From NCBI GenBank assembly GCA_963787025.1, contig CAWBBG010000015.1, forward strand, positions 32,990 through 96,989: a stretch of 64,000 bases of DNA, in the 5' to 3' direction. The notes below the pieces were generated by a model that worked only from the letters and a program-made list of their open reading frames with translations, searched no databases and was not told the DNA's origin. The stretch is from an uncultured Chloroflexia bacterium (GTDB taxonomy: Bacteria; Chloroflexota; Limnocylindria; QHBO01). Shown here one piece after another: positions 1 to 64,000 of the stretch. The position numbers were made by a program, and so were the translations under genes. How positions within the stretch are numbered: the first letter of the stretch is position 1; each line of letters begins with the position of its first letter.

Positions 1-495
1 GCGATGGACGCGGGCGCGAGCACGGGCACCTTGTAGTCGCCGTGACCGTGGCCCTTCACCGCCTGGAAGTAGTCGCTCTGGGACGGGCCGATGCTCCCCA
101 GCCCGGGTCCGCCGCGCATGACGTTGACCAGGACCACGGGTGTCTCGGACCCGGCCATGTAGCTCATCGCCTCGGCCATCAGGCTGATCCCCGGGCTCGA
201 GCTGAGAGACCATCACCCGCGCGCCGGTGGCGGCGGCGCCGAGCGCCATGTTGATGGCACCCAGCTCGGATTCGGCCTGGACGAAGACGCGACCCAGCTC
301 GGGCATCCGCCGAGCCATCCACTCCAGCAGCTCGGCCTGCGGCGTGATGGGATAGCCGAAGTACGCGTCACAGCCGGCCTGGATTGCCGCCTCTGCGATC
401 GCCTCGTTGCCCTTCATGAGGACCCGGGCGCGCGGATCGCGGCCGGCGGCGTGCGGGCTGCTGCCGTTGCGGGACGGACGGACCGTGGCGGTCAT
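1..495 (-). pseudogene. 2-oxoacid:ferredoxin oxidoreductase alpha subunit (KorA/PorA-like), N-terminal part; continues beyond the window start; apparent 1-nt frameshift near 205-212
   Basis: Minus-strand translation from ATG at 495 gives [65 protein letters not shown]. The conserved continuation [57 protein letters not shown] is in a different frame. ATGA start/stop overlap with the upstream ferredoxin gene at 492-495. Confidence 0.7.
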
Positions 496-770
496 CTGCG
501 CGCCTCCTTTCGCGGTGCGGCGTAGACGGTAAAGACCGCGTCTGGGCAGATCCGGGCGCAGAACGCGCAGCTGGTGCAGGCGCCGGCATCGGTCAGCCGG
601 ATGGGGTGGTAGCCCAGGACGTTGACCATCGACTCGTCGAGCGACAGGCAGTCCTTGGGGCAGGCGCCGATGCAGAGCTCGCAGCCCTTGCATCGGTCGG
701 TGGCGATATCGAGCGGCGACCAGCTGGTTCGCCGCACATCGGTGGGAGCGCTCGGGGTGTTCACCGTCAT
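492..770 (-). CDS. 4Fe-4S dicluster ferredoxin (delta-type subunit of 2-oxoacid:ferredoxin oxidoreductase)
   Basis: Two CxxCxxCxxxCP motifs ([24 protein letters not shown]). Start taken at the internal ATG (MTVNTPS). Translationally coupled to the alpha subunit gene. Confidence 0.8.
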
Positions 771-1023
771 ACGTGGCTCTCCAGTGACGATCGCAGCGCC
801 GATCCGGGGCCGGACCGGCCCTCCCAGCGTCGGAGGCCTCCGGGCGTCGGACAAGGGCCGAACGGCCCGCGCTTGGCAGTGCACCCGGAGGTACCTGGCG
901 GTCGAAAGTCACCACCCGTAGGTCACCCCTCCGCACGGGACCACAGCGCTACTGACTGCATGCCCGTGGCGCCGTACGGTGTATCCGTCACCCGTAGAGG
1001 GAGCCGTTCCGCCGGAGCGTCCC

Positions 1024-2016
1024 ATGTCAGAACCGCTGCTGCATCGAGCCTCTTCCCGGCGCCCAATCGCGCGCGCCATGTCCCTCGCGGGCGTCACCCT
1101 GCTTACCGCCGCACTCCTGGCCTGGACGCCCGGGCTGGCCGCCGGCTGGAACCAGAGCGGCGCCGAGGCGACCCTCTGGCAGCTCATGAACGGCGACCGC
1201 GTGAACAACGGGGTCAAGCCCATCCAGCAGAACGCCACCCTCGTGACCCTTGCCCGATGGCGGAGCAAGGACATGATCGTGAACGACTACTTCAGCCACA
1301 ACATTCCGGCCTGCAACGGGTGCCTGGTCTTCCATTACTACGACACCAATGGCCTGTCGTACTCGTGGGCCGGCGAGAACATCGGCTGGAACTCCGGCTA
1401 TGCGGATGCCGATTCGCCGGTCGCCATCAACACCTCCTTCATGAACTCGACGGAGCACCGGGACAACATCCTCAACCCGGTCTGGACCCACGGCGGCATC
1501 GGCGCATACGGCGCGGACAGCGTCGTGTGGCAGGGAAAGCTGCGCAGCCCGCGCATGTACACCGAGCTCTTCATGCAGGCCAAGTCATCGGCTCCGGCAC
1601 CGACCCCCAAGCCGACGCCGGTCCCGACCCCGAAGCCGACACCGAAGCCGACCCCGAAGCCGACCCCGAAGCCGACACCGAAGCCGACCCCTCGCCCCAC
1701 CGCGCCGCCGGCCGTGCAGGTCACCCCGGCGCCGGCCAGCGCAGCTCCCACGAGCACCCCGTCGGCAACCCCGTCGGCAACCCCGTCGATGACACCGACG
1801 GCCAGTCCGGCCGTTCCGCTCGCTGCCGCCACGGTGACGTGCGCAGGCGATGAATGGCAGACGTCGGCCTCCTGGGTCCCGCGCGATCCGTATGCGCGCT
1901 GCCCGTTGGGCGCGACGGTGGTGGCCACGCAGTACCGCATCGACGCCGCGCCGCCGGCCAGCCACGGGTTCTTCGACACGGTTGTCGGGAATCTGCTCGG
2001 GTTCTTCCTGGGCTGA
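1024..2016 (+). CDS. secreted CAP/SCP (PR-1/YkwD-like) domain protein with Pro/Thr-rich linker and Cys-containing C-terminal region
   Basis: ORF 979..2016. GGAG lies 9 nt before ATG 1024. Signal-like SLAGVTLLTAALLAWTPGLAAG. CAP-type motifs SHNIP, GENIGWN, HRDNILNP. Long (TPKP)n linker. Confidence 0.7.
   Translation: MSEPLLHRASSRRPIARAMSLAGVTLLTAALLAWTPGLAAGWNQSGAEATLWQLMNGDRVNNGVKPIQQNATLVTLARWRSKDMIVNDYFSHNIPACNGCLVFHYYDTNGLSYSWAGENIGWNSGYADADSPVAINTSFMNSTEHRDNILNPVWTHGGIGAYGADSVVWQGKLRSPRMYTELFMQAKSSAPAPTPKPTPVPTPKPTPKPTPKPTPKPTPKPTPRPTAPPAVQVTPAPASAAPTSTPSATPSATPSMTPTASPAVPLAAATVTCAGDEWQTSASWVPRDPYARCPLGATVVATQYRIDAAPPASHGFFDTVVGNLLGFFLG
1600..1700 (+). repeat. in-frame tandem ~12-nt repeat (CCGAAGCCGACN) encoding a (TPKP)n linker
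   Basis: Direct reading of 1601-1700. Peptide PTPKPTPVPTPKPTPKPTPKPTPKPTPKPTPRPT. Confidence 0.85.
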
Positions 2017-2103
2017 GCGAGCTTCCGGCGCACCCGCGCCGGCACGGCAGGGCCGGATGCGCCCCGCACACGTCCCACGGATGGCTCGGCTATCCTGTGC
2101 GCG

Positions 2104-2850
2104 ATGTCGCTGATCCTCGAGGCCCGCGACCTCGTGAAGCGCTACCGGATGGGCGCTCGCGAGGTCGATGCGCTGCGCGGCGTCTCCCTTTCCGTCGCCA
2201 AGGGCGAGTTCGTGGCGATCATGGGCGCTTCCGGGTCCGGCAAGTCCACGATGCTCCACCTGTTGGGCGGTCTCGACCTGCCCACCAGCGGGGAGGTGGT
2301 GATCGACGGCGTGAACCTCACCGGACTCAGCGAGGAGCAGCGGACCCTCACCCGCCGGGCGAAGACCGGGTTCGTCTTCCAGTACTTCAACCTGATCCCG
2401 CTTCTCTCGGTCAGAGAGAACGTGGCCCTGCCGTTCCTCATTGCCGGGGACGCGGTGGCGGCCCACCGCGCGCGTGTCGACGAGCTGCTTGAGCTGGTCG
2501 GCCTCAGCACCAAGGCGGACAACAGCCCGGACCAGCTGTCTGCCGGCGAGCAGCAGCGAGTTGCCCTGGCACGGGCGCTGGCAACCGAACCCGCCCTGAT
2601 CCTCGCGGACGAGCCGACCGGCAACCTCGACTACACGACCGGGACCGAGATCCTGGACCTGCTCTGGGACTCGAGCCAACGCCTGGGCCAGACCATCGTC
2701 CTCGTGACCCATGACGCGCGAGCGGCGGCCTATGCCGATCGGGTGCTCGTGGTCCGGGACGGCCAGATGCTCGACGAGATCGCACTCGGTCGGCGCGCCG
2801 ACCATGCAGCTGCCCCGCTCATCCGACGCCTCGCCGAGCTGGGGCTGTGA
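2104..2850 (+). CDS. ABC transporter ATP-binding protein (MacB/LolD/FtsE-like)
   Basis: Walker [10 protein letters not shown], signature LSAGEQQR, Walker [14 protein letters not shown]-loop VTHD. Confidence 0.9.
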
Positions 2851-2865
2851 CGTCACCGTGAGCGC

Positions 2866-5421
2866 ATGCGCCTGAACAATCTCGCCTGGCGCGGGCTCGC
2901 CGCCCGGCCGCTGCGTACGGCGCTCACGACGCTGGGCATCGCCCTGGGCGTCGCAATCGTCGCTGCCACCCTGGTGGCCAACCAGGCGTCCACGGACGCA
3001 GTGCGACGCGCGGCGACGGAGCTCTTCGGTCGCGCGGATCTTCGCGTCCGTGCGTTCTCGGAGACCGGGCTCACGGCCCGCGCGGTGACGACAATGCGGG
3101 GGCTCCCGGGCGTGGCCGCCGCCGCCGCGGTCAGCGAACGGCGCCTGCAGCTGACCACCCTTCCCGGGCCGGACGAACAGGTCTTCAGCGGCATGCTCGT
3201 CATCGGCATCGATCCGGCGAACGATCGCGCCGTCCGCGACCCGCACCTCGTCTCGGGGACCTTCCTCGGTGGGGACGCCGCGAACCAGGTGCTGCTCAAT
3301 GCCCACTGGGCGTCCGATCACCACCTCGGAATCGGCGACCAGCTGTTGCTCTCCGGGGCCCAGGGTAGTGCGGCGCCTCTCACCATCGTGGGACTTCTGG
3401 ACGACGTCGGGTTCGGCGCGCTGGGTTCCGGTGCCGTGGCGGTCATGCCCCGCGGGACCATCGAGGATCAGCTGGCCGGTGACAAGAGCAGCATCGTCGC
3501 CGCGCCGGTCACCTCGGTGGATCTCGTGGTGGAACCCGGTCAGCTGGCGACCGTGCAGGCCGGCCTCGACCGCTCGCTCGATGAGCCGTTCGTGGTGGAG
3601 ACGGTGGCGACCGCGACCGCGCAGCTCCAGCGGGCGCAGGAAGGCTTCGCCGGGATCGCCTTCTTCTTCGGGCTTGTGGCACTCGCCGTTGGCGGGTTCC
3701 TGGCGGCGAACACGATGAGCATGACGCTGCGTGAGCGGAGCCGCGAGATCGGCCTCTTGCGCGCGGCGGGGACCACGGCCCGCCAGATCGTGGGGATCTT
3801 CGGACGCCAGGCGCTTGCGCTGGGCCTCGCGGGCTCGGTGCTGGGCATTCTGCTGGGGATCGCCGTGGCGGCGGGGATGATCGGCTTCCTTCGCAGCACA
3901 CGCTCGGTCCTCATCGACGGGCTGCCGTTGAACCCACTCTCCCTGCTCCTGGCCCTTGGCGTTGGCCTGCTGGTCACGACCACCGCCGCGGGGGTGCCGG
4001 CACTCCTCGCCGCACGCGTCGGTCCGCTCGACGCGCTGCGACCGTCGCGGCAGCCCGGCGGCGGCCTCCGAGATCGGCTCAGATGGCTCCTGGTGCTGGA
4101 GGTGGTCCTCCTCCTCGTGGGCCTGGCGACGTACCCGCTGGCCCGGGGCAGTGCCTCGCTGCCGGCGGTCCTGCTGGCGGTGGCGGCCCTGGTGGCGGGC
4201 GCGGCCGTCGTATCGCTGGCGGTCGATCCCATCGGCCGCGTCGTAGGGCGTCCGTTCCAGTGGTTCTTCGGAGCCGAGGCGCTCCTCGGGCGAGCGAACC
4301 TGGGGCGCGACCGGGCCCGGAGCGGCCTGACCGTTGGCGCGCTCCTCATTGGCCTGGCGGCCGTGGTGGCCCTGGGAACAGTGACGGAGACGGCCCGCGG
4401 GACGGCACAGCGCTGGGTCGACTCCATCCTGCCGGGTGGCTACGGCATCCGGCTGGGCATCGCAGTCGGCGCCGCAGATATCGGCGACACGCTGAACGCG
4501 ACGGAAGGCCTGCGTGTCGCGACGCCCATCGTGGAGTTCCCAGCGATCGAGGTGAACGGCTCTCAGCGGACTGAGGCCGCGGCCGCCGGCATCGACCCGG
4601 CTGTGTATGCCGAGACCGGCGCGCTGATCTTCACCGATGGCGACCGGACGCAGGCCTTCGCCGCTCTCAACGAGGGTGGCGCCGTGCTTGTGCCGGCAGC
4701 CGTCGCGGCCCGCGACGGGCTCACGGTCGGGGACAGCATCGCGCTGGGGCTGCCCGGGGAGAACCCCACGCCGTTCCGGGTGGCCGGGGTGATCGCCTAC
4801 TCCGTCCCGTCGGCGAGTGGCGACGGCGATCTCCTCGTCAGCCTGGCGGACGCGAAAAGCGTGTTCAACGCCACCGATGCATCCCTGTGGGCGCTGGCGC
4901 CGAAGCCGGGCTTCGACGCCGCCGCCTTCCGTACCGCCGTGGCGAACACGGCCGCTGATCTCGCCGCGCAGCCCATCACCGCCGCCAACCTGGCGGGCGA
5001 TCTGGCGCGGTCGCTGGACCGGCTGGTCGGCCTCTTCGACGCCCTCGCCTTCATGTCCGTGCTCATCGCGGCGCTCGGGATCGTGAACACGCTCTCCGTG
5101 AGTGTCGTGGAACGGGTGCGCGAGATCGCGATCCTGCGCTCGCTCGGCATGACGGTGCGCCAGGTCCAGGCCATGGTCGTGGCCGAGGCAGCGATCATGG
5201 GGACGATCGGCGGCATCGCCGCGGCCGGGGTGGGACTGCTGGTTGCCTGGGCCCTCGTCTCGGTGGGTGCCGTCTCCGACTTCGGCGGCATCGCCGTTCC
5301 GTGGCTGCTGCTGGTGATCGTGGTGCTGCTGGGGACCGGCGTTGCCGCCCTGGCGGGGATATACCCGGCCCGACTCGCCGCTCGGCTGCCCATCGTCGGC
5401 AGCCTGCGGCACTTCGAATAA
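2866..5421 (+). CDS. ABC transporter permease, FtsX/MacB-type with two FtsX domains (851 aa)
   Basis: Follows the ATPase by 15 nt. Repeated motif E(R)xREIGxLRAxGxTxRQ (ERSREIGLLRAAGTTARQI and ERVREIAILRSLGMTVRQV). Multiple TM stretches. Confidence 0.85.
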   Translation: MRLNNLAWRGLAARPLRTALTTLGIALGVAIVAATLVANQASTDAVRRAATELFGRADLRVRAFSETGLTARAVTTMRGLPGVAAAAAVSERRLQLTTLPGPDEQVFSGMLVIGIDPANDRAVRDPHLVSGTFLGGDAANQVLLNAHWASDHHLGIGDQLLLSGAQGSAAPLTIVGLLDDVGFGALGSGAVAVMPRGTIEDQLAGDKSSIVAAPVTSVDLVVEPGQLATVQAGLDRSLDEPFVVETVATATAQLQRAQEGFAGIAFFFGLVALAVGGFLAANTMSMTLRERSREIGLLRAAGTTARQIVGIFGRQALALGLAGSVLGILLGIAVAAGMIGFLRSTRSVLIDGLPLNPLSLLLALGVGLLVTTTAAGVPALLAARVGPLDALRPSRQPGGGLRDRLRWLLVLEVVLLLVGLATYPLARGSASLPAVLLAVAALVAGAAVVSLAVDPIGRVVGRPFQWFFGAEALLGRANLGRDRARSGLTVGALLIGLAAVVALGTVTETARGTAQRWVDSILPGGYGIRLGIAVGAADIGDTLNATEGLRVATPIVEFPAIEVNGSQRTEAAAAGIDPAVYAETGALIFTDGDRTQAFAALNEGGAVLVPAAVAARDGLTVGDSIALGLPGENPTPFRVAGVIAYSVPSASGDGDLLVSLADAKSVFNATDASLWALAPKPGFDAAAFRTAVANTAADLAAQPITAANLAGDLARSLDRLVGLFDALAFMSVLIAALGIVNTLSVSVVERVREIAILRSLGMTVRQVQAMVVAEAAIMGTIGGIAAAGVGLLVAWALVSVGAVSDFGGIAVPWLLLVIVVLLGTGVAALAGIYPARLAARLPIVGSLRHFE

Positions 5422-5444
5422 TCGTTACGGAGACAGACACGCGC

Positions 5445-5873
5445 ATGACCACCGGACTGCGACCCGCGACCATCGGGCGGACCTTCATCGGGCGACTTCC
5501 CACGGACAGCGACCTTGTCGGCCAGATCGAGCGCTTCTGCGCCGAGGCCCACGTTGAGGCTGCCTGGGTCAACGCGGTGGGAGCCGTCCAGCATCTCGAG
5601 TACGCCTTCTACAACCAGGAGACGCTCCGCTACCAGGAGCTGCGCTCCGATCTCCACCACGAGATGGCCGGGTTCGTGGGGAACGTGTCGCTGCGCGACG
5701 GCAGACCGATGCTGCACGCCCATGCTAGCTTCGGCGACGACCAGGGCGCAACCGTGACCGGCCACATCCGCACCGGGACTGTGGTCTGGATGGTCGAGGT
5801 CGAGATCCGCGAGCTGACCGATGTCTCCCTGGTCCGTGAGCACGACGAGCGTACCGGGCTGGCCCTCTGGTAA
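5445..5873 (+). CDS. PPC (DUF296) domain protein
   Basis: Internal ATG of ORF 5301..5873. Sequence GRLPTDSDLVGQIERFCAEAHV..HLEYAFYNQE..LHAHASFGDDQGATVTGHI is typical of the PPC/DUF296 fold. Confidence 0.65.
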   Translation: MTTGLRPATIGRTFIGRLPTDSDLVGQIERFCAEAHVEAAWVNAVGAVQHLEYAFYNQETLRYQELRSDLHHEMAGFVGNVSLRDGRPMLHAHASFGDDQGATVTGHIRTGTVVWMVEVEIRELTDVSLVREHDERTGLALW

Positions 5874-5902
5874 CGGCCCGGCACGGTGTGACGTCCATCG
5901 CA

Positions 5903-5918
5903 CCAGGTGCGAACCTGG
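5903..5918 (+). terminator. weak hairpin CCAGGT-GCGA-ACCTGG downstream of the PPC gene (no U tract)
   Basis: Read directly. 6-bp stem with GNRA-like loop. Confidence 0.2.
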
Positions 5919-5957
5919 AAGCTGACGACCGTATCGGCATCTCCTCCGGCCTTGCCT

Positions 5958-6128
5958 CGCTGTGGCAGCGCTGTGCAACAATGCGTCGTCTGGTTTTCCG
6001 CTCTGTTTGAGCGTGAAGCGCGCGCCCGTAGCTCAGCGGACAGAGCGGATGGCTTCGGACCAGAAACCCGATTGCGGTGTGCCTCTCCTCGTGGGATGCC
6101 GAGCATTTCGGCCGAGTTATCCGCTGTG
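5958..6128 (+). repeat. att-like repeat copy A: upstream leader, tRNA-Arg 5' half (6022-6062) and 66-nt arm (6063-6128)
   Basis: GCGCCCGTAGCTCAGCGGACAGAGCGGATGGCTTCGGACCA followed by GAAACCCGATTGCGGTGTGCC..CATTTCGGCCGAGTTATCCGCTGTG. Confidence 0.9.
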
Positions 6129-6175
6129 TTTGCCCTCGATCTCACCCTCCGTCCCCAGGCAGCCCCAGCGCGGGG

Positions 6176-7273
6176 TCACTGGAGGGAGGAAACGATCTCG
6201 CCTGCAGCCGAGGTCTCGAGGAGACGCGAGCCAAGCAGATAGACTCGGGCCCGCCGGTCTCCAGACCCGATGAGCCAGCCGCCCGCCACGGCACGGGCCA
6301 AGTCTCTGGTCGTGCTCTGCGGGCTGCGACCAGTAAGCGCGATGTAGTCCGATGCGCGCAGGTGGCGATTGACCCAGGCGAACGCCAGGCCATCGATCAT
6401 CGACGCCGGGAGGGCGCCCTCGGAGATGGCTCGCCGGATGGCGATCATGATTTCGCCGAGCCCGCGGATCCGCGCTAGGACGAAATCGGCCGAGTTCAGA
6501 AGCGAAGTCAGGAAGTACGAGACGAACGGGGTAGCGTCATACCCAGGCTCGTACGAACGACCAACTGCCGTGCGAATCGCGGCAAAGTATGCGGTCCGGT
6601 CGAGATCCAGCTGGGCATCAAGGGAGACCAAGCCGTCGAGGCCAAAGTCATGGCGGATGAGGATGAACCGCGACACGGCGCGTGCCGTCCGGCCATTGCC
6701 GTCGTTGAATGGGTGGATTGCGACCAGCTCGAGATGGGCGAGAGCCGCCGCCACCAACGGACCGTGTCGCGTCGGAGCCGATGTCAGCCATTGGGAGTAT
6801 TCGCGCATCAGAGACGGGACATCCCCCGACGGTGGCGTGCTGAAGATGGTCCCCCCAGCGTCGTCGATAACGCGGTTTTCGCCACGTCGGTATTCGCCGG
6901 GTGTCAGGAGGGGACTCTGACCCCATAGCACGCGCCGATGAATCTCCCGAATGAAGCCTTCATCGGGTCCAATCGCTGGCTTGGCTGCGAGTTCATCGAC
7001 GAGGGCAAGGGCCTCCCGGGTCCCGATAACCTCGCGGGCCTCTCGATCGTTCAGCCGGCGTCGTTCACCGCCGGCGAGCAGAGCTTCAACTTCCACGTCG
7101 GAGAGGGTGTTGCCCTCGATTCGCGTCGTTCCGTGGATGGTCCGTACCCAGGCTCGGTTGCGAAGCCAGCTGGCGTGAGTAGGGTCGATCGGCAGGTTGC
7201 GGAACAGCCAGCGGCGCTGATCCAGGTCCTCAAGGATCCGCCTGAGGCCACGTGAACGGAGCCGATACCGCAT
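6176..7273 (-). CDS. Fic family protein (Fic motif HPFNDGNGRTAR) with N-terminal TxxxEG inhibitory-type motif and C-terminal winged-helix-like region
   Basis: ORF 6176..7381. Start placed at ATG 7273 (MRYRL), preceded by GGGAGGAG. Motifs HGTTRIEGNTL and HPFNDGNGRTAR. Confidence 0.85.
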   Translation of the reverse strand: MRYRLRSRGLRRILEDLDQRRWLFRNLPIDPTHASWLRNRAWVRTIHGTTRIEGNTLSDVEVEALLAGGERRRLNDREAREVIGTREALALVDELAAKPAIGPDEGFIREIHRRVLWGQSPLLTPGEYRRGENRVIDDAGGTIFSTPPSGDVPSLMREYSQWLTSAPTRHGPLVAAALAHLELVAIHPFNDGNGRTARAVSRFILIRHDFGLDGLVSLDAQLDLDRTAYFAAIRTAVGRSYEPGYDATPFVSYFLTSLLNSADFVLARIRGLGEIMIAIRRAISEGALPASMIDGLAFAWVNRHLRASDYIALTGRSPQSTTRDLARAVAGGWLIGSGDRRARVYLLGSRLLETSAAGEIVSSLQ

Positions 7274-7283
7274 GCGCTCCTCC

Positions 7284-7307
7284 CGGTAATTGCGGATATT
7301 ATTACCG
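7284..7307. promoter_or_regulatory. inverted repeat CGGTAAT-N10-ATTACCG in the AT-richer region upstream of Fic-1
   Basis: Read directly. Lies 11-34 nt upstream of the proposed start at 7273. Confidence 0.3.
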
Positions 7308-7370
7308 CCCACGGTAGTATTCGCAACCTTTACAGCGTTACGTTCAGACGAGACCATCCCGCTCCTCGAG

Positions 7371-7531
7371 CGCTGTGGCACAATGCGTCGTCTGGTTTTC
7401 CGCTCTGTTTGAGCGTGAAGCGCGCGCCCGTAGCTCAGCGGACAGAGCGGATGGCTTCGGACCAGAAACCCGGCCGCGGTGTGCCCACCCTCCTGCAGCG
7501 CCGACCATTTCGCGCCGAGTTATCCGCTGTG
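7371..7531 (+). repeat. att-like repeat copy B (tRNA 5' half 7424-7464, arm 7465-7531)
   Basis: Same leader and the same 41 nt as copy A. Arm variant GAAACCCGGCCGCGGTGTGCCCACCC..CCATTTCGCGCCGAGTTATCCGCTGTG. Confidence 0.9.
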
Positions 7532-7538
7532 TCCCCCG

Positions 7539-7955
7539 TCAGTCCGGGAGGAGGAGCAGGGCGTCGACATGGCGCGGTCGGAGGACACCGAAATGGCGAT
7601 GGTCGAGCGTCGCCAGCTTCGGCTCATTCAGGCGCTCGACGACTGTCAGCACAGCCGCGTCGACATAGCCAATGTCGGCATCGGCGTACCGGTCGCACAG
7701 CTCGGCGATCCGACGATGATCGTCCGCGCTTAGGTTCACGAGCCCGTACGCTCCGCTCTCGATGTCCGCGAGCAACGCGACGAGCACGCCTGGGTGAAGG
7801 CTGCGATGGATGAGGTAGTCCACTTCGACGAGCACGGGAGCCGGGATCAGGAGCGGCTCCTCGCTGCTCTCGATCAGGTGCCGACAGCGAGAATGATCGT
7901 CATCACTGCGGTCGAGGGAGGCGTACAGGGGACCGGTATCGAGGATCAGCGCCAC
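7539..7955 (-). CDS. vapC: PIN-domain toxin VapC
   Basis: GTG start overlaps the vapB end. Acidic PIN residues in LDTGP, VEVDY, IGYVDAAV and TLDHRHF. Confidence 0.85.
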   Translation of the reverse strand: MALILDTGPLYASLDRSDDDHSRCRHLIESSEEPLLIPAPVLVEVDYLIHRSLHPGVLVALLADIESGAYGLVNLSADDHRRIAELCDRYADADIGYVDAAVLTVVERLNEPKLATLDHRHFGVLRPRHVDALLLLPD

Positions 7956-8170
7956 GTGCGCGGCTCAGCCAGCTCGTCGGCCGAGCGGCGAGCGATATCG
8001 GCCTTCCCCGACGCACCCGAGCCGATGCTGCGCGGACGCGGCCGGGCAGTCGCCAGCTTCTCGTCGATGGCCTCGCGCACGATGGTGGCCATCGAGACGC
8101 CGCGTTCGGCGGCGAGCCGTCTCAGCCTTCCCCGGAGTTCGGGTGGAAGGGTAAGGGTGGTGCGCTCCAT
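7946..8170 (-). CDS. vapB: ribbon-helix-helix (CopG/VapB-type) antitoxin
   Basis: MERTTLTLPPELRGRLRRLAAERGVSMATIVREAIDEKL is a typical RHH N-terminus. 10-nt overlap with vapC. Confidence 0.8.
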   Translation of the reverse strand: MERTTLTLPPELRGRLRRLAAERGVSMATIVREAIDEKLATARPRPRSIGSGASGKADIARRSADELAEPRTWR

Positions 8171-8193
8171 GGTGCAATGATAGCAGACGATGC

Positions 8194-8210
8194 ATCACCG
8201 TACTGGTGAT
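8194..8210. promoter_or_regulatory. inverted repeat ATCACC-N5-GGTGAT upstream of vapB (candidate operator)
   Basis: Read directly. Lies 24 nt upstream of the vapB ATG. Confidence 0.35.
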
Positions 8211-8224
8211 CTGGCAGACCATAT

Positions 8225-8396
8225 CGCTGTGCGAGCGCTGTGCAACAATGCCTCGTCTGGTTTTCCGCTCGGTTTGAGCGTGAAGCGCGCGCCCGTAGCT
8301 CAGCGGACAGAGCGGATGGCTTCGGACCAGAAACCCGATTGCGGTGTGCCTCTCCTCGTGGGACGCGGAGCATTTCGGGCCGAGTTATCCGCTGTG
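8225..8396 (+). repeat. att-like repeat copy C (tRNA 5' half 8289-8329, arm 8330-8396)
   Basis: Near-identical to copy A. Confidence 0.9.
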
Positions 8397-8441
8397 TCTG
8401 CCACCTGTAGGAGCCTCCCGCGCGCGGGCCCGCCAAGCGCT

Positions 8442-9503
8442 CTAGATGGCGCGCCGGCCGCGACGGCGGCTTCGCCGGTAGGCGAGGACATCGCGCTTCG
8501 TCGAGTACCAGCGACCGTTCTGGTGAGTCGCGCGGAGTCGGCCCGACTGCGCGGCTCTGCGCAGGGCCAGCGGGCTGAGGTCCCGCTCAGCCAGGGCTGA
8601 CAACGGCAGCAGCCGATGCGGGCCGGCGAGGGCCGGCAACAGGAAGCGGTCCAGCCCGTCCTTGACTGCGCGCGCCACGAGCTCCGCGAGGGACCCGCTG
8701 TTACCGCGATCGGCCCGGCGGAGTGCGGCCAGGTACTTCGCGCGGTCCCGCTTGTAGATCAGGGCGGGCGCGTAGCCTCGCCGCACGAGGAGCAGGTTGA
8801 GGGCGAGGCGACCTGCACGCCCATTCCCATCGCGGAACGGATGGATCTGCTCGAAGCGAGCATGGAGCGTAGCCAGGTGCTCCATGAGGTGCTGTCCGCT
8901 GCGGGGTGCCGCATTCGCGTCCCGGATCCAGTCGCTCATGAGCGCGTGGACGTCGGTGAATGGTGGTGGCTTCATCCCGCCGGCAAAGGCGCCGATGTCG
9001 TGCAGGCGGAATGACCCTGGCCCTTCCCCGGCGATGAGCTGTTCAGGAGGCTTCACTTTCCATACCGCCTCGACCAGGGTTCGGTGGATCTGTCGCAGCT
9101 CGGTCAGCGTGATGTGGTCGCTGGGTACCCAGGCCACCGCCTTAGTTGCCTGCTCGTATACCCATTCAGCGGCTTCTGCATAGCCCTGGACCTCGAGATA
9201 CTGCGCGAGCTCTTCATCCCCGACTGCACGTCCTTCTTCGAGCAAGACCCGGACTTGTTTGAGCAGCAGGGTGTTGCCCTCGATCGCGGTAGAGTTGTGC
9301 GCCTCCTCGTACCAGATGCCCGTCCAGATATCGCGTGCCTCAAACGGTGCGGGCAGCCCGCCGATGCGGCGCATCTCCTCGATCTCGCGATCGACGGCGT
9401 CGAAGATGGCGGTGCGCGAGGGGCGGCCGCGCTGCGGCATCTCAATCGGCATGAGTTCGGTACATACCTCGCCGGATAATTGGACCGTACCGAATTCTAG
9501 CAC
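8442..9503 (-). CDS. Fic family protein (Fic motif HPFRDGNGRAGR) with N-terminal SxxxEG motif; start uncertain (9440-9503)
   Basis: ORF 8442..9503 (GTG). Motifs HNSTAIEGNTL and HPFRDGNGRAGR. Divergent from Fic-1 outside the motifs. Confidence 0.85.
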   Translation of the reverse strand: MLEFGTVQLSGEVCTELMPIEMPQRGRPSRTAIFDAVDREIEEMRRIGGLPAPFEARDIWTGIWYEEAHNSTAIEGNTLLLKQVRVLLEEGRAVGDEELAQYLEVQGYAEAAEWVYEQATKAVAWVPSDHITLTELRQIHRTLVEAVWKVKPPEQLIAGEGPGSFRLHDIGAFAGGMKPPPFTDVHALMSDWIRDANAAPRSGQHLMEHLATLHARFEQIHPFRDGNGRAGRLALNLLLVRRGYAPALIYKRDRAKYLAALRRADRGNSGSLAELVARAVKDGLDRFLLPALAGPHRLLPLSALAERDLSPLALRRAAQSGRLRATHQNGRWYSTKRDVLAYRRSRRRGRRAI

Positions 9504-9549
9504 GTGCTTCGGTACGATGACCTCACAAGAAACCCACCGTACCGAATTC
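9456..9549. promoter_or_regulatory. array of four GTACCGAA/TTCGGTAC motif copies at the 5' end of, and upstream of, Fic-2
   Basis: TTCGGTAC 9456-9463, CGTACCGAATTC 9486-9497, TTCGGTACG 9508-9516, CGTACCGAATTC 9538-9549. The central spacer contains GCACGTGC. Confidence 0.35.
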
Positions 9550-9596
9550 CTTCCCGCTGGCCGAACTGTGAGCTAGATCTGACCCCCAGACCATCC

Positions 9597-9768
9597 CGCT
9601 GTCCGAGCGCTGTGGCAGAATGGCTCGCGTGGTCTTCCGCTCGCTTTGAGCGTGAAGCGCGCGCCCGTAGCTCAGCGGACAGAGCGGGTGGCTTCGGACC
9701 AGAAACCCCGCCGCGGTGTGCCTCTCCTCGTGGGACGTCGACCATTTCGGACTGAGTTATCCGTTGTC
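9597..9768 (+). repeat. att-like repeat copy D (tRNA 5' half 9661-9701 with the A-to-G variant, arm 9702-9768)
   Basis: More diverged leader (GGTCTTCCGCTCGCTTTGAGCGTGAA). The tRNA half reads GAGCGGGTGG. Confidence 0.85.
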
Positions 9769-10264
9769 AACTGGATCCGGCCTACGCCGTCTTTGCGGGG
9801 ACCACCATCGCGTTCGCGGGCGCCCCCGGCCTTGACTCCACGTCTGGCTGGGCCGGTTCACCGGAGGCGACAAAGCCGGAATGTCAGTTCGCCTCCGAGG
9901 CCGACCATCGCTCGTGTCTGTGCCACGCCGCAGTCGCCGAAACCACGGTGAAGTTCCAGCCCGCCGTGGCGCGGCAGCAGGGCGCGAGCTGCGATACGCC
10001 GCGATGGTGCGGCGTAGAGGGCGAACTCTGGTGCGTCGAGCCGCGCCGCTTTCGGTCGGCTCCGGGTTGGCATCGGTGAGGCGGCAGAGCGAAGCTGAAC
10101 CCGTTGCCGGAACCGCCGCGCTCTCACCTCCGGCGAAAGAGGACATTCGGCTCTTGCGGCGTGCGCGAGCACGTCGTACACCGGTGCCCAGACCTTCGGG
10201 AGAAGCCACAGCGGCCCCAGGCCAAAGGCACTGAATCCGCCAGGAAGGCGGGGAGGGGGGGATC

Positions 10265-11581
10265 GTGTCTCGCTTCGTCAAGGCGTTCACCATGGCGGTT
10301 GTTGCGCTGCTTGTGGCTTCGCCAATCCGCGCCGGCGACGGCACGTCCGCAGACACCACGGTTTCGGATGAGTTGCTATCGGCGGCAGTCGGGATGAGAC
10401 AGGCGTTCGGCTTGTCGGCGGATGCCGACTACGTGCGTACTCTCATGGCATCCTCGGGCGATGTGGGGACCCTAGTCTGGGGATTCCCACTCACAGCCGA
10501 GGAGATGCAGAGCCTGGACTTGCAGGGTCGGACCGCCTTCCAGGTGAATTCGCAGGCGGTCCAGGAGTACGCGAGCTCGTTGCCGGGGTTTGGCGGGGCA
10601 TATTTCGACCAAGTCGAAGGAGGCCAGCTTGTCCTCCAATTCACCGCACTGACGGCCGCCGACATGGCGCGCATCTCGCAGCTCGCCGCGACCGACGGCC
10701 CGACGACACGCGTTGAGATCGTGCGCTACTCCTTCGCGGCGCTGCAAGCTGCGATGTCCGCCGCCCAATCCGTGATCCAGGCCGTCGCCCCGTCGATTGA
10801 ACTGGAAAGCGTCGGCATTCGTGAGCCGGAGAATGGGCTGGCCGCCAAGGTCCTTGGATCGGCAGTTTCGATGAGCCAGCTGGAGTCCGCGGTGGCCGCA
10901 CAGCTCAGCGTCCCGATCAGGATCGAGGTTGCCTCAGGTCCACTCGTGCCGGGCTCATGCTCTTCCCGCGATGGGCTCTGCCAGCCCGAGAGGGGAGGGG
11001 TCTGGGCAGGAACGACGGTCGAGGGATGCACCTTCGGTTTCGTGGTCGTCAACGGTTCCGATAAGCAGTTCGTTACTGCGGGCCATTGCGGGAGTGCCTC
11101 TGCTTGGTATCAGCCCTATCCGCACGTTCACCTGCTTGGCTCGCTGCAATCGCAACTCTATCCAGGCACGCACATCGACATGGAGCGCGTCCAACTCCCT
11201 GACACCGATGCATCTAGGTACATCTTTGGCGAAGGCTCGACGTTGATCTACGGCAAGCGGATTCCGTCAACCGGCGCGCTCGTCTACGGATCCTTGGGCC
11301 ACTCCAACGCCGTCCGCTCAGGGACGGTGTACGCGGCCTACGGCAGCTACTACGTGAATGGCTACCAGCTAAACGGGGCAAACGTACATAACCTTGTGAC
11401 TCAAGGCGGTGACAGCGGGTCCCCCCTGTATTACCGCGAGAGTGTCCTCCCGTCTGGATACCAGCTCTATGCGACTGCGACGTACAGCGCTGGCCAAAGC
11501 GGTGGTGGAGAGGCCGACAGGTGGTGGGCGCGAGTCAACGATGCGCTGCTCCAATGGTCAGGTTGGGACATCTACCATTAG
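10265..11581 (+). CDS. secreted S1-family serine protease (alpha-lytic protease/streptogrisin-like) with long pro-region
   Basis: GTG start after a G-rich RBS. Signal-like MAVVALLVASPIRA. Catalytic motifs TAGHCG and GGDSGSPLYY. Confidence 0.85.
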   Translation: MSRFVKAFTMAVVALLVASPIRAGDGTSADTTVSDELLSAAVGMRQAFGLSADADYVRTLMASSGDVGTLVWGFPLTAEEMQSLDLQGRTAFQVNSQAVQEYASSLPGFGGAYFDQVEGGQLVLQFTALTAADMARISQLAATDGPTTRVEIVRYSFAALQAAMSAAQSVIQAVAPSIELESVGIREPENGLAAKVLGSAVSMSQLESAVAAQLSVPIRIEVASGPLVPGSCSSRDGLCQPERGGVWAGTTVEGCTFGFVVVNGSDKQFVTAGHCGSASAWYQPYPHVHLLGSLQSQLYPGTHIDMERVQLPDTDASRYIFGEGSTLIYGKRIPSTGALVYGSLGHSNAVRSGTVYAAYGSYYVNGYQLNGANVHNLVTQGGDSGSPLYYRESVLPSGYQLYATATYSAGQSGGGEADRWWARVNDALLQWSGWDIYH

Positions 11582-11652
11582 TGATCGCCTCTGGAGTTTC
11601 GAGAATGCCGCGTGAGTCCCTGCCTGGCGCGGGCCGAAAGGAATCCAGCGGA

Positions 11653-12102
11653 ATGATGACCCTACGACAGCTACGCATCGCCGCATGTGCGACGCTGATC
11701 GCCACCAACCTCGCTGCATGTAGCACTGCGTCACCCACCCCGCAGCCTGCCCCTGCCCGGTCCCCCGCGCCACTCCCGTCCGGCGCCACTGCTCTGACCC
11801 TGCCCACCGCGGCGCCGGAGGCCGTCATTCCGGTGCACTGGGCCTGCCCGGGGAACACGGTTCAGCCCTCAAAGGTCGTCCGCCACGGAGAGGCCGTGGT
11901 CTTCATCCTCCAGACCACCGGCCAACCCATCGACCTCGTGTGGCCGCGCGGCTTCTCCGCGCGACTTCTGAACGACAGGGCCGAGGTGGTGGCTCCGGAC
12001 GGAACGGTCGTGCTCCGGGAGGGAGACGTCTTCTCCGACATCATCAGTGGCGTGCCGGACATCTGCGAGGTGAAGGGCGTGGGCTACCCGCCAGCGTCGT
12101 AG
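11653..12102 (+). CDS. lipoprotein (lipobox LAAC), paralogue of the 15478-15918 lipoprotein
   Basis: MMTLRQLRIAACATLIATNLAAC. Shared motif LVWPRGFSA..VVAPDGTVVLREGDVF, compared with LVIWPAGSDYA..VLLPGGQVISEGDPL in the paralogue. Confidence 0.6.
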   Translation: MMTLRQLRIAACATLIATNLAACSTASPTPQPAPARSPAPLPSGATALTLPTAAPEAVIPVHWACPGNTVQPSKVVRHGEAVVFILQTTGQPIDLVWPRGFSARLLNDRAEVVAPDGTVVLREGDVFSDIISGVPDICEVKGVGYPPAS

Positions 12103-12459
12103 CGGGGCCCTGGCCGATGCCGGATACCCGCCGACCAAACATGCCAGGGTGGCGGGCCTGGCAGGTGATGGAGAGCAAAGCCCGCACCCAAATTCCACCA
12201 CGTCGCGTGAGGAGCGGAGAACCTGTTAGCGGTCGGCCTCGAGTAGCAGCAGCGAAAACGCGATTCCGCCGCTGAAGCCCGAAGGCGCGTCGTCGAACGT
12301 CGGGTCCTCGCGACGCTAGCTCCTCCTCCGCGTCAGCCTGACGTGCACCAAGACGTACACACTTTCCATTGCTTTTTGCATCCGTGGCGGCGTAGCGTCT
12401 ACACATGCCCTGGACCTCTCGTAAACCAACCGCAAACGCCGCAGCCCACCTGAGAGACC

Positions 12460-12996
12460 TCACTGCCCTGGCTCGGCCAGAATGCCCTGGTTGGGCCCAC
12501 GGCTGACTGCCCTGTCACATGAGGCGAGCGGTCCCTCGCAGGCGGCCAGGATGCGGCGCAGCTCGTCATCGGTCAGGATCGGTGGCGCGTGCTCGGGCAC
12601 CTTCGGCTTGTGCATGCGGGCCATGGGGTTGTCGCCCAGCTCAGCCTCGTCGACCAGCCACACAAAGAACGGGCGGATCCCCGAGCGATTGGCCGCGGTG
12701 GCCCGCGTCCAGTGCGCCAGCTGGTCCTCCATGAACGATTCGAGGTGTTCGCGGCGAATGGCGGCCACATCGGTCGGCATGCCACGCGCCTCGAGGAATT
12801 CAGCCAGCCTGCCGAGCGAGGCGAGATAGGTGCGCTGGGTGGCGAGTGAGAGGTTCTCGGCGCGCAGATGCCGCGCGAAGCTCGCCACGTTGGCGCCGAG
12901 GTCGCCGCGGGGTACCATGACCGGACTGGAGGGGGCTGACTGCATCCTGAGACGGCTCTGACGGGTTTCCGAAGACGCGTCGAATTTTCCGCTCAT
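12460..12996 (-). pseudogene. truncated tyrosine integrase (N-terminal SAM-like domain only)
   Basis: The first ~155 aa are identical to the integrase at 23863-24858, up to ILAACEGP. The sequence then becomes unrelated and stops. No catalytic R..HxxR..Y region. Confidence 0.85.
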
Positions 12997-13091
12997 AGCG
13001 CTGTAGTCAATGCCGAATCTGGTTTTCCGCTCTCTTTGAGCGTGAAACGCGCGCCCGTAGCTCAGCGGACAGAGCGGGTGGCTTCGGACCA
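12533..13091 (+). repeat. 559-bp direct repeat, copy 1 (partner 24395-24953), one mismatch (13078 G vs 24940 A)
   Basis: Base-by-base comparison of the two stretches. Identical sub-ORFs appear in the track (12573..12785 and 24435..24647). Confidence 0.9.
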
Positions 13092-13158
13092 GAAACCCGA
13101 CTGCGGTGTGCTCGCCCTCGTGAAGCGGCGACCATTTCGCGCCGAGTTATCCGCTGTC
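12999..13158 (+). repeat. att-like repeat copy E (tRNA 5' half 13051-13091 with the G variant, arm 13092-13158)
   Basis: Leader identical to that of the intact tRNA copy. Arm GAAACCCGACTGCGGTGTGCTCGCC..CCATTTCGCGCCGAGTTATCCGCTGTC. Confidence 0.9.
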
Positions 13159-13282
13159 CCGTCAGCCAGCCCAGGGTGCCAAGGTACGGCAAGGGCTCGG
13201 CTCGCAAGTACCGCCCGAGAACTCCGCGGCTGCCATTTATGACCACTTCCCCGACTTCCCTCGCCCGCCCCTGATTACGGAG

Positions 13283-13453
13283 ATGAAAGGGCCGGTGCGA
13301 GTTGTGGCATTCTCTGGACCGCGAGACGGTGTGCCCCTCCTGGTCGCTCCCGGCGCCACTGCACCTCCCATGGTGAACGTGGTCTGTGTTGTTGATCCGA
13401 ACGGGGAGGAGTGGTACTTCACAGACGTCCCGCTCGATTCTTACCGACCATAG
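13283..13453 (+). CDS. small hypothetical protein (56 aa)
   Basis: ATG preceded by GGAG. MKGPVRVVAFSGPRDGVPLLVAPG..VVCVVDPNGEEWYFTDVPL. Not in the track because it is shorter than 60 aa. Confidence 0.3.
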   Translation: MKGPVRVVAFSGPRDGVPLLVAPGATAPPMVNVVCVVDPNGEEWYFTDVPLDSYRP

Positions 13454-14032
13454 CTACGGCACCATCCCAGAGATATCGACTCCGGTGAAGACGTAGGCCT
13501 CGCCGGAAACCGGAGCCCCCAGCCAGACGCAGAGATCCCGCTCCTGGCCGTTGGCCGGCATGATTGTGGACGGCGGGTGGAATCCGAGCTGAGGCTGGAT
13601 CGGCCCCTGCCATGTGTCTTGGAACACAACCACGAACGTTGGCTGACCAGCGTCCGGAAGACTGAGCCGCGCATTCGGAAAGTGCGCGGCGAAGCCAACG
13701 CCGGAAGACATTGAGAATGCAGCCAGGACGGGTTGAGTATCGCCGTAGCATTCGCTGAAGCGAGGGTCGGCAGAGTCGATTGGGTACCCAGCGCTCCCTC
13801 CGTGCGGCTGCCCCGGTCCGAGAAGTCCCAGAAGAGAATCTCGCCCAACCGCTAAGGCCATGATCAATATGGCCACCGTCACAAACGCCGTGACAGCGAA
13901 CCTTCTCCTCCGCGTACGCTCCCGATCCGGCAAATTGGCCGCAAACTGCCGAAGTGATTCGAGGGCGGCATCGTCTGGTTGGTCGACATCGTGCAGTACG
14001 TGCTCGACAAGATCCTCAAATCGCTCTGTCAT
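13454..14032 (-). CDS. putative anti-sigma factor (single TM, extracytoplasmic C-terminal domain)
   Basis: ATGA overlap with the ECF sigma gene. Central TM FAVTAFVTVAILIMALAV. Confidence 0.55.
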   Translation of the reverse strand: MTERFEDLVEHVLHDVDQPDDAALESLRQFAANLPDRERTRRRRFAVTAFVTVAILIMALAVGRDSLLGLLGPGQPHGGSAGYPIDSADPRFSECYGDTQPVLAAFSMSSGVGFAAHFPNARLSLPDAGQPTFVVVFQDTWQGPIQPQLGFHPPSTIMPANGQERDLCVWLGAPVSGEAYVFTGVDISGMVP

Positions 14033-14565
14033 CTCCGCTCCTCTGCGTCGTAGGCTGCCCTCAGCCGCTGCATTGCGCTCGAGAGTCGTGACTTGACGGT
14101 TCCTTCAGGTATGGACAGCAGATGCCCCGACGCCGCCTGGGTAAGCCCGAGGTAGTAGCGAGCAACGATGACGGCTCGGTCCTTAGTGCTCAGGGCAGAG
14201 AGAGCTCTCCGTAGAGTGCTGTGGGCTACGATTCTGTCGAGATCGACATCGGCCATGTGTATCCAAGCGTCCTCGATTGGTGCCCTCGCTCGTTTTCCCC
14301 TCGTGGCCTTCACTGCGGCCCGAGACACATGGCGAAAGAACCACGCTCGGAAGGCATCCGGCTCGCGGAGCTTTGGCAGGTCCCGCCAAGTGGACAACAG
14401 AGCATCCTGGACTGCATCCGCTGGATCGCATCGGCCAGCAGAAATGAGTCGCGCGATTGACCAGGCCTGAGCGAGGTGAGGCTCGACAAGGTCGGCAAAG
14501 GCACCGCCGTCGCCCAAGATTGAACGCCCCACCAGCGATGGCTGGTCCGACACGATGTTCTCCAC
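14029..14565 (-). CDS. ECF (sigma-70 family, group 4) RNA polymerase sigma factor
   Basis: Region 2-like DAVQDALLSTWRDLPKLREPDAFRAWFF. Region 4 HTH LSTKDRAVIVARYYLGLTQAASGHLLSIPEGTVKSRL. Many non-GC third positions. Confidence 0.8.
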   Translation of the reverse strand: MENIVSDQPSLVGRSILGDGGAFADLVEPHLAQAWSIARLISAGRCDPADAVQDALLSTWRDLPKLREPDAFRAWFFRHVSRAAVKATRGKRARAPIEDAWIHMADVDLDRIVAHSTLRRALSALSTKDRAVIVARYYLGLTQAASGHLLSIPEGTVKSRLSSAMQRLRAAYDAEERR

Positions 14566-14785
14566 GTACTTAGGTTCCTAGCAAGCGCACTTTCGTTCGG
14601 AATCCAATCGGCGTCCAGCGTCTCCGGTGCTGCCCGTGTCGCCTCAGACCAGGGATGTCCGTGTGTAATGGCCGGCTCTGAGCCCATCGAGGGTAAAGGC
14701 GAACTGCCTGCCGGCCGCCGGCCAACGCTTGATCGCCCCGGTCGACGCCGCTGCGCCGGCACCGGAGACCGAGCCGGTCGAGCCC

Positions 14786-14922
14786 GACGAGCAGCGAGCC
14801 GCGGTGGTCAACACCACCATCGAGGAGCTGGCCCGGGAGGGGGCCCGACGCATGCTGGAGCGCGCCCTGGCGGTCGAGGTCGACGAGTTCCTGGGCGGTC
14901 GCCGATACGAGCACCGCCTCTT
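14786..14922 (+). pseudogene. IS256-family transposase N-terminal fragment (remnant)
   Basis: DEQRAAVVNTTIEELAREGARRMLERALAVEVDEFLGGRRYE matches residues of the 17585-18805 transposase. The homology is lost after about 14922. Confidence 0.7.
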
Positions 14923-15477
14923 GGATGCTCCCGCGCCCACGATCAGCAACCGCACGCGTGGCTCAAGCGTGGTGGTTGTCGCCACCGTCGTGGACATCGG
15001 CTCAGCGCGCTCGGCGGTATGGCAGATTGCTTCACATTCCTTGTGGACGGCGCGCCCAAGCTGATCGTGTTCTTCCTGGGTCCCAGCCGAGCGGAGAGCG
15101 GTGCCGATGAGCCAGAGTGGAGCGGTCCAGACACCACTCGACGGTTCGCTGTCGATTCCGGCCTTCTCAACAGCGGTGACAGCAGCCACCAACTGAGAAC
15201 CAGGGCCGCCGTCCAAACCGCGCGACTGGACGCTTGGCGACACTGTCCCGCTTCCTAGGCAAACGCTGCCCATCGGCGAGTTGGGGTCCGAAACGCAGCT
15301 CGCCGACGATATGGCTGCGATCCGTCGACCGTGGCTGCGGCCATCTGACCGGCATCCATCGTCACGATCGCCTCAGCGCGAAGGCGACAGTCGTCGCCGA
15401 AGGGCCTGCAGCCAAACCACCGAAGTCAGGCGAGCACTGCTGTGCCCAACAGTCGGGATCGATGGAGACCCCGGACC

Positions 15478-15918
15478 TCAGGAACCTCGGTCGGCCGTGT
15501 CGATGACGATCACCTCAGAGGCGTTAGGCGCGCAACCGCGGATCGCATAGGCCAACGAGCTGTCCCGGTTGGCGAGCAGAGGTTCCGTCGGCGTTAACGC
15601 TCCGGTACCGACCAGCGGGTCTCCCTCGGAGATTACCTGCCCGCCGGGCAGCAGAACACCCTGCGGCCTGTCGCCCAGGTCCGCGTAGTCCGAGCCGGCG
15701 GGCCAGATGACCAGATAGGTCTCGCCATCGAGCGCGATATTCAGGCACCCGAAATCCGAGACCTCTAGCACGCCGCTGATCTCTCGGCGATCTCCAGGAT
15801 ACGTCTCTCCAGCGTGCTGCCTGGGCAGAGGCATGCCGCCCTCACCGATCCAGCATCCACTCAGGAGCAGGGCGAGCCCAGAGGCCACTATCGTGCGGCT
15901 CACGGTCAAGAACCTCAA
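15478..15918 (-). CDS. lipoprotein (lipobox LLSGC), paralogue of 11653-12102
   Basis: MRFLTVSRTIVASGLALLLSGC, plus the WP.G...EGD motif shared with the unit-4 lipoprotein. Confidence 0.65.
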   Translation of the reverse strand: MRFLTVSRTIVASGLALLLSGCWIGEGGMPLPRQHAGETYPGDRREISGVLEVSDFGCLNIALDGETYLVIWPAGSDYADLGDRPQGVLLPGGQVISEGDPLVGTGALTPTEPLLANRDSSLAYAIRGCAPNASEVIVIDTADRGS

Positions 15919-15952
15919 CCTTCGGCCCTAATGCTCGCGGGTCGCTCCGCCC

Positions 15953-16738
15953 TCAAGCTAGCCGTCGCCGGGACACAGCCAGCGCGCCCATGAATACCGC
16001 GACCGCGGCCGCACCAAGCACCGCCGGCAGAGGAAAGCCTCCGTGCGGAGACACCTCGGGCGTTGGGCCAGCCCCAGCGAGTCCGGCGTCACGATCGCCC
16101 ATCGCCCAAGCCGCTGCGAGTCGACTCAGCCGCGTCCTGAGCGCCGAGGTGTATTCCCCGACGGGAACCGGACGATCAGGAAGCTCAAGTGCCGCGCGAA
16201 ACGCCTCGTCCGCAACAGGCATCGCAACCGAGACACCTCTCGCCGAGCCCAGCACAATCGTGGCGTCCTCCGGGATGTAGACGATCCTGGCATCGGGATC
16301 GCCGACCTCGTTCAACGCATCTGACAGCAGCTGCGCCGGTATCTGGTTCAGGGCGACTGCCTCCGGTCGATTCACAGTGGAGGGCCACTGGACCGTCACG
16401 ACGATCTTGGGGGCGGAATCGATGCCAAGGATCACCCACCACAGGTCAGTGGTGACCGTGGCCATGTCGACGGTTCGACCATCTTCCTCCTGTCGGAATT
16501 GGGAGTCGAGTGCATGCAGAGGCAGGATGGTCACGGGTCGCAGCAACGGGAGGTCTTCAGCAGTGACCCCAAGGCGGTCGCCCTCGGCGGGATCCGCCTG
16601 AAGCAATGCGTCAAATCCTTGGGCGTAGGCCACGGCGACCTTGCCGATCTCATTCGTTCGATCGTCGCCGCCGGCACCCATAAGAAACGGCAGCACCAGC
16701 AGCGCCACAACGGCTGGCGTCGAGAATCGCGCACTCAT
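15953..16738 (-). CDS. hypothetical membrane-anchored protein (N- and C-terminal TM segments)
   Basis: Start at the internal ATG 16738, giving an ATGA overlap with the upstream peptidase gene stop. TM segments VVALLVLPFLMGA and AVLGAAAVAVFMGALAV. Confidence 0.5.
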   Translation of the reverse strand: MSARFSTPAVVALLVLPFLMGAGGDDRTNEIGKVAVAYAQGFDALLQADPAEGDRLGVTAEDLPLLRPVTILPLHALDSQFRQEEDGRTVDMATVTTDLWWVILGIDSAPKIVVTVQWPSTVNRPEAVALNQIPAQLLSDALNEVGDPDARIVYIPEDATIVLGSARGVSVAMPVADEAFRAALELPDRPVPVGEYTSALRTRLSRLAAAWAMGDRDAGLAGAGPTPEVSPHGGFPLPAVLGAAAVAVFMGALAVSRRRLA

Positions 16739-17349
16739 TGGTGAATCTTCCAGAGGGTGTTGGTCCACGTGAACGTTGAGTTGTTCTTGAAGTAGCTCCA
16801 CGAGTACCACACGTACGTTGCCGGGTTGGGCCAGGGATCCATCACCGAGAACTGGTCGGTGCCGCCATCGTGCCAGTAGTAGCCGCGGCCGACGAAGATA
16901 TGGCCACCTCCAGAACTCCAGCCGACCCGAATCAAGAATGGTCGACGCTGAGTCCCGATCTCACCGGTCGTCTGTGACCAACTCAGAGACCACCACTCGT
17001 GGGTCGAATCGATGGCCTTCTTGGCGTGGAGGTAGTTTCCGACGTCGGCCAGCGCCGACGGTTGGTTGCAGTTGCCAGAGCTCGGGTACTGGCAGCAGTC
17101 GGATCGGTTGAACCGATCGTTGGCCTGCTGACATTGCGTGTATGTGATGCCGAACAGGTACTGCACGACAGACTGCGTCGAAGCTGCCCAGCACCACTGG
17201 TTCTGGGTCTGGTGGACCAGCGGGACCGACAGCGAAACGCCGCCCGACGCGGCGTTTGCGGGCAGCGCCGTCACCTGCGACATGGACGCAGCGAGCAGGA
17301 ACGCCGCCGCCGCCGCCGCGCTCCTTCGCAGCCAAGAACGCTCGACCAT
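16735..17349 (-). CDS. secreted papain-like cysteine peptidase (C39/C70-like fold)
   Basis: Signal-like AAAAAFLLAASMSQVTALPANA. Q-x5-C arrangement HQTQNQWCWAAS and downstream GGGHIFVGRGYYW (candidate catalytic His). Confidence 0.6.
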   Translation of the reverse strand: MVERSWLRRSAAAAAAFLLAASMSQVTALPANAASGGVSLSVPLVHQTQNQWCWAASTQSVVQYLFGITYTQCQQANDRFNRSDCCQYPSSGNCNQPSALADVGNYLHAKKAIDSTHEWWSLSWSQTTGEIGTQRRPFLIRVGWSSGGGHIFVGRGYYWHDGGTDQFSVMDPWPNPATYVWYSWSYFKNNSTFTWTNTLWKIHQ

Positions 17350-17559
17350 TGAAGATCTCCCCCGCACCTGACGGCCTGCGGCTGGCATGAGCCGGTCAAG
17401 TAGGCGTCGTCGACACGGTCGCTTCAGGGACTGATTGGATCAAGAGCCATTCGGCCCATTCGCCCTGGCCTTCGTCGGCGGTCTCGAGCAACGGGCCCTC
17501 GATCGCCCAGTTAGTCACGGCGCGCCCGCTGGTCGGCGCTTCCAGACCGGACAACGCGC

Positions 17560-18900
17560 AGTGCGTGAACAACGGCTTGCCACATCAGGCCGCCGACACC
17601 TGTGCCGACTGCGGCACGTACACGCCGTCGACGAAGCGGGCGCCGCCGAGCAGCAGGGTCATGACCGTCAGCCCGCCGTTCAAGGGTCGCCAGGAGTGCT
17701 CGAGGCGCTGGGCGACCTTGAACACCAGGTAGAGGGCGTTCTCGCGGCGGCGCATGCGCTTGGCGACGTCGGTCCGGAGGCGCACCCCGGCGAACACCGA
17801 CTCGATCGGGTTGCTGGTGCGCAGGTGGATCCAGTGCTCGGCCGGAAAGTCGTAGAAGGTCACGAAGTCGTCCCAGTCGCGCAGCACCGTCTCGGCCGCG
17901 CTCGTCTGGCCGTGGGCCTCCAGCCAGCGCACGAGGGCGTCGCGACGCAGCTCGCACTCGGCGCGGCTCTCCGAGCTCCACGCCTCACGCAGCCGGCGCC
18001 GGGTCTCGGGCCACAGTCGTTTTGGGACCTTATCCAGCACGTTGAGAACGCGATGGTTCCAGCAGCGCTGGTGGCGGGTGGTCGGGAAGACTTCGTCGAG
18101 GGCGGCCCACAGCCCGAGCGCTCCGTCGCCGCAGGCGAGCAGCGGTGCGGCCAGGCCGCGATCCCGGAGGTCGCGCAGCACGCCGGCCCAACTGGCGGCG
18201 CTCTCGCGGTAGCCGAGCGGGCGCACGCGCCAGGCGGCGTATTCAGTCGCCCACTCGTCCTTGAGGCGCAGGATGGTCGAGCCTGACAGCGGTGCAGACT
18301 CGCCGAGCAGCTCGCGGAAGGCGGGCTCGAAGTCGCCGGAACTCAACCCCTCGAGGTAGAGCCGCGCGAAGAGTCGTTGGGTCTCGGCCGAGAGCATGCG
18401 GCGCCGCGGCAGGATCGAGCTGTGGAACGACTCCCCGTCCTCGGGCAGGTCGCGCACCCGCGGTGCGCGCACCTCAACCGGCCAAGTCCCGATCGCCACC
18501 GCTCGCGGGCGACCGTACCCATTGCGGTAGCCGTGCTCGGCGAGCAGGCGGCGCTGGTAGCGAGATCGGCCGAGGAACTCGTCGACCTCGGCGGCGAGTG
18601 CCCGTTCGAGCATGCGCCGTGCGCCCTCCCGGGCCAGCTCCTCGATGGTCGTGTTGACGACCGCGGCTGGCTGCTCGTCTGGATGCGTCGGCTCGGGCTC
18701 CTCGGACGGCTTTGATGTAGTCGCCGGCGCGATCGCGTGCTCGCCCATCTGCTGGTCCGGCGGCTGAGACGGCGCGAACGAGGTCAGGGCATGGTACGTT
18801 TCCATCGCGGCGTGCTCCTTCTGTAGCCTGAAGACCTTCGGAGGGTACGCCGCTTTCTCATGCCCGCGAGAGGACGAGGAGCGCAGCGGCGTTTACACAC
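17560..18900 (-). mobile_element. IS256-family insertion sequence (ends not confidently defined)
   Basis: The transposase gene fills the element. Only weak terminal similarity was seen around the GTGTGTAA/GTGCGTGAA motifs. Confidence 0.5.
17585..18805 (-). CDS. IS256-family (mutator-type) transposase with an apparent in-frame internal deletion of the first catalytic Asp region
   Basis: Family motifs ELAREGARRML, YRNGY, CGDGALGLWAAL, HQRCWNHRVLNVL, HLRTSNPIES. The segment normally between ..EYAAW.. and ..YRESxxSW.. is missing (YAAWRVRPLGYRESAASW). Confidence 0.8.
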   Translation of the reverse strand: METYHALTSFAPSQPPDQQMGEHAIAPATTSKPSEEPEPTHPDEQPAAVVNTTIEELAREGARRMLERALAAEVDEFLGRSRYQRRLLAEHGYRNGYGRPRAVAIGTWPVEVRAPRVRDLPEDGESFHSSILPRRRMLSAETQRLFARLYLEGLSSGDFEPAFRELLGESAPLSGSTILRLKDEWATEYAAWRVRPLGYRESAASWAGVLRDLRDRGLAAPLLACGDGALGLWAALDEVFPTTRHQRCWNHRVLNVLDKVPKRLWPETRRRLREAWSSESRAECELRRDALVRWLEAHGQTSAAETVLRDWDDFVTFYDFPAEHWIHLRTSNPIESVFAGVRLRTDVAKRMRRRENALYLVFKVAQRLEHSWRPLNGGLTVMTLLLGGARFVDGVYVPQSAQVSAA

Positions 18901-18933
18901 GCCGTGACGTTAGCTCTCCTCCTGCGCCACTTC

Positions 18934-18955
18934 AGACGTACACCTAGACGTACAC
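18934..18955 (+). promoter_or_regulatory. tandem direct repeat AGACGTACAC-CT-AGACGTACAC upstream of the 18999 ORF (candidate operator)
   Basis: Read directly. A homologous block lies at about 12338-12365 in unit 4. Confidence 0.35.
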
Positions 18956-18998
18956 ACATTCCCTTGTTTCGCCCCGGCACCCTCGATACGTTGTTCGC

Positions 18999-19319
18999 AT
19001 GCCGATACGCGTTACTCCGGCCCGTCTTCGCGATGAGCTGACCGAACTCTGTGTGCGTGCGTCCGCTGGCGAGCAGCTTGTCGCGGCGGGCGTCCACCAG
19101 GCGCCGGTCCTCATCCGCCCGGTAAGGCGGCGAGACCAGGGTGCGCGAACGAGCCTCACCGTCTTCCGGCGGCAGCTGCATCGCATCCTGCGCCAGGCTG
19201 CCCAGGAGCCGGTCATCGTCACTGGGGGCGGTGATCCTGTGCTGTGGCTGGGTCCGACGGTCGTCCCGGCTGACTTCGGTACGGGGTCGGGGGCTGGGCA
19301 CCGTCGCAGGAGGCGGTGA
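18999..19319 (+). CDS. hypothetical protein, possibly a Phd/YefM-like or Xis-like small DNA-binding protein
   Basis: MPIRVTPARLRDELTELCVRASAGEQLV..APVLIRP loosely fits the Phd/YefM N-terminal pattern. A competing antisense ORF exists (18858..19361). Confidence 0.3.
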   Translation: MPIRVTPARLRDELTELCVRASAGEQLVAAGVHQAPVLIRPVRRRDQGARTSLTVFRRQLHRILRQAAQEPVIVTGGGDPVLWLGPTVVPADFGTGSGAGHRRRRR

Positions 19320-19603
19320 TGGGACGGCGCGGGAGCGGCTCCAGCCGATCGGAGCGGGCACTGCGAGGCCGCATGGGTGCCCACCTACTGCATGCCACCC
19401 ACGATTCCCGGCGCTTGACCGAGAAGGCTCGCGCTTCGTTCATGGCGAGCTTCGAGCGGCAGGTCGATCCGGATGGCAGCTTGCCGGCTGACGAACGTCG
19501 GCGGCGGGCGGCCCATGCCCGGGCGGCCTACTTCGCCAGGCTCGCACGGCGCAGCGTGCTGGCGCGTGGGCGGCGCAAACGTCGTCGTCGCGGCAGGGGA
19601 TGA
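19316..19603 (+). CDS. hypothetical basic protein (Arg-rich C-terminus)
   Basis: Start/stop overlaps with both neighbours (GTGATG at 19316, ATGA at 19600). ..RRRRAAHARAAYFARLARRSVLARGRRKRRRRG. Confidence 0.4.
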   Translation: MMGRRGSGSSRSERALRGRMGAHLLHATHDSRRLTEKARASFMASFERQVDPDGSLPADERRRRAAHARAAYFARLARRSVLARGRRKRRRRGRG

Positions 19604-20559
19604 GCGTCACAGCTCGCCATGGCGGTTCCCGCCGTCCGAGGGCGATGGGTCCGCCAGGCATGCTGGCCTGGACGGCGTTGCCCGTCCGTGATCAGCGGCT
19701 GATCACCTGGCTGTGGGCCGGCGACGTGGTCAATGCCGAGCTGGCCGCCGTCCTCGCCTACGGCAACCTGCGCGTCGCCCAGCGCCGACTGGCGCGCCTG
19801 GTCGAGTACGGCATCCTGCGCGGCTTCTGGGCGGCGAACCGCCAGCGTCCCCGCGGCCGCTACGCCTACGCCCTGACCAAGGCGGCCCGCAAGGACGTCG
19901 AGTACCTGCTCTGGGAGCACCACCCTCCGGAGCCAGTAACCGGCCAGCTCCAGGCGCCCTCGCCGGTCATTCATCAGCTGGCCACCCATGATCTGCTGGC
20001 CGCCTTCCTGCGCGCCTCACCGCTGACCGAGGAGATCGGGCTGGCGGGCTGGGTGCCCGAACACGCCGCGGCCCTGCGCTACGACGGTGCGCTGCGGCCG
20101 GATGCCATCGCCATCGTCCGCCGCGGCGAGGTCGGCACCCTGCTGATCATCGAGCGCGACCTGGGCAGCGAACGCCACGAGATCCTGCTCGATAAGCTGC
20201 GCCGCTACAACTTCATCCACGTCCATCCGGCCGGCAGCAACCTGGGCTTCATCCTCGACAGCCGGCGCCGCGCCGTCGCGTTGCTCGTCTCGCTGCGCGC
20301 CGCTGCCCAGCGCAGCCCTGCGTGGTACGGGGAGTCCCACATCCCGTGCTGGGTGGCGGTCGGCGCTGACCTGCTGGACGACCCGTTCGGCACCCCCTGG
20401 CGCTCGCCGGATGGAGAAGAGGCGAGCGTGCTCACCATGCCGACCATCGCCGTGCCCGGCCCGCTGCCGGTCCTTTCGGTTCCGCCCTTGCTCGATGACG
20501 GCGCCGAGGGCGCCTTCGACGATCGGGCCCTGAGCGCCGCTGGCTGGCGCGGCCGCTAG
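19600..20559 (+). CDS. replication-relaxation family protein
   Basis: N-terminal wHTH-like LRVAQRRLARLVEYGILRGF. HQLATHDLLAAF..LRPDAIAIV..LIIERDLGSE is typical of the family. Confidence 0.65.
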   Translation: MSVTARHGGSRRPRAMGPPGMLAWTALPVRDQRLITWLWAGDVVNAELAAVLAYGNLRVAQRRLARLVEYGILRGFWAANRQRPRGRYAYALTKAARKDVEYLLWEHHPPEPVTGQLQAPSPVIHQLATHDLLAAFLRASPLTEEIGLAGWVPEHAAALRYDGALRPDAIAIVRRGEVGTLLIIERDLGSERHEILLDKLRRYNFIHVHPAGSNLGFILDSRRRAVALLVSLRAAAQRSPAWYGESHIPCWVAVGADLLDDPFGTPWRSPDGEEASVLTMPTIAVPGPLPVLSVPPLLDDGAEGAFDDRALSAAGWRGR

Positions 20560-20903
20560 CGAGTCCATCCTCGTCCTTACCCTGAACCCACTGGGAAGCC
20601 TGCGCCCGCTCGCACGCCTAGAAGCCCTGTCGCGCTCCGGAACGTGTCCCCGTCATGTCCGTGTGCGAGAGCCGCGACCGTGGCTCGCACAGGGGCGCGT
20701 CAATCTGGCGTGCTCAACCGCCCGCTTGCTGAACCCCGACATCTCTATAGATATGCGCCTGTGCGGTCAAGGAGGGCGCGTGAAAGCGCATGGCTTCCGC
20801 GCAGGCGGCCAGGATGTCGGCTGCCCTGTGCGTACCCGAGCGGACCATGCAGGCCGAAGCCAGCAGCCGGACGAAGGCGGTGTCACCTTGGTCCTCGCCC
20901 TAG

Positions 20904-21937
20904 TTGTCGTTCCCGCTCACGTTGTTGACAAGTTGAGAGCCCTCGTGCTCGGTATGGGGTTGTCGAAGCTCCATTCCGACGGAGGGCTCTCATGCTCCAT
21001 CGTACGGCCAAGCTGACGCCGTTCGGCCGACGGCTCCTGGTCGATCGGGTCCTGCTCGAGGGCTGGCCGGCCGCGACCGCCGCCGAGCAGCTCGGGGTCA
21101 GCCGGGCGACCGCGTACAAGTGGCTGCGGCGGTACCGAGCCGAGGGCGACGCCGGTCTCGAGGACCGCTCCGCGCGCCCGCTCCACCGGCCTCGGGCGTT
21201 GCCCGAGCGCGAGGTCCGCCGGATCCTGGTCGCCCGGAGACGGCTGCGGGTCGGGCCCCACCGTCTCGGTCCGCTCCTCGGCCATTCCCGCTCGACGGTG
21301 TACGGCGTCCTCCGCCGCCACGGCGTGAGCCGCCTGGCGCATGCCGATCGGCTGACCGGCGTCCCGGTCCGCTACGTCCGGGAGCGTCCCGGCGAGCTGA
21401 TCCACGTCGACGTCAAGCGGCTCGGGCGGGTGCCGCCCGGCGGCGGCCACCGGATGCTCGGCGAGGACGCCCGCAAGCACGTCGGGGCGGGATACGACTA
21501 CCTCCACGTCGCGATCGACGACGCGACCCGGGTGGCGTACGTCGCGGTGCGGCCGGATGAGCAGGCCGCGAGCACGGTCAGCTTCATCGAGGAGGCCGTC
21601 GCGTTCTTCGCCGGGCAGGGCGTCCGGGTCGAGCGGGTGATGACCGACAACGCCTGGACGTACACCCACTCAACCCGCCTCGCCGCCCTGTTCGCCGATC
21701 TCGGCATCCGCCATGTCCGGACCCGGCCCCGGCGTCCCCAGACCAACGGCAAGGCCGAGCGCTTCATCGGGACGATCCAGCGGGAGTGGGCGTACGCCCG
21801 CCTGTTCCGCTCGAACGACGAGCGCCTGGCGACCCTGCCCGGCTGGGTCGACGCCTACAATCGCAGGCGTCCCCACGCCGGGCTCGACGGCCGGACGCCG
21901 CTATCGGTCCTCGTCAACAAGGTCGACGAGAACGACA
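20904..21937 (+). mobile_element. IS481-family insertion sequence with imperfect ~30-bp terminal inverted repeats and a 6-bp target duplication CCTAGT
   Basis: Left end TGTCGTTCCCGCTCACGTTGTTGAC. Reverse complement of the right end TGTCGTTCTCGTCGACCTTGTTGAC. CCTAGT at 20898-20903 and at 21938-21943. Confidence 0.85.
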
Positions 21938-21942
21938 CCTAG
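20992..21942 (+). CDS. IS481-family DDE transposase
   Basis: HTH SRATAYKWLRRY. DDE region IHVDVK..MTDNAW..PQTNGKAERF. The stop codon TAG lies in the duplicated target. Confidence 0.9.
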   Translation: MLHRTAKLTPFGRRLLVDRVLLEGWPAATAAEQLGVSRATAYKWLRRYRAEGDAGLEDRSARPLHRPRALPEREVRRILVARRRLRVGPHRLGPLLGHSRSTVYGVLRRHGVSRLAHADRLTGVPVRYVRERPGELIHVDVKRLGRVPPGGGHRMLGEDARKHVGAGYDYLHVAIDDATRVAYVAVRPDEQAASTVSFIEEAVAFFAGQGVRVERVMTDNAWTYTHSTRLAALFADLGIRHVRTRPRRPQTNGKAERFIGTIQREWAYARLFRSNDERLATLPGWVDAYNRRRPHAGLDGRTPLSVLVNKVDENDT

Positions 21943-22412
21943 TGCCGGAGCAGGCCGGCACCTGCCGCCCTAGCTTTTCGACGAGGCGCAGCACCGACGA
22001 CGGCTCGTCGGGGATGGGCGGCAGGCGTCTGGGCGACGTCCGGAACTCGCGGATCTCGTCCTCCTTACCAGGCAGCGGATTCTCTGTTGGTGCTCCGGCG
22101 CGTTGTCGCCAGGGGGCTATCCGGACCTTGCCGTGGTGGGCCTGCTTGCGAGCCCCTTGTCGCCGCCGGCGTCAACGAGGCGCCGCGATCGTCATGTGCC
22201 AAGTGTGGCCTCGTGATCGAGGTGCGCGAACGGGCCCCGCCATCTTGCACGCGGCCCGACAGGCTCTCCTCGTAGAGGCGGGCGTCCTTCGTTCCCCGAG
22301 TGTTTATTACCCCGGTCGAGAGCATGCATGACGCGGGGGTCGTCCCCGACGCCCACCAGCCAACTGCAAGTCTCATCGGCGTGGATGAAATCCATTCGGC
22401 CAGCCGATGAAG

Positions 22413-22437
22413 GGCAGCCCGCCGACGGCGGGCTGCC
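22413..22437 (-). terminator. strong GC hairpin GGCAGCCCGCC-GAC-GGCGGGCTGCC about 40 nt downstream of the 22480 stop
   Basis: 11-bp perfect stem read directly. Weak T-rich tail only. Confidence 0.5.
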
Positions 22438-22479
22438 TTCTGCCGGGCATGAGTGGTGCGACGCCTTGCCGAGCGGGGC

Positions 22480-22812
22480 CTACGCGGTCGATGACCTCCG
22501 TCGCATGTTTGCCGCTGTGCTCGCGAGACCTGCCACGAGCAGGACTGCGGCACCGACCAGCCATCCGCCGAGATACGGCTCGCTACACGTGCTACACGCG
22601 GGCGGATGGATGGCGAGGAGAATGAGGCTGAGGCCGCCTATCCCCGTCAAGAGGCCCGTTCCAATGACCACGCGGTGGCGCGATACGAGCACGCCCACCA
22701 CGACTACGCCCGCCACTGCCACTCCGAGAACTCCAACTAAGAAGAAGAGCAAAGCAGCCGACGCTCCGAGGAGCGCTCCCAGTGTCCAGAATCCTGAGCG
22801 CGAGATAGTCAT
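22480..22812 (-). CDS. small hydrophobic membrane protein (about 4 TM)
   Basis: ATG 22812 overlaps the TGA of the upstream gene (ATGA). GFWTLGALLGASAALLFFLVGVLGVAVAGVVVVGVLV.. Confidence 0.55.
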   Translation of the reverse strand: MTISRSGFWTLGALLGASAALLFFLVGVLGVAVAGVVVVGVLVSRHRVVIGTGLLTGIGGLSLILLAIHPPACSTCSEPYLGGWLVGAAVLLVAGLASTAANMRRRSSTA

Positions 22813-23579
22813 GGCGACCATGTTCCATACGTCCTGTGTTCCCAGACGGGAGCACAACTGTCCACCGTGTTCGAGTCATAGCTCAGGGTCACGGTCCCAT
22901 TGCCCCGCCCGTATACGCGGTTGTAGTAATAGTACGTCCACGTCGTGGTCGGCCAGCAGAACAGGCTGTTCTTGAAGGTCGCAGTTGTGTTGCCGTAGTA
23001 GTAGGTACAGCTGAGCGAGTGGTAGATGTTGTGCGCCTCAAGCGACCAGCCCGATAGGCCGAAGTACTCAACTAGCTGCTGAGTCGAGCCGCTCAGCGCA
23101 CAGCTGCCGTCCCATTCCCAGGTAATGCGGGTGGTGTCGCCGTTCAGGGTCTTTCCAATAACGTCTTCCCACCAGTTCTTCTGATAGTACCGACTTGTAT
23201 GCGAGATCGAGTCCGGAGCGGCTGACCCGAGAGCGTCGAGGCTAAAGGTTGCGAGAGTAAGCTCTTGGGGGGAGGTGTCTGGTTGAGACGGCACGCCCTC
23301 CTCAACGAGCTTCTTGCAGTGGAGTTGGTCTATCGCAACGTCGCGAACCTCCCACCCGTCAGAAGATGGCCCGAGAGACACGTCCGTTGCATGGAAATGA
23401 CATCCATTCGGAATGCGCTCGCCGAGGACCCAGGAAAGCCGGCTGTTCTCCAGCGGCGCACGCGACCCTTGGAACCACACCAATGAATCGGCTGCACCGT
23501 TCACAGGTGCAGCCTGCGCTATGGACACCCCTCCGAGAAGTAGTGCGAACGCGAAGATACGCAGTCTCCGAATCATCAT
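22809..23579 (-). CDS. secreted hypothetical protein, Tyr/Trp/Cys-rich, no recognised domain
   Basis: GGGAGGGAG RBS before ATGATG. Signal MMIRRLRIFAFALLLGGVSIAQA. C-terminal part CTYYYGNTTATFKNSLFCWPTTTWTYYYYNRVYG. Codon usage less GC-biased than the flanks. Confidence 0.65.
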   Translation of the reverse strand: MMIRRLRIFAFALLLGGVSIAQAAPVNGAADSLVWFQGSRAPLENSRLSWVLGERIPNGCHFHATDVSLGPSSDGWEVRDVAIDQLHCKKLVEEGVPSQPDTSPQELTLATFSLDALGSAAPDSISHTSRYYQKNWWEDVIGKTLNGDTTRITWEWDGSCALSGSTQQLVEYFGLSGWSLEAHNIYHSLSCTYYYGNTTATFKNSLFCWPTTTWTYYYYNRVYGRGNGTVTLSYDSNTVDSCAPVWEHRTYGTWSP

Positions 23580-23862
23580 GCGACTCCCTCCCTGTTGCCC
23601 GCACCCGAGTTGTCCGGCGCACCCAGCTGTCAGTGACTCGGCTCCCTGCCGCGAGGCAGATGCCTCGGTACGGGCATCTACCGGTAACCCTGAGATGGCA
23701 AGAGCCAGACTGTCAAGAGTCGTTTGACCTCGCGGGCGAGACTGACCCGGCGCAGGAGCTGCCGGGCAGATCGACCACCGTCTGTCAGGGGCGGCTGCGC
23801 GCCGCCGAAGGCCAGCCGTGCGGGTAACGATCATCCGAAGGCCGATTGCGCCCGACTTCGGG

Positions 23863-24858
23863 CTACAGTCGGTCGCCGATGCCGAGCCGCCTGGCGGCCG
23901 CGATGGCGCGCTCCCGCTCGGCGCTCTTCGCGTAGCGCGACAGCATCTCGCGGCTGCGCCAGCCCGCGAGGGCCATGACCTCGCCCTCCTGCATGCCGCT
24001 CGATAGCGCCTCGTGGGCATAGGTGTGGCGGAACAGGTGGGCGTGGAGCTGTGGGACCCTCGCGGCGGCACCCCGCCGCCGGAGGACCTGGGCGATCCCG
24101 GAGTCGGTCATCCGGCCCTTCTCGCCCAGCCACAGCCAGGGCGCTTCAGCGCGCGGGTGGCGAGCGCGGAGGCGCAGGTAGCGGTCGAGCGCGCGCACGG
24201 CCTTGGCGCCGAGGTGGACGATCCGCTCGCGCCGACCCTTGCCCATGACCCGCATCAGCCCGGCGTCGAGGTCGAGGTCATTGGTCGCGGGGTCCGCTGG
24301 CGTCCAGCGCAGGTTGGCGACCTCCGACAGGCGGGCGCCGGTGGCGAGGAAGGTGCGCACCAATGCGGCATCCCGGCGATCGGCGAAGGTCGGCCCCTCG
24401 CAGGCGGCCAGGATGCGGCGCAGCTCGTCATCGGTCAGGATCGGTGGCGCGTGCTCGGGCACCTTCGGCTTGTGCATGCGGGCCATGGGGTTGTCGCCCA
24501 GCTCAGCCTCGTCGACCAGCCACACAAAGAACGGGCGGATCCCCGAGCGATTGGCCGCGGTGGCCCGCGTCCAGTGCGCCAGCTGGTCCTCCATGAACGA
24601 TTCGAGGTGTTCGCGGCGAATGGCGGCCACATCGGTCGGCATGCCACGCGCCTCGAGGAATTCAGCCAGCCTGCCGAGCGAGGCGAGATAGGTGCGCTGG
24701 GTGGCGAGTGAGAGGTTCTCGGCGCGCAGATGCCGCGCGAAGCTCGCCACGTTGGCGCCGAGGTCGCCGCGGGGTACCATGACCGGACTGGAGGGGGCTG
24801 ACTGCATCCTGAGACGGCTCTGACGGGTTTCCGAAGACGCGTCGAATTTTCCGCTCAT
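23863..24858 (-). CDS. tyrosine recombinase/integrase (XerC/D-like phage integrase family)
   Basis: Start at ATG 24858 (MSGKFDASS). The track ORF extends spuriously across the tRNA. Catalytic-type motifs ARLSEV, HLFRHTYAH, GWRSREMLSRY. Confidence 0.9.
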   Translation of the reverse strand: MSGKFDASSETRQSRLRMQSAPSSPVMVPRGDLGANVASFARHLRAENLSLATQRTYLASLGRLAEFLEARGMPTDVAAIRREHLESFMEDQLAHWTRATAANRSGIRPFFVWLVDEAELGDNPMARMHKPKVPEHAPPILTDDELRRILAACEGPTFADRRDAALVRTFLATGARLSEVANLRWTPADPATNDLDLDAGLMRVMGKGRRERIVHLGAKAVRALDRYLRLRARHPRAEAPWLWLGEKGRMTDSGIAQVLRRRGAAARVPQLHAHLFRHTYAHEALSSGMQEGEVMALAGWRSREMLSRYAKSAERERAIAAARRLGIGDRL

Positions 24859-24953
24859 AGCGCTGTAGTCAATGCCGAATCTGGTTTTCCGCTCTCTTTG
24901 AGCGTGAAACGCGCGCCCGTAGCTCAGCGGACAGAGCGGATGGCTTCGGACCA
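24395..24953 (+). repeat. 559-bp direct repeat, copy 2 (partner 12533-13091)
   Basis: See copy 1. Confidence 0.9.
24861..24912 (+). promoter_or_regulatory. conserved leader upstream of tRNA-Arg (repeat copy F, presumed to contain the tRNA promoter)
   Basis: CGCTGTAGTCAATGCCGAATCTGGTTTTCCGCTCTCTTTGAGCGTGAAACGC is conserved in all six copies from TGGT(T/C)TTCCGCTC onward. No canonical -10/-35 hexamers were recognised. Confidence 0.35.
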
Positions 24954-24988
24954 TCAGGTCGCGGGTTCGATTCCTGCCGGGCGCGCCA
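24913..24988 (+). tRNA. tRNA-Arg (anticodon UCG), CCA encoded
   Basis: Cloverleaf read by eye: acceptor GCGCCCG/CGGGCGC; D arm GCTC-AGCGGACA-GAGC; anticodon arm GATGG-CTTCGGA-CCATC; variable AGGTC; T arm GCGGG-TTCGATT-CCTGC; discriminator G; CCA. Confidence 0.95.
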
Positions 24989-25148
24989 ATGACATGACTT
25001 CGGGCAGAGCCAAGGCCGGGGGCTTGGTGGCGTGCGAACGCCAGCCGTGCGGCCCACGGTCCCTCGCACCTTGGGCCGATCGGCACGGATGAACGTGCCG
25101 CGTGCCCCTCCCGATCTCGCGGCCGTGCGCCCCACGCTCGGAAGCGTC

Positions 25149-25334
25149 ATGAACGTTCAGTCCGGGTCCACCGACCCAGCCGAGCACGCCCCGCCGTATC
25201 CGGGCATCCCGGCCATCATGGACGGCTCGGAGGCGATCGCCTCATACGACGGTGTGATCGATGTCACCGGGGCACTGACCCGCGGGCAGGGCCCGGATAC
25301 CACTGCGGCCCGCGAACTGGTGGAGACGAGGTAA
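25149..25334 (+). CDS. small hypothetical protein; its N-terminus resembles the start of 2-oxoacid/pyruvate:ferredoxin oxidoreductases
   Basis: TAATG overlap with the CBS gene start. PAIMDGSEAIASYDGVIDV. Low information. Confidence 0.25.
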   Translation: MNVQSGSTDPAEHAPPYPGIPAIMDGSEAIASYDGVIDVTGALTRGQGPDTTAARELVETR

Positions 25335-25750
25335 TGAACGTGCAGCTGGGCGCTCTTCGCGTGGCCGATCTCATGTCGATCGAACCCGTGACGGTCTTCG
25401 ACGGCGCCTCGCTCGCCGAGGCCGAGAAGCTGATGCAGCAGCGGGGCGTCACCGGGCTGCCGGTGGTCGACGCGGCCGGTCGTCTGGTCGGCGTCATCAG
25501 CCAGACCGATCTCCTGCGAGCCCACGTGGTCGATGATCACTGGGCACGCTGGCCGGGCCTCGCGGTTCGCCACCTGATGACATCCCCCGCGCTCACGATC
25601 GAGGCCGATGCTCCCATCGCGGAGGCGGCGGCCATCATGGAGCGCCACCACGTGCATCGCCTGGTCGTCGAGACCGCCGGCCGTCCCACGGGTGTCCTGT
25701 CCACCATGGACCTCGTGCGCGCGCTGGTCGACGGCGAGGAGCTTCGTTGA
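25334..25750 (+). CDS. CBS domain pair protein
   Basis: Two CBS repeats (VADLMSIEPVTV..GVTGLPVVD and VRHLMTSPALTI..HVHRLVVE). Confidence 0.8.
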   Translation: MNVQLGALRVADLMSIEPVTVFDGASLAEAEKLMQQRGVTGLPVVDAAGRLVGVISQTDLLRAHVVDDHWARWPGLAVRHLMTSPALTIEADAPIAEAAAIMERHHVHRLVVETAGRPTGVLSTMDLVRALVDGEELR

Positions 25751-25804
25751 TCCCAGGCGAACTGGCATAGCCTCCAGGAGCTCGCCGGACTACGCTGAGC
25801 GCGC

Positions 25805-26926
25805 ATGAACGGGGCTAGCTCGTCCGACCTTGCGCGATGGCGCGCCAACCTCCAGGGGGAGGTCGACGGTGCTGCCGTGTACCGGGGCATGGCCGCCGGT
25901 TGCGACGACGAGCGGCTGCGCGAGCTGTACAGCCGGCTCGCCGAGACCGAGGAGCGGCACGGCGCGCTGTGGCGTGAGCAGATCCTGAACGCGGTGGGTT
26001 CCGTCGAGGTCGCGCCATCGTGGCGGGCGCGGGTGCTGGCAGAGATCGCCCGACGCTTCGGGCCGGGCCTGGTGGCATCCACCATGGCCAGCCAGGAAGC
26101 CGCCTCGCGCGGGATGTACGACGACCAGCCTGAGGCCGCCGGCACCAGCCTTCCCGGCGACGAGCGCTCGCATGCGCGCATCCTGCGAGAGGTCTCCCGC
26201 GGCATGGAGGGCGGTTCACTGGCCCGCTTCGAGGGTCGCCACCGGGCTATCGGCGGCAACGCGTTGCGCGCCGCAGTGCTGGGAGCCAACGACGGGCTGG
26301 TGAGCAACTTCAGCCTGGTGATGGGCGTCGCCGGAGCGGACAGCTCCGGCAAGGCCATCCTGATTGCCGGCTTTGCCGGCCTGCTGGCCGGAGCGCTGTC
26401 CATGGCGCTGGGGGAGTGGCTGAGCGTCCAGAGCGCCCGCGAGCTGTACGCCAACCAGATCCGGATCGAGGCAAACGAGATCGCGGAGATTCCCGAGGAG
26501 GAAGAAGAGGAGCTGCGCCTCATCTACGAGGCGAAAGGCCTGGAGCCCGATGCGGCCCGCCAGCTTGCCCACCGGATCATGACCGGCGACCGGGCATCCG
26601 CCCTCGACACGCTCTCTCGCGAGGAGCTGGGCATCGACCCCGATGAGCTGGGCGGGTCCGCGTGGGTCGCCGCAGGCACATCGTTCGTGCTCTTCAGCCT
26701 GGGTGCCCTGGTCCCCCTCCTGCCATTCCTCTTCCTGCACGGAACCGCGGGGATCGCCGTCTCCGCGACGCTGGCCGGCGTCGCGCTCTTCGCGGTCGGT
26801 GCCGCGATCACGATCGTGACGGGTCAGTCGGCGTTGCGCTCCGGGGCGCGTCAGGTCGCCTTCGGCCTGGCCGCGGCGGCCGTGACGTTCGGCATCGGCT
26901 CGCTCATCGGCAAGGTCATCGCCTAG
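25805..26926 (+). CDS. VIT1/CCC1 family iron/manganese transporter with N-terminal ferritin-like (erythrin) domain
   Basis: N-terminal EVDGAAVYRGMA..ETEERHGALW. VIT core GANDGLVSNFSLVMGVAGA and C-terminal TM segments. Confidence 0.75.
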   Translation: MNGASSSDLARWRANLQGEVDGAAVYRGMAAGCDDERLRELYSRLAETEERHGALWREQILNAVGSVEVAPSWRARVLAEIARRFGPGLVASTMASQEAASRGMYDDQPEAAGTSLPGDERSHARILREVSRGMEGGSLARFEGRHRAIGGNALRAAVLGANDGLVSNFSLVMGVAGADSSGKAILIAGFAGLLAGALSMALGEWLSVQSARELYANQIRIEANEIAEIPEEEEEELRLIYEAKGLEPDAARQLAHRIMTGDRASALDTLSREELGIDPDELGGSAWVAAGTSFVLFSLGALVPLLPFLFLHGTAGIAVSATLAGVALFAVGAAITIVTGQSALRSGARQVAFGLAAAAVTFGIGSLIGKVIA

Positions 26927-26983
26927 CGCGGACGGGAGCCGGGCCCACCGGCGTGCCATGGTGTCATGGGGGAGAATGCATCC

Positions 26984-29374
26984 ATGACCACGACCGCCAC
27001 CTCGGCCAACGGCCCACTCTCCGCGGACGAGCTGCAGCTCATCGACGCCTACTGGCGGGCGGCGAACTACCTGTCGGTCGGCCAGATCTACCTGCTCGAC
27101 AACCCGCTGCTCCGCGAGCCGCTGACCCCCGACCACATCAAGCCGCGCCTGCTCGGGCACTGGGGCACCACGCCGGGGCTGAACCTGATCTACGCGCACA
27201 TGAACCGCGTGATCCGCAACTGGGACCTCGACGCCATCTACGTGACCGGTCCTGGCCACGGAGGTCCCGGCCTCGTGGCGAACGCCTACCTGGAGGGGAC
27301 CTACACGGAGCGCTATTCGACCATCACCCGGGACGAGGAGGGGTTGCACCGGCTGTTCCGCCAGTTCAGCTTCCCGGGCGGGATTCCCAGCCACGTGGCC
27401 CCCGAGACGCCGGGATCCATCCACGAGGGCGGTGAGCTGGGTTATTCGCTGGCCCACGCCTACGGGGCTGCATTCGACAATCCGGACCTGGTGGTCTGCT
27501 GCGTGATCGGCGACGGGGAGGCGGAGACCGGGCCACTCGCCGCCAGCTGGCACGCGAACAAGTTCGTGAACCCGGCGCGGGATGGTGCCGTCCTGCCCAT
27601 CCTGCATCTGAACGGCTACAAGATCGCCAACCCGACCGTCCTGGCGCGCATCCCCGACGAGGAGCTGGTCTCGCTGCTCTCCGGCTACGGCCATCGCGTC
27701 CACGTCGTCGCCGGCGATGACCCGGCCACCGTGCACCAGCAGCTGGCCGCGACGCTCGACACGGTCGTCGACGAGATCGCAACCATCCAGAAGGCCGCGC
27801 GCACCGGCGGGCATGCCGGGAGCACCGCCGGCGATCGTCCGCGTTGGCCGATGATCGTCCTGCGCACGCCGAAGGGCTGGACCGGACCCAAGGTCGTGGA
27901 CGGTCTCCCGGTCGAGGGCACCTTCCGCGCGCACCAGGTGCCTCTCACCCAGGTGCGCACCAACCCCGAGCATCTCGCCATGCTGGAGTCATGGATGCGC
28001 AGCTACCGGCCCGAGGAGCTGTTCGACGCGAGGGGCGCCCTCGCGGAGCCACTGGCGGCCCTCCCGCCCAAGGGGCATCGCCGCATGAGCGCGAACCCGC
28101 ACGCCAACGGGGGCGAGCTGCTGGTCGACCTGCGCTTGCCGGACTTCCGCGATTACGCGGTCCCGGTTGCGAAGCCCGGCACCACGTTCACCGAGGCGAC
28201 CCGGGTGCTGGGCACCCTGCTGCGCGACGTGATCCGCGACAACCCCGACTCATTCCGCCTCTTCGGTCCCGATGAGACCGCGTCGAACCGTCTCTCCGCC
28301 GTCTTCGAGACGACCGATCGGGCCTGGGACGCGGAGATGATCCCGATCGACGACCACCTGGCCCCCGACGGGCGGGTGATGGAGGTGCTCAGCGAGCACC
28401 TCTGCCAGGGCTGGCTGGAGGGCTACCTCCTCACCGGCCGCCATGGCCTCTTCAACTGCTACGAGGCGTTCATCCACATCATCGACTCGATGTTCAACCA
28501 GCACGCCAAGTGGCTGAAGGTGACCCGCGAGATCCCCTGGCGGCGGCCCATCGCTTCGCTGAACTACCTGCTCTCGAGCCACGTCTGGCGGCAGGACCAC
28601 AACGGCTTCTCCCACCAGGATCCGGGGTTCATCGACCACGTGGTGAACAAGAAGGCGGAGGTGATCCGCGTCTACCTGCCCCCGGACGCGAACACGCTGC
28701 TTTCCGTCGCGGACCACTGCCTCCGCAGCCGGAACTACGTCAACGTCATCGTGGCCGGCAAGCAGCCCGCCCTGAACTGGCTCCCGATGGACAAGGCCAT
28801 CATCCATGCCACCCGGGGGGCGGGGATCTGGGACTTCGCGAGCACCGACCACGACGGGGAGCCCGACGTGGTGCTGGCCTGCTGCGGCGACGTCCCGACC
28901 CTCGAGACCCTCGCGGCCGCGGATCTGCTGCGCCAGCGCCTTCCCGACCTGGCGGTCCGCGTCGTGAACGTGGTTGACCTCATGCGGCTCCAGCCGGAGC
29001 GCGAGCATCCGCACGGGATGAGCGACGCGGAATTCGATGCGCTCTTCACCAAGGACCGGCCGGTGATCTTCGCCCACCACGGCTACCCCTGGCTGATCCA
29101 TCGGCTCACCTACCGGCGGGCCAACCACGACAACATCCACGTGCGGGGCTTCAAGGAGGAGGGGACCACCACCACGCCGTTCGACATGGTCATGCTCAAC
29201 GACCTCGACCGCTTCCACCTGGTGATGGACGTCATCGACCGTGTCCCGGGGCTTGCCTCGCGGGCCGGGCACATCCGCCAGGAGATGAGCGACCGACGGC
29301 TCGAAGCGCGGCAGTACACCCGCGAGCACGGCGAGGACATGCCGGAGATCCGCGACTGGACCTGGCCGCACTGA
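26984..29374 (+). CDS. xfp: phosphoketolase (xylulose-5-P/fructose-6-P phosphoketolase)
   Basis: About 796 aa. [49 protein letters not shown]. Confidence 0.9.
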
Positions 29375-29394
29375 GCGGCGTGGCGCGCGCACCG

Positions 29395-30498
29395 ATGCGG
29401 ATCCTGGTCGTCAACGCCGGCTCAAGCAGCCTGAAGCTGCGCCTGATCGACGCGGACGACCGCGTCGCGGGGAGCGTGGACCTGCCCGCACCCGGCGGCC
29501 TGGCGTCCCGGGACCGCGTCTCGGCGGCCATCGACTCGCTCGGCGCGGTCGACGCCGTGGGCCATCGCATCGTCCATGGCGGCGTGGAGTTCCGGGACGC
29601 GGTGCGCCTCGACCCCCGCGTCGTCGAGCGCCTGCGTGCCCTCACGGACCTGGCGCCGCTGCACCAGCCGAAGGCGCTCGCGGCGCTCGACGCGGTCGGG
29701 GAGGTGCTGCCGCACATCCCGGCGTTCGCCTGCTTCGACACCGCATTTCACGCCACCCTGCCCGCGGCCGCCGCCACGTACGCCATTCCCCGCGAGTGGC
29801 GCCGCCGCTGGCCGCTGCGCCGGTTTGGCTTCCATGGCCTCTCGCATGCCTACGCATCGCGGCGCGCAGCCGAGCTGCTCGGGCGGCCGGTGGAGGAGCT
29901 GCGGATCGTCACCTGCCACCTCGGAGCGGGAGCCTCGCTCGCCGCCGTGGCCGGGGGCCGCTCCGTGGAGACGACCATGGGCTTCACACCGCTGGAGGGG
30001 CTGGTCATGGCGACCCGTTCGGGCACGGTCGATCCCGGCCTGGTCCTCTGGCTCCAGGAGCACGTCGGCACCCCGCCGGCCGAGCTGGCCGCGACACTCG
30101 AGGGACGCTCCGGCTTGCTGGGCCTGGCGGGAACGTCCGACATGCGGTCGGTGCTGGCGGCCGAGGCCGCCGGTGACGAGGAGGCTCATCTCGCGGCGGA
30201 GGTCTACCTGCATCGGCTCCGCGCAGGCATCGCATCCATGGCCGCGGCCATGGATGGGCTCGAGGTGCTCGTCTTCACCGGCGGGGTGGGGGAGCACGCA
30301 CCGGAGATCCGGTCGCGCGCCACGACCGGGCTGGGCTTCCTGGGCGTACAGATCGACGGGCAGCGAAACGCCGCGACCGAGCCGCAGGACCGTGAGCTGA
30401 CCGGGGCGGACGCCACGGTCCGGAGCCTTGTCGTCGCGGCACGCGAGGATCTCGAGATCACCCGCCAGGTGCGGGCGCTGCTCGCCCAGGGCACCTGA
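29395..30498 (+). CDS. ackA: acetate kinase
   Basis: MRILVVNAGSSSLKLRL, HRIVHGG, FDTAFH, FHGLSH, GGVGEH. Start at ATG 29395 (the track uses GTG 29380). Confidence 0.9.
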   Translation: MRILVVNAGSSSLKLRLIDADDRVAGSVDLPAPGGLASRDRVSAAIDSLGAVDAVGHRIVHGGVEFRDAVRLDPRVVERLRALTDLAPLHQPKALAALDAVGEVLPHIPAFACFDTAFHATLPAAAATYAIPREWRRRWPLRRFGFHGLSHAYASRRAAELLGRPVEELRIVTCHLGAGASLAAVAGGRSVETTMGFTPLEGLVMATRSGTVDPGLVLWLQEHVGTPPAELAATLEGRSGLLGLAGTSDMRSVLAAEAAGDEEAHLAAEVYLHRLRAGIASMAAAMDGLEVLVFTGGVGEHAPEIRSRATTGLGFLGVQIDGQRNAATEPQDRELTGADATVRSLVVAAREDLEITRQVRALLAQGT

Positions 30499-30663
30499 GG
30501 CGCCCCGGCCGGCAGCGCCGCAGCCGGCGATGGTGTCCGCAGCGTGGCGGTCGGAGCCCGAAGTGGCACGGGTCGAGTGGACCCATCGATGGGGCATCTC
30601 GGCCCGCCCAACTCGGCCGTTCAGCACGTATGCGCACCTGCGAATAGATGCGATGGTTGAGCC

Positions 30664-31026
30664 ATGGACGCGATCTACGAACTGCAGGCCGAGGTCCTCA
30701 AGACGCTCGCCAACCCGCGTCGCCTGGAAATCGTCCATCGGCTGGCCGAAGGACCGCACGAGGTCGGACGGCTCGCCACGGAGATGGGCATTGCACAGCC
30801 CAACCTGAGCCAGCACCTTGCACTGATGCGCACCGCCGGGATCGTCGAAGGCGACCGGGTGGGGCGCGAGGTGCGCTATCGGCTCACAGATACCGCCATC
30901 GTGGCCGCCTGCGGTCTCATGCGCGGAGTGCTCGAGCGACGCTTGCAGCGGCTCGCCGACCTGTATCAGCTCGACACGAACGACCGCCCTGCACGGCCGC
31001 GTGTCGTCGAAGGAAACGGCCGCTGA
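30664..31026 (+). CDS. ArsR/SmtB family transcriptional regulator
   Basis: LKTLANPRRLEIVHRLAEGPHEVGRLATEMGIAQPNLSQHLALMRTAGIV. Confidence 0.85.
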   Translation: MDAIYELQAEVLKTLANPRRLEIVHRLAEGPHEVGRLATEMGIAQPNLSQHLALMRTAGIVEGDRVGREVRYRLTDTAIVAACGLMRGVLERRLQRLADLYQLDTNDRPARPRVVEGNGR

Positions 31027-31052
31027 CGCGGCCCTACGAGGTATCTGTACCG

Positions 31053-31466
31053 ATGGACGAGCCTCTCGCCATCACGCTCTTCTCCGGCACCGACGACAAG
31101 CTCACCGCGGCAGCCGTGCTGGTCGCCGGGGCGGCGGCCATCGGACGGCCGGTGCACATCTTCCTCCAGTACTGGGCCCTCGACGCCTTCCGCTTCAACG
31201 CTGCGGAGCGGGCGCTCACGCTTGCACCGGAGGCTGGTGAGGCGGGTCGCGCCGCGGTCGAGGCGCTGGCCGCAGCCGGACAGGCAGGCTGGCGCGAGAC
31301 CCTGGCCCAGGCCAAGGAGATCGGCCAGGTCGACATCCAGGCCTGCTCGCTGTCGATGGACCTCCTGCATCTCACTCCCGACGACCTCGATCCCCTCGTG
31401 GACGGCGTGGAGGGCGTCACCGCCTTCTGGCTCGCCGCCTCCGAGGGCCAGGTCGTCTTCATCTGA
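31053..31466 (+). CDS. DsrE/DsrF-like sulfur-relay family protein
   Basis: LAITLFSGTDDKLTAAAVLVAGAAAIGRPVHIFLQYWAL..IQACSLSMDLL. Intact. Confidence 0.6.
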   Translation: MDEPLAITLFSGTDDKLTAAAVLVAGAAAIGRPVHIFLQYWALDAFRFNAAERALTLAPEAGEAGRAAVEALAAAGQAGWRETLAQAKEIGQVDIQACSLSMDLLHLTPDDLDPLVDGVEGVTAFWLAASEGQVVFI

Positions 31467-31487
31467 GAGCGAAAGGATCCGCGTGAC

Positions 31488-31721
31488 ATGACCTGGAGAT
31501 CACCCAGCACCTAGACGCGCGAGACCTCTCCTGCCCGATGCCGATCGTGAAGACCGCCGTGGCGATCAAGGGGCTCGCCTCGGGCCAGCTGCTGGAGGTC
31601 CTGGCGACCGACCCGGGCTCGACGAAGGACTTCGCCGCCTGGAGCCAAGACGACCGGCAACGAGCTCGTCGAGCAGACGGCCGAGGACGGCGTCTACCGC
31701 TTCGTCCTCCGCAAGAAGTGA
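31488..31721 (+). pseudogene. TusA/SirA-like sulfurtransferase, apparent frameshifts (near 31495 and 31646)
   Basis: LDARDLSCPMPIVKTAVAIKGLASGQLLEVLATDPGSTKDFAAWS, then KTTGNELVEQTAEDGVYRFVLRKK* in another frame. The ATG at 31488 is out of frame with the CPxP core. Confidence 0.7.
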
Positions 31722-31733
31722 AGGACCCACCCA

Positions 31734-32317
31734 ATGACCGTTACGACCAAGCCTGACGCGGTCGATGAGCTGCTGACGACGAGTCGCTCATCGCCGCGAC
31801 CGCCACCGAGCCTGCCAGCGAGGCAGAGGCTCCCAAGAAGACGAACTCGATCATCCTCATCGCCGAGAGCGGTGACCTGGAGAAGACCTGGGCCACCACG
31901 ATCCTGGCCTCGACCGCCGCCGCGTCGGGCATGGAGGTCTCGCATCTTCTTCACCTTCTGGGGCTTCATGGCCCTCGTGAAGCCGGAGAAGCGGACCTTC
32001 GGCGAGAACTGGATGCAGAAGATGATGTCGGTCATGAATCGACCCGGCATCGATCACCTCAAGCTCATCCGCATGAACTTCATGGGCATGGGCCCCTGGA
32101 TGATGGGCAAGCTCGCCAAGCAGTACGGCGTTGCCAAGCCCGGCGAGCTGCTCGAGATGGCCATGGCCATGGGCGTGAAGTTCCTGCCCTGCCAGATGAG
32201 CATGGACATGTTCGGCCTCAAGCGCGAGGACCTGATCGACGGGCATCGACGAGCCGGTGGGCGCGGCGACCGTGCTCGGCCATGATCGCCGACGGAACCC
32301 CGGCCCTCTTCATCTGA
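31734..32317 (+). pseudogene. DsrE-like/peroxiredoxin-like sulfur module protein, about four apparent frameshifts
   Basis: Segments MTVTTKPDAVDELL, DDESLIAATATEPASEAEAPKKTNSIILIAESGDLEKTWATTILASTAAASGMEV, RIFFTFWGFMALVKPEK..LKREDLIDG, IDEPVGAATVLG and MIADGTPALFI* lie in alternating frames. Confidence 0.7.
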
Positions 32318-32337
32318 CCCCGAAAGGACGGACCGAC

Positions 32338-32592
32338 ATGCTCGAGAGAATCTCGAGCGTCTCCATCACCCGCACCATCGACGCTCGCGGCAGCTACTGC
32401 CCGGGCCCGCTGATGGAGCTGATCCGCGCGATCCGCGAGGGAGCCGTGGGCGACGTCATCGCCGTCCTCTCGTCGGACTCAGGGTCGCAAGATCGATATC
32501 CCCAAGTGGGTCGAGAAGGCCGGGCCATCGCCTGGTCGGCATCACGACCGCGCGACGGCTACGACGAGATCGTCGTCGAGAAGCTGCGCTGA
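32338..32592 (+). pseudogene. second TusA/SirA-like protein, three closely spaced apparent frameshifts (about 32488, 32524, 32550)
   Basis: IDARGSYCPGPLMELIRAIREGAVGDVIAVLSSDSGS, KIDIPKWVEKAG, HRLVGITTA and RDGYDEIVVEKLR* occupy three frames and return to the first. Confidence 0.7.
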
Positions 32593-32606
32593 GGAGGCGC
32601 ACGCCC

Positions 32607-33766
32607 ATGCAGCGCATCGTGATTGTCGGCGGCGGGGTCGGCGGCACGCTGATCGCGAACCTGCTCGCCCGGGAGCTGGGCCGGCAGATCGACCGCGGCG
32701 AGGTCAACATGACCGTGGTCGACCGGAGGGCGAGCACGTCTACCAGCCCGGGTTCATGTACATCGCCATGGGGAACCAGAAGCCGGAGGGCCTGGTCCGT
32801 TCCGAGCGCGCGCTGCTCGACAAGCGGGTCCACCTCGAGGTGGGCGAGGTAACCCGTATCGACGACTGAAGGTCAGCTCGTGGAGCTGGCCGGCGGGAGC
32901 GGGTCGAGTACGACCAGCTGGTCCTGGCCAGCGGGTCGCGCATCGTTCCGGAGCTGGTCCCCGGGCTCGCCGAGGAGGCGCATCACTTCTACGGCGCCGA
33001 GGCGGCGCAGCGCTGCGCGACGCCCTCGACGCGTTCACCGGTGGGAAGATCGTGATCGGGATCGCGGGCATGCCCTACAAGTGCCCGCCGGCACCGCTGG
33101 AGGTCTCGTTCCTGATCGAGTCGGAGCTCCGCGAGCGCGGGCTGCGCGAGAAGAGCGAGATCCACTTCTGCTCGCCCATCGGTCGTGCGTTCACCATCGA
33201 GAGCGTGAGCGAGATGGCCACCCCCATCCTCGCCGAGAAGGGCATCGAGCTGCACACCTTCTTCAACGTCGAGTCCATCGACCGCGAGGCGAAGAAGGTG
33301 ATCAGCCTCGAGGGCGAGGAGCTGCCGTACGACCTGCTGATCCTGGTGCCGCCGCACCGCGGCGCGCAGTTCCTGATCGACTCGGGGCTGGCGCCGGCGC
33401 CCGGCGGCTGGCTCCCGACCGACAAGCACACCCTCGAGGTCGGTGGTCGAGCCCAACGTCCACGCCCTGGGCGACGCCACCGATCTGCCGCTCTCGAAGG
33501 CCGGATCGACCGCGCACTTCGAGGCGCCCATCGTGGCGGAGCGCATCGCCGCGGCCATCACCGGCCGCGAGCCGGCACGAGCAAGAAGGGCCGACTACAC
33601 CGGGAAGGTGATGTGCTTCTTCGAGGTGGGCGACGGCAAGGGAACGCTGCTCCAGTTCGACTACGACCATCCACCCAAGCCGCCGACGCCGAATCGGCTC
33701 TGGCACCTGGGCAAGATCGTCTTCAACAAGACGTATTGGCACACGGTTCCGAAGGGGCGCGTCTGA
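32607..33766 (+). pseudogene. sulfide:quinone oxidoreductase-like FAD-dependent oxidoreductase, at least five apparent frameshifts
   Basis: MQRIVIVGGGVGGTLIANLLAREL (Rossmann). Then EGEHVYQPGFMYIAMGNQKPEGL.., EGQLVELAGGSG, VEYDQLVLASGSRIVPE.., GKIVIGIAGMPYKCPPAPLEVSFL..DKHTLEV and VEPNVHALGDATDLPLSKAGSTAHFEA..YWHTVPKGRV* are distributed over all three frames. Confidence 0.75.
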
Positions 33767-33875
33767 CCAACCAGCCGTCGCCGCAGCGGCGACGGACCTC
33801 GGCGCCATCCTCGACGCCCGTGTCGCCCGGCCTGCAGGGTCGTGGTCGGCGCGGGCGTCGCCCGTGGTCGCGGGA

Positions 33876-34882
33876 TCAGCGATGGTCCGGGAGCAGGACG
33901 GCGGCGCCGGCACCGATCCGGCCGGACTCGAGGTCGGCGAGCGCCGTTGACGCCCGGTCGAGCGGGTACGCCGTCGGGTTCGTGGCGATCCCGATCTCGC
34001 CGGCGATCTGCAGGAACTCGCGGGCGTCGGCCCGGGTGACGTTGGCGACCGACACGATGCCCCGCTCCCACCACAGGTCGTCGTAGTCGAAGGCGGGGAT
34101 GCCGTCGAGGTGAATGGCGTTGATGGCCACGCGTTGCGCCACGGTCGAGCGCCCGCAGTGCGTCGAGCACCACGGATCCAACCGGGGCGAAGGTCACCGC
34201 CGCGTCGAGCGGCACCGGTGGGCGCTCGCCGGAGTCGCCGGCCCAGACGGCTCCCATGGCCAGGGCCCGGCGGCGGTCCTCCGCTGAGCGGCTCACCGCA
34301 TAGACCTCGCAGTCCCAGTGGCGCGCGACCTGGATGGCGAGCGAGGCGGACGCACCGAAGCCGTACAGGCCCAGGCGGCCTCCCGGACGGATGCCCGACC
34401 GCCGGAGCGCCCGGTAGCCGATCACCCCGCCGCAGAGCAGCGGAGCCAGCGCGACGGGATCGCCGGTGGGCAGGCGCGCCGCAAAGTCGGCCCGCAGCAC
34501 CATCTGCTCCGCGTAGCCGCCGTCGGTGTCCCAGCCGGTGAACCGCGCGTTGGGGCACAGGTTCTCGCGTCCACTCTCGCAGTAGCCGCACCGCCCGCAG
34601 GACTCCGCGAGCCAGAACGCGCCGGCGACGTCGCCCTCCACCCAACCGTCCACGCCGGGGCCGACGGCGACCACCTGTCCCACGACCTGGTGGCCGGGAA
34701 TCACCGGGAGGCGCCGCGCCGGCAGGTCGCCGCGCACCAGCTGCAGATCGGTCCGGCAGCAGGCGCAGGCCAGGACCGAGATCACGATCTCGCCGTGACC
34801 CGGCTCCGGCGTCGGGACGGGCAGCCGCCTCGACGGGCGGCTCGCCCTGGGCGGCGGGGTGGGTGAGGATCTGGGCTTGCAT
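33876..34882 (-). pseudogene. zinc-type alcohol dehydrogenase family protein, two apparent frameshifts (about 34826 and 34132)
   Basis: MQAQILTHPAAQGEPPVEA, LPVPTPEPGHGEIVISVLACACCRTDLQL..PGHQVVG..CGRCGYCESGRENLC..LLCGGVIGYRAL..LDALRALDRG and VAINAIHLDGIPAFDYDDLWWERGIVS..GAAVLLPDHR* lie in different frames. Confidence 0.75.
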
Positions 34883-34899
34883 GGGTGCCTCCGCGCGCT

Positions 34900-36947
34900 C
34901 TACGGCTGGCGGCGAGTGGGCAGGTGGTACGGGACGTCGGCCACGATCGTGTTGTGGCGCGCAAAGAGCCGCAGCTTCAGCCGCAGGGCGGTCTGGTTGT
35001 GCAGGAAGTTCTCCCACCAATGGCGAGGGACGAATTCGGAGAGGACCACCAGGATCGGTCGGGTGGGGTCCTGCTTCTGAGAGTGCGTCCATGTAGGCGA
35101 GCAGGGGACCGATGAGCGCCCGGTACGGCGACTCGACCACGACGAGCTCGGTCGCCCCCGCCCACGCTGGCCAGCGCTCGCGGAGGGCGGCGGCGGTCGC
35201 GGGATCGTTCGTGACGTGCACGGCGGTCGGATGGTCCGAGATGGAGTTTGCGAAGGCGATTGCCTGGCGTGCCGGGCGGTCGAGGCGGGCGATGGGCACG
35301 ATCACGATCGGCTCGGTCGCCACCTCGCGGCCATCCGGGATTCGATCGAGCTCGAGGGCATCGCCGATCCCGCGGTAGTGGTGGCGGATGCCGAGCATGA
35401 TCGTGATCAGGATCGGGGCCATCACGATGACGAGCCAGGCTCCCGAGAGGAACTTCGTGGAAGCCACGATCAGGGCGATCACGCCGGTCGTGGCGGCGCC
35501 CAGGCCGTTGATCAGCAGGCCACGGCGCCAGCCGGGGTCGCGGCGCCGCCACCATCGGACCACCATCCCGCTCTGGGACAGGGTGAAGGCCACGAAGACC
35601 CCGAGCGTGTAGAGCGGAATGAGCGCGGTGACGCTGGCCTGGAACACGATGAGCAGCAGGGTCGCCAGGCCCGAGAGGGCAACGATGCCGGTGGTGAACG
35701 CGAGGCGCTCCCCTCGGAAGCCGAACTGGCGCGGCATGAACCCGTCGCGGGCGAGGAACGAGGCGAGGCGCGGGAAGTCCGCGAAGCTCGTGTTCGCGGC
35801 CAGGGCCAGGATCAGGGTCGTCGCCACCTGGAGCACGACGAGGTACGGACCGTCTCCCATCACCTGGCGGGTGATGAGCGAGAGGACCGTGCTGTGCTCC
35901 GATGGATCCGGCACGACGTGGATATAGCTGCCCAGGAAGCTGATCCCCACGAAGAGGCTGCCGAAGATGATCGCGGCCCAGGTGAGCGTGGTTCGCGCGT
36001 TCCGCCACTCCGGCGACTTGAAGGCCGGCACGCCGTCGGAGATAGCTTCGACACCGGTGAGGGCCGCCGCGCCGGAGCTGAACGCGCGAAGGACGAGGAA
36101 GAGCGTGAGGACCGACGTCGCCTCCTCCGCCTTGAGCCAGCCCGCCGGGGCCACGAACGTCCCCAGGTCGCCCAGGACGAAGGCGCGGAAGAGTCCCCAT
36201 CCGATGAGGCCCACGATGGTGGCGATGTACAGGTACGTGGGCGCCATGAAGATGCGTGCCGGACTCGCGGATCCCGCGCAGGTTGCCGAGCATGAGGAGC
36301 GCGACGATGCCGATGGCGATCAGGACCCGATCCGGAAACAGCGAGGGCGCGATGGAGGTGATGGCCGCGACCCCTGCGGAGACCGACACCGCCACCGTCA
36401 GGACGTAGTCGATGAGGAGCGCCGAGGCGGCCACCAGTCCCGAGACGGCCCCCAGGTTGTCGCTCGCCACGATGTAGCTCGAGGCGCCCTCGGGATAGGC
36501 CTTGATCGTCTGCCGGTAGCTGGTTGCGACGATGGCCAGGATGGCCGCGATGACCAGCGTGATGGGCATGACCAGGCTGAAGCTGGTGATCCCGGCCAGC
36601 ACCAGGATCCGCATCATCTCCTCGGTGGCGTATGCGGAGGAGCTGATGTTGTCGGAGCTGAAGATGGCGAGCGCCTTGAGCTTGGTCAGTCGCTCGGTGT
36701 GCTCGCGGTGCGTCGAGATCGGTCGGCCGATGAGTGCGGTCCGCAGGCCGCGCGCGATCCGGCTCGGCAGGCCGGCACGCTGGAGGAAGGTCCGCTCGGT
36801 CGCGATCAGGCCGCCGTCGCCGCGCTCGAACTCCTCTTCGAAGGGCCGAACGATGCGGACGTAGGTATCGCCGGGGCGTGCGCCGCGACGCCGCTCGCGG
36901 ACCTCCAGGAGCGGGTCGATCGGTCGCGGGGGATCGGTGTCAGTCAC
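34900..36947 (-). pseudogene. APC-superfamily permease (about 680 aa type with cytoplasmic C-terminal domain), two apparent frameshifts (about 36255 and 35074)
   Basis: N-terminal part in ORF 34977..36947, up to LRGIRESG. Core in ORF 33302..36247 (MAPTYLYIATIVG..). The C-terminal end ILVVLSEFVPRHWWENFLHNQTALRLKLRLF..YHLPTRRQP* is in a third frame. Confidence 0.7.
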
Positions 36948-36953
36948 GAATGC

Positions 36954-39060
36954 TCATCGAGGACGAGGCGCGGGATCCGTCCCGCCTCCCGGAGGGAGGT
37001 GGTAGGGGATGTCCGCGACGATCGTGTTGCGACGGAAGAAGAGACGAAGCTTCAGACGCAGGGTCGTCTGGTTGTGCAGGAGATTCTCCCACCAGCGGCG
37101 CGGCACGACCTCGGAAAGTACCACCAGGACCGGTCGATCGGGATCCTGGCGGTCCAGGGCGTCGAGATAGGAGAGGAGCGGGCCCACCAGCGCGCGGTAT
37201 GGCGACTCGACGACCACCAGGCGGGTCTTGCCCGCCCAGTCCGGCCAGCGGGCTCGCAGCTCGGCCGCGTCCTCCGGATCGTTGGTGATGTGGACCGCCA
37301 CCGCGTCGTCGGAGATGGAGTTGGCGAAGGCGATGGCCTGCCGCGCCGGGGCGTCAAGGCGGGCGATGGGCACCACCACGGTCGGCGCGACGGCCACCTC
37401 GGCTCCCTCTGCGATCTTCGCCACCGTCACGGAGCGCTGCAGGTGCTGGTAGTGACGCCGGATGCTCATGAGCAGGGCCATGAGCAACGGGACCAGGATC
37501 ACCACCACCCAGGCGCCAGCGGTGAAGTTGCTGACGCCAACCACCATGGCCACCACCGCGGTGGTGGCCGCCCCCAGGCCGTTGATGGCCATGCCGCGGC
37601 GCCACCCGGGCTCGTGGCGGCGGTACCAGCGGATGAACATGCCGCCCTGCGAGAGGGTGAAGGCGATGAACACGCCCAGCGTGTACAGGGGGATCAGGCC
37701 GCTGACGCTCGCGTCGAAGAGCCAGAGGAGAAAGATCGCCATGGCCGCCAGGGCCACGATCCCGGTGGTGAACGCCAGCCGCTCCCCGCGGAAGGCGAAC
37801 TGGCGCGGCATGAAGCCGTCGCGTGCCAGGAACGAGGAGAGGCGCGGGAAGTCGGCGAAGCTCGTGTTGGCCGCGAGCGCCAGCAACAGCGCGGTGGAGA
37901 CCTGCGCCAGGATCAGGACGGGACCGTCCCCGGCGAGGTGCCGGACCAGCTGGCTCAGCACCGTGACCTCCTCGTTGGGGTCGGGGATGATGCCGATCTT
38001 CGTCACCAGGAAGGCGATCCCCACGAACAGGACGGCGAAGATCGAGGTCGCCCAGGTCAGGGTCGTCCGCGCGTTCCGCCATTCCGGTGCCTGGAAGGCC
38101 GGCACCCCGTCGGAGATGGCTTCCACTCCGGTGAGCGCCACGGCGCCCTGGGAGAAGGCACGCAGGATGACGAAGAGCCCCAGGGCGCTGCCACTGGAGG
38201 CGAAGGTCGCCTCCCAGGCTGCCGGCGGAACGTACGTCGGCAGGTCGCCGGAGACCACGCGCCACAGGCCGTAGACGATGAGGGACAGCATCACCGCCCA
38301 GGTACAGGTAGGTGGGCGCCATGAAGATCGACCCTGACTCGCGGATGCCCCGCAGGTTCCCGACCGTCAGCAGCGCCACGAAGCCAATGGTCAGCTCCAC
38401 CTTGATCGGGAAGAGCGACGGCATGATCGAGGTCATCGCCGCCACACCTGCGGAGATGGAGACGGCGACGGTGACGACGTACCCGATGAGGAGGGCCGCC
38501 GCGGCCAGCACGCCCAAACGGTCGCCCAGGTTGTCGCTGGCCACGATGTAGCTGCTGGCGCCCTTGGGGTAGGCGCGGATCGTCTGGCGGTACGACGCGG
38601 TGACGATGGCCAGCATCAGGACGATCAGGCCGGCCAGGGGGAGGGTCAGGCTCAGGGCGCCCACGCTGGCGTAGGCGATCACCCGCATGATCTCCTCGGG
38701 ACCGTAGGCGGACGAGCTGATGTTGTCCGAGCTGAAGATGGCGAGCGCCTTGAGCTTGGTCAGTCGCTCGGTGTGCTCGTGCCTGGAGCTGATCGGCCGG
38801 CCGATCAGGACGGTGCGGATGGCGCGCAGCGTGGCGGTCCAGCCCGTGCGGCCCAGCACCGTCCGCTCGGACGCGACGAGGTGGCCTTCCTCCCCGCGCC
38901 CGAACTCGTCCTCGAACGGGCGCACGATCTTCACCCTGCGGTCGCCGGGCCGCTTCCCCAGGTGTGTCTCGCGCACCTCGAGGAAGGGATCCACCTTTCG
39001 GGAGCCCTCCCCATTCGGGCGTTCGGAATTCGGGCGTTCGTTGTTCTTGCGGGCGGTCAT
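36954..39060 (-). pseudogene. APC-superfamily permease, tandem paralogue of 34900-36947, one apparent frameshift (about 38295)
   Basis: ORF 37354..39060 (..LRGIRESGSIFMAPTYLYLG) continues in ORF 36954..38294 (VMLSLIVYGLW..VLVVLSEVVPRRWWENLLHNQTTLRLKLRLF..). Confidence 0.7.
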
Positions 39061-39258
39061 GCGGTCGCCTATTACAGCACGACGGGCCGGACCACGATTC
39101 GCTCACGCGGCGGACGCGCCGTTGCCCCGCGCTTTGGCGCCGCGCTCGGGCTCAGTGCTGCCCGGGGGTTCCTCGGGCCGCGCAGATGCGCTGTTCGGTC
39201 GTGCGACGCCCACGCTCGAACTCCTTGACCAGGCCGACCGCCTCGATCGCCGGGGCGG

Positions 39259-40575
39259 TCACGTCGACTCGACCATGCGGTCCGGGATGCCCCAGGCGAT
39301 ACCCGCCACGGTCGCCGCCACCATGATCGCGCCGGCGACGGCGAACATGGCCGAGATGGCACCGAAGTCGATGGTCGCGCCGGCGAGGGCCAGCGATACC
39401 GGGGCCAGGCTGACGGAACCGAAGGACACCAGGCTCATGACCCGCCCGAGCATGGGCCCGGGTACGCGGCCCTGGATCCAGGCGATGACCCGGACATTGA
39501 TGAAGCCGATCCCGACGCCCATGGTGACCAGGATCAGCAGGGTGGAGAGCATGCTGGGAGCCACCCCGATGCCCGCGAGGCCCACGCCCATGGCCAGGGA
39601 GACCCCCATGGTGACCCAGCCCAGGTTCGGAACGTGCCGGATCGAGCCGGCCATCACGGCGCCCAGCAGGGCGCCTGCGCCCCAGGACGAGAGGAGGATG
39701 CCGAAGTCGGCCGATCCGCCGAAGCGGTTGTCGGCGATCCAGGCGATCCCCACGTTGACCGGTCCGGTGAAGGCGAAGTTGAACGCTGCGATGAGCACCA
39801 GGAGCGAGCGGATCGCGGGATCCCGCCAGGCATAGGCGACGCCCTCACCGATGGTCGTCAGCAGCGAGGGCCCCTCGTCCGTGACGCCGGGGTCCGTGAC
39901 GGGTGCGGCTTGTCGGCGACCGCCGCGGACGGCCACCAGCACCGTGGCCGCCACGGCGAACGAGATCGCGTCCACGGCGAAGGCCGGTCCGGTCTGCACC
40001 GCCGCGATGACGAGGCCGGCGAGGGCCGGTCCGATGAGACCGGTCAGCTGCTGGGTGCCCTGCATCAGCGCGTTCGCGGCGGGCAGGTGCGTCTCGGAGA
40101 CCAGCATCGGCACAATCGTGTTGAGCGCTGGATAGAAGAAGGCGTCCACCAGGCCGAAGATGGCGGCCAGGACGTAGAGATGCCATAGCTGAGCGTTGCC
40201 GCTGATAACGAGCGCGGCAAGGACGCCGACCACGACGGCGCGGATGGCGTTCGAGGTCAGCATCAGGTTGCGCGGGGAGAACCGATCGCTGAGAGCGCCG
40301 CCGAGCAGCATGAAGACCGCGCGGGGGATGGCCGCTGTCATCAGGACGGTGCCCAGAGCTAGGCCCGACCCGGTCAGCTGGAGCGCCAGCCACGCGAGCG
40401 CCACGAAGTGGAACTGGTCGCCCAGGAGCGAGACGGTCTCTCCGGAGAAGATGAGGCGGAAGTCGCGGGTGCGGAGCGGCCGCACCAGCCTTGGGCCCGA
40501 TTCGTCGCGCTGGGTGCTTGCGGATGTCGCGCGGTTCTTGGCCTCCGCCGGGGAGGTCGCGGTCTCTGCCTGCAT
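39259..40575 (-). CDS. MFS transporter
   Basis: Start at ATG 40575 (MQAET), which avoids overlap with the upstream stop at 40580. FRLIFSGETVSLLGDQFHFVALAWL, GGALSDRFSPR. About 12 TM segments. Confidence 0.8.
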   Translation of the reverse strand: MQAETATSPAEAKNRATSASTQRDESGPRLVRPLRTRDFRLIFSGETVSLLGDQFHFVALAWLALQLTGSGLALGTVLMTAAIPRAVFMLLGGALSDRFSPRNLMLTSNAIRAVVVGVLAALVISGNAQLWHLYVLAAIFGLVDAFFYPALNTIVPMLVSETHLPAANALMQGTQQLTGLIGPALAGLVIAAVQTGPAFAVDAISFAVAATVLVAVRGGRRQAAPVTDPGVTDEGPSLLTTIGEGVAYAWRDPAIRSLLVLIAAFNFAFTGPVNVGIAWIADNRFGGSADFGILLSSWGAGALLGAVMAGSIRHVPNLGWVTMGVSLAMGVGLAGIGVAPSMLSTLLILVTMGVGIGFINVRVIAWIQGRVPGPMLGRVMSLVSFGSVSLAPVSLALAGATIDFGAISAMFAVAGAIMVAATVAGIAWGIPDRMVEST

Positions 40576-40579
40576 CTCG

Positions 40580-41011
40580 TCACTCCACTGTGATGAGGAC
40601 GCCGTCGCCGTCCTCGTCTTCAACGTCGACGATGGGACCCCTCACGTGGGCCGCGATCGCCTGGCGAATCTGGTCGCCCCGGTCCGAGGTGATCCCCGGG
40701 ACCATGCGCAAGGCCATGTCGGCGAAGGCGATGGGGATGCGCATGTTCACGACCTGTCTGCCGTGCTCGAGAACGCGGATCCGCATCTGGCGGCCCTCGC
40801 CGCCGGCCGCAGCAGCGCTCGCCGCCTCGCGGTGCTCCGCAGACGCCGGTTCGTCAGCGTGGCCGTGCTCCGGGTGGCCGCCCGGCTGGAGACCGGATGG
40901 GGTGCTGCCATCCGGAGCACGGCTGAGGGCCTCGATGATCGGGGCAGCCTCCTCGGGGGAGAGCGTGCCGTCCGAGACGAGGCGAAGAATGGTCGAGAGT
41001 TCGTCACGCAT
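40580..41011 (-). CDS. SHOCT-like/LiaX-N-like small protein (third gene of the DUF2089 operon)
   Basis: MRDELSTILRLVSDGTLSPEEAAPIIEAL. 8-nt overlap with the upstream gene. Confidence 0.5.
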   Translation of the reverse strand: MRDELSTILRLVSDGTLSPEEAAPIIEALSRAPDGSTPSGLQPGGHPEHGHADEPASAEHREAASAAAAGGEGRQMRIRVLEHGRQVVNMRIPIAFADMALRMVPGITSDRGDQIRQAIAAHVRGPIVDVEDEDGDGVLITVE

Positions 41012-41990
41012 TGCCCTGTCCTCCGCCGAGGCGGCGGGCCGCCTCGTCCACGTCGATCTCACCGCGTTCCAGCGCGCGCAGGATCTGCATCGAGTCTTCC
41101 TCGCTCGCCTGGACCGCGGGCTTCGCGGGTGGTGGTGCGGTCGCGGGCCGCGGTTCGAGCCGCCTGGGCCGTCGGACGACGACGTCACCCGACATGGAGC
41201 TGAAGACGAACCGCGGGGTACCGTCGCCGATGATGGCGCGTCGCCGATCGCTGCTGCCCTCGAGCCGATGGTCGACTTCGACATGGATGTCGCTCGAGAT
41301 CCCACGGAGCTCGATGGTGGCGCCGCCCAGCAGGCCGATGGCGAGATCGCCGCTCACCGATTCCGCCTGGAAGTGGCCCGTGCGGTCCAGTGCCGCCTCG
41401 AGCTCCATATCGCCGCTCACCGTGTTCAGATACGCCTCGCGCAGGAGCGGCGTGATCACCGAGAGGTCGCCCGATACGGTCTGGCCGCGAAGCGAGAGCG
41501 GCTCCGGGGCCCGCAGACTCGCGTCGCCGGAGACCGTGGTCACGTGGGCGCTGCCGCCGAGGTCGGTGGCATAGATGTCGCCGGAAACCATCGTGTATCG
41601 CTGCGCTCCGCGAAGTCCCTCGACCACGAGGTCTCCAGAAACGCCCTCGATCCGCACCTCCGCGTCGCGCGGCGCGGACCCCTCCACCGAAAGGCCGGTA
41701 TGGCCGCGACCGGAGACGAGCCGTCGGATGGCGGATCCCAGATCACCGCGCCCGCTGACGTCGGCAATCTCGACGAAGCCGTCACCCTCGGTGACCTGCA
41801 GGCGAGCGGCCGCGAAGGCGCTGTCGGCCTCCTCCTCGGACCCCGCACGGATCTCGAAGGTCGCACGCAGACGGACCTCGTCGCCGCCGGCGGCACGCAG
41901 GCGCACGTCGGCATCGGTCACCCGCAGGTGCAGGCGCCCCGTGGCACCAACACGGTGGATGATCTCCTGCTGTCGGATGAACGTGGGCAT
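41004..41990 (-). CDS. DUF4097-type (putative adhesin/LiaG-like) beta-repeat protein with C-terminal SHOCT-like tail
   Basis: Reiterated xVSGDhxh motifs (VSGDLVV, VSGDIYA, VSGDASL, VSGDLSV, VSGDMEL, VSGDLAI, MSGDVVV). Tail ILRALERGEIDVDEAARRL. Confidence 0.65.
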   Translation of the reverse strand: MPTFIRQQEIIHRVGATGRLHLRVTDADVRLRAAGGDEVRLRATFEIRAGSEEEADSAFAAARLQVTEGDGFVEIADVSGRGDLGSAIRRLVSGRGHTGLSVEGSAPRDAEVRIEGVSGDLVVEGLRGAQRYTMVSGDIYATDLGGSAHVTTVSGDASLRAPEPLSLRGQTVSGDLSVITPLLREAYLNTVSGDMELEAALDRTGHFQAESVSGDLAIGLLGGATIELRGISSDIHVEVDHRLEGSSDRRRAIIGDGTPRFVFSSMSGDVVVRRPRRLEPRPATAPPPAKPAVQASEEDSMQILRALERGEIDVDEAARRLGGGQGNA

Positions 41991-41994
41991 GGTC

Positions 41995-42444
41995 TCAGCT
42001 CCTACCGAGATTTCGCAGCTCGGCGGCCGCCTCATCGGCGGACAGCTCCTTGTTCTTCAGGCGTTCGAGGATGGCGCGGCGCTCCGCGGCGAGCGGATCC
42101 TCGGTCGGCGCGGTCTCTGCAGGCTCGACGTCGGCCACGGTGGCGCGCTCGTCATCAGGATCGACGACCCCATCGCCTTCCGCCAGGCCAATGGTGCGCA
42201 GCAGCGCCTCGAGGCGGTTGCGCACGGTGGGGTAGGAGATCCCCAGCTCGCGCTCCATCTCCTTGAGGTTGCCGCGGGAGCGCAGGAAGCTCTCGAGGAA
42301 GGAGAGCTGCTCGCGGCCCAGCCGGCCGAAGCGGCCGACGCCGAAGTCACCCTCCAGCGCCGTCCCGCAGCTGCGGCAGTGGAGCCGGGCGATGGTGAGC
42401 TCTCCCTGGCAGACGGGGCAGGTCGAGATGACATCGTGTGCCAT
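41995..42444 (-). CDS. DUF2089-type protein (N-terminal zinc ribbon plus HTH)
   Basis: CPVCQGEL..CRSCG. LSFLESFLRSRGNLKEMERELGISYPTVRNRLEALL. C-terminal LKNKELSADEAAAELRNL. Confidence 0.7.
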   Translation of the reverse strand: MAHDVISTCPVCQGELTIARLHCRSCGTALEGDFGVGRFGRLGREQLSFLESFLRSRGNLKEMERELGISYPTVRNRLEALLRTIGLAEGDGVVDPDDERATVADVEPAETAPTEDPLAAERRAILERLKNKELSADEAAAELRNLGRS

Positions 42445-42590
42445 CAGCGTGCGCTCCCGCTCCGGTTGGTGCGGCGGCCAGCCAGCTGGAACACGCGCTT
42501 CGTGCCCCGCGCGGCCACGGCCTGGTGGCGTGCCTGGCGCAGCCGATCCTCGGCGGCCATCTGTGCGTAGTGCAGGCGATAATCCAGCAT
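42444..42590 (-). CDS. small ORF (48 aa) leading the DUF2089 operon
   Basis: GGAG lies 7 nt upstream of ATG 42590. The TGA overlaps the ATG of the next gene (ATGA). MLDYRLHYAQMAAEDRLRQARHQAVAARGTKRVFQLAGRR.. Not in the track because it is shorter than 60 aa. Confidence 0.4.
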   Translation of the reverse strand: MLDYRLHYAQMAAEDRLRQARHQAVAARGTKRVFQLAGRRTNRSGSAR

Positions 42591-42604
42591 TGGTGAGCTC
42601 CTTG

Positions 42605-42622
42605 TCGAGAATAGGTTCTCGA
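42605..42622. promoter_or_regulatory. perfect inverted repeat TCGAGAA-TAGG-TTCTCGA in the AT-rich divergent intergenic region
   Basis: Read directly. Lies 15 nt upstream of the small ORF start. Confidence 0.4.
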
Positions 42623-42806
42623 GTGCTGCTTTATTGATGTGCTGACGGCATTCTAGTTATTCGGCGGGTTGGTGTCAAGGACCACATTGTAAAATTAGTA
42701 ATGGCACTTGCTAAATCGTAATATGCGAGTGGACGTTGCTTACCCGCGTGGCCATCTGCGTCGCTTTGGCGATGCCGGCACCGGTGCGCTAGGATCGCCG
42801 TGCGCC

Positions 42807-43280
42807 ATGACCCAACAGTTCCTTCCATACGCGCCGGAGCGCGACATCTATCGGCTCCTGGGGGTGGATCCCGCGGCGGGCGACGAGGAGCTGATGGAGG
42901 CGTGGCGGCGCCTGGCCCGCACGTTCCATCCGGACCGCAACATGTCGACGCGCTCGCACGAGGAGATGCAGGTCGTCAACGCCCTGCGCGAGCTCATCGC
43001 GAACCCGGAGGCGCGTGCCCGCTACGATCGCGAGCGATCACGATGGATGGCGGCCCGGGTGCGCAGGCCGCGCGGCGTCGTCCCGGGCGCCTCTGCTCCC
43101 TCCGCACAGGGGCGGCCGCGGTCCACGGTCGAGCGAGTCGCCTTTGCCGTGGGCGCCGGGGTTCGCGCCTTCGCCATCGAGCTGACCCCCGCGCGATGTC
43201 CGCAGTGCGCAGCGGCGGTCGGACGCCGCGATGAACGATGCGGTGTCTGTGGCAGCGCGCTTCTCGGGCGGATAGGGTGA
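42807..43280 (+). CDS. J-domain (DnaJ-like) protein with C-terminal zinc-ribbon-like CxxC..CxxC
   Basis: DIYRLLGVDPAAGDEELMEAWRRLARTFHPDRN (HPD motif). CPQCAAAV..CGVCGS. Confidence 0.75.
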   Translation: MTQQFLPYAPERDIYRLLGVDPAAGDEELMEAWRRLARTFHPDRNMSTRSHEEMQVVNALRELIANPEARARYDRERSRWMAARVRRPRGVVPGASAPSAQGRPRSTVERVAFAVGAGVRAFAIELTPARCPQCAAAVGRRDERCGVCGSALLGRIG

Positions 43281-43289
43281 GCGGCCGGC

Positions 43290-45956
43290 CTAGGCGAACT
43301 GCGGGTTCACGCGCTCCGGGTCGATGCCCAGGTCGGCCAGCGCCTGGACGAGCTCGGGACGATCCGCCTGGCCGGTGAGGCACAGGCCGTGGAGCGATGC
43401 GTAGGCGATGTGCTCGGGCGAGACCTCGAAGTGCGTGCGGAGCGCCTCTCGCGTGTCGCTGCGACCGAAGCCGTCGGTCCCGAGGATGGTGTAGGGCGGG
43501 TCGATCCAGCGCGAGACCATGTCGGGGACCGCCTTGAGGTAGTCCGTTGCGGCGACCACGGGTCCCGGCGCACCGGCCAGGGCCTGGGTAACGTACGGAA
43601 CCCGGGGTTCCGCGTCAGGGTGGAGCCGATTCCAGCGCTCGACGTCGAGCGCGTCGACTCGCAGCTGCTGGAAGCTCGTCGCACTCCACACATCGGCTGC
43701 GACGTTGCGCGCAGCGAGGAGCTCCTGGGCCCGGAGGGCCTGGTGGAGGATGGAGCCCGAGGCCAGGATCTGGACGCGGCGTCCCTCGACCTGGGCGGCC
43801 CGGTAGCGGTACAACCCGCGAAGGATGCCCTCGTCGACACCATCGGGCTTTGCCGGCTGCACCCAGTTCTCGTTGTAGATGGTCAGGTAGTAGAAGACAT
43901 CCTCGCCGTCGACGAACATCCTCCGGATCCCCTCGCGGACGACCACCGCGAGCTCGTACGCGAAGGCCGGATCGTAGGCACGGATGTTGGGCAGCACCGA
44001 GGCGAGCAGGTGCGAGTGACCGTCGTCGTGCTGGAGGCCCTCGCCATGCAGCGTGGTACGCCCGGCTGTGGCGCCCATCAGGAATCCGCGGCCGCGCGAA
44101 TCGCCAAAGGCCCACATCTGGTCCCCGGTGCGCTGGAAGCCGAACATCGAGTAGAACGTGTAGAAGGGGATCATCGGCTCGCCGTGGACCGCGTAGCTGG
44201 TGCCCGCCGCGGTGAAGGAGGCGGTGGCGCCGGCCTCGGTGATGCCCTCCTCCAGGATCTGCCCGTCGGTGGCCTCGACGTAGCTCAGCAGGAGCTCCTT
44301 GTCGACCGGCGTGTAGCGCTGACCCAGGGCCGAGTAGATGCCCACCTCCTTGAAGAGCGGGTCCATGCCGAAGGTGCGCGCCTCGTCGGGGATGATGGGC
44401 ACGATGCGGCGGCCGATCCCCGGATCACGGACCAGGTTTCGAATCAGGCGACTGAAGGCCATGGTCGTGCTCGCGGGCCTGTCGGATCCGCTGAAGAGCT
44501 CGTCAAAGGTGGACGGCTGGACCTCCGGCAGCGCCACGGCGTGAACCGTCCGCTCGGGGAGGAAGCCGCCAAGGGCCCGCCGGCGCTCCAGCATGTACTG
44601 GATCTCGGGCGAGTCCGGGCCCGGGTTGTAGTAGGGCGCCTCCTTGAGGGCCTCGTCGGGGATCGGGAGCTCGAGACGGTCGCGGAAGATCTTCAGCTCC
44701 GCCTCCGTCAGCTTCTTGGCCTGGTGGGTGACGTTCCGTCCCTCGATGCCGGGACCCAGCGTCCAGCCCTTCACCGTCTTGGCCAGGATGACGGTCGGCG
44801 TCCCGCTGTGGTTCACCGCTGCCGAGTAGGCCGCGAACAGCTTGCGATAGTCATGGCCACCACGACGCAGCTTGGGAAGCTCCTCGTCGGAGAGGTGCTC
44901 GACCATCGTCCTGAGGCGCGCGTCGGGGCCGAAGAAGTGCTCGCGGATGTAGGCGCCATCGGCGATCGACAGGCGCTGGAAGTCGCCATCGAGCGTCTCG
45001 TTCATCTTGTTGACCAGGATGCCGTCGACGTCGCGGGCGAGCAGGTCGTCCCATTCGCGACCCCAGATGACCTTGATCACGTTCCAGCCCGCGCCGCGGT
45101 AGATGGCCTCAAGCTCCTGGATGATCTTGCCGTTGCCGCGGACCGGGCCGTCGAGACGCTGCAGGTTGCAGTTCACCACGAAGGTCAGGTTGTCGAGGCC
45201 GTCCCGGGCTGCGAGCGAGAGGCCTGCGAGCGCCTCCGGCTCGTCCATCTCGCCGTCGCCCAGGAACGCCCAGACCCGCTGGTTGGCGGTGTCCTTGATC
45301 CCGCGCGCGTGCAGATATCGGTTGAATCGCGCCTGGTAGATGGCGCTGAGCGGGCCGATGCCCATGCTGACGGTGGGGAACTGCCAGAAGCTGGGCATGG
45401 TGCGCGGGTGCGGGTACGAGGAGAGGCCGCCCGGCCACAGCGCCTCGCGGCGGAAGTGCTCGAGCTGGTCCTCGCCGATGCGTCCCTCGAGGAATGCGCG
45501 CGCGTAGATCCCCGGAGCGGCATGGCCCTGGAAGAACACGAGATCGCCGTCCGGACCGCCGCGGAAGAAGTGGTTGAAGCCCACCTCGTAGAGGCTGGCG
45601 GCGCTGGCGTAGGTTGACAGGTGGCCGCCGATGCCCTCGAAGCGGGTGTTGGCGCGGAGAACCATGGCCAGCGCGTTCCACCGGATCATGCGCCGCACGC
45701 GGTGCTCGATCTCCTCGTCGCCGGGGAAGTACGGCTCCTGCTCGGGGCTGATGGTGTTGATGTAGCGCGTCTGCACCAGCGGCGGGAGGCCGACCTGGAG
45801 CATGCGGGCGCGTTTCAGGAGCTTGAAGATGATGAAGCGCGCGCGCTCCGGCCCCGCTTGCTGGACCACCGCGTCGAGCGAGTCGATCCACTCCTGGGTC
45901 TCGGTGGGATCGATGTCGGGGAGCTGCTGCTTGAACTGGTCGAAAATCTCATGCAC
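43290..45956 (-). CDS. aceE: pyruvate dehydrogenase E1 component, homodimeric AceE type (888 aa)
   Basis: GTG start at 45956 (VHEIFDQFKQQLPDIDPTETQEWIDSL). GGHLSTYASAASLYEVGFNHFF, GDGEMDEPE, length typical of AceE. The track ORF is extended upstream spuriously. Confidence 0.9.
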   Translation of the reverse strand: MHEIFDQFKQQLPDIDPTETQEWIDSLDAVVQQAGPERARFIIFKLLKRARMLQVGLPPLVQTRYINTISPEQEPYFPGDEEIEHRVRRMIRWNALAMVLRANTRFEGIGGHLSTYASAASLYEVGFNHFFRGGPDGDLVFFQGHAAPGIYARAFLEGRIGEDQLEHFRREALWPGGLSSYPHPRTMPSFWQFPTVSMGIGPLSAIYQARFNRYLHARGIKDTANQRVWAFLGDGEMDEPEALAGLSLAARDGLDNLTFVVNCNLQRLDGPVRGNGKIIQELEAIYRGAGWNVIKVIWGREWDDLLARDVDGILVNKMNETLDGDFQRLSIADGAYIREHFFGPDARLRTMVEHLSDEELPKLRRGGHDYRKLFAAYSAAVNHSGTPTVILAKTVKGWTLGPGIEGRNVTHQAKKLTEAELKIFRDRLELPIPDEALKEAPYYNPGPDSPEIQYMLERRRALGGFLPERTVHAVALPEVQPSTFDELFSGSDRPASTTMAFSRLIRNLVRDPGIGRRIVPIIPDEARTFGMDPLFKEVGIYSALGQRYTPVDKELLLSYVEATDGQILEEGITEAGATASFTAAGTSYAVHGEPMIPFYTFYSMFGFQRTGDQMWAFGDSRGRGFLMGATAGRTTLHGEGLQHDDGHSHLLASVLPNIRAYDPAFAYELAVVVREGIRRMFVDGEDVFYYLTIYNENWVQPAKPDGVDEGILRGLYRYRAAQVEGRRVQILASGSILHQALRAQELLAARNVAADVWSATSFQQLRVDALDVERWNRLHPDAEPRVPYVTQALAGAPGPVVAATDYLKAVPDMVSRWIDPPYTILGTDGFGRSDTREALRTHFEVSPEHIAYASLHGLCLTGQADRPELVQALADLGIDPERVNPQFA

Positions 45957-46064
45957 GGTCCGTATGGTAGCCGTCCGGCAAAGGTCCCGGGTCCACCGGT
46001 CCAGGCCGTTGACGTCCGCCACAACGCGACGCGGCCGACGGGAGCCGCTAGACTCACCACCGCC

Positions 46065-46439
46065 ATGTCCCGTGCTGAACGTCGCGCCTACCAGCGCATG
46101 ACCAAGAAGCAGGATCCGTATGCGGCGCCGCCCGTGGCGGGTGCTGCGAAGGCACGCATGGAGCGGCAGCGAGCACGGCGCGCCGTGATACAGCAGTCCG
46201 CCGACCCGGGCCGCCTGCTCACCCGGCGCGCGGCCTGGTACGCCTTCGGCGGCGCGTTTGCGGTCTTCGTGCTGGGGCTCTCGGTGGCGTGGAACAACGG
46301 GGCGCAGACTGCGGTGCTCATCGGCGCCGCGGCAGGGGCCGGATGGCTCGTGCTCACGCTGGGGTTCGCATGGTGGCGGCGGAGGGCACGGCTCGCCGCG
46401 CTGGCCGGCCGCGGCGGAGACGCTCCCGGCCGGCGCTGA
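46065..46439 (+). CDS. hypothetical membrane protein (2 TM) with basic N-terminus
   Basis: MSRAERRAYQRMTKKQDPY..AWYAFGGAFAVFVLGLSVAW..VLIGAAAGAGWLVLTLGFAWW. Confidence 0.45.
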   Translation: MSRAERRAYQRMTKKQDPYAAPPVAGAAKARMERQRARRAVIQQSADPGRLLTRRAAWYAFGGAFAVFVLGLSVAWNNGAQTAVLIGAAAGAGWLVLTLGFAWWRRRARLAALAGRGGDAPGRR

Positions 46440-46485
46440 CACCGCGGAACGTCACAGGCGGGGGAGAAGGAGACGGTTCACGTCG

Positions 46486-46776
46486 ATGGCTGAGGCGACC
46501 GTAGAAGTCCGCAACCCGTCCGGCCTGCACGCCCGACCGGCGGCCACCTTTGTCAGGGCCGCCGCGGGGTTCAAGTCCGACGTGCGGATCACGAACATCA
46601 CCCGCAACCCGGAGAAGACCGGTAGCGCGAAGAGCGTCCTGGGCGTCCTCGGCCTGGCGGTGGTCCAGGGTCACACCATCCACATCGTCGCCGACGGCGA
46701 GGACGCGGATGCCGCGGTGAGCGCACTGGCCGAGATGGTGCGGTCCGGCCTCGGGGAATCGGTCGAGCGGACATGA
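46486..46776 (+). CDS. ptsH: PTS phosphocarrier protein HPr
   Basis: VRNPSGLHARPAATFV (His-15 context), SAKSVLGVLGL (Ser-46 context). GGAGAAGGAG RBS. Confidence 0.9.
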   Translation: MAEATVEVRNPSGLHARPAATFVRAAAGFKSDVRITNITRNPEKTGSAKSVLGVLGLAVVQGHTIHIVADGEDADAAVSALAEMVRSGLGESVERT

Positions 46777-48467
46777 GCGGGACCGCGCTGCGCGGCGTGC
46801 CCGCCGCGCCGGGCGTGGCCATCGCCCCTCCCTGGCGACCGCCCGAGCCGGTGGTCCATGCCAAAGGCGGACCGCTCCTGGGACTGGCCGAGTCCGCCGA
46901 GCGGGCCGCGGCGGAGCTTGCCGCCCTCTCCGAACGCCTGCAGGGCGTGGGGCGGGCGGAAGAGGCTGAGATCTTCGATGCGCAGGCGATGATGGCCCAG
47001 GATCCCGAGCTCCTCGATGCGGCCGCCGCGCTGGAGGCCCAGGGAACCGCGGCGGATGCCGCGGTCCTTGCCGCCGGGGATCAGGCAGCGTCCGTGCTGG
47101 CGGCCATCGACGACGAGCTGCTCGCGGCGCGCGCCGCCGACGTTCGCGACGTCGCCGCGCGCATTGCGCGGATCATGCGCGGTGAGGCGCCGCCCCGGCT
47201 CGACACTCGCTCGATCGCGGTGGCGGTCGACCTTCCACCGTCGGTGACGGCAGAGCTCGACCCCGCGCTCCTGGCCGGGATCGCGCTGGAGGCCGGCTCG
47301 CGCACTGCGCATGCCGCCATCCTCGCGCGGGCGCTGGAGATTCCGGCGGTGGTCGGGGCGGCCGGCCTGCTGGCCGCCGTCGACGGTGCGCGCGAGCTCG
47401 CGGTCGACGGCGACCGCGGCGAGGTCTTCTGTGATCCGGACGCCACGCAACGAACGGAGATTGACCTGCGCGCTGCGGCGGCCGCGGAGCGGCGCGCCGC
47501 GGACGTGGCCCTGCGCGATCTGCCCCTGGCCACCGCGGACGGGCACCGGGTCATGCTGGCGGCGAACATCGGGGGTCCGGAGGAGTCGGCGCGGGCCATC
47601 GACGCCGGCGCGGAGGGGGTGGGCCTGTTCCGCACCGAGTTCATGTTCATGGGCCGGGTCAGCGCCCCGGACGAGGCGACGCAGGCCGCGGCCTACGCGG
47701 CCGTACTCGATGCGTTCGGCGATCGGCCGGTGGTCATCCGGCTCATCGACCTGGGTGGTGACAAGGGGTTGCCCTACCTGCCGCTCCCGCCAGAAGAGAA
47801 TCCGTTCCTCGGGGTGCGTGCCCTGCGCCTGGCCAATGCGGGGCACACCGACCTGATCGTCACCCAGCTCCGCGCGATCCTCACCGCCGGGGAGAAAACC
47901 GGCCGGGTACCGTGGATCATGGCGCCCATGGTCGCCGACCTCGAGGACGTCCACCGCCTCCACGAGCTGGCCGCCATGGCGGCCTTCGGCCGTGACCTGA
48001 GCGTCAAGCCCAAGGTCGGAATCATGGTCGAGATCCCATCGGTGGCGCTCATCGCCGACCTGGTCGCGCCGGAGGTGGCCTTCTTCAGCATCGGCACCAA
48101 CGACCTCACCCAGTACCTGCTCGCTGCGGATCGCACGAACCCTGCGCTGGCGGATCGCCAGGATCCGATGCATCCCGCCGTGCTGCGCACCATCCGCCAG
48201 GTCGTGGAGGGTGGGCGCGCGCATGGCATCCCGGTCGCCGTCTGCGGCGAGATGGCCGGCGATCCGTCGGGCGCCATGGCGCTGGCCGGCCTGGGCATCG
48301 ACGAGCTGTCCATGGACGCCGGCGCCTTCGGCGGGGTCAAGCGGGCGGTCGCCTCGGCCACTCGCGAGCAGCTCGCAGACGCCGTGCAGCGTGCCATGGG
48401 TGTGGAGCGCGCGGCCGATGCGCGTGCGATCTTCGATGAGCTCCGGGGAGCCGTGCCCGCTACTTGA
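46773..48467 (+). CDS. ptsI: PEP-protein phosphotransferase (PTS Enzyme I)
   Basis: GSRTAHAAILARALEIPAVVG (phospho-His region), GLFRTEFMF, FFSIGTNDLTQY. ATGA overlap with ptsH. Confidence 0.9.
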   Translation: MSGTALRGVPAAPGVAIAPPWRPPEPVVHAKGGPLLGLAESAERAAAELAALSERLQGVGRAEEAEIFDAQAMMAQDPELLDAAAALEAQGTAADAAVLAAGDQAASVLAAIDDELLAARAADVRDVAARIARIMRGEAPPRLDTRSIAVAVDLPPSVTAELDPALLAGIALEAGSRTAHAAILARALEIPAVVGAAGLLAAVDGARELAVDGDRGEVFCDPDATQRTEIDLRAAAAAERRAADVALRDLPLATADGHRVMLAANIGGPEESARAIDAGAEGVGLFRTEFMFMGRVSAPDEATQAAAYAAVLDAFGDRPVVIRLIDLGGDKGLPYLPLPPEENPFLGVRALRLANAGHTDLIVTQLRAILTAGEKTGRVPWIMAPMVADLEDVHRLHELAAMAAFGRDLSVKPKVGIMVEIPSVALIADLVAPEVAFFSIGTNDLTQYLLAADRTNPALADRQDPMHPAVLRTIRQVVEGGRAHGIPVAVCGEMAGDPSGAMALAGLGIDELSMDAGAFGGVKRAVASATREQLADAVQRAMGVERAADARAIFDELRGAVPAT

Positions 48468-49284
48468 TCAGCTTGCGCTGCATCTGGCGCGTGGCGATCC
48501 ACATCGCCAGGGCGAAGAAGCCCAGCAGGTAGGCCAGGTCCCACGCCTGCTGCCAACCCAGGATCCCGGTCGCCAGCCCACGGATCAGGCTGATCGAGTG
48601 GTAGAGGGGCGTGGCCTGCATGAAGACCTGGATGAAGGCCGGATAGACCGAGATGGGGAAGAAGGTCCCCGAGAAGAGGAACATCGGCTGCACGATCAGG
48701 CCCATGGGGATGTCGAAGTCCTGCACGGTGCGCAGGAACGAGGTGCCCGCCAGCCCTGCGGCGCTGAAGGCCGCGGAGACGAGGAGCGCGGCGGGCAGGG
48801 TCAGGACCACCCACGGCGAGAGCACCAGGCCGCTGACCGCCATGATCACCAGCATCGCGACCGAGTAGAGGACGGCCCGCATCAGCGCCCACAGCATCTC
48901 CCCGACGGCGATCTCGCCGATCCCCATGGGCGTGGCCAGGATCCCGTCGTAGGTCTTGGCGTAGTTGAGCTTGAAGAAGACGTTGAAGATGGTCTCCATC
49001 ACCGCGCCGTTCATGGCTGCCGTGGCCAGGAGGGCGGGCGCCACGTATGCCGCATACGAGACGAAACGGCCATCGGCCAGCTCCACCCCGGCGATGAAGC
49101 CGCCGACGCCGAGCCCGATGCCGACCAGGTACAGGACCGGCTCGAAGATGCCGGAGACGATCACGATCCACTGGTGGCGGTAGACCATGATGTTGCGCTC
49201 GACCAGGCGCCGGGCGCGCCAGATCTGGCCCAGGGCGGATGCCATTGGCCCGGGTGCGCGATCGATGCGTGCCTGAACGGCCAT
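48460..49284 (-). CDS. ABC-2 type transporter permease (DrrC/NodJ-like)
   Basis: Start at ATG 49284, 2 nt after the upstream stop. Six hydrophobic segments. Confidence 0.75.
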   Translation of the reverse strand: MAVQARIDRAPGPMASALGQIWRARRLVERNIMVYRHQWIVIVSGIFEPVLYLVGIGLGVGGFIAGVELADGRFVSYAAYVAPALLATAAMNGAVMETIFNVFFKLNYAKTYDGILATPMGIGEIAVGEMLWALMRAVLYSVAMLVIMAVSGLVLSPWVVLTLPAALLVSAAFSAAGLAGTSFLRTVQDFDIPMGLIVQPMFLFSGTFFPISVYPAFIQVFMQATPLYHSISLIRGLATGILGWQQAWDLAYLLGFFALAMWIATRQMQRKLIK

Positions 49285-49286
49285 GC

Positions 49287-50072
49287 TCAGACCGCCAACC
49301 GTCGATAGAAGCTCATGTCCGCCAGCCACAGGCCGATGGCCGCGAAGGCGACCAGGTAGAGCAGGTGCCACGGGGCGGTCGCCAGGTCGAGCCGGTCAAG
49401 GACCAGCCCGCGGATCAGCTCCACGCCGTGGTACAGCGGTGTGGCCCAGGCGATCACCTGGACCGGCCCGGAGATGGCGCTCAATGGGAAGAACGTTCCG
49501 GACAGGAAGAAGAGCGGGTTGATCACGAACCGGAAGAGCCAGGTGAACCCGGTGTCGTTGCGCTTCTGGCGCGCGGTGAAGGCCATGATGCAGCTGGAGA
49601 AGCCGAACCCGGTGAGGACGGCGACCGGGATGGCAAGGATGGCCAACGGCGTCCGGGCGATCCCGAAGATGGTCAGGACGATCATGAACACGCAGGCCAG
49701 GGTGAGCACGCGGAAGCTGATCCAGGAGAGCTCACCGAGCAGCAGATGACGGGTCCGCAGGGGCGTGGCCAGCATGGCCTCGTAGTTCCGGCCCCACATG
49801 ATCTTGTTCATGATCGGGTAGGTCGACTCGAAGGTCGATGTCTGCATGGCCATGGCGGCCAGCAGCCCGGGACCCAGGAACGCGGTGTAGCTGACGCCCC
49901 CGAGCGCCTGCGTCGAGTTGGCGCCGATGAGCTGGCTCAGGCCCAGGCCCATCGCAGTCAGGAACATGAACGGCTGCAGGAAGCCGAAGAACATGCTCCG
50001 GTGCCACACGCGCTTGTAGACGAGGAAGTTGCGCTGGAAGACGTGGAGGGTGGGTCGGGCGAGCGCGGTCAT
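49287..50072 (-). CDS. ABC-2 type transporter permease (DrrB/NodJ-like)
   Basis: ATGA overlap with the ATPase stop. Paralogous to 48460-49284. Confidence 0.8.
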   Translation of the reverse strand: MTALARPTLHVFQRNFLVYKRVWHRSMFFGFLQPFMFLTAMGLGLSQLIGANSTQALGGVSYTAFLGPGLLAAMAMQTSTFESTYPIMNKIMWGRNYEAMLATPLRTRHLLLGELSWISFRVLTLACVFMIVLTIFGIARTPLAILAIPVAVLTGFGFSSCIMAFTARQKRNDTGFTWLFRFVINPLFFLSGTFFPLSAISGPVQVIAWATPLYHGVELIRGLVLDRLDLATAPWHLLYLVAFAAIGLWLADMSFYRRLAV

Positions 50073-51006
50073 TCGACCAGGGTGCGGCCCGTGAGCCGCA
50101 GGAAGACGTCCTCGAGGGTCGATCGGCGAACAAGCGCGCTCTCCACGGCGATCTCGCGGCGATGGACCTCGTCGAGCGAGCGTTCGCCGTCATCGGTGTA
50201 GAGGAGGAGCCGGTCCGGCAGGTGCTCCACGCGGTCGGCCAGGCCGTCCAGCCGCCCGTCGAGCGAGTCGCGGTCCTCATCGGGCAGGCGCAGCTCAAGC
50301 ACCTCGCGGGTGCTGTAGTGGTCGATCAGCTCGCGGGGGAGCCCTCGGCCACGATCTTCGCCTTGTCCATCACCACCAGCCGATCGCAGAGCTGCTCCGC
50401 CTCGTCCATGTAGTGGGTGGTGATGATCAGCGTGGCGCCGCGTCGCTTCAGCTGGTAGAGCCGCTCCCAGAGCAGATGGCGCGCCTGCGGATCGAGCCCG
50501 GTGGTCGGCTCGTCGAGGATGATCAGGTCCGGCTCGTTGATGAGGGCGCGGGCGATGGTGAGCCGCCGCTTCATCCCTCCCGAAAGCGGCTCGACCTGGT
50601 CGGTCGCACGTTCTGCAAGCTGCACGAACTCGAGGAGCTCGTCGGCGCGGCGACGCGCGACGTCGCGCGGGATGTCGAAATAGCGCGCGTACATCTCCAG
50701 GTTCTCGCGGACGGTGAGCTCCTGGTCGAGGTTGTCGATCTGGGGCACGACGCCCAGGCGGGCCTTGATCTGTCGCGCCTGGGTGCGAGGATCCATGCCG
50801 ATCACGCTCAGCTCGCCATCCGTGACGGGCGACGAGCACGCGATCATCCGCATGGTGGAGGTCTTACCCGCGCCGTTGGGGCCAAGGAAGCCGAAGGCCC
50901 TGCCGGGGTGCACGTCGAAGTCGATGGCATCCACCGCGGTGAAGCCACCGAAGCGCTTGGTCAGGTTTCGGGCGTGAACGAGCGCCTCACCGGAGATCGT
51001 GGGCAT
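50069..51006 (-). pseudogene. ABC transporter ATP-binding protein (DrrA/NodI-like) with an apparent frameshift in a 5-nt homopolymer (50335-50339)
   Basis: ORF 50326..51006 has GPNGAGKTST, LSGGMKRRL, LIILDEPTTGLD and ends ..KIVAEGSPAS*. The expected C-terminus (R)ELIDHYSTREVLELRLP..LEDVFLRLTGRTLVE* is in the 50069..50839 frame. Confidence 0.8.
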
Positions 51007-51116
51007 GGACGCATGATTCTACCGAGGCCTGACGAACCCCGTCAGGTTGGGGTCGAGCACCCGCCCGGCGGTGATCCGTCCGATGACGCCCCGTCGTATG
51101 CACCGACGAGGTTGGT

Positions 51117-51145
51117 TTGACGCTGCCGCGACCCTGATCAATACT
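51117..51145 (+). promoter_or_regulatory. sigma-70-like promoter candidate TTGACG-N17-AATACT
   Basis: Read directly. Lies about 70 nt upstream of the GTG at 51213. Confidence 0.3.
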
Positions 51146-51212
51146 TGCGCTGCACCAGTAGCACGTAATCGCGACGGATCCGCGGCACGCGGACCGGGAA
51201 GGAGCGGGACCA

Positions 51213-52100
51213 GTGGACGTGGCGGTCGTAGGTGCCACCGGCTTCATCGGACGTCACCTGGTGGCGCACCTGCTCGACGCGGGGCACACGGTTCGCGCCC
51301 TTTCGCGGGACGGCAGGCGCCTGCCGGGTTGGCCGGACGGGCCCGTGCGAACGGCAGAGGTGGACGTCGAGAGCGGGACGGGGCTGGAGCCGGCGCTCAC
51401 CGGCGCCGATGCGCTGGTGCACCTGGTGGCGATTCCGCGCGAGCAGGGCGGCCGACGCTTCGCGGACACCAACGTCCGTGGCGTGCAGCGGGTCGTGGAT
51501 GCCGCGCGGGCGGCAAAGGTCCGGCGCTTCGTCCATCTCTCCGTGCTTGGCGCGGTCGATGACCCGTCGCTCGCCTACCTTCGCAGCAAGTGGCTCGGGG
51601 AGCAGATCGTTCGCTCCTCGGGGCTCGAGTGGGTGATCCTGCGGCCGTCGCTGATCTTCGGGGAGGGCGACGGCTTCTTCGCCCTGATCCGGACCACGCT
51701 GACCTGGTGGTCGCCGGGGGTGGTGGCCATCCCGGGCGACGGAACCGCGCGGTTCCAGCCGCTCTCCGTGGATGATCTCGCGCTTGCCATCGAGCACTCG
51801 ATCTCCGAGCCCGAGCGCGCCGGGAATCTGTACGAGATAGGCGGCCCGGACTACCTGACCTACCGCCAGATCGTGGACGCCGTCATGCGGGTAACCGGTA
51901 AGCGCCGGGTCAAGCTCAACATGCCCATCCCGCTCATCAGTGCCCTGACCGCGGTGACGGACCGGATCCTGCCCATCTTCCCGGTCAGCCACGACCAGGT
52001 CGGCTCCCTGCGCACGAACAACTACACCGAGCTCGACGCCTTCGAGCGCGCGTTCGGTGTGGCGCCCAGGCCCTTCGACATCGGCTACCTCGGTCGCTGA
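51213..52100 (+). CDS. NAD(P)H-binding atypical SDR (NmrA/NDUFA9-like epimerase family)
   Basis: VAVVGATGFIGRHLVAHLL Rossmann motif. GTG start after GGGAAGGAG. Confidence 0.75.
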   Translation: MDVAVVGATGFIGRHLVAHLLDAGHTVRALSRDGRRLPGWPDGPVRTAEVDVESGTGLEPALTGADALVHLVAIPREQGGRRFADTNVRGVQRVVDAARAAKVRRFVHLSVLGAVDDPSLAYLRSKWLGEQIVRSSGLEWVILRPSLIFGEGDGFFALIRTTLTWWSPGVVAIPGDGTARFQPLSVDDLALAIEHSISEPERAGNLYEIGGPDYLTYRQIVDAVMRVTGKRRVKLNMPIPLISALTAVTDRILPIFPVSHDQVGSLRTNNYTELDAFERAFGVAPRPFDIGYLGR

Positions 52101-52204
52101 GGGGGTCCGGTCCGAAGTTCGGGACCTGCGGAGGCCGCGGGGACCGAACGGATCACGGGAATGGGGCCGGACGGCCCTCCCCCGATGCGGTCCTCCCGAC
52201 AACT

Positions 52205-53380
52205 ATGCCGCGCATGGTAGACGTGGCCGATGCAATCGTGATCGGGGCTGGCGTCCACGGCGCCAGCCTCGCCTTTCACCTGGCCGAGCGAGGGCTTCGA
52301 CCGGTCGTCCTCGAGGCGACAACCATTGCGGCCGGCGCGACGGGGCGCTCGTCCGGCATGGTGCGCATGCACTACGACGTGGAGTCCGACGCGAGGCTGG
52401 CCTGGCAGTCGCACAGCTACTTCCGCTCGTGGTCGGACCGGGTTGGCGGCGACGCCGGCTTTGTCCGCACCGGGTTCCTGCAGCTCGTGCCGGAGGAGGA
52501 GCAGGAGGCCCTGCGCGCCAACGTCTCGATGCTCTCCCGGGTTGGGATTCCGAACGAGCTGATCGAGGCCGACGTCCTGGCCGATTTGCTGCCGGGGGTG
52601 GCCATGGACGGCTTCACCATCGCCGCCTGGGAGCCGGAGTCGGGGTATGCGGATCCCACGGCGACCACCTCGACGCTGCTTGCCGCCGCCGTGGCGAATG
52701 GCGCGCGGGTCGTCCAGCGGGCGCCGGTCACGGCGATCCGCGTCGAGGGCGACCGGGTGGTGGGCGTCGAAACGCCGCGCGGCGCATGGGACGCGGCGAT
52801 CGTGGTGAACGCGGCGGGAGCCTGGGCGGGGCGGATCGCCGCCATGGCGGGCCTGACCCTGCCGCTCGAGGTCTGGCGACATGACGTGGCCTACGTCCGC
52901 CGCCCGGACGACGTCGAGGCGCATCCGGCCATGATCGACTTCGCGAACGCCTTCTACGTCCGCCCTGAGGGGTCGCACCTCACGCTCATCGGCCTCGAGG
53001 ACGGGAACGAGTTCGGTCACGATCCGGATCGCCCTGTTGACGCTGCGGCTCCGGGGTTCCTCGAGCGAGCCGCCGAGCGGCTCTGCCTGCGCCTGCCGGC
53101 ATTCGTCAACGCGGGGCTGCACAGCGCGCACTCAGGACAGGACGGGATCACCCCGGACCAGCATCCGATCATCGGTCCGGCCGGGCCGGAGGGCTTCTAT
53201 CTCGACTGCGGCTTCTCGGGCACCGGCTTCAAGATCGCACCCGCGGTCGGCTGCAACCTCGCGGAGCTGATCATCGACGGTGAGGCAGCGACGGTCGACC
53301 TGGACCCCTACCGGTTCGCGCGTTTCGCCGAGGACGACCCGATCCACGGGGAGCACCCGTACGCGCCCGTCTGGCGCTGA
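52205..53380 (+). CDS. FAD-dependent oxidoreductase (DAO family: sarcosine/glycine/D-amino-acid oxidase-like)
   Basis: DAIVIGAGVHGASLAFHLAERG, and C-terminal GFSGTGFKIAPAVG. Confidence 0.8.
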   Translation: MPRMVDVADAIVIGAGVHGASLAFHLAERGLRPVVLEATTIAAGATGRSSGMVRMHYDVESDARLAWQSHSYFRSWSDRVGGDAGFVRTGFLQLVPEEEQEALRANVSMLSRVGIPNELIEADVLADLLPGVAMDGFTIAAWEPESGYADPTATTSTLLAAAVANGARVVQRAPVTAIRVEGDRVVGVETPRGAWDAAIVVNAAGAWAGRIAAMAGLTLPLEVWRHDVAYVRRPDDVEAHPAMIDFANAFYVRPEGSHLTLIGLEDGNEFGHDPDRPVDAAAPGFLERAAERLCLRLPAFVNAGLHSAHSGQDGITPDQHPIIGPAGPEGFYLDCGFSGTGFKIAPAVGCNLAELIIDGEAATVDLDPYRFARFAEDDPIHGEHPYAPVWR

Positions 53381-53383
53381 GCC

Positions 53384-53734
53384 CTACGCGTCGTTCGAGA
53401 CGGAGCGCCGCGACGCCTTCCTGACGGCGGTGGCGCGCGCCTGCTCCATCAGCCGCTCCGGATCGATGCCGAAGCGCTGAAGGACCCACCAGTCGAGCCG
53501 ATCCGCGCCCGCAGCGGTGAGGAGCGCGCCGAACCAGAAGGCAAGCCGCGGCCCGCGCCCCAGCACGCTGCACGCGATCCCGGACACGAGCGCGGCGACC
53601 AGCGATCCGGAGACGTTGATTGGTCCCTCGGCGTGCTCGGCGGCGCCCAGCCGTCGCTCGACGACCGTGACGCCGGCGCGCACGGTGCCGCCGAGGCCGC
53701 TGCCGAAGAGCGCAGCGACGATCCTGATGATCAT
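53384..53734 (-). CDS. hypothetical small membrane protein
   Basis: ATG 53734 overlaps the upstream TGA (ATGA). Hydrophobic segments IIRIVAALFGSGLGG and LVAALVSGIACSVL. Confidence 0.4.
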   Translation of the reverse strand: MIIRIVAALFGSGLGGTVRAGVTVVERRLGAAEHAEGPINVSGSLVAALVSGIACSVLGRGPRLAFWFGALLTAAGADRLDWWVLQRFGIDPERLMEQARATAVRKASRRSVSNDA

Positions 53735-54442
53735 GATCCTGCCTCCCATGTCTCGCCCGGCTCCAGCTCGACGACGCGCGCGGTGGTCAGCGTGGCCAGC
53801 TGCGCCGGCGTCCCAGCCAGGATCGGGAAGGTGCCGTAGTGGATGGGGACCACGGTCTGCACGCCGGTCAGCTCCACCGCCCGAGCGGCACCCTCCGGGC
53901 CCATGGTGTAGTGCCCCCCGATGGGGAACACGCCGATGCTCGGCTCCCAGCTCCGGTAGAGCGCCATGTCCCCGAAGACGTCGGTGTCGCCGGAGTGGTA
54001 GACGCGGGTGCCGTCCTCGAACTCGATCAGCCAGCCCCAGCAGCCCACCTCGCGCGTCACGTCAGGGCCGTTGCCGGTGATGGTCACCCCGCCGGTGTGA
54101 TCGGCGTGGACCATGGTGAGCCTGATGCCGGCGGCCTCGACGGTCCCGCCGTGGTTCATGCCGATGGCGTCCACCCCGCGCGACGCCAGGTAGATCTGGA
54201 GCTCGTGGCTTGCGACGACCGTCGCGCCCCCGCTGGCGAGCTCCACGACATCGGCTGCGTCGTTGCCCACGTGGTCGAAGTGCCCGTGCGTGGGAGCCAC
54301 GAGATCGACCTGCTCGGCGGTGCGGTAGGCGTCCGCGTACGTTGGGCGCCCCCGTCCATCGGTCAACCCAGAGCCACCTGTTGCCGGGCGATCGGTACAG
54401 GACCCCGCCGTGGCCGAGCCGGGTGATGCGCAGGCTGGACAT
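53731..54442 (-). pseudogene. metal-dependent hydrolase (UPF0173/MBL fold) with an apparent frameshift near 54342
   Basis: MSSLRITRLGHGGVLYRSPGNRWLWVDRWTGAP in the ORF 54062..54442 frame. TYADAYRTAEQVDLVAPTHGHFDHVGN..HSGDT..PIHYGTFP in the ORF 53731..54366 frame. Confidence 0.75.
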
Positions 54443-54500
54443 GCCTCAGTCTCCTTTCCCGTTGCCGGACCATCGTAGCCCCATGCGTGGGACGGGGCAC

Positions 54501-55190
54501 CTACCCGGGGATGAGCAGCCTGCCGGCCTGGGCGATGCGCCGCATCCAGGGGAGCTCGCGCTCCAGGGTGGTCTCCGGGCCGTGGCCGGGCAGGACGCGC
54601 GTGGCCGGTGGGATCGCGGCAGCCAGGCGTCGAAGGCTCTCCACCATGGCCGCGTCGTCGCCGCCGGGAAGATCCGTGCGGCCGTAGCTGCCGGCGAACA
54701 GGGTGTCCCCGGAGAGGAGCAGCCCGTGGCGCTCCTCGAGGAGGCAGATGGATCCCTCGGTGTGGCCCGGAGTGTGGAGCACGGTGAAGACGAGATCGCC
54801 GACGGTCAGCTGGTCGCCCTCGCGGAGTGCGCGATCCATGCTGCTTGGCTCCACGCTGAACCCGTAGTTGTTCTGCCCCGCAAGCCGGTACGCGTCATCG
54901 GGGTGGATCCCGATGGGCGCCCCGGACGCGCGCCGCAGCGGGGCGTTGTCGAAGACGTGGTCGATGTGTCCGTGGCTGTTGCCGATCAGGTGCAGGCTCA
55001 GCCCGTTGGCGGCCGCTCGCTGGACGAGCGGTTCGGCGGCTCCCATCCCCGGGTCGAGTACAAGCGCATCGGACGAGCGGCCGTCCCAGACCAGGTAGGC
55101 ATTGGTGGCCCAGGGCCCGAAGACGCCGGTCTCGATGCGCGGCCGGTGCGCAGGACCCCCGGTGCCGCGCTCGACGACCGGGTCGCTCAC
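54501..55190 (-). CDS. MBL-fold metallo-hydrolase (glyoxalase II-like)
   Basis: GTG 55190 overlaps the lipB stop (GTGA). HGHIDHV, HTPGHTEGS, GDTLF, GHG motifs. Confidence 0.8.
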   Translation of the reverse strand: MSDPVVERGTGGPAHRPRIETGVFGPWATNAYLVWDGRSSDALVLDPGMGAAEPLVQRAAANGLSLHLIGNSHGHIDHVFDNAPLRRASGAPIGIHPDDAYRLAGQNNYGFSVEPSSMDRALREGDQLTVGDLVFTVLHTPGHTEGSICLLEERHGLLLSGDTLFAGSYGRTDLPGGDDAAMVESLRRLAAAIPPATRVLPGHGPETTLERELPWMRRIAQAGRLLIPG

Positions 55191-55990
55191 TGTTCGCTGG
55201 CTCCTGCGGGACCGGCCACCCCCGGCCGGCCCTCCACGAGCTGCAGGCCAAGCGCGGCGGCGAGCTCGGAGGCCAGCGCGGCCTCGACCTCCTCCATGGC
55301 GACCGGGTGCCCCAGCTCGCGCTGCAGGCTCGTCACGCCCTTGCCGCGAATGCCACACGGGATCATCTCGTCGAACCAGCGCAGATCCGTGTTCACGTTC
55401 AGGGCCAGTCCGTGGGTGGTGACCCCACGGCGCACGCGGACGCCGATGGCGGCAAGCTTGCGCTCCGCATCGACCCAGACGCCCGCGAGGCCATCCACCC
55501 GACCTGCGCCGACCCCGAAGCGCGCCGCGGAGGCGATGATCGCCGCCTCGAGGGTGCGGACATAGCGGCGCAGGTCCAGCGGGTCGGCCAGCTCCACGAT
55601 CGGATAGGCGACCAGCTGGCCCGGACCATGGAAGGTGATGTCGCCGCCCCGGTCGATGCGCAGGTATGCCGCACCCAGCTCGCGAAGCCGGTCCGGGCCG
55701 GCCAGCAGGTTGGACTCGTCTCCGCCGCGGCCGATGGTGTACACGGGGAAGTGCTCCAGAAGAAGCAGGCGGTCGCCGCTCCGCCGCTCACGCCGCTGCT
55801 GCGCCAGCTCGTCCTGCAGCTCCCAGGTGGGCTCGTAGGCGACGGTGCCCAGCCGCTCCACGGTGAGAAGGCCGCCATGGGCGGCGAGGAGCGGGCGCTC
55901 GGTGCTGGCGGGAGTGAACGGCGCATCGCGCGGCGGGCGACGCAGGCGCGGGGGTGCGGCTGCGTCTGCCGGGCGGCTCGGAGATGTCAC
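55187..55990 (-). CDS. lipB: octanoyltransferase LipB
   Basis: LLLLEHFPVYTIGRGG, RGGDITFHGPGQLVAYPI, KLAAIGVRVRRGVTTHGLALNV. Confidence 0.9.
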   Translation of the reverse strand: MTSPSRPADAAAPPRLRRPPRDAPFTPASTERPLLAAHGGLLTVERLGTVAYEPTWELQDELAQQRRERRSGDRLLLLEHFPVYTIGRGGDESNLLAGPDRLRELGAAYLRIDRGGDITFHGPGQLVAYPIVELADPLDLRRYVRTLEAAIIASAARFGVGAGRVDGLAGVWVDAERKLAAIGVRVRRGVTTHGLALNVNTDLRWFDEMIPCGIRGKGVTSLQRELGHPVAMEEVEAALASELAAALGLQLVEGRPGVAGPAGASEQ

Positions 55991-56011
55991 GCATCGACGG
56001 GCGGTCGCCGC

Positions 56012-57091
56012 TCAGACGGCGACGGCTCCCGTGGACGCGAGGCTGCCGGGGACCTGCTCTGCGGCGTGGTAGCTGGAGCGCACCAGCGGTCCGGACTGGA
56101 CGTGGCGGAAGCCCATCTCCAGCCCGATGCGTCGCAGGGCCACGAACTCGGCCGGCGTGTAGTACTTCACCAACGGCAGGTGCTGGCGGCTGGGGCGCAG
56201 ATACTGGCCGATGGTCAGCACATCGATATCGGCCTCCCGGAGCAGCCGCATGGCGTCGATGACCTCGTCCCACGCCTCGCCCAGGCCCAGCATGATCCCG
56301 GTCTTGGTGACCATGGCGTCGAAGCCGATCTCCCGCGCGAGGGCGCGGCCGGTGGTGAGCACCTCCACGCTCCGATCCCAGCGCGCCCGACGGCGGACGG
56401 GCCGCTGCAGGCGAGGAACCGTCTCCACGTTGTGCCCCAGGATTTCCGGCTGCGCCTCGACCACGGCGCGGATGTCCGCGGGGCGCCCGTTGAGGTCGCT
56501 GATGAGCACCTCGATGCTGGTCCCGGAATTGACGTGGCGGATCGCGCGGATCGTCTCGGCCATCAGGCCGGCGCCGCCGTCGGGCAGGTCGTCGCGGGCG
56601 ACCATGGTCACCACCACGTGGCGCAGGTGCATGCCGCGCGTTGCCTCCGCGACCCGCTGCGGCTCCTCGAGATCGGTGGTCGGGGGCCGACCGGTGTCGA
56701 TGGCACAGAAGCCGCAGTTCCGGGTGCAGACCGATCCACCGATCATGAAGGTGGCGGTGCCCAGCGCCCAGCACTCACCGATGTTCGGGCAGTGTGCCTC
56801 CTCGCAGACGGTGTTCAGGGCCTCCGCGCGGACGAGCTGCCGCACGCCGGCGAAGGTCTCCCCGGCCCCGATGCGCACCTTGAGCCATTCGGGCCGGCGG
56901 CCTCCGGGACCGGCGTTCTCCGGGATAGGGTCGCCAGGCGCCAGGAGCCCGCCGTCGACGAGCGGACCGCCCGGATACATGATCTCGGACGGCGCCACGT
57001 GGCCGTGCCGGGCAGCGGATGCGCTGTCGCCGACCACGGAGAGCTCGCCGAGCGCGGTGAAATCGCGAGGAGCAGCCGGATCGGGGGACAT
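56012..57091 (-). CDS. lipA: lipoyl synthase LipA
   Basis: CEEAHCPNIGEC and CTRNCGFC cluster motifs, and the radical-SAM core. Confidence 0.9.
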   Translation of the reverse strand: MSPDPAAPRDFTALGELSVVGDSASAARHGHVAPSEIMYPGGPLVDGGLLAPGDPIPENAGPGGRRPEWLKVRIGAGETFAGVRQLVRAEALNTVCEEAHCPNIGECWALGTATFMIGGSVCTRNCGFCAIDTGRPPTTDLEEPQRVAEATRGMHLRHVVVTMVARDDLPDGGAGLMAETIRAIRHVNSGTSIEVLISDLNGRPADIRAVVEAQPEILGHNVETVPRLQRPVRRRARWDRSVEVLTTGRALAREIGFDAMVTKTGIMLGLGEAWDEVIDAMRLLREADIDVLTIGQYLRPSRQHLPLVKYYTPAEFVALRRIGLEMGFRHVQSGPLVRSSYHAAEQVPGSLASTGAVAV

Positions 57092-57140
57092 GCCGCCAGT
57101 CTAGCGAAGGCCGCCCGTCAGCGCAGCCGCGCCGCCAACC

Positions 57141-58106
57141 TCAGTCGTCCTCGCCCGGAGCCGATGGACCGGGATCGGTCGACCCGTATGCCGGGACGTC
57201 CGCGCTCGATGTGAGGTCGTCCACGGTGCCGATGGGTTCGTCCTCGAGGGCGCTGTACACCTCCCAGCTCGCGCGCTTGCGCGCCGGGGGCGGTGGGGCG
57301 GCGGCTGGCGGTTGTTCCTCTGCTCGTCGCCGCGACGTCAGGATGGCGATCCCCGCCACGCCTGCGATGACGAACAGCCCAAGCAGCACGGAGAGCAGGA
57401 GCGGTCCGGTGCGGTCATCGGTGCTGGTGCCCGCGGCCGTTCCGGTCGGCGATGGGGAGCGGCTGCCGGCGGATGCGGCCAGGCCGGGGCTCGCCGTTCC
57501 CACCGGCGCGATGGATCCGCCGACTCCCACGGGTGAGGCGACGGCGGTCGACCCGGGGCTGCCGGACGCGGCGACGCTGGACGTCGCCCGCGGGGTGGTC
57601 GCCGGGACCGGCGTGGAGGTCGGGATCGGTGTCGGCCGCGGCGTGGGGGTCGGGGCGGTCGTGGGCTTGGGTGTCGGCGTCGGGACCGGCGTCCGGACCG
57701 GGATGACGGCCAGGGAGCCGGCGGCCAGCGTCTCGGTCGTGCCGGCAACTGCGAAGGTGACCGCCCAGGTGTCGACGGGGATGCCGGTGGTCTGGAAACG
57801 CCAGGTCGTGGTGCCGCCGCGCCCGGTGTAGACGGTCATGTCGTAGACGATCGTCTTGGCTCCGGCGCCCGCGAGCTGAACCTGGACCGTGACGTTCGCG
57901 TTCCCGGTCGTGGACACGGAGAAGGTCACGACGTCGCCCGCGCTGGCCGTCCGTGGCGACACCTGCGGGTTCGAGAGCGAGGTCGCCGCCTGGGCGGCGA
58001 CGGGGATGAGCAGGAGCGCCGAGAGCGCAGCGAGCAGCGGCAGCGGGCCACCCAGGCGCGCACGTCGTTGCCCACCCCTGTCGTTGGCTGGCGCACGCTG
58101 ACCCAA
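57141..58106 (-). CDS. membrane-anchored secreted protein with Ig-like N-domain, Pro/Thr-rich linker, C-terminal TM and acidic tail
   Basis: TTG 58106 preceded by GGAGG. Signal LPLLAALSALLLIPVAAQA. PVPTPTPKPTTAPTPTPRPTPIPTSTP. TM LLLSVLLGLFVIAGVAGIAIL. Confidence 0.55.
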   Translation of the reverse strand: MGQRAPANDRGGQRRARLGGPLPLLAALSALLLIPVAAQAATSLSNPQVSPRTASAGDVVTFSVSTTGNANVTVQVQLAGAGAKTIVYDMTVYTGRGGTTTWRFQTTGIPVDTWAVTFAVAGTTETLAAGSLAVIPVRTPVPTPTPKPTTAPTPTPRPTPIPTSTPVPATTPRATSSVAASGSPGSTAVASPVGVGGSIAPVGTASPGLAASAGSRSPSPTGTAAGTSTDDRTGPLLLSVLLGLFVIAGVAGIAILTSRRRAEEQPPAAAPPPPARKRASWEVYSALEDEPIGTVDDLTSSADVPAYGSTDPGPSAPGEDD

Positions 58107-58169
58107 TTTGACCTCCGTGGTGACGAGGGGCGCCGCATCGCGGCCGCGGTCCGCGCCACAATACTGACC

Positions 58170-58943
58170 ATGGCTCCATCGGTCACGTCCCTCGTGGACG
58201 AGATCGTCGCCCTCCTCGCCTCGGCCGGTACACCGGGACGGGCGGAGCAGGAGCGGCGATACCTCAAGAGCGACCTGTACTTCCTGGGCGCGTCCCACCA
58301 GGAGACGGGTCGAATAGCACGGTCCGTTGCCCGCCGCGAGCATCTCGACCGGGGCGCCACCGTGGCACTCGCGGGGGCGCTGTGGGGCCCGCCGGTCTTC
58401 GAGCGCCGGGCGGCTGCGGCCACGATCCTCGAGGTTGGGGCAGCCTCGCTGACGCCAGACGACCTGCCGCTCCTTGAGCGTCTTCTCCGTGAGTCGGGGA
58501 CCTGGGCGCTGGTCGACGACCTCGCGGCCAGCGTCGTGGGCGAGATCGCCTCAAGCCACCCAGATGCCGTGCGACCGGTCCTCGACCGGTGGGCCGCCGA
58601 CGGCGACTTCTGGATCAGGCGCGCGTCACTGCTCGCCGAGCTGCTCCCGCTCAAGCGCGGCGCTCCGCTCGACCCGTTCGCGCTCCGGGCGGACGCCATG
58701 CTGGAGGAGCGCGAGTTCTTCATTCGCAAGGCCATCGGCTGGGTCCTGCGCGAGGTGGGGAAGCGGCGGCCGGATGAGGTCGTCGGCTGGCTGGCGTCAC
58801 GCGCGACCCGGGCCAGCGGCGTGACCATGCGGGAGGCAGTCAAGTACCTTCCCGACGCCGACGCGGCACGCCTGATGCAGACCTATACGGCGTCGCGGAG
58901 GCGCGGCGCAGGACAGAAGGGCGGCACGCGCGAGCGACGGTGA
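58170..58943 (+). CDS. DNA alkylation repair enzyme (AlkD-like HEAT-repeat family)
   Basis: Start at the internal ATG 58170. ERRYLKSDLYFLGA, FWIRRASLL, FFIRKAIGWVLRE. Confidence 0.7.
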   Translation: MAPSVTSLVDEIVALLASAGTPGRAEQERRYLKSDLYFLGASHQETGRIARSVARREHLDRGATVALAGALWGPPVFERRAAAATILEVGAASLTPDDLPLLERLLRESGTWALVDDLAASVVGEIASSHPDAVRPVLDRWAADGDFWIRRASLLAELLPLKRGAPLDPFALRADAMLEEREFFIRKAIGWVLREVGKRRPDEVVGWLASRATRASGVTMREAVKYLPDADAARLMQTYTASRRRGAGQKGGTRERR

Positions 58944-58949
58944 GAACGC

Positions 58950-59708
58950 TCAGCCGGCGGGCGGGCCCACGTACTCGTCGAACTCCCGGACAAGCCTGAA
59001 TCCCATGCGCTCGTAGATCGGTCGTCCCATGTCGCTCGCCTGGAGCACGGCCAACGTCCAGCCGGGATCCGCGTCGCGCAGCAGGTGCCAGGTCATGGCC
59101 GTGCCGATCCCGCGGCCGCGCGCCTCGGGCGCCGTTGCGACGCTGTAGATCCCGACCGTGTCGCCGGTCCGCACAGCGAGCGACGTGGCGACAGGCTTGC
59201 CGTCCAGTGAGCCGACGAAGGCGCGGACCGACTGCTCCCCGAGGATCGAGGTTGGGTACATGACCTCGACCAGGCTGCGTGGCATCTCGAATCCTTCCTC
59301 GGTAGCCTGCCAGAAGGCATCGATGTTGCTCGAGTCGACCCGCAGGATCGCGAGCTCGGCCGGGGGGTCGGGGACCCCTCGTGGCTCGAGAGCGAAGCAG
59401 GGGAGCCGCCCGGCGGGCGCCAACCCGGCCCTTGCGGCGGCCGTCGCGAGGGTGGATGTCGAGGCGGGGACGTGGACCACGAAGGGCAGCGCGGTGGCCC
59501 GCAGCCGAGCAACCACCTCGATCATTGCGTCGCGGGTCGTCTCTGCCGATGGCCAGGCGGCGTTGAAGAAGCCCACGGGCACCCCCAGGCTGGCGACGGG
59601 AACCCCGGCCACGCGCTCGGCGAAGCCGCTGGCGGTATGACCGGCGATCAGCGCGAAGGTACCCGTGAAATTGGCGTCGTGGGCTGCCGCCTGTTCGGCC
59701 GGGGTCAT
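58950..59708 (-). CDS. GNAT family N-acetyltransferase
   Basis: C-terminal acetyl-CoA motif VATAPEARGRGIGTAMTWHLL and YERMGF. Confidence 0.75.
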   Translation of the reverse strand: MTPAEQAAAHDANFTGTFALIAGHTASGFAERVAGVPVASLGVPVGFFNAAWPSAETTRDAMIEVVARLRATALPFVVHVPASTSTLATAAARAGLAPAGRLPCFALEPRGVPDPPAELAILRVDSSNIDAFWQATEEGFEMPRSLVEVMYPTSILGEQSVRAFVGSLDGKPVATSLAVRTGDTVGIYSVATAPEARGRGIGTAMTWHLLRDADPGWTLAVLQASDMGRPIYERMGFRLVREFDEYVGPPAG

Positions 59709-59724
59709 GCGGGGATCCTCGCGG

Positions 59725-61155
59725 TCATCCGATCTGGGTGGTGATGTCCCAGCTCTCGAGGCGCTTTCGAACGTCGGCGAGGAAGTAGCCGACCTGGGCG
59801 CCGTCGAGGACCCGGTGGTCGAAGCTGCAGGTCATGTTCATCATCGGCCGGATGGCGATCACGTCGGACCCGTCCACCTCGACGACCACCGGCCGCTTGA
59901 CGATCGCCTCCATGGAGAGGATCGCAACCTCCGGTGCGTTGACGATGGGCATGGAGCTGACCGAGCCGAACCAGCCGGTGTTGTTCACGGTGAAGGTGCC
60001 GCCCTGGATCTCCTCCAGGCGCAGCTTGTTCGTCCGCGCCCGCGCCGCCAGGTCCTGGACCTGGCGGTTGACGCCGCTGATGGAGAGCTGATCCGCGTTG
60101 TGGATGACGGGGACCAGCAGCCCGTTGTCGACGGCCACCGCGATCCCGACGTTCATGGCCTGCTTGAGGATCACCCGATCCTCCGCGAACTGGCTGTTCA
60201 CCATGGGATGCTGGCGGAGCGTCTCGGTGACGGCCTTGATCACGACCGCCACGTAGCTGATGCCGATCCCCTCGCGCGCCTTGTAGGCGGCGTTGTTCGC
60301 CTCGCGCCAGCGCACGACGTTGCCCATGTCCACCTCCACCACGGTGTAGGCGTGGGGGACCGTCTGCTTGACGCGCGTCATCTTGGCGGCGATCCCCTTG
60401 CGCATCTGCGAGAGGGGGATCTCCTGGTCGCCGGCGATCGGCGCGGGGACAGGTGTCGGTGCAGGCGCCGGAGCGGCAGCGGCCGCTGCGGGGGCGAGGG
60501 CCGGTGCGGCCGGGGCAGGCTGCGCCGGTCGGGAAGGCTGCGGAACCGGGGCCGGTGCCGCGGGTGCCGACGGCTGACCGGAGCGCTGCGCCACGAAGGC
60601 GAGCACGTCGTCGCGGGTCACACGGCCGCCGCTGCCGCTGCCGGTGATCTGTGCGATGTCGAGGTCATGCTCGCGCACCAGCCGCCGAACGGCCGGCGTC
60701 ATCCGAACCGATGCGTCGGTCGCGGGCTCGCCGCTCACCGCGGCGGCCTGCTGCGCGGGTGCGGCCGGCTCGGCCGCCGATATGGTCGGCTCGGCCGCCG
60801 GTGCTGGCGGCTCGGCCATGGGGACGGGCGTCACCGTTTCGGCGGCCGCGGGTGCCGCGCCGGCAGGTGGCGCAGCCGATTCGGCCGGCGGGGCCTCGGT
60901 TGCCGCCGCGTCGCCGTCGCCGGCGTCGATCTCTGCGAGTGGCGTTCCGACCTTCACGGTCTGGCCGTCGCTGACGATGATCCTGGTGACCGTCCCCGCC
61001 ACCTCGGCGGGGACCTCCGCGTTGACCTTGTCGGTCACGACCTCGAAGAGCGGATCGTACTGCTCGACCCGATCGCCCTCCTTCACCAGCCAGCGCTCGA
61101 TCGTGCCCTCCGTGACGGACTCGCCGAGCTGCGGCATCTTGATCGTGGTTGCCAT
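59725..61155 (-). CDS. dihydrolipoamide acyltransferase (E2) of a 2-oxoacid dehydrogenase complex
   Basis: Lipoyl domain EVVTDKVNAEVPA. PSBD MTPAVRRLVREHDLDIAQITGSGSGGRVT. Catalytic DHRVLDG. Confidence 0.9.
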   Translation of the reverse strand: MATTIKMPQLGESVTEGTIERWLVKEGDRVEQYDPLFEVVTDKVNAEVPAEVAGTVTRIIVSDGQTVKVGTPLAEIDAGDGDAAATEAPPAESAAPPAGAAPAAAETVTPVPMAEPPAPAAEPTISAAEPAAPAQQAAAVSGEPATDASVRMTPAVRRLVREHDLDIAQITGSGSGGRVTRDDVLAFVAQRSGQPSAPAAPAPVPQPSRPAQPAPAAPALAPAAAAAAPAPAPTPVPAPIAGDQEIPLSQMRKGIAAKMTRVKQTVPHAYTVVEVDMGNVVRWREANNAAYKAREGIGISYVAVVIKAVTETLRQHPMVNSQFAEDRVILKQAMNVGIAVAVDNGLLVPVIHNADQLSISGVNRQVQDLAARARTNKLRLEEIQGGTFTVNNTGWFGSVSSMPIVNAPEVAILSMEAIVKRPVVVEVDGSDVIAIRPMMNMTCSFDHRVLDGAQVGYFLADVRKRLESWDITTQIG

Positions 61156-61194
61156 GTGGCTCCTTTGAGTTCTTCTCCTGCTGAGCGTACCCGA

Positions 61195-62181
61195 TCAGTA
61201 CGCCGCGAGCGTGCGCGCCGCCTCGACGATCTTCCCGGGGTCGATCATGTACCAGTCTTCCAGGCTGTGGTGGTAGGGGACGCCGGGGACCTCCGGCGCC
61301 GCGAGCCGGGTCACCGGTCCGTCGAGGTGCTCGAACCCCTCCTCGGCGATGGTGGCCGCGATCTCCGCTCCGTAGCCGCCGAAACGGTTCGCCTCATGCA
61401 CGACGAGCGCCTTCCCGGTCTTCGCGACCGAGCCCAGGACGGCGTCGACGTCGAGCGGTCGAAGGCTGCGCAGATCGATGATCTCGGCGGAGATGCCGTC
61501 CTCGCGAGCGAGCGTCTCGGCCGCCTCGAGGGCGCAGGACCGCATGTAGCCGTAGCAGAAGATCGACAGGTCCTTGCCCTCACGGGCAACCTGGGCCTTG
61601 CCGATCTCGACGATGTGGTCACCCTCGGGGACCTCCGCCTTGAAGAGGCGGTACGTCTTCTTGTGCTCGAAGAAGAGCACGGGATCGGGGTCGCGGATGG
61701 CTGCCTTGAGCAGTCCGCGCGCGTCCGCCGGGGTGCCGGGCGCAACCACCTTGAGGCCGACGGTGCTCGTGAAGTAGGCCTCGTTCGACTGCGAGTGGTA
61801 CAGGGCGCCGTGAACGCCGCCGCCATACGGCATGCGGATCACCAGCGGCATCCCGAAGGTGCCGTTCGAGCGGTAGCGCATGCGGCTGATCTCGCTGACG
61901 ATCTGGTTGAAGGCCGGATAGACGAAGTCGGCGAACTGCATCTCGGCGATGGGCCGCAGTCCGTAGACCGCGGCACCCGCCGCCGCCCCTGCGATGAGAC
62001 CCTCGGAGAGCGGCGTGTCGAGGACGCGCTTGTCCCCGTACTTCGCCCAGAGCCCCTCGGTCGCCCCGAAGACGCCACCCTTTCGTCCGACGTCCTCCCC
62101 CAGGATCATGACCCGCTCGTCGCGCTCCATCTCCTCGTCCATGGCAAGCCGGATCGCCTCGAGGATGTTCAGCTCCGCCAT
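61195..62181 (-). CDS. 2-oxoacid dehydrogenase E1 component beta subunit
   Basis: Start at ATG 62181, 2 nt after the E1 alpha stop. MAELNILEAIRLAMDEEM..DTPLSEGLIAG.. Confidence 0.9.
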   Translation of the reverse strand: MAELNILEAIRLAMDEEMERDERVMILGEDVGRKGGVFGATEGLWAKYGDKRVLDTPLSEGLIAGAAAGAAVYGLRPIAEMQFADFVYPAFNQIVSEISRMRYRSNGTFGMPLVIRMPYGGGVHGALYHSQSNEAYFTSTVGLKVVAPGTPADARGLLKAAIRDPDPVLFFEHKKTYRLFKAEVPEGDHIVEIGKAQVAREGKDLSIFCYGYMRSCALEAAETLAREDGISAEIIDLRSLRPLDVDAVLGSVAKTGKALVVHEANRFGGYGAEIAATIAEEGFEHLDGPVTRLAAPEVPGVPYHHSLEDWYMIDPGKIVEAARTLAAY

Positions 62182-62183
62182 GG

Positions 62184-63212
62184 CTAGCGACCCTCCGCGG
62201 CGTACACGTCGAGCTCCGCAGTGGCGGGATCCGGATCGGGTCGGGCCTCCGCGCGCCTGCTCGCCTCGTTGATCTCCGCCTTTACCTCGGCCCGCAGCCG
62301 CTCCTCGATCTCGTCGGTGAGGAGACCCGTCGCATGCAGCTCGGCGCCGAAGACGGTCACGGGATCCTGCCCCTTGAGCGCCTCCATCTCGGCGGGGTCC
62401 CGATAGCGGCGCTGGTCGTCGTCCGAAGAGTGGCTCGTGAGCCGGACGACCCGTGCCTCGATGAGGGTTGGTCCCTCGCCGTTGCGCGCTCGCTCGTGCG
62501 CCTCGCGTGCTGCGGCGTAGCAACCCAGCACGTCCCCGCCATCCACGGTGACGCCCGGGAACCCGTAGCCCTGGCCACGTGCCGCGACGGACTGGCCGGC
62601 GACCTGCCGGATGAGCGGGACGCTGATCGCGTAGCCGTTGTTCTCGCAGACGAAAATCACCGGCAGGTTGTGGACCCCGGCGAAGTTCATGGCCTCGTGG
62701 ATCTCGCCCTGGTTGGCGGTTCCCTCGCCGAAGTAGGTGATGGCCACGACGTCGTCGCCGCGGACCCAGGCGGCCATGGCGATGCCCACCGCGTGGAGCA
62801 CCTGGGTTCCGACCGGCGAGGAGACGCTCACGATGTTGTAGGGCGCCCCGCCATAGTGACCCGGCATCTGGCGCCCGGCCGAGCTTACGTCGTCGCCCTT
62901 GGCCAGGTGCGCGGTGATGATGTCCTCGGCGCTCATGCCGAAGGTCATGGTGGCCGCGATGGACCGATAGAAGGGCGCCATCCAGTCGTGGTTGCGGCGC
63001 ATCGGCCAGGTCACGCCCACCTGGGCCCCCTCATGGCCCTGGCCCGAGATGATGAATGCGATCTTGCCGGCCCGCTGCATCAGCCACATCCGCTCGTCGA
63101 CGGCCCTGGCCAGGAGCATCTGGCGATACATCGCCAGCACCTCCTCGTCCGAGAGCCCCAGCTGCCGATGTCGCGGTTCGGCGGCGACGTTGGCGTTGCT
63201 CACGCGTGGCAC
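62184..63212 (-). CDS. 2-oxoacid dehydrogenase E1 component alpha subunit (TPP-binding; pyruvate or branched-chain type)
   Basis: GQGHEGAQVG, YFGEGTANQGEIHEAMNFA, VCENNGYAIS. Confidence 0.9.
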   Translation of the reverse strand: MPRVSNANVAAEPRHRQLGLSDEEVLAMYRQMLLARAVDERMWLMQRAGKIAFIISGQGHEGAQVGVTWPMRRNHDWMAPFYRSIAATMTFGMSAEDIITAHLAKGDDVSSAGRQMPGHYGGAPYNIVSVSSPVGTQVLHAVGIAMAAWVRGDDVVAITYFGEGTANQGEIHEAMNFAGVHNLPVIFVCENNGYAISVPLIRQVAGQSVAARGQGYGFPGVTVDGGDVLGCYAAAREAHERARNGEGPTLIEARVVRLTSHSSDDDQRRYRDPAEMEALKGQDPVTVFGAELHATGLLTDEIEERLRAEVKAEINEASRRAEARPDPDPATAELDVYAAEGR

Positions 63213-63221
63213 CTCCGCTTT

Positions 63222-64000
63222 CTAGACGTGGATCGCCGCGCCGTCGACCGCCAGGGCCGCCTCGGCGAGCACTTCGGTGAGGGTCGGGTGGGCGTGCACG
63301 CTCATGGCGATCTCCCCGGTGGTCGCCTCGACCAGGCGGGCGAGTGTCGGCTCGGCGAGGAGGTCGCCGGCGTGCGGGCCAATGATGTGGGTACCCAGCA
63401 GCAGGCCGGTCTCGGCATCGGCGACCATCTTGGCGAAGCCGTCGACCTCGCCCACGATCGTCGCCTTGCCCAGGGCGCGGAACGGGAACGAGCCCACCTT
63501 GACCTGGCGGCCCTGCTCGGCTGCCTCCGCCTCCGTCAGGCCCACGGACGCGATCTGCGGACGGCAGAACGTGACCCGGGGCATGAGGTCCATGCGAACC
63601 GGCTCCGGGTCCAGGCCCGCGATCGTCTCGACGGCGACGACCGCCTCGTGGCTGGCGACGTGGGCCAATGCGAAGCCGGGGACCATGTCACCAATGGCGT
63701 AGAGATGAGGAACCCCGGTGCGCATCTGGCCGTCGACAATCACGTAGCCTCGTTCCATGCGCAGCCCGTCGATGCCCTCCAGGCCGATCCCCTCGGTGAG
63801 CGGCCGACGCCCGACCGCCACGAGGATCAGCTCGCTGCTGTGCTCGGTTCGCTGGCCGCCTTCGCGCGCCGCGATGGTGAAGGCCAGGCCGTCGTCGGTG
63901 CGCTTGATGGAGTCGGGATCGATGGTCGAGGCGGTGTGCGCCGTGATCCCGCGCTTGCGGAAAACGCGCGCGAGCTCCTTGCTGACGTCCGGATCCTCGA
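63222..64000 (-). CDS. lpd: dihydrolipoyl dehydrogenase (E3), C-terminal part; continues beyond the window end
   Basis: AVGRRP, YAIGD, HAHPTLTEV near the C-terminus. The reading frame is open to position 64000. Confidence 0.85.
   Translation of the reverse strand, partial: EDPDVSKELARVFRKRGITAHTASTIDPDSIKRTDDGLAFTIAAREGGQRTEHSSELILVAVGRRPLTEGIGLEGIDGLRMERGYVIVDGQMRTGVPHLYAIGDMVPGFALAHVASHEAVVAVETIAGLDPEPVRMDLMPRVTFCRPQIASVGLTEAEAAEQGRQVKVGSFPFRALGKATIVGEVDGFAKMVADAETGLLLGTHIIGPHAGDLLAEPTLARLVEATTGEIAMSVHAHPTLTEVLAEAALAVDGAAIHV

Follow-up and report, generated by a model that had tools for sequence, protein, structure and literature searches.

How did five copies of the 5′ part of a tRNA gene come to lie upstream of the single complete gene, and is such a polarity an exception among elements that integrate into tRNA genes? 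These questions are raised by an 18.9-kb island in a 64-kb stretch of bacterial DNA (hereafter the window), which occupies positions 6022–24912 and lies directly upstream of an intact tRNA-Arg(TCG) gene. The initial annotation had described the displaced fragments as 5′ halves with their leaders, placed the island upstream of the intact gene, and regarded this polarity as the opposite of that of the commonly described islands, implying that it is rare. The geometry has been borne out in nearly all respects, but the rarity has not. A class of islands with 5′ fragments was reportedly already described by Zhao and Williams (2002).

The tRNA-Arg(TCG) gene at 24913–24988 (+ strand) is the only tRNA gene detected by ARAGORN in the window, and the sole tRNA match of Rfam between 5000 and 26000 (66.9 bits). 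A 37-nt probe taken from its 5′ part has six + strand matches with zero or one mismatch, at 6022, 7424, 8289, 9661, 13051 and 24913, for a chance expectation of zero, and the 3′ part (24950–24988) occurs once in the window. All repeat blocks defined by alignments and self-BLAST stop at 24953, which corresponds to position 41 of the tRNA and had been proposed as the limit of identity. The gene, which is at the same time the attR junction, is thereby divided into an element-borne portion at 24913–24953 (positions 1–41) and the chromosomal 3′ part at 24954–24988. As in the islands catalogued by Islander, a full tRNA gene is accompanied by cognate fragments that share its (+) orientation, and the integrase gene (23863–24807) is situated between the two. 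All five of the 5′ fragments lie upstream of 24913; they comprise positions 1–41 and the 3′ part is unduplicated, as in the 5′-fragment (“reversed”) class, and the block of identity ends at position 41, in or at the anticodon stem-loop, as in sublocation A.

Could a conventional polarity have been disguised here by a mis-oriented or chimeric contig, or by an intact gene lying at the other end? Repeat arrays are hard to assemble, and are prone to misassembly if the assembly is a short-read metagenome assembly. However, ARAGORN, Rfam and the unique 3′ part agree that the complete tRNA is the rightmost copy and no other, and the same layout is found in 59 independent species-level loci as well as in L082, a locus closely related to that of the window (see below). 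Mis-orientation is rejected because the repeated half of the tRNA stays the same when a contig is reversed, and an artefact of this kind is extremely improbable.

The sequences surrounding the copies have a regular organization. A leader of about 70 nt is common to all six copies of the 5′ part, and the five displaced copies share in addition a downstream block of about 66 nt (the P arm) with the pattern GAAACCCG...GCGGTGTGCC...CATTTCG..GAGTTATCCGCTGT, which is absent from the identity with the intact gene. The internal repeats thus have the order of leader, 5′ half and P arm, as an attP-like junction would if tandem elements met there. On the basis of the probe, alignments and self-BLAST, such junctions, counted from the first nucleotide of the 5′ half to the end of the P arm, are located on the + strand at 13051–13157 (5′ half at 13051–13091; the junction between elements E4 and E5), 9661–9767, 8289–8395 and 7424–7533. 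The most distal displaced 5′ half with its P arm is at 6022–6134 (+). Its leader (approximately 5957–6021) is of the element type, not of the native type, and therefore the original attL is not preserved.

The island consists of segments arranged in tandem between these junctions. Its GC content is 0.651 in the distal segments (6022–13050) and 0.669 in E5 (13051–24912), the newest element, as against 0.70 in both flanks, in which the genes are of housekeeping types. The left flank (1–6021) encodes an FtsX/MacB-type permease and a PCC-domain protein (5301–5873, + strand; Pfam), the latter being syntenic with L002, a related locus in which a displaced fragment directly follows this gene. The right flank (24989–64000) encodes a CBS protein, VIT1 and phosphoketolase. 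The cargo region of E5 (13158–23862) encodes, according to Pfam, an ECF-type sigma factor (14029–14565, − strand), a C39-like peptidase (16735–17388, −), an IS256-family transposase (17585–18805, −), a Replic_Relax protein (19600–20559, +) and an IS481-family transposase (20992–21942, +). The backbone of integrase, Replic_Relax protein and sigma factor is common to E5 and to L081 and L082, two loci from one metagenome whose integrases are 94–95% identical to that of the window. The segment 9661–13051 contains a 438-aa open reading frame without a Pfam match, other unassigned open reading frames and a truncated integrase gene. The three segments farther from the tRNA lack an integrase gene. A Fic-domain gene (6176–7381, −; PF02661, 5e-17) is the sole gene of the segment 6022–7424, and a second one (8442–9503, −; PF02661, 1e-18) is the sole gene of the segment 8289–9661. 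Between them, the segment 7424–8289 carries VapBC alone (7539–8170, −), consisting of a VapC of the PIN type (7539–7955, −; PF01850, 4e-9) and an open reading frame for a ribbon-helix-helix-like protein (7946–8170, −), which was assigned to VapB by reading its sequence. A blastn search found a 95.6% identical copy of the Fic cassette with both of its junctions (8232–9769) in L082, where it has other neighbours, and a second, partial copy is present elsewhere in the array of L082. In L032, which belongs to a clade associated with tRNA-Pro, an integrase-less Fic cassette lies between two 5′ halves, with the Fic gene on the opposite strand.

The integrase of E5 (23863–24807, −) is an XerC/D-like tyrosine integrase with two domains, a Phage_integrase domain over residues 141–314 (PF00589, 2.1e-25) and a SAM-like N-terminal domain. 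Its catalytic set R176, K207, H274, R277, W300 and Y309 is invariant in an alignment of 15 sequences. It had been reported that the integrase gene is divergent from the tRNA and lies next to its 5′ end, which is correct, and that it starts at 24858, 54 nt from position 1 of the tRNA, which probably does not hold. The open reading frame does extend back to an ATG at 24858 (23863–24858, −). However, all 14 of the aligned homologues begin at a Met that matches residue 18 of the integrase, and the ATG at 24858 falls within what is a non-coding leader in relatives; for these reasons 24807 is probably the start, leaving a gap of about 105 nt. The best solved relative is XerD, and the nearest phage integrases are 32–36% identical. 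Assignment as an XerC or XerD resolvase was rejected, as the scores are below the NCBIfam equivalog cut-offs (149.5 versus 335 bits for XerC and 136.3 versus 329.6 bits for XerD), and the resemblance to Xer is confined to the fold. Assignment as an integron integrase was likewise rejected (TIGR02249, 42.5 bits where 265 are required). The remnant of the E4 integrase (12529–12945, −), which belongs to a duplicated block described below, retains the SAM-like domain only. Along the array, the integrase is intact in the newest element, truncated in the next one and absent from the three distal segments.

The preferred explanation, to which we give a probability of roughly 85%, is that 6022–24912 consists of integrative elements in tandem, serially inserted into the anticodon loop of tRNA-Arg(TCG) by way of an attP with the 5′ part of the tRNA. 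Such an attP would carry positions 1 to about 41 together with about 70–100 nt of upstream sequence, beside the integrase promoter region, and no 3′ part, and consequently the element would be placed upstream of the gene. From what is known of tyrosine recombinases acting at anticodon stem-loops, strand exchange may occur at the borders of the 7-nt anticodon loop. The leader and 5′ half of the element would then join the chromosomal 3′ half, and the earlier 5′ half would be shifted outward with its leader. Repetition of this insertion at the regenerated gene would yield the five displaced 5′ halves; as expected of the behaviour of tyrosine recombinases, each new element would enter the regenerated gene, leaving the newest beside the tRNA.

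Repeats of this kind could also be produced mainly by local duplication of, or unequal crossing-over within, one integrated element. This is suggested by a 563-bp duplication detected by self-BLAST, in which 12529–13091 is 99.6% identical to 24391–24953 and which includes the integrase N-terminus (the left coordinate 24395 in the initial annotation arose because the duplicate starts there), and by the presence in another locus, L051, of two fragments with identical 90-nt leaders. On the other hand, the junction repeats are just 85–95% identical to one another, the leaders of the copies fall into two subtypes, position 28 varies among the 5′ halves, the segments contain unrelated genes, and the Fic cassette is present in another array context. 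Local duplication is thus an improbable source for most of the array, although it, rather than integration, could have contributed a part.

If the tRNA gene has received its 5′ half from an element, what has become of its promoter? The element-borne leader and intergenic region (24808–24912) is conserved among the six copies as well as throughout the clade to which the integrase belongs. Its difference from the native leader can be seen in two sets of sequences. In L002, in which the left flank is syntenic by blastn, a single 2.6-kb element separates its tRNA-Arg from the PCC-domain gene also present in the window. The displaced 5′ fragment of L002 lies 26 nt past the stop codon of this gene and is preceded by a native TACAAT leader, GGTACAATCGGCCCCG, whereas the leader adjacent to the integrase, TTTTACGCTCTATTTGAGCGTGAATCGT, is quite unlike it. 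Furthermore, when metagenomes were scanned for an intact tRNA-Arg(TCG) preceded by TACAAT-N9, nine contigs were obtained in which an identical or nearly identical tRNA stands behind CCCG-TACAAT-N9, for example CCCGTACAATGGCCGCCGC, with no integrase nearby; none of the nine carries the flanking genes of the window, and neither an empty site of the same strain nor an excision product was seen. A leader of the CCCG-TACAAT-N9 type occurs nowhere in the window. In other loci, too, the far-end fragments are preceded by boxes of the TAnnnT type (TACAAT, TATAAC, TAGAAT), and the integrase-proximal leaders carry motifs of the integrase family's own. Because the native leader of L002 and those borne by the same tRNA in the nine contigs differ from that of the window, the leader of the window is, as judged from these comparisons, element-borne and the native promoter region displaced, in agreement with the earlier proposal that element sequence replaces both the upstream region of the tRNA and its 5′ half. 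Integration thereby detaches the gene from the −10 region that it natively had.

In the element-borne leader, a putative integrase promoter on the − strand includes TTGACT at 24872–24867, and a palindrome, CCGCTC-TCTTT-GAGCG, at 24889–24904 adjoins the start of the tRNA. Reading by eye gave a plausible promoter of the form TTGAC(C/T)-N17-TA(T/A)AAC directed to the integrase but none that convinced in the direction of the tRNA, and scans of the leaders of the window and of L001 with the sigma-70 consensus found nothing in the tRNA direction. The tRNA may be transcribed from element-borne signals, even though no promoter was detected by the consensus scan. Use of TGAAAC beside the tRNA by the ECF sigma factor of the element was considered and dropped, as the spacing does not fit. 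Element-borne leaders contain palindromes of varying sequence immediately upstream of the tRNA; perfect inverted repeats of 6 bp or longer occur in 42% of these leaders, compared with 3% of shuffled sequences. An inverted segment of the tRNA, from the 5′ side of the anticodon loop, was also sought in the leaders, where it would be expected to covary with the identity of the tRNA; the match to the own tRNA was slightly better, 8.34 of 12, compared with 7.61 across species, and the clustering of this inverted half-site at about −28 and −81 is suggestive, a hint rather than a result. An RNA structure formed by the 5′ half and the P arm was discarded as a candidate, its fold showing almost no covariation.

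Is this polarity peculiar to the window? When genomes were scanned with a profile built from 15 members of the family, 80 species-level loci were obtained, mostly from Chloroflexota (Limnocylindria and others) and Actinomycetota. Four of them have no usable upstream DNA, the integrase being at or within about 210 nt of a contig end, and no tRNA was found there. In every one of the other 76, a tRNA lies 48–268 nt from the start of the integrase gene. The divergent layout of the window is found in 59 of these 76 loci and the conventional, co-directional one in 17, a proportion that may be biased because the query was itself a reversed one and the sample consists of its 80 nearest relatives. Repeat searches located far-end fragments in 14 divergent loci, where they comprise position 1 to positions 36–42 of the tRNA, and in four co-directional loci, where they extend from positions 28–33 to the 3′ end. 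The two sets of fragments overlap at the anticodon loop, and hence the same crossover site serves both polarities; together with the identity up to position 41 in the window, this fits the earlier suggestion of an anticodon-loop crossover with the opposite arm exchanged. The integrase-proximal arm is alike in both classes, with a promoter of the TTGAC(C/T)-N17-TA(T/A)AAC type, read in the direction of the integrase, and a palindrome in its spacer; the classes differ in the half of the tRNA that follows this arm.

Mapped on a neighbour-joining tree with 72 integrases, orientation behaves as a trait of clades; it requires a minimum of two changes, and the divergent layout is the inferred state of the root. 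The phylogenetic placement called for in the initial annotation puts the integrase of the window in a tRNA-Arg(TCG) clade, of which every member placed in the tree is divergent. The reversed layout is thus normal for this integrase family, an outcome that the initial annotation had itself named as one that would argue against its proposal, and the rarity implied for it does not apply there. In the literature searched, which did not reach several key papers, no statement was found that a bacterial integrase family has reversed polarity as a rule.

Nor is the arrangement foreign to the catalogues. Table 1 of Islander lists 159 islands with a 5′ tDNA fragment and 3760 with a 3′ fragment among 3919, and its “configuration filter” explicitly admits both (PMC4383910). 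Islands of the 5′-fragment class are, like that of the window, located upstream of the regenerated tRNA gene; their displaced fragment is the 5′ part, and a tyrosine integrase is encoded inside. [quoted passage not shown] These integrases, of plasmids and proviruses of Thermococcales, can be likened to that of the window by their described att layout; however, they are archaeal and the integrase of the window is bacterial and XerC/D-like. Given the counts of Islander and the archaeal precedent, the element of the window belongs to a known, catalogued minority class. What distinguishes it from the 5′-fragment exceptions is that the layout is here the majority state of a large integrase family of Chloroflexota and Actinomycetota. 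In bacteria, the use of the 5′ half with expression of the tRNA from an integrase promoter is said to be “seldomly encountered”, and recombinant tRNA genes to retain the original promoter “with very few exceptions” (PMC8371274).

Conventional integrases acting at the anticodon loop (sublocation A of Islander, and the classification of Williams 2002) resemble that of the window in that their crossover, too, has the anticodon stem-loop at its centre, with conserved arms of about 70–100 nt on either side of attP. The co-directional clades of the family of the window itself behave conventionally and have 3′ halves at the far end. The tRNA arm of a conventional attP consists of the 3′ half and trailer, whereas that of the window consists of the 5′ half and leader, as a result of which the native promoter is displaced.

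The distal segments allow a further reading, in which the array is an integron-like or CIME-like cassette platform and not a graveyard of decayed elements; the resident integrase would act in trans to excise its single-gene modules and insert them again. Tandem accretion arrays formed by ICEs and integrase-less CIMEs, and cassette arrays of integrons, similarly have repeated att-type junctions between modules, some of which lack an integrase; those of the window differ in being attP-like sites of about 180 bp that contain a tRNA half. In favour of this reading, the three distal segments, each bounded by complete junction repeats, hold nothing other than Fic, VapBC and Fic, the Fic cassette recurs with its junctions in L082, where there is also a second, partial copy, and a comparable cassette exists in L032. 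However, neither a circular cassette nor an empty junction was observed, and addictive toxin genes would be expected to outlast deletion decay, which explains the same facts. Moreover, the integrase fails the model of integron integrases (42.5 bits against 265), no attC-like hairpins were noticed, and the orientation of the genes relative to the integrase is not fixed, as the Fic gene of L032 shows. Such a platform is possible though doubtful, and it would add to serial integration, not exclude it.

Serial integration into tRNA-Arg(TCG) explains, at the level of the locus, both the 18.9-kb island and its repeats, and it makes the region upstream of the tRNA gene foreign. At the level of the family, a bacterial integrase family displaces the tRNA promoter in about three-quarters of the sampled loci, to be set against the “very few exceptions” of the review (PMC8371274). 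The only addition to what is known is that a sizeable bacterial integrase family has reversed polarity as its rule; as a side observation, the integrase-less Fic and VapBC cassettes are more intriguing than the polarity. A tentative idea, more likely wrong than right, would bring the two together: the reversed layout, the majority and perhaps the ancestral one in the family, would routinely take over host tRNA promoters, and integrase-less Fic and toxin–antitoxin cassettes with attP-like junctions containing tRNA halves would be shuffled in trans by the resident integrase, as a tRNA-anchored analogue of the integron. The reversed polarity raises the question of what sustains expression of a host tRNA once a mobile element has displaced the promoter of its gene, and it bears on island-finding tools that lean on 3′ fragments and on the annotation of tRNA promoters in Chloroflexota.

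The most distal of the displaced tRNA-Arg(TCG) 5′ halves, at window position 6022, is preceded by a leader of the type borne by the integrating elements, at a place where the native chromosomal leader would be expected. The TACAAT-type leader, which precedes the same tRNA in metagenome contigs, was found nowhere in the window. The spacing between the PCC-domain gene's stop codon and the 5′ fragment is 148 nt in the window (5874-6021), as against 26 nt in L002, a related integrase locus that is syntenic on this flank. Apparently, the window no longer contains the original attL.

The three distal segments of the array (window 6022-9767) have no integrase and carry Fic, VapBC and Fic as cargo. 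Each of them consists of one gene or gene pair flanked on either side by a complete, roughly 180-bp junction repeat comprising the leader, the tRNA 5′ half and the adjoining P arm. The second of the two Fic cassettes is matched, junctions included, at 95.6% identity in the related metagenome contig L082 (14910-16448), where its neighbours are different. The same contig has a further, partial copy of this cassette at another place (7312-8248). A Fic cassette without an integrase is also found between two 5′ halves in a locus of the tRNA-Pro clade (L032, 14991-16684).

Several other repeats are present in the window. A 563-bp duplication with 99.6% identity (12529-13091 and 24391-24953) takes in the leader and the tRNA 5′ half together with the N-terminus of the integrase, and a truncated integrase ORF (12460-12996) stands at the end of the older copy. 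It could have originated either by unequal crossing-over or because a sister element recently re-integrated and a deletion followed. The newest element, E5, contains an inverted repeat of 156 bp with 81% identity (14764-14919 and 18546-18701) that overlaps the 5′ part of an IS256-family transposase gene and may represent a piece of a second IS copy within the element. Outside the array, two neighbouring segments, each about 2 kb long (34918-36919 and 36994-38996), both match one and the same region of L002, with 71.5 and 73.7% identity, respectively, which suggests that they are tandem paralogous genes in the chromosomal flank.

The leader has two copies of a motif, GTT(A/T)T(A/C)CGCT(G/C)T, at about −85 and −28, and a further copy in the same orientation lies at the P arm's outer end (window 6115-6128, 7518-7531 and equivalent positions). 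The motif nearly matches tRNA positions 22-31 when these are read as the reverse complement. Its copies may be accessory integrase-binding sites, for which a test of covariation with tRNA identity was weak. Closer to the tRNA, element-borne leaders have a palindrome ending about 7-9 nt 5′ of tRNA position 1 (window 24889-24904; equivalent position in 59 related loci), the sequence of which varies from clade to clade: CCGCTC/GAGCG in the window, and ACGCTC/GAGCGT, GTGCTC/GAGCAC or TATCTGCT/AGCAGATA elsewhere. Of the element-borne leaders, 42% contain a perfect inverted repeat that is 6 bp or longer, versus 3% of shuffles, and the palindrome could serve as a hairpin or a dimer-binding site. A promoter-like element directed to the integrase, TTGAC(C/T)-N17-TA(T/A)AAC, is conserved in related loci, common to the divergent and co-directional clades, and contains a palindrome in its spacer. 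The window version (24844-24872, minus strand) has a spacer shortened by 2 nt, within which lies the ATG at 24858.

Among the 5′ halves, tRNA position 28 (window 24940, 13078 and 9688) varies: the intact gene and the 6022, 7424 and 8289 copies have A, and the 9661 and 13051 copies have G. Contigs with the native leader mostly have G, so that positions 28 and 42 form a G-U pair. This variation fits each element carrying its own 5′ half. In some relatives, a single tRNA gene has islands at both sides: its 5′ side carries a reversed-type element, and 3′-half or 3′-end fragments lie on the opposite side (L079, 406-4246 with 9763-10810; L020, 4895-4940); in L052 (4367-4408), the two-sided arrangement is the converse. 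In such loci, the 5′ and 3′ halves of the gene may both be derived from elements.

Follow-up and report, generated by a model that had tools for sequence, protein, structure and literature searches.

A tract of about 7 kb in the window, the 64,000-nucleotide stretch of Chloroflexia DNA analyzed here, carries a dense cluster of short indels, and comparison with related loci indicates that this frameshift cluster is probably a consensus artifact arising from collapsed strain or species variation. Relative to three syntenic relatives with 84–90% nucleotide identity, about 25 indels of 1–2 nt are private to the window and lie between positions 31465 and 38296. Twenty-one of them disrupt a reading frame, and these are spread over seven genes. 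The original prediction had described a very dense cluster with at least 17 frame changes, so the cluster is confirmed and proves larger than first counted. The interval assigned to it, 31488–34882, covers part of the cluster; the events run on to 38296 and add permease frameshifts at 35077, 36255, and 38296. Indels were placed by aligning the window with three syntenic loci, L001, L002, and L003, and by a further alignment of six sequences in which L081 and L153 were included. The genes of the region and the positions of the private events are as follows.

30664..31026, plus strand: ArsR-family regulator, intact; Pfam HTH_5 on the ortholog; 97.5% amino acid identity to L001, no indels
31053..31466, plus strand: DsrE-like protein A, intact; its frame is left undisturbed by the leftmost private indel, which falls within the stop codon (31465)
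31488..31722, plus strand: TusA-like 1, Pfam TusA; 1-nt deletion at 31492/3 (codon 2/3), 1-nt insertion at 31647
31721..31733, no strand: intergenic stretch; private insertions at 31721 and 31730, with a further intergenic insertion at 32318
31734..32317, plus strand: DsrE/DsrF-like protein B, full-length Pfam DrsE_2; deletion at 31774, insertions at 31942, 32241-4, and 32277
32338..32592, plus strand: TusA-like 2; three +1 insertions at 32487, 32520, and ~32551
32607..33766, plus strand: SQR-like flavoprotein (Pyr_redox_2 + FCSD_central); deletions at 32724, 32896, and 33012, insertions at 32865 and 33450
33876..34894, minus strand: Zn-dependent alcohol dehydrogenase (Zn-ADH), convergent, Pfam ADH_N + ADH_zinc_N; 1-nt insertions at 34131 and 34810-2
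34900..36947, minus strand: amino-acid permease 1 (AA_permease_2), beyond the interval first assigned; 1-nt insertions at 35077-8 and 36255
36954..39060, minus strand: amino-acid permease 2 (AA_permease_2); 1-nt insertion at 38296-7, the rightmost event
All private insertions: 31465, 31647, 31721, 31730, 31942, 32241-4, 32277, 32318, 32487, 32520, 32551 (versus the short allele), 32865, 33450, 33574 + 33590-1, 34131, 34810-2, 35077-8, 36255, 38296-7
All private deletions: 31492-3, 31774, 32724, 32896, 33012

Frame-disrupting indels number two in TusA-like 1, four in DsrE/DsrF-like protein B, three in TusA-like 2, five in the SQR-like gene together with a compensated +1/+2 pair at 33574 and 33590-1, two in the Zn-ADH gene, and two and one in the permeases. 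From TusA-like 1 to the Zn-ADH gene, these values are close to the earlier counts of one to two, about four, three, at least five, and two. The shifts had been described as a mix of +1 and −1; both kinds do occur, but not evenly, with about 19 insertions versus 5–6 deletions (~3:1), and no indel is longer than 2 nt. Four or five indels are intergenic, and intergenic and coding indel densities are equal. The insertion at 31465 changes the DsrE-like A stop codon from TAG to TGA followed by G, the insertion at 31647 in TusA-like 1 reads CA(A)(G) and would represent both synonymous Gln codons, and each of the three insertions in DsrE/DsrF-like protein B pairs a G with a C at a third codon position. 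In TusA-like 2, the three insertions lie within 65 nt, as originally noted, and total +3, so the ORF remains open with about 21 residues scrambled. The insertion at ~32551 was called against the short allele of L003 and L153 and coincides with a natural 3-nt indel polymorphism among the relatives. This gene also has an in-frame 3-nt insertion at 32349-51. An in-frame 15-nt insertion in permease 2 (39013-27) is common to L002 and looks genuine.

The clustering of these indels is not due to chance, and its left edge is sharp. In the aligned syntenic loci, no private indel was found in the 5.7 kb upstream of the cluster; given 25 events over 13.3 kb aligned, the probability of zero events in the first 5.7 kb is ~9e-7. 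In a plot of GC3 by frame, and likewise in a frame HMM, the coding phase jumps repeatedly without stop codons inside 31.49–38.3 kb; outside this span, phase changes fall at stops. The GC3-based HMM is usable in the core of 70% GC and uninformative in a low-GC3 mobile island at 5.9–25 kb, where Pfam scans replaced it. The long neighboring FtsX, xfp, aceE, and ptsI genes each occupy one frame, in agreement with the earlier description of them as uninterrupted. Elsewhere in the window, an unrelated frameshift was seen in a korA-like gene at ~203–215. A truncated integrase at 12463–12996 was considered as another frameshift and rejected, since the downstream sequence holds no catalytic domain in any frame and the gene looks like a genuine remnant.

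The gene labels given in the original prediction were borne out by Pfam, which yields the order HTH_5, DrsE_2, TusA, DrsE_2, TusA, and Pyr_redox_2 + FCSD_central for the sulfide-handling module. On the L001 orthologs, scores were 79 and 74 bits for TusA, 154 and 48 bits for DrsE_2, and 76 bits for Pyr_redox_2, with FCSD_central at 24 bits, under its cut-off of 27. The ArsR-DsrE-TusA-DsrE-TusA-SQR module is kept in at least 80 Limnocylindrales loci.

Beneath the indels, purifying selection on the coding sequence is at a normal level. Once the indels are removed, all affected genes read through with no stops, which extends to every corrected gene the earlier remark that true-frame segments lack in-frame stops, and the CPxP, GGGVGG Rossmann, and zinc Cys/His motifs reported as intact were all found. 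The corrected proteins share 89–98% amino acid identity with their L001 orthologs. The dN/dS of the frame-corrected genes, a check proposed with the original prediction, is 0.04–0.125 and on par with intact neighbors (unaffected xfp 0.116, ArsR 0.05). Window-private substitutions fall mostly at third codon positions, with 19/29 in the SQR-like gene and 57/71 in permease 1.

These values bear directly on the second option raised at the outset, a genuine and very recent pseudogenization of the ~7 kb tract (sulfide module, ADH, and permeases) in a natural population. The original prediction had already pointed out that old pseudogenes should have acquired substitutions and stops. In favor of this option, the indels are present in the deposited public sequence and are not later additions, the hit genes lie side by side and several of them would belong together functionally, and the mosaic identity profile of the tract against L001 suggests past recombination. 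However, 21 frame-disrupting events in seven genes are accompanied by no stop, no rise in dN/dS, and private substitutions dominated by third positions. Mutation-accumulation studies imply that neutral decay with 25 indels should bring about 10 times as many substitutions. Bacterial decay is also deletion-biased and proceeds through multi-nucleotide deletions, whereas insertions predominate here and no event exceeds 2 nt. Moreover, no mutational process can target synonymous polymorphic sites, and the indels are common to no other assembly. With selection undiminished and the indels private, pseudogenization is unsupported and very unlikely.

The privacy of the indels was established by the comparison with orthologous loci that had likewise been proposed as a check. 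None of the 25 events occurs in L001, L002, or L003, nor in L081 or L153 at the sites that these two cover, and the orthologs are intact and unshifted in all five. L001 and L002 have sporadic private 1-nt indels of their own in coding sequence. The scrambled product of TusA2 (P0001) is known from one occurrence, on a 236,607 bp contig at NCBI and ENA; among 4191 homologs there is no second occurrence, and the other 4190 are at most 75% identical to it. A JGI metagenome scan with a permease fragment as query returned no same-species contig (best match 93% amino acid identity), so that a search there for the same indels could only turn out negative. The best match in a scan of genomes, which did not bring up the window's own, had 90% nucleotide identity. 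Intact orthologs also weigh against programmed recoding, in which ribosomal frameshifting or transcriptional slippage would restore the frame. Nothing speaks for such recoding beyond the frame changes within conserved genes themselves; the ~21 sites have no common motif or slippery sequence, shifts are both +1 and −1, intergenic sites are also affected, and the orthologs are all unshifted single ORFs, so that recoding is effectively refuted.

The positions of the indels bear on their origin. They fall on variable, mostly synonymous sites, and both alleles are often written out there. For 10 of 13 single-nucleotide insertions in coding sequence, the added base and the one beside it are the two alleles of one alignment column among the five relatives, and 7 of these 10 sites are at a third codon position. 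Random insertions simulated on the fixed alignment gave a null of 0.20–0.29 (p ~1e-5 to 4e-4), with polymorphism among the relatives serving as a proxy for haplotype differences. Four of five deletions drop a polymorphic column (null 0.25, p = 0.015). Three or four insertions (31647, 32520, 33574, 34812) are without both alleles among the five relatives. A single relative as the source of the second alleles was considered and dropped, as none of the relatives carries all alternative alleles. A shared motif at the indel sites (methylation-linked basecalling error) was also dropped, as none was visible in the site contexts.

This signature distinguishes the cluster from random read-error indels, which could survive if local long-read coverage fell to few-fold and which would involve no strain mixing. 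In favor of such errors, the closest relatives are Microflora Danica soil MAGs that rest on Nanopore data alone, assembled with metaFlye and given a single Medaka round. Isolated frameshifts, found both in the korA-like gene of the window and in the loci L001 and L002, point the same way, as does damage consisting of indels only, with the coding signal preserved. However, random errors should not favor polymorphic sites or spell both alleles, and the observed 10/13 stands against the simulated null. Homopolymers would be the preferred sites of such errors, yet only 4/13 coding insertions extend a homopolymer versus ~0.5–0.59 expected for random insertions; run length is 1 in 9/13, and the longest run is 3. 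Nanopore consensus errors tend toward deletions, whereas insertions are in ~3:1 excess here. Non-synonymous private substitutions are not in excess either. Random read error alone is thus an unlikely source of the cluster.

Collapsed haplotypes, a form of the assembly or consensus problem listed among the original options, are supported by indels at variable sites, purifying selection, and privacy to one contig. The deposited assembly is probably a long-read MAG of a Chloroflexota (Ca. Limnocylindrales) bacterium, as far as platform and pipeline can be inferred. The reads over ~31.4–38.3 kb used for building or polishing the contig would have come from two slightly different haplotypes, belonging either to co-existing strains or to a co-occurring sister species recruited to the conserved module. 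At a single-base difference between the haplotypes, the consensus step would score the mismatched position as one base inserted and one deleted; keeping both bases would then give a +1 insertion and keeping neither a −1 deletion. We infer the presence of two haplotypes in the reads. Features that count against haplotype mixing include the uneven density of events, which are dense at 31.5–33.6 kb and sparse at 34–38.3 kb, and their confinement to ~7 kb. Reads of other species may have been cross-recruited through unusual conservation of the module; this is kept open only as a variant of the main explanation because module identity is only modestly above that of the flanks. In the literature, metaFlye with Medaka yielding this exact artifact was not found, the precedent being FALCON and PacBio, and the Microflora Danica and R10.4 papers give no direct description of strain-induced indels.

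A tandem record of both alleles could also be left by real indels arising in one burst, through aberrant heteroduplex mismatch processing during recombination with a diverged donor, although we regard this as extremely improbable. If it were true, ~7 kb including a sulfide-handling operon would be silenced in a natural Limnocylindrales population, by an undescribed indel-only, mismatch-templated mutational mechanism.

If the cluster is a consensus artifact, the living organism most likely has intact TusA, DsrE, TusA, SQR, ADH, and permease genes. On that reading, a functional module of ArsR, DsrE, TusA, DsrE, TusA, and SQR is almost certainly present, along with the ADH and two permeases. Seven genes of a public MAG would then be mis-annotated or fragmented, at least one artifactual protein, the scrambled TusA2 (P0001), would have entered public collections, and metabolic inference from the deposited genome would falsely call sulfide handling lost. 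The tandem both-alleles signature at synonymous sites needs no reads and can separate strain collapse from pseudogenes and random read errors, and could be used on other long-read MAGs.

The closest precedent comes from early FALCON assemblies, in which haplotype merging puts indels at differing nucleotides (Korlach et al. 2017, PMC5632298). As in the present cluster, single-base indels break conserved-gene frames where merged haplotypes differ, and in the FALCON case they were cured by phasing. Here, the indels lie on variable, mostly synonymous sites, often with both alleles, and the setting differs: the events are confined to ~7 kb in a bacterial metagenomic population, whereas the FALCON case concerned PacBio data from a diploid vertebrate. 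Errors of the homopolymer indel type in Nanopore-only bacterial genomes and MAGs are known to split gene calls (Sereika et al. 2022, PMC9262707). As in the present case, frameshifts then affect conserved genes of long-read MAGs, and the korA-like gene, L001, and L002 offer sporadic examples; the cluster, however, is mostly outside homopolymers, tightly grouped rather than genome-wide, and linked to sites of polymorphism. In genomes under reductive evolution, genuine pseudogene clusters likewise show adjacent genes with multiple frame disruptions, but real decay brings stops, an elevated dN/dS, deletions of greater size, and lesions common to related isolates, none of which is observed here. 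Finally, gene content and order are the same as in known TusA-DsrE-TusA-SQR sulfur-trafficking/sulfide-oxidation modules with an ArsR-family regulator. Nothing out of the ordinary was noted in the module itself, and the damage is found only in the version carried by this assembly.

The window has a GC content of about 70%, with a strong third-position GC signal in coding regions. On a frame plot and in a frame HMM with seven states, the coding phase changes many times at 31.49-38.3 kb where there is no stop codon, whereas in the window's other high-GC parts such changes fall at stops, as ordinary gene boundaries. The ORF list likewise spreads conserved protein segments over different frames in the cluster region. 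Multiple alignments with relatives identified about 25 window-private indels: about 19 insertions, each of 1 nt apart from one 2-nt event, and 5-6 deletions of 1 nt each. Four to five are intergenic (31465, 31721, 31730, 32318) and 21 disrupt the frame, distributed as follows.

Frame-disrupting private indels by gene
TusA1: 2
DsrE/F: 4
TusA2: 3
SQR-like: 5, plus a compensated +1/+2 pair at 33574-33591
Zn-ADH: 2
Permease 1: 2
Permease 2: 1

What looks like a 2-nt deletion at 32551 makes more sense as a +1 insertion against the 3-nt-shorter allele of two related loci (L003, L153). The alignments contained no private indels at 25771-31464 or 38300-39100; under uniform placement, the empty left flank has a probability of about 9e-7. 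The cluster in the original prediction is confirmed by alignment with accurate per-gene counts, but the affected span is about twice the 31488-34882 proposed, with indels sparser toward the right.

In order to compare the orthologous locus, an uninterrupted SQR-like fragment was used in a genome scan, which matched at least 80 loci, all in Chloroflexota or Candidatus Limnocylindrales MAGs. Three were syntenic with the window at 25.8-39.1 kb: L001 (90.3% nucleotide identity), L002 (89% on one side, 85% on the other) and L003 (about 84%). Two further loci, L081 (88.6% over 32.5-39.1 kb) and L153, came from a scan of JGI metagenomes, which returned no same-species contig. L001 carries each gene of this region as one continuous ORF (DsrE-like A, 137 aa; TusA, 77 aa; DsrE/F, 193 aa; TusA, 83 aa; SQR-like, 385 aa; Zn-ADH, 338 aa; permeases, 681 and 696 aa), and Pfam bore out the predicted gene labels. 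Adjoining the sulfur module at 34900-39060 are two tandem paralogous AA_permease_2 genes of about 680-700 aa, each with a C-terminal extension of about 170-190 residues past the permease domain; this arrangement is kept in L001-L003 and many metagenome loci. Two in-frame insertions look genuine: a window-private 3-nt insertion at the TusA2 N-terminus (32349-32351) and a 15-nt insertion near the permease 2 N-terminus (39013-39027), common to L002.

Elsewhere in the window, 5900-25100 is a mobile-element island of low GC3, in which several ORFs have no Pfam match.

Features of the mobile-element island
6179-7381: Fic/DOC gene
7542-7955: PIN toxin
8445-9503: Fic/DOC gene
12463-12996: truncated integrase
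14032-14565: ECF sigma factor
17588-18805: Mutator-family transposase
19600-20556: Replic_Relax protein
20992-21939: IS481 transposase
23866-25086: tyrosine integrase

Very recent pseudogenisation had been offered as one explanation for the cluster. Neutral drift long enough for 2-7 indels per gene would bring roughly ten-fold more substitutions, according to mutation-accumulation data, about three quarters of them non-synonymous and some creating stops; bacterial gene decay is also deletion-biased. With the private indels taken out, the genes contain no stops, share 89-98% amino-acid identity with L001 and show dN/dS of 0.04-0.125, which cannot be told apart from the values for intact xfp (0.116), ArsR (0.05) and DsrE-A (0.044). 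Private substitutions of the window lineage in the affected genes are still concentrated at third codon positions, insertions outnumber deletions about 3:1, and no indel exceeds 2 nt. Recent pseudogenisation is thus not supported.

The insertion sites point instead to a consensus of two haplotypes. A frequent pattern places both variants adjacently in the window where relatives vary at one base.

Insertion sites carrying both variants
31942: window TC[G][C]ATC; relatives TCC or TCG
32244: window GG[G][C]ATC; relatives GGG or GGC
32487: window TC[G][C]AAG; relatives TCC or TCG
34131, minus strand: window AC[G][C]GTG; relatives ACG or ACC
36255, minus strand: window AC[G][C]ATC; third-position column C in L001, L002 and L081, G in L003 within a different codon (TCG)

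The same pattern occurs at 33450 and 32865. Algorithmic classification assigned 10 of the 13 coding 1-nt insertions to this dual-allele type, and seven of these ten lie at a third codon position. When insertions were simulated at random in the corrected sequence, the rates were 0.20-0.24, rising to 0.25 for non-homopolymer G/C insertions only and 0.29 for insertions forced to make a GC or CG pair (binomial tails about 1e-5 to 4e-4 across nulls). Deletions removed a column polymorphic among relatives in 4/5 cases (null expectation 0.25; p = 0.015). Neither a mutational process nor random noise in the reads has any way of singling out sites that are synonymous and variable; a two-haplotype consensus does, because haplotypes disagree only at SNPs. 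No shared motif was visible in the sequence contexts of the indels.

Three insertions totalling +3 leave the TusA2 ORF (32338-32592) open with about 21 residues scrambled, and among 5.8 billion clustered proteins this ORF has one exact match, a singleton (P0001) from one 236,607 bp contig in NCBI and ENA. Because they have the canonical segment, the remaining 4190 matches reach no more than 75% identity. The indels are therefore confined to the deposited assembly. With indels at sites variable among relatives, no signs of decay and a single contig, the artefact option in its collapsed-strain form is supported, and the frameshift cluster is probably no biological feature; an actual burst of mismatch-templated indels is highly improbable. 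Gene callers accept the scrambled TusA2, and an artefactual 84-aa protein sits in public protein collections.

Compared with L001, the window shows mosaic nucleotide identity, at 93-98% over 26.9-29.5 kb and 37.5-38.4 kb and 84-90% over 33.4-37.5 kb, which suggests, from sequence comparison, homologous recombination among Limnocylindrales lineages at this locus (26900-38400). Third-position substitutions private to the window reach about twice the upstream density in affected genes. This would fit a recombined tract that is polymorphic in the sampled population, with strains differing only there; a patch recruiting reads of a co-occurring congener would fit equally, and a merge of two contigs with about 7 kb of overlap would also fit. 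These are variants of one explanation. One soil sample yielded both L001 and L003, so congeners do co-occur.

Among relatives, the nearest are MAGs from Microflora Danica, assembled from Nanopore R10.4.1 reads only with metaFlye and one Medaka round. L001 carries a private 1-nt coding insertion at about 5485 (window-equivalent 28527) that turns xfp into an out-of-frame fusion ORF of 1175 aa, and L002 one in permease 2 (window-equivalent 38399), which sets the background in these MAGs at about one frameshift in every 13 kb. Far from the cluster, a korA-like gene (2-oxoacid:ferredoxin oxidoreductase alpha subunit; 1-495, minus strand) has one frame switch near 203-215, a sporadic indel in a (TC)3 context. 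Within the cluster, only 4 of the 13 coding 1-nt insertions extend a homopolymer, below random expectation. Together with the dual-allele excess and the deletions at polymorphic columns, this argues against ordinary read error. Nanopore consensus errors are homopolymer-biased (PMC9262707), and the cluster insertions lie far from that bias.
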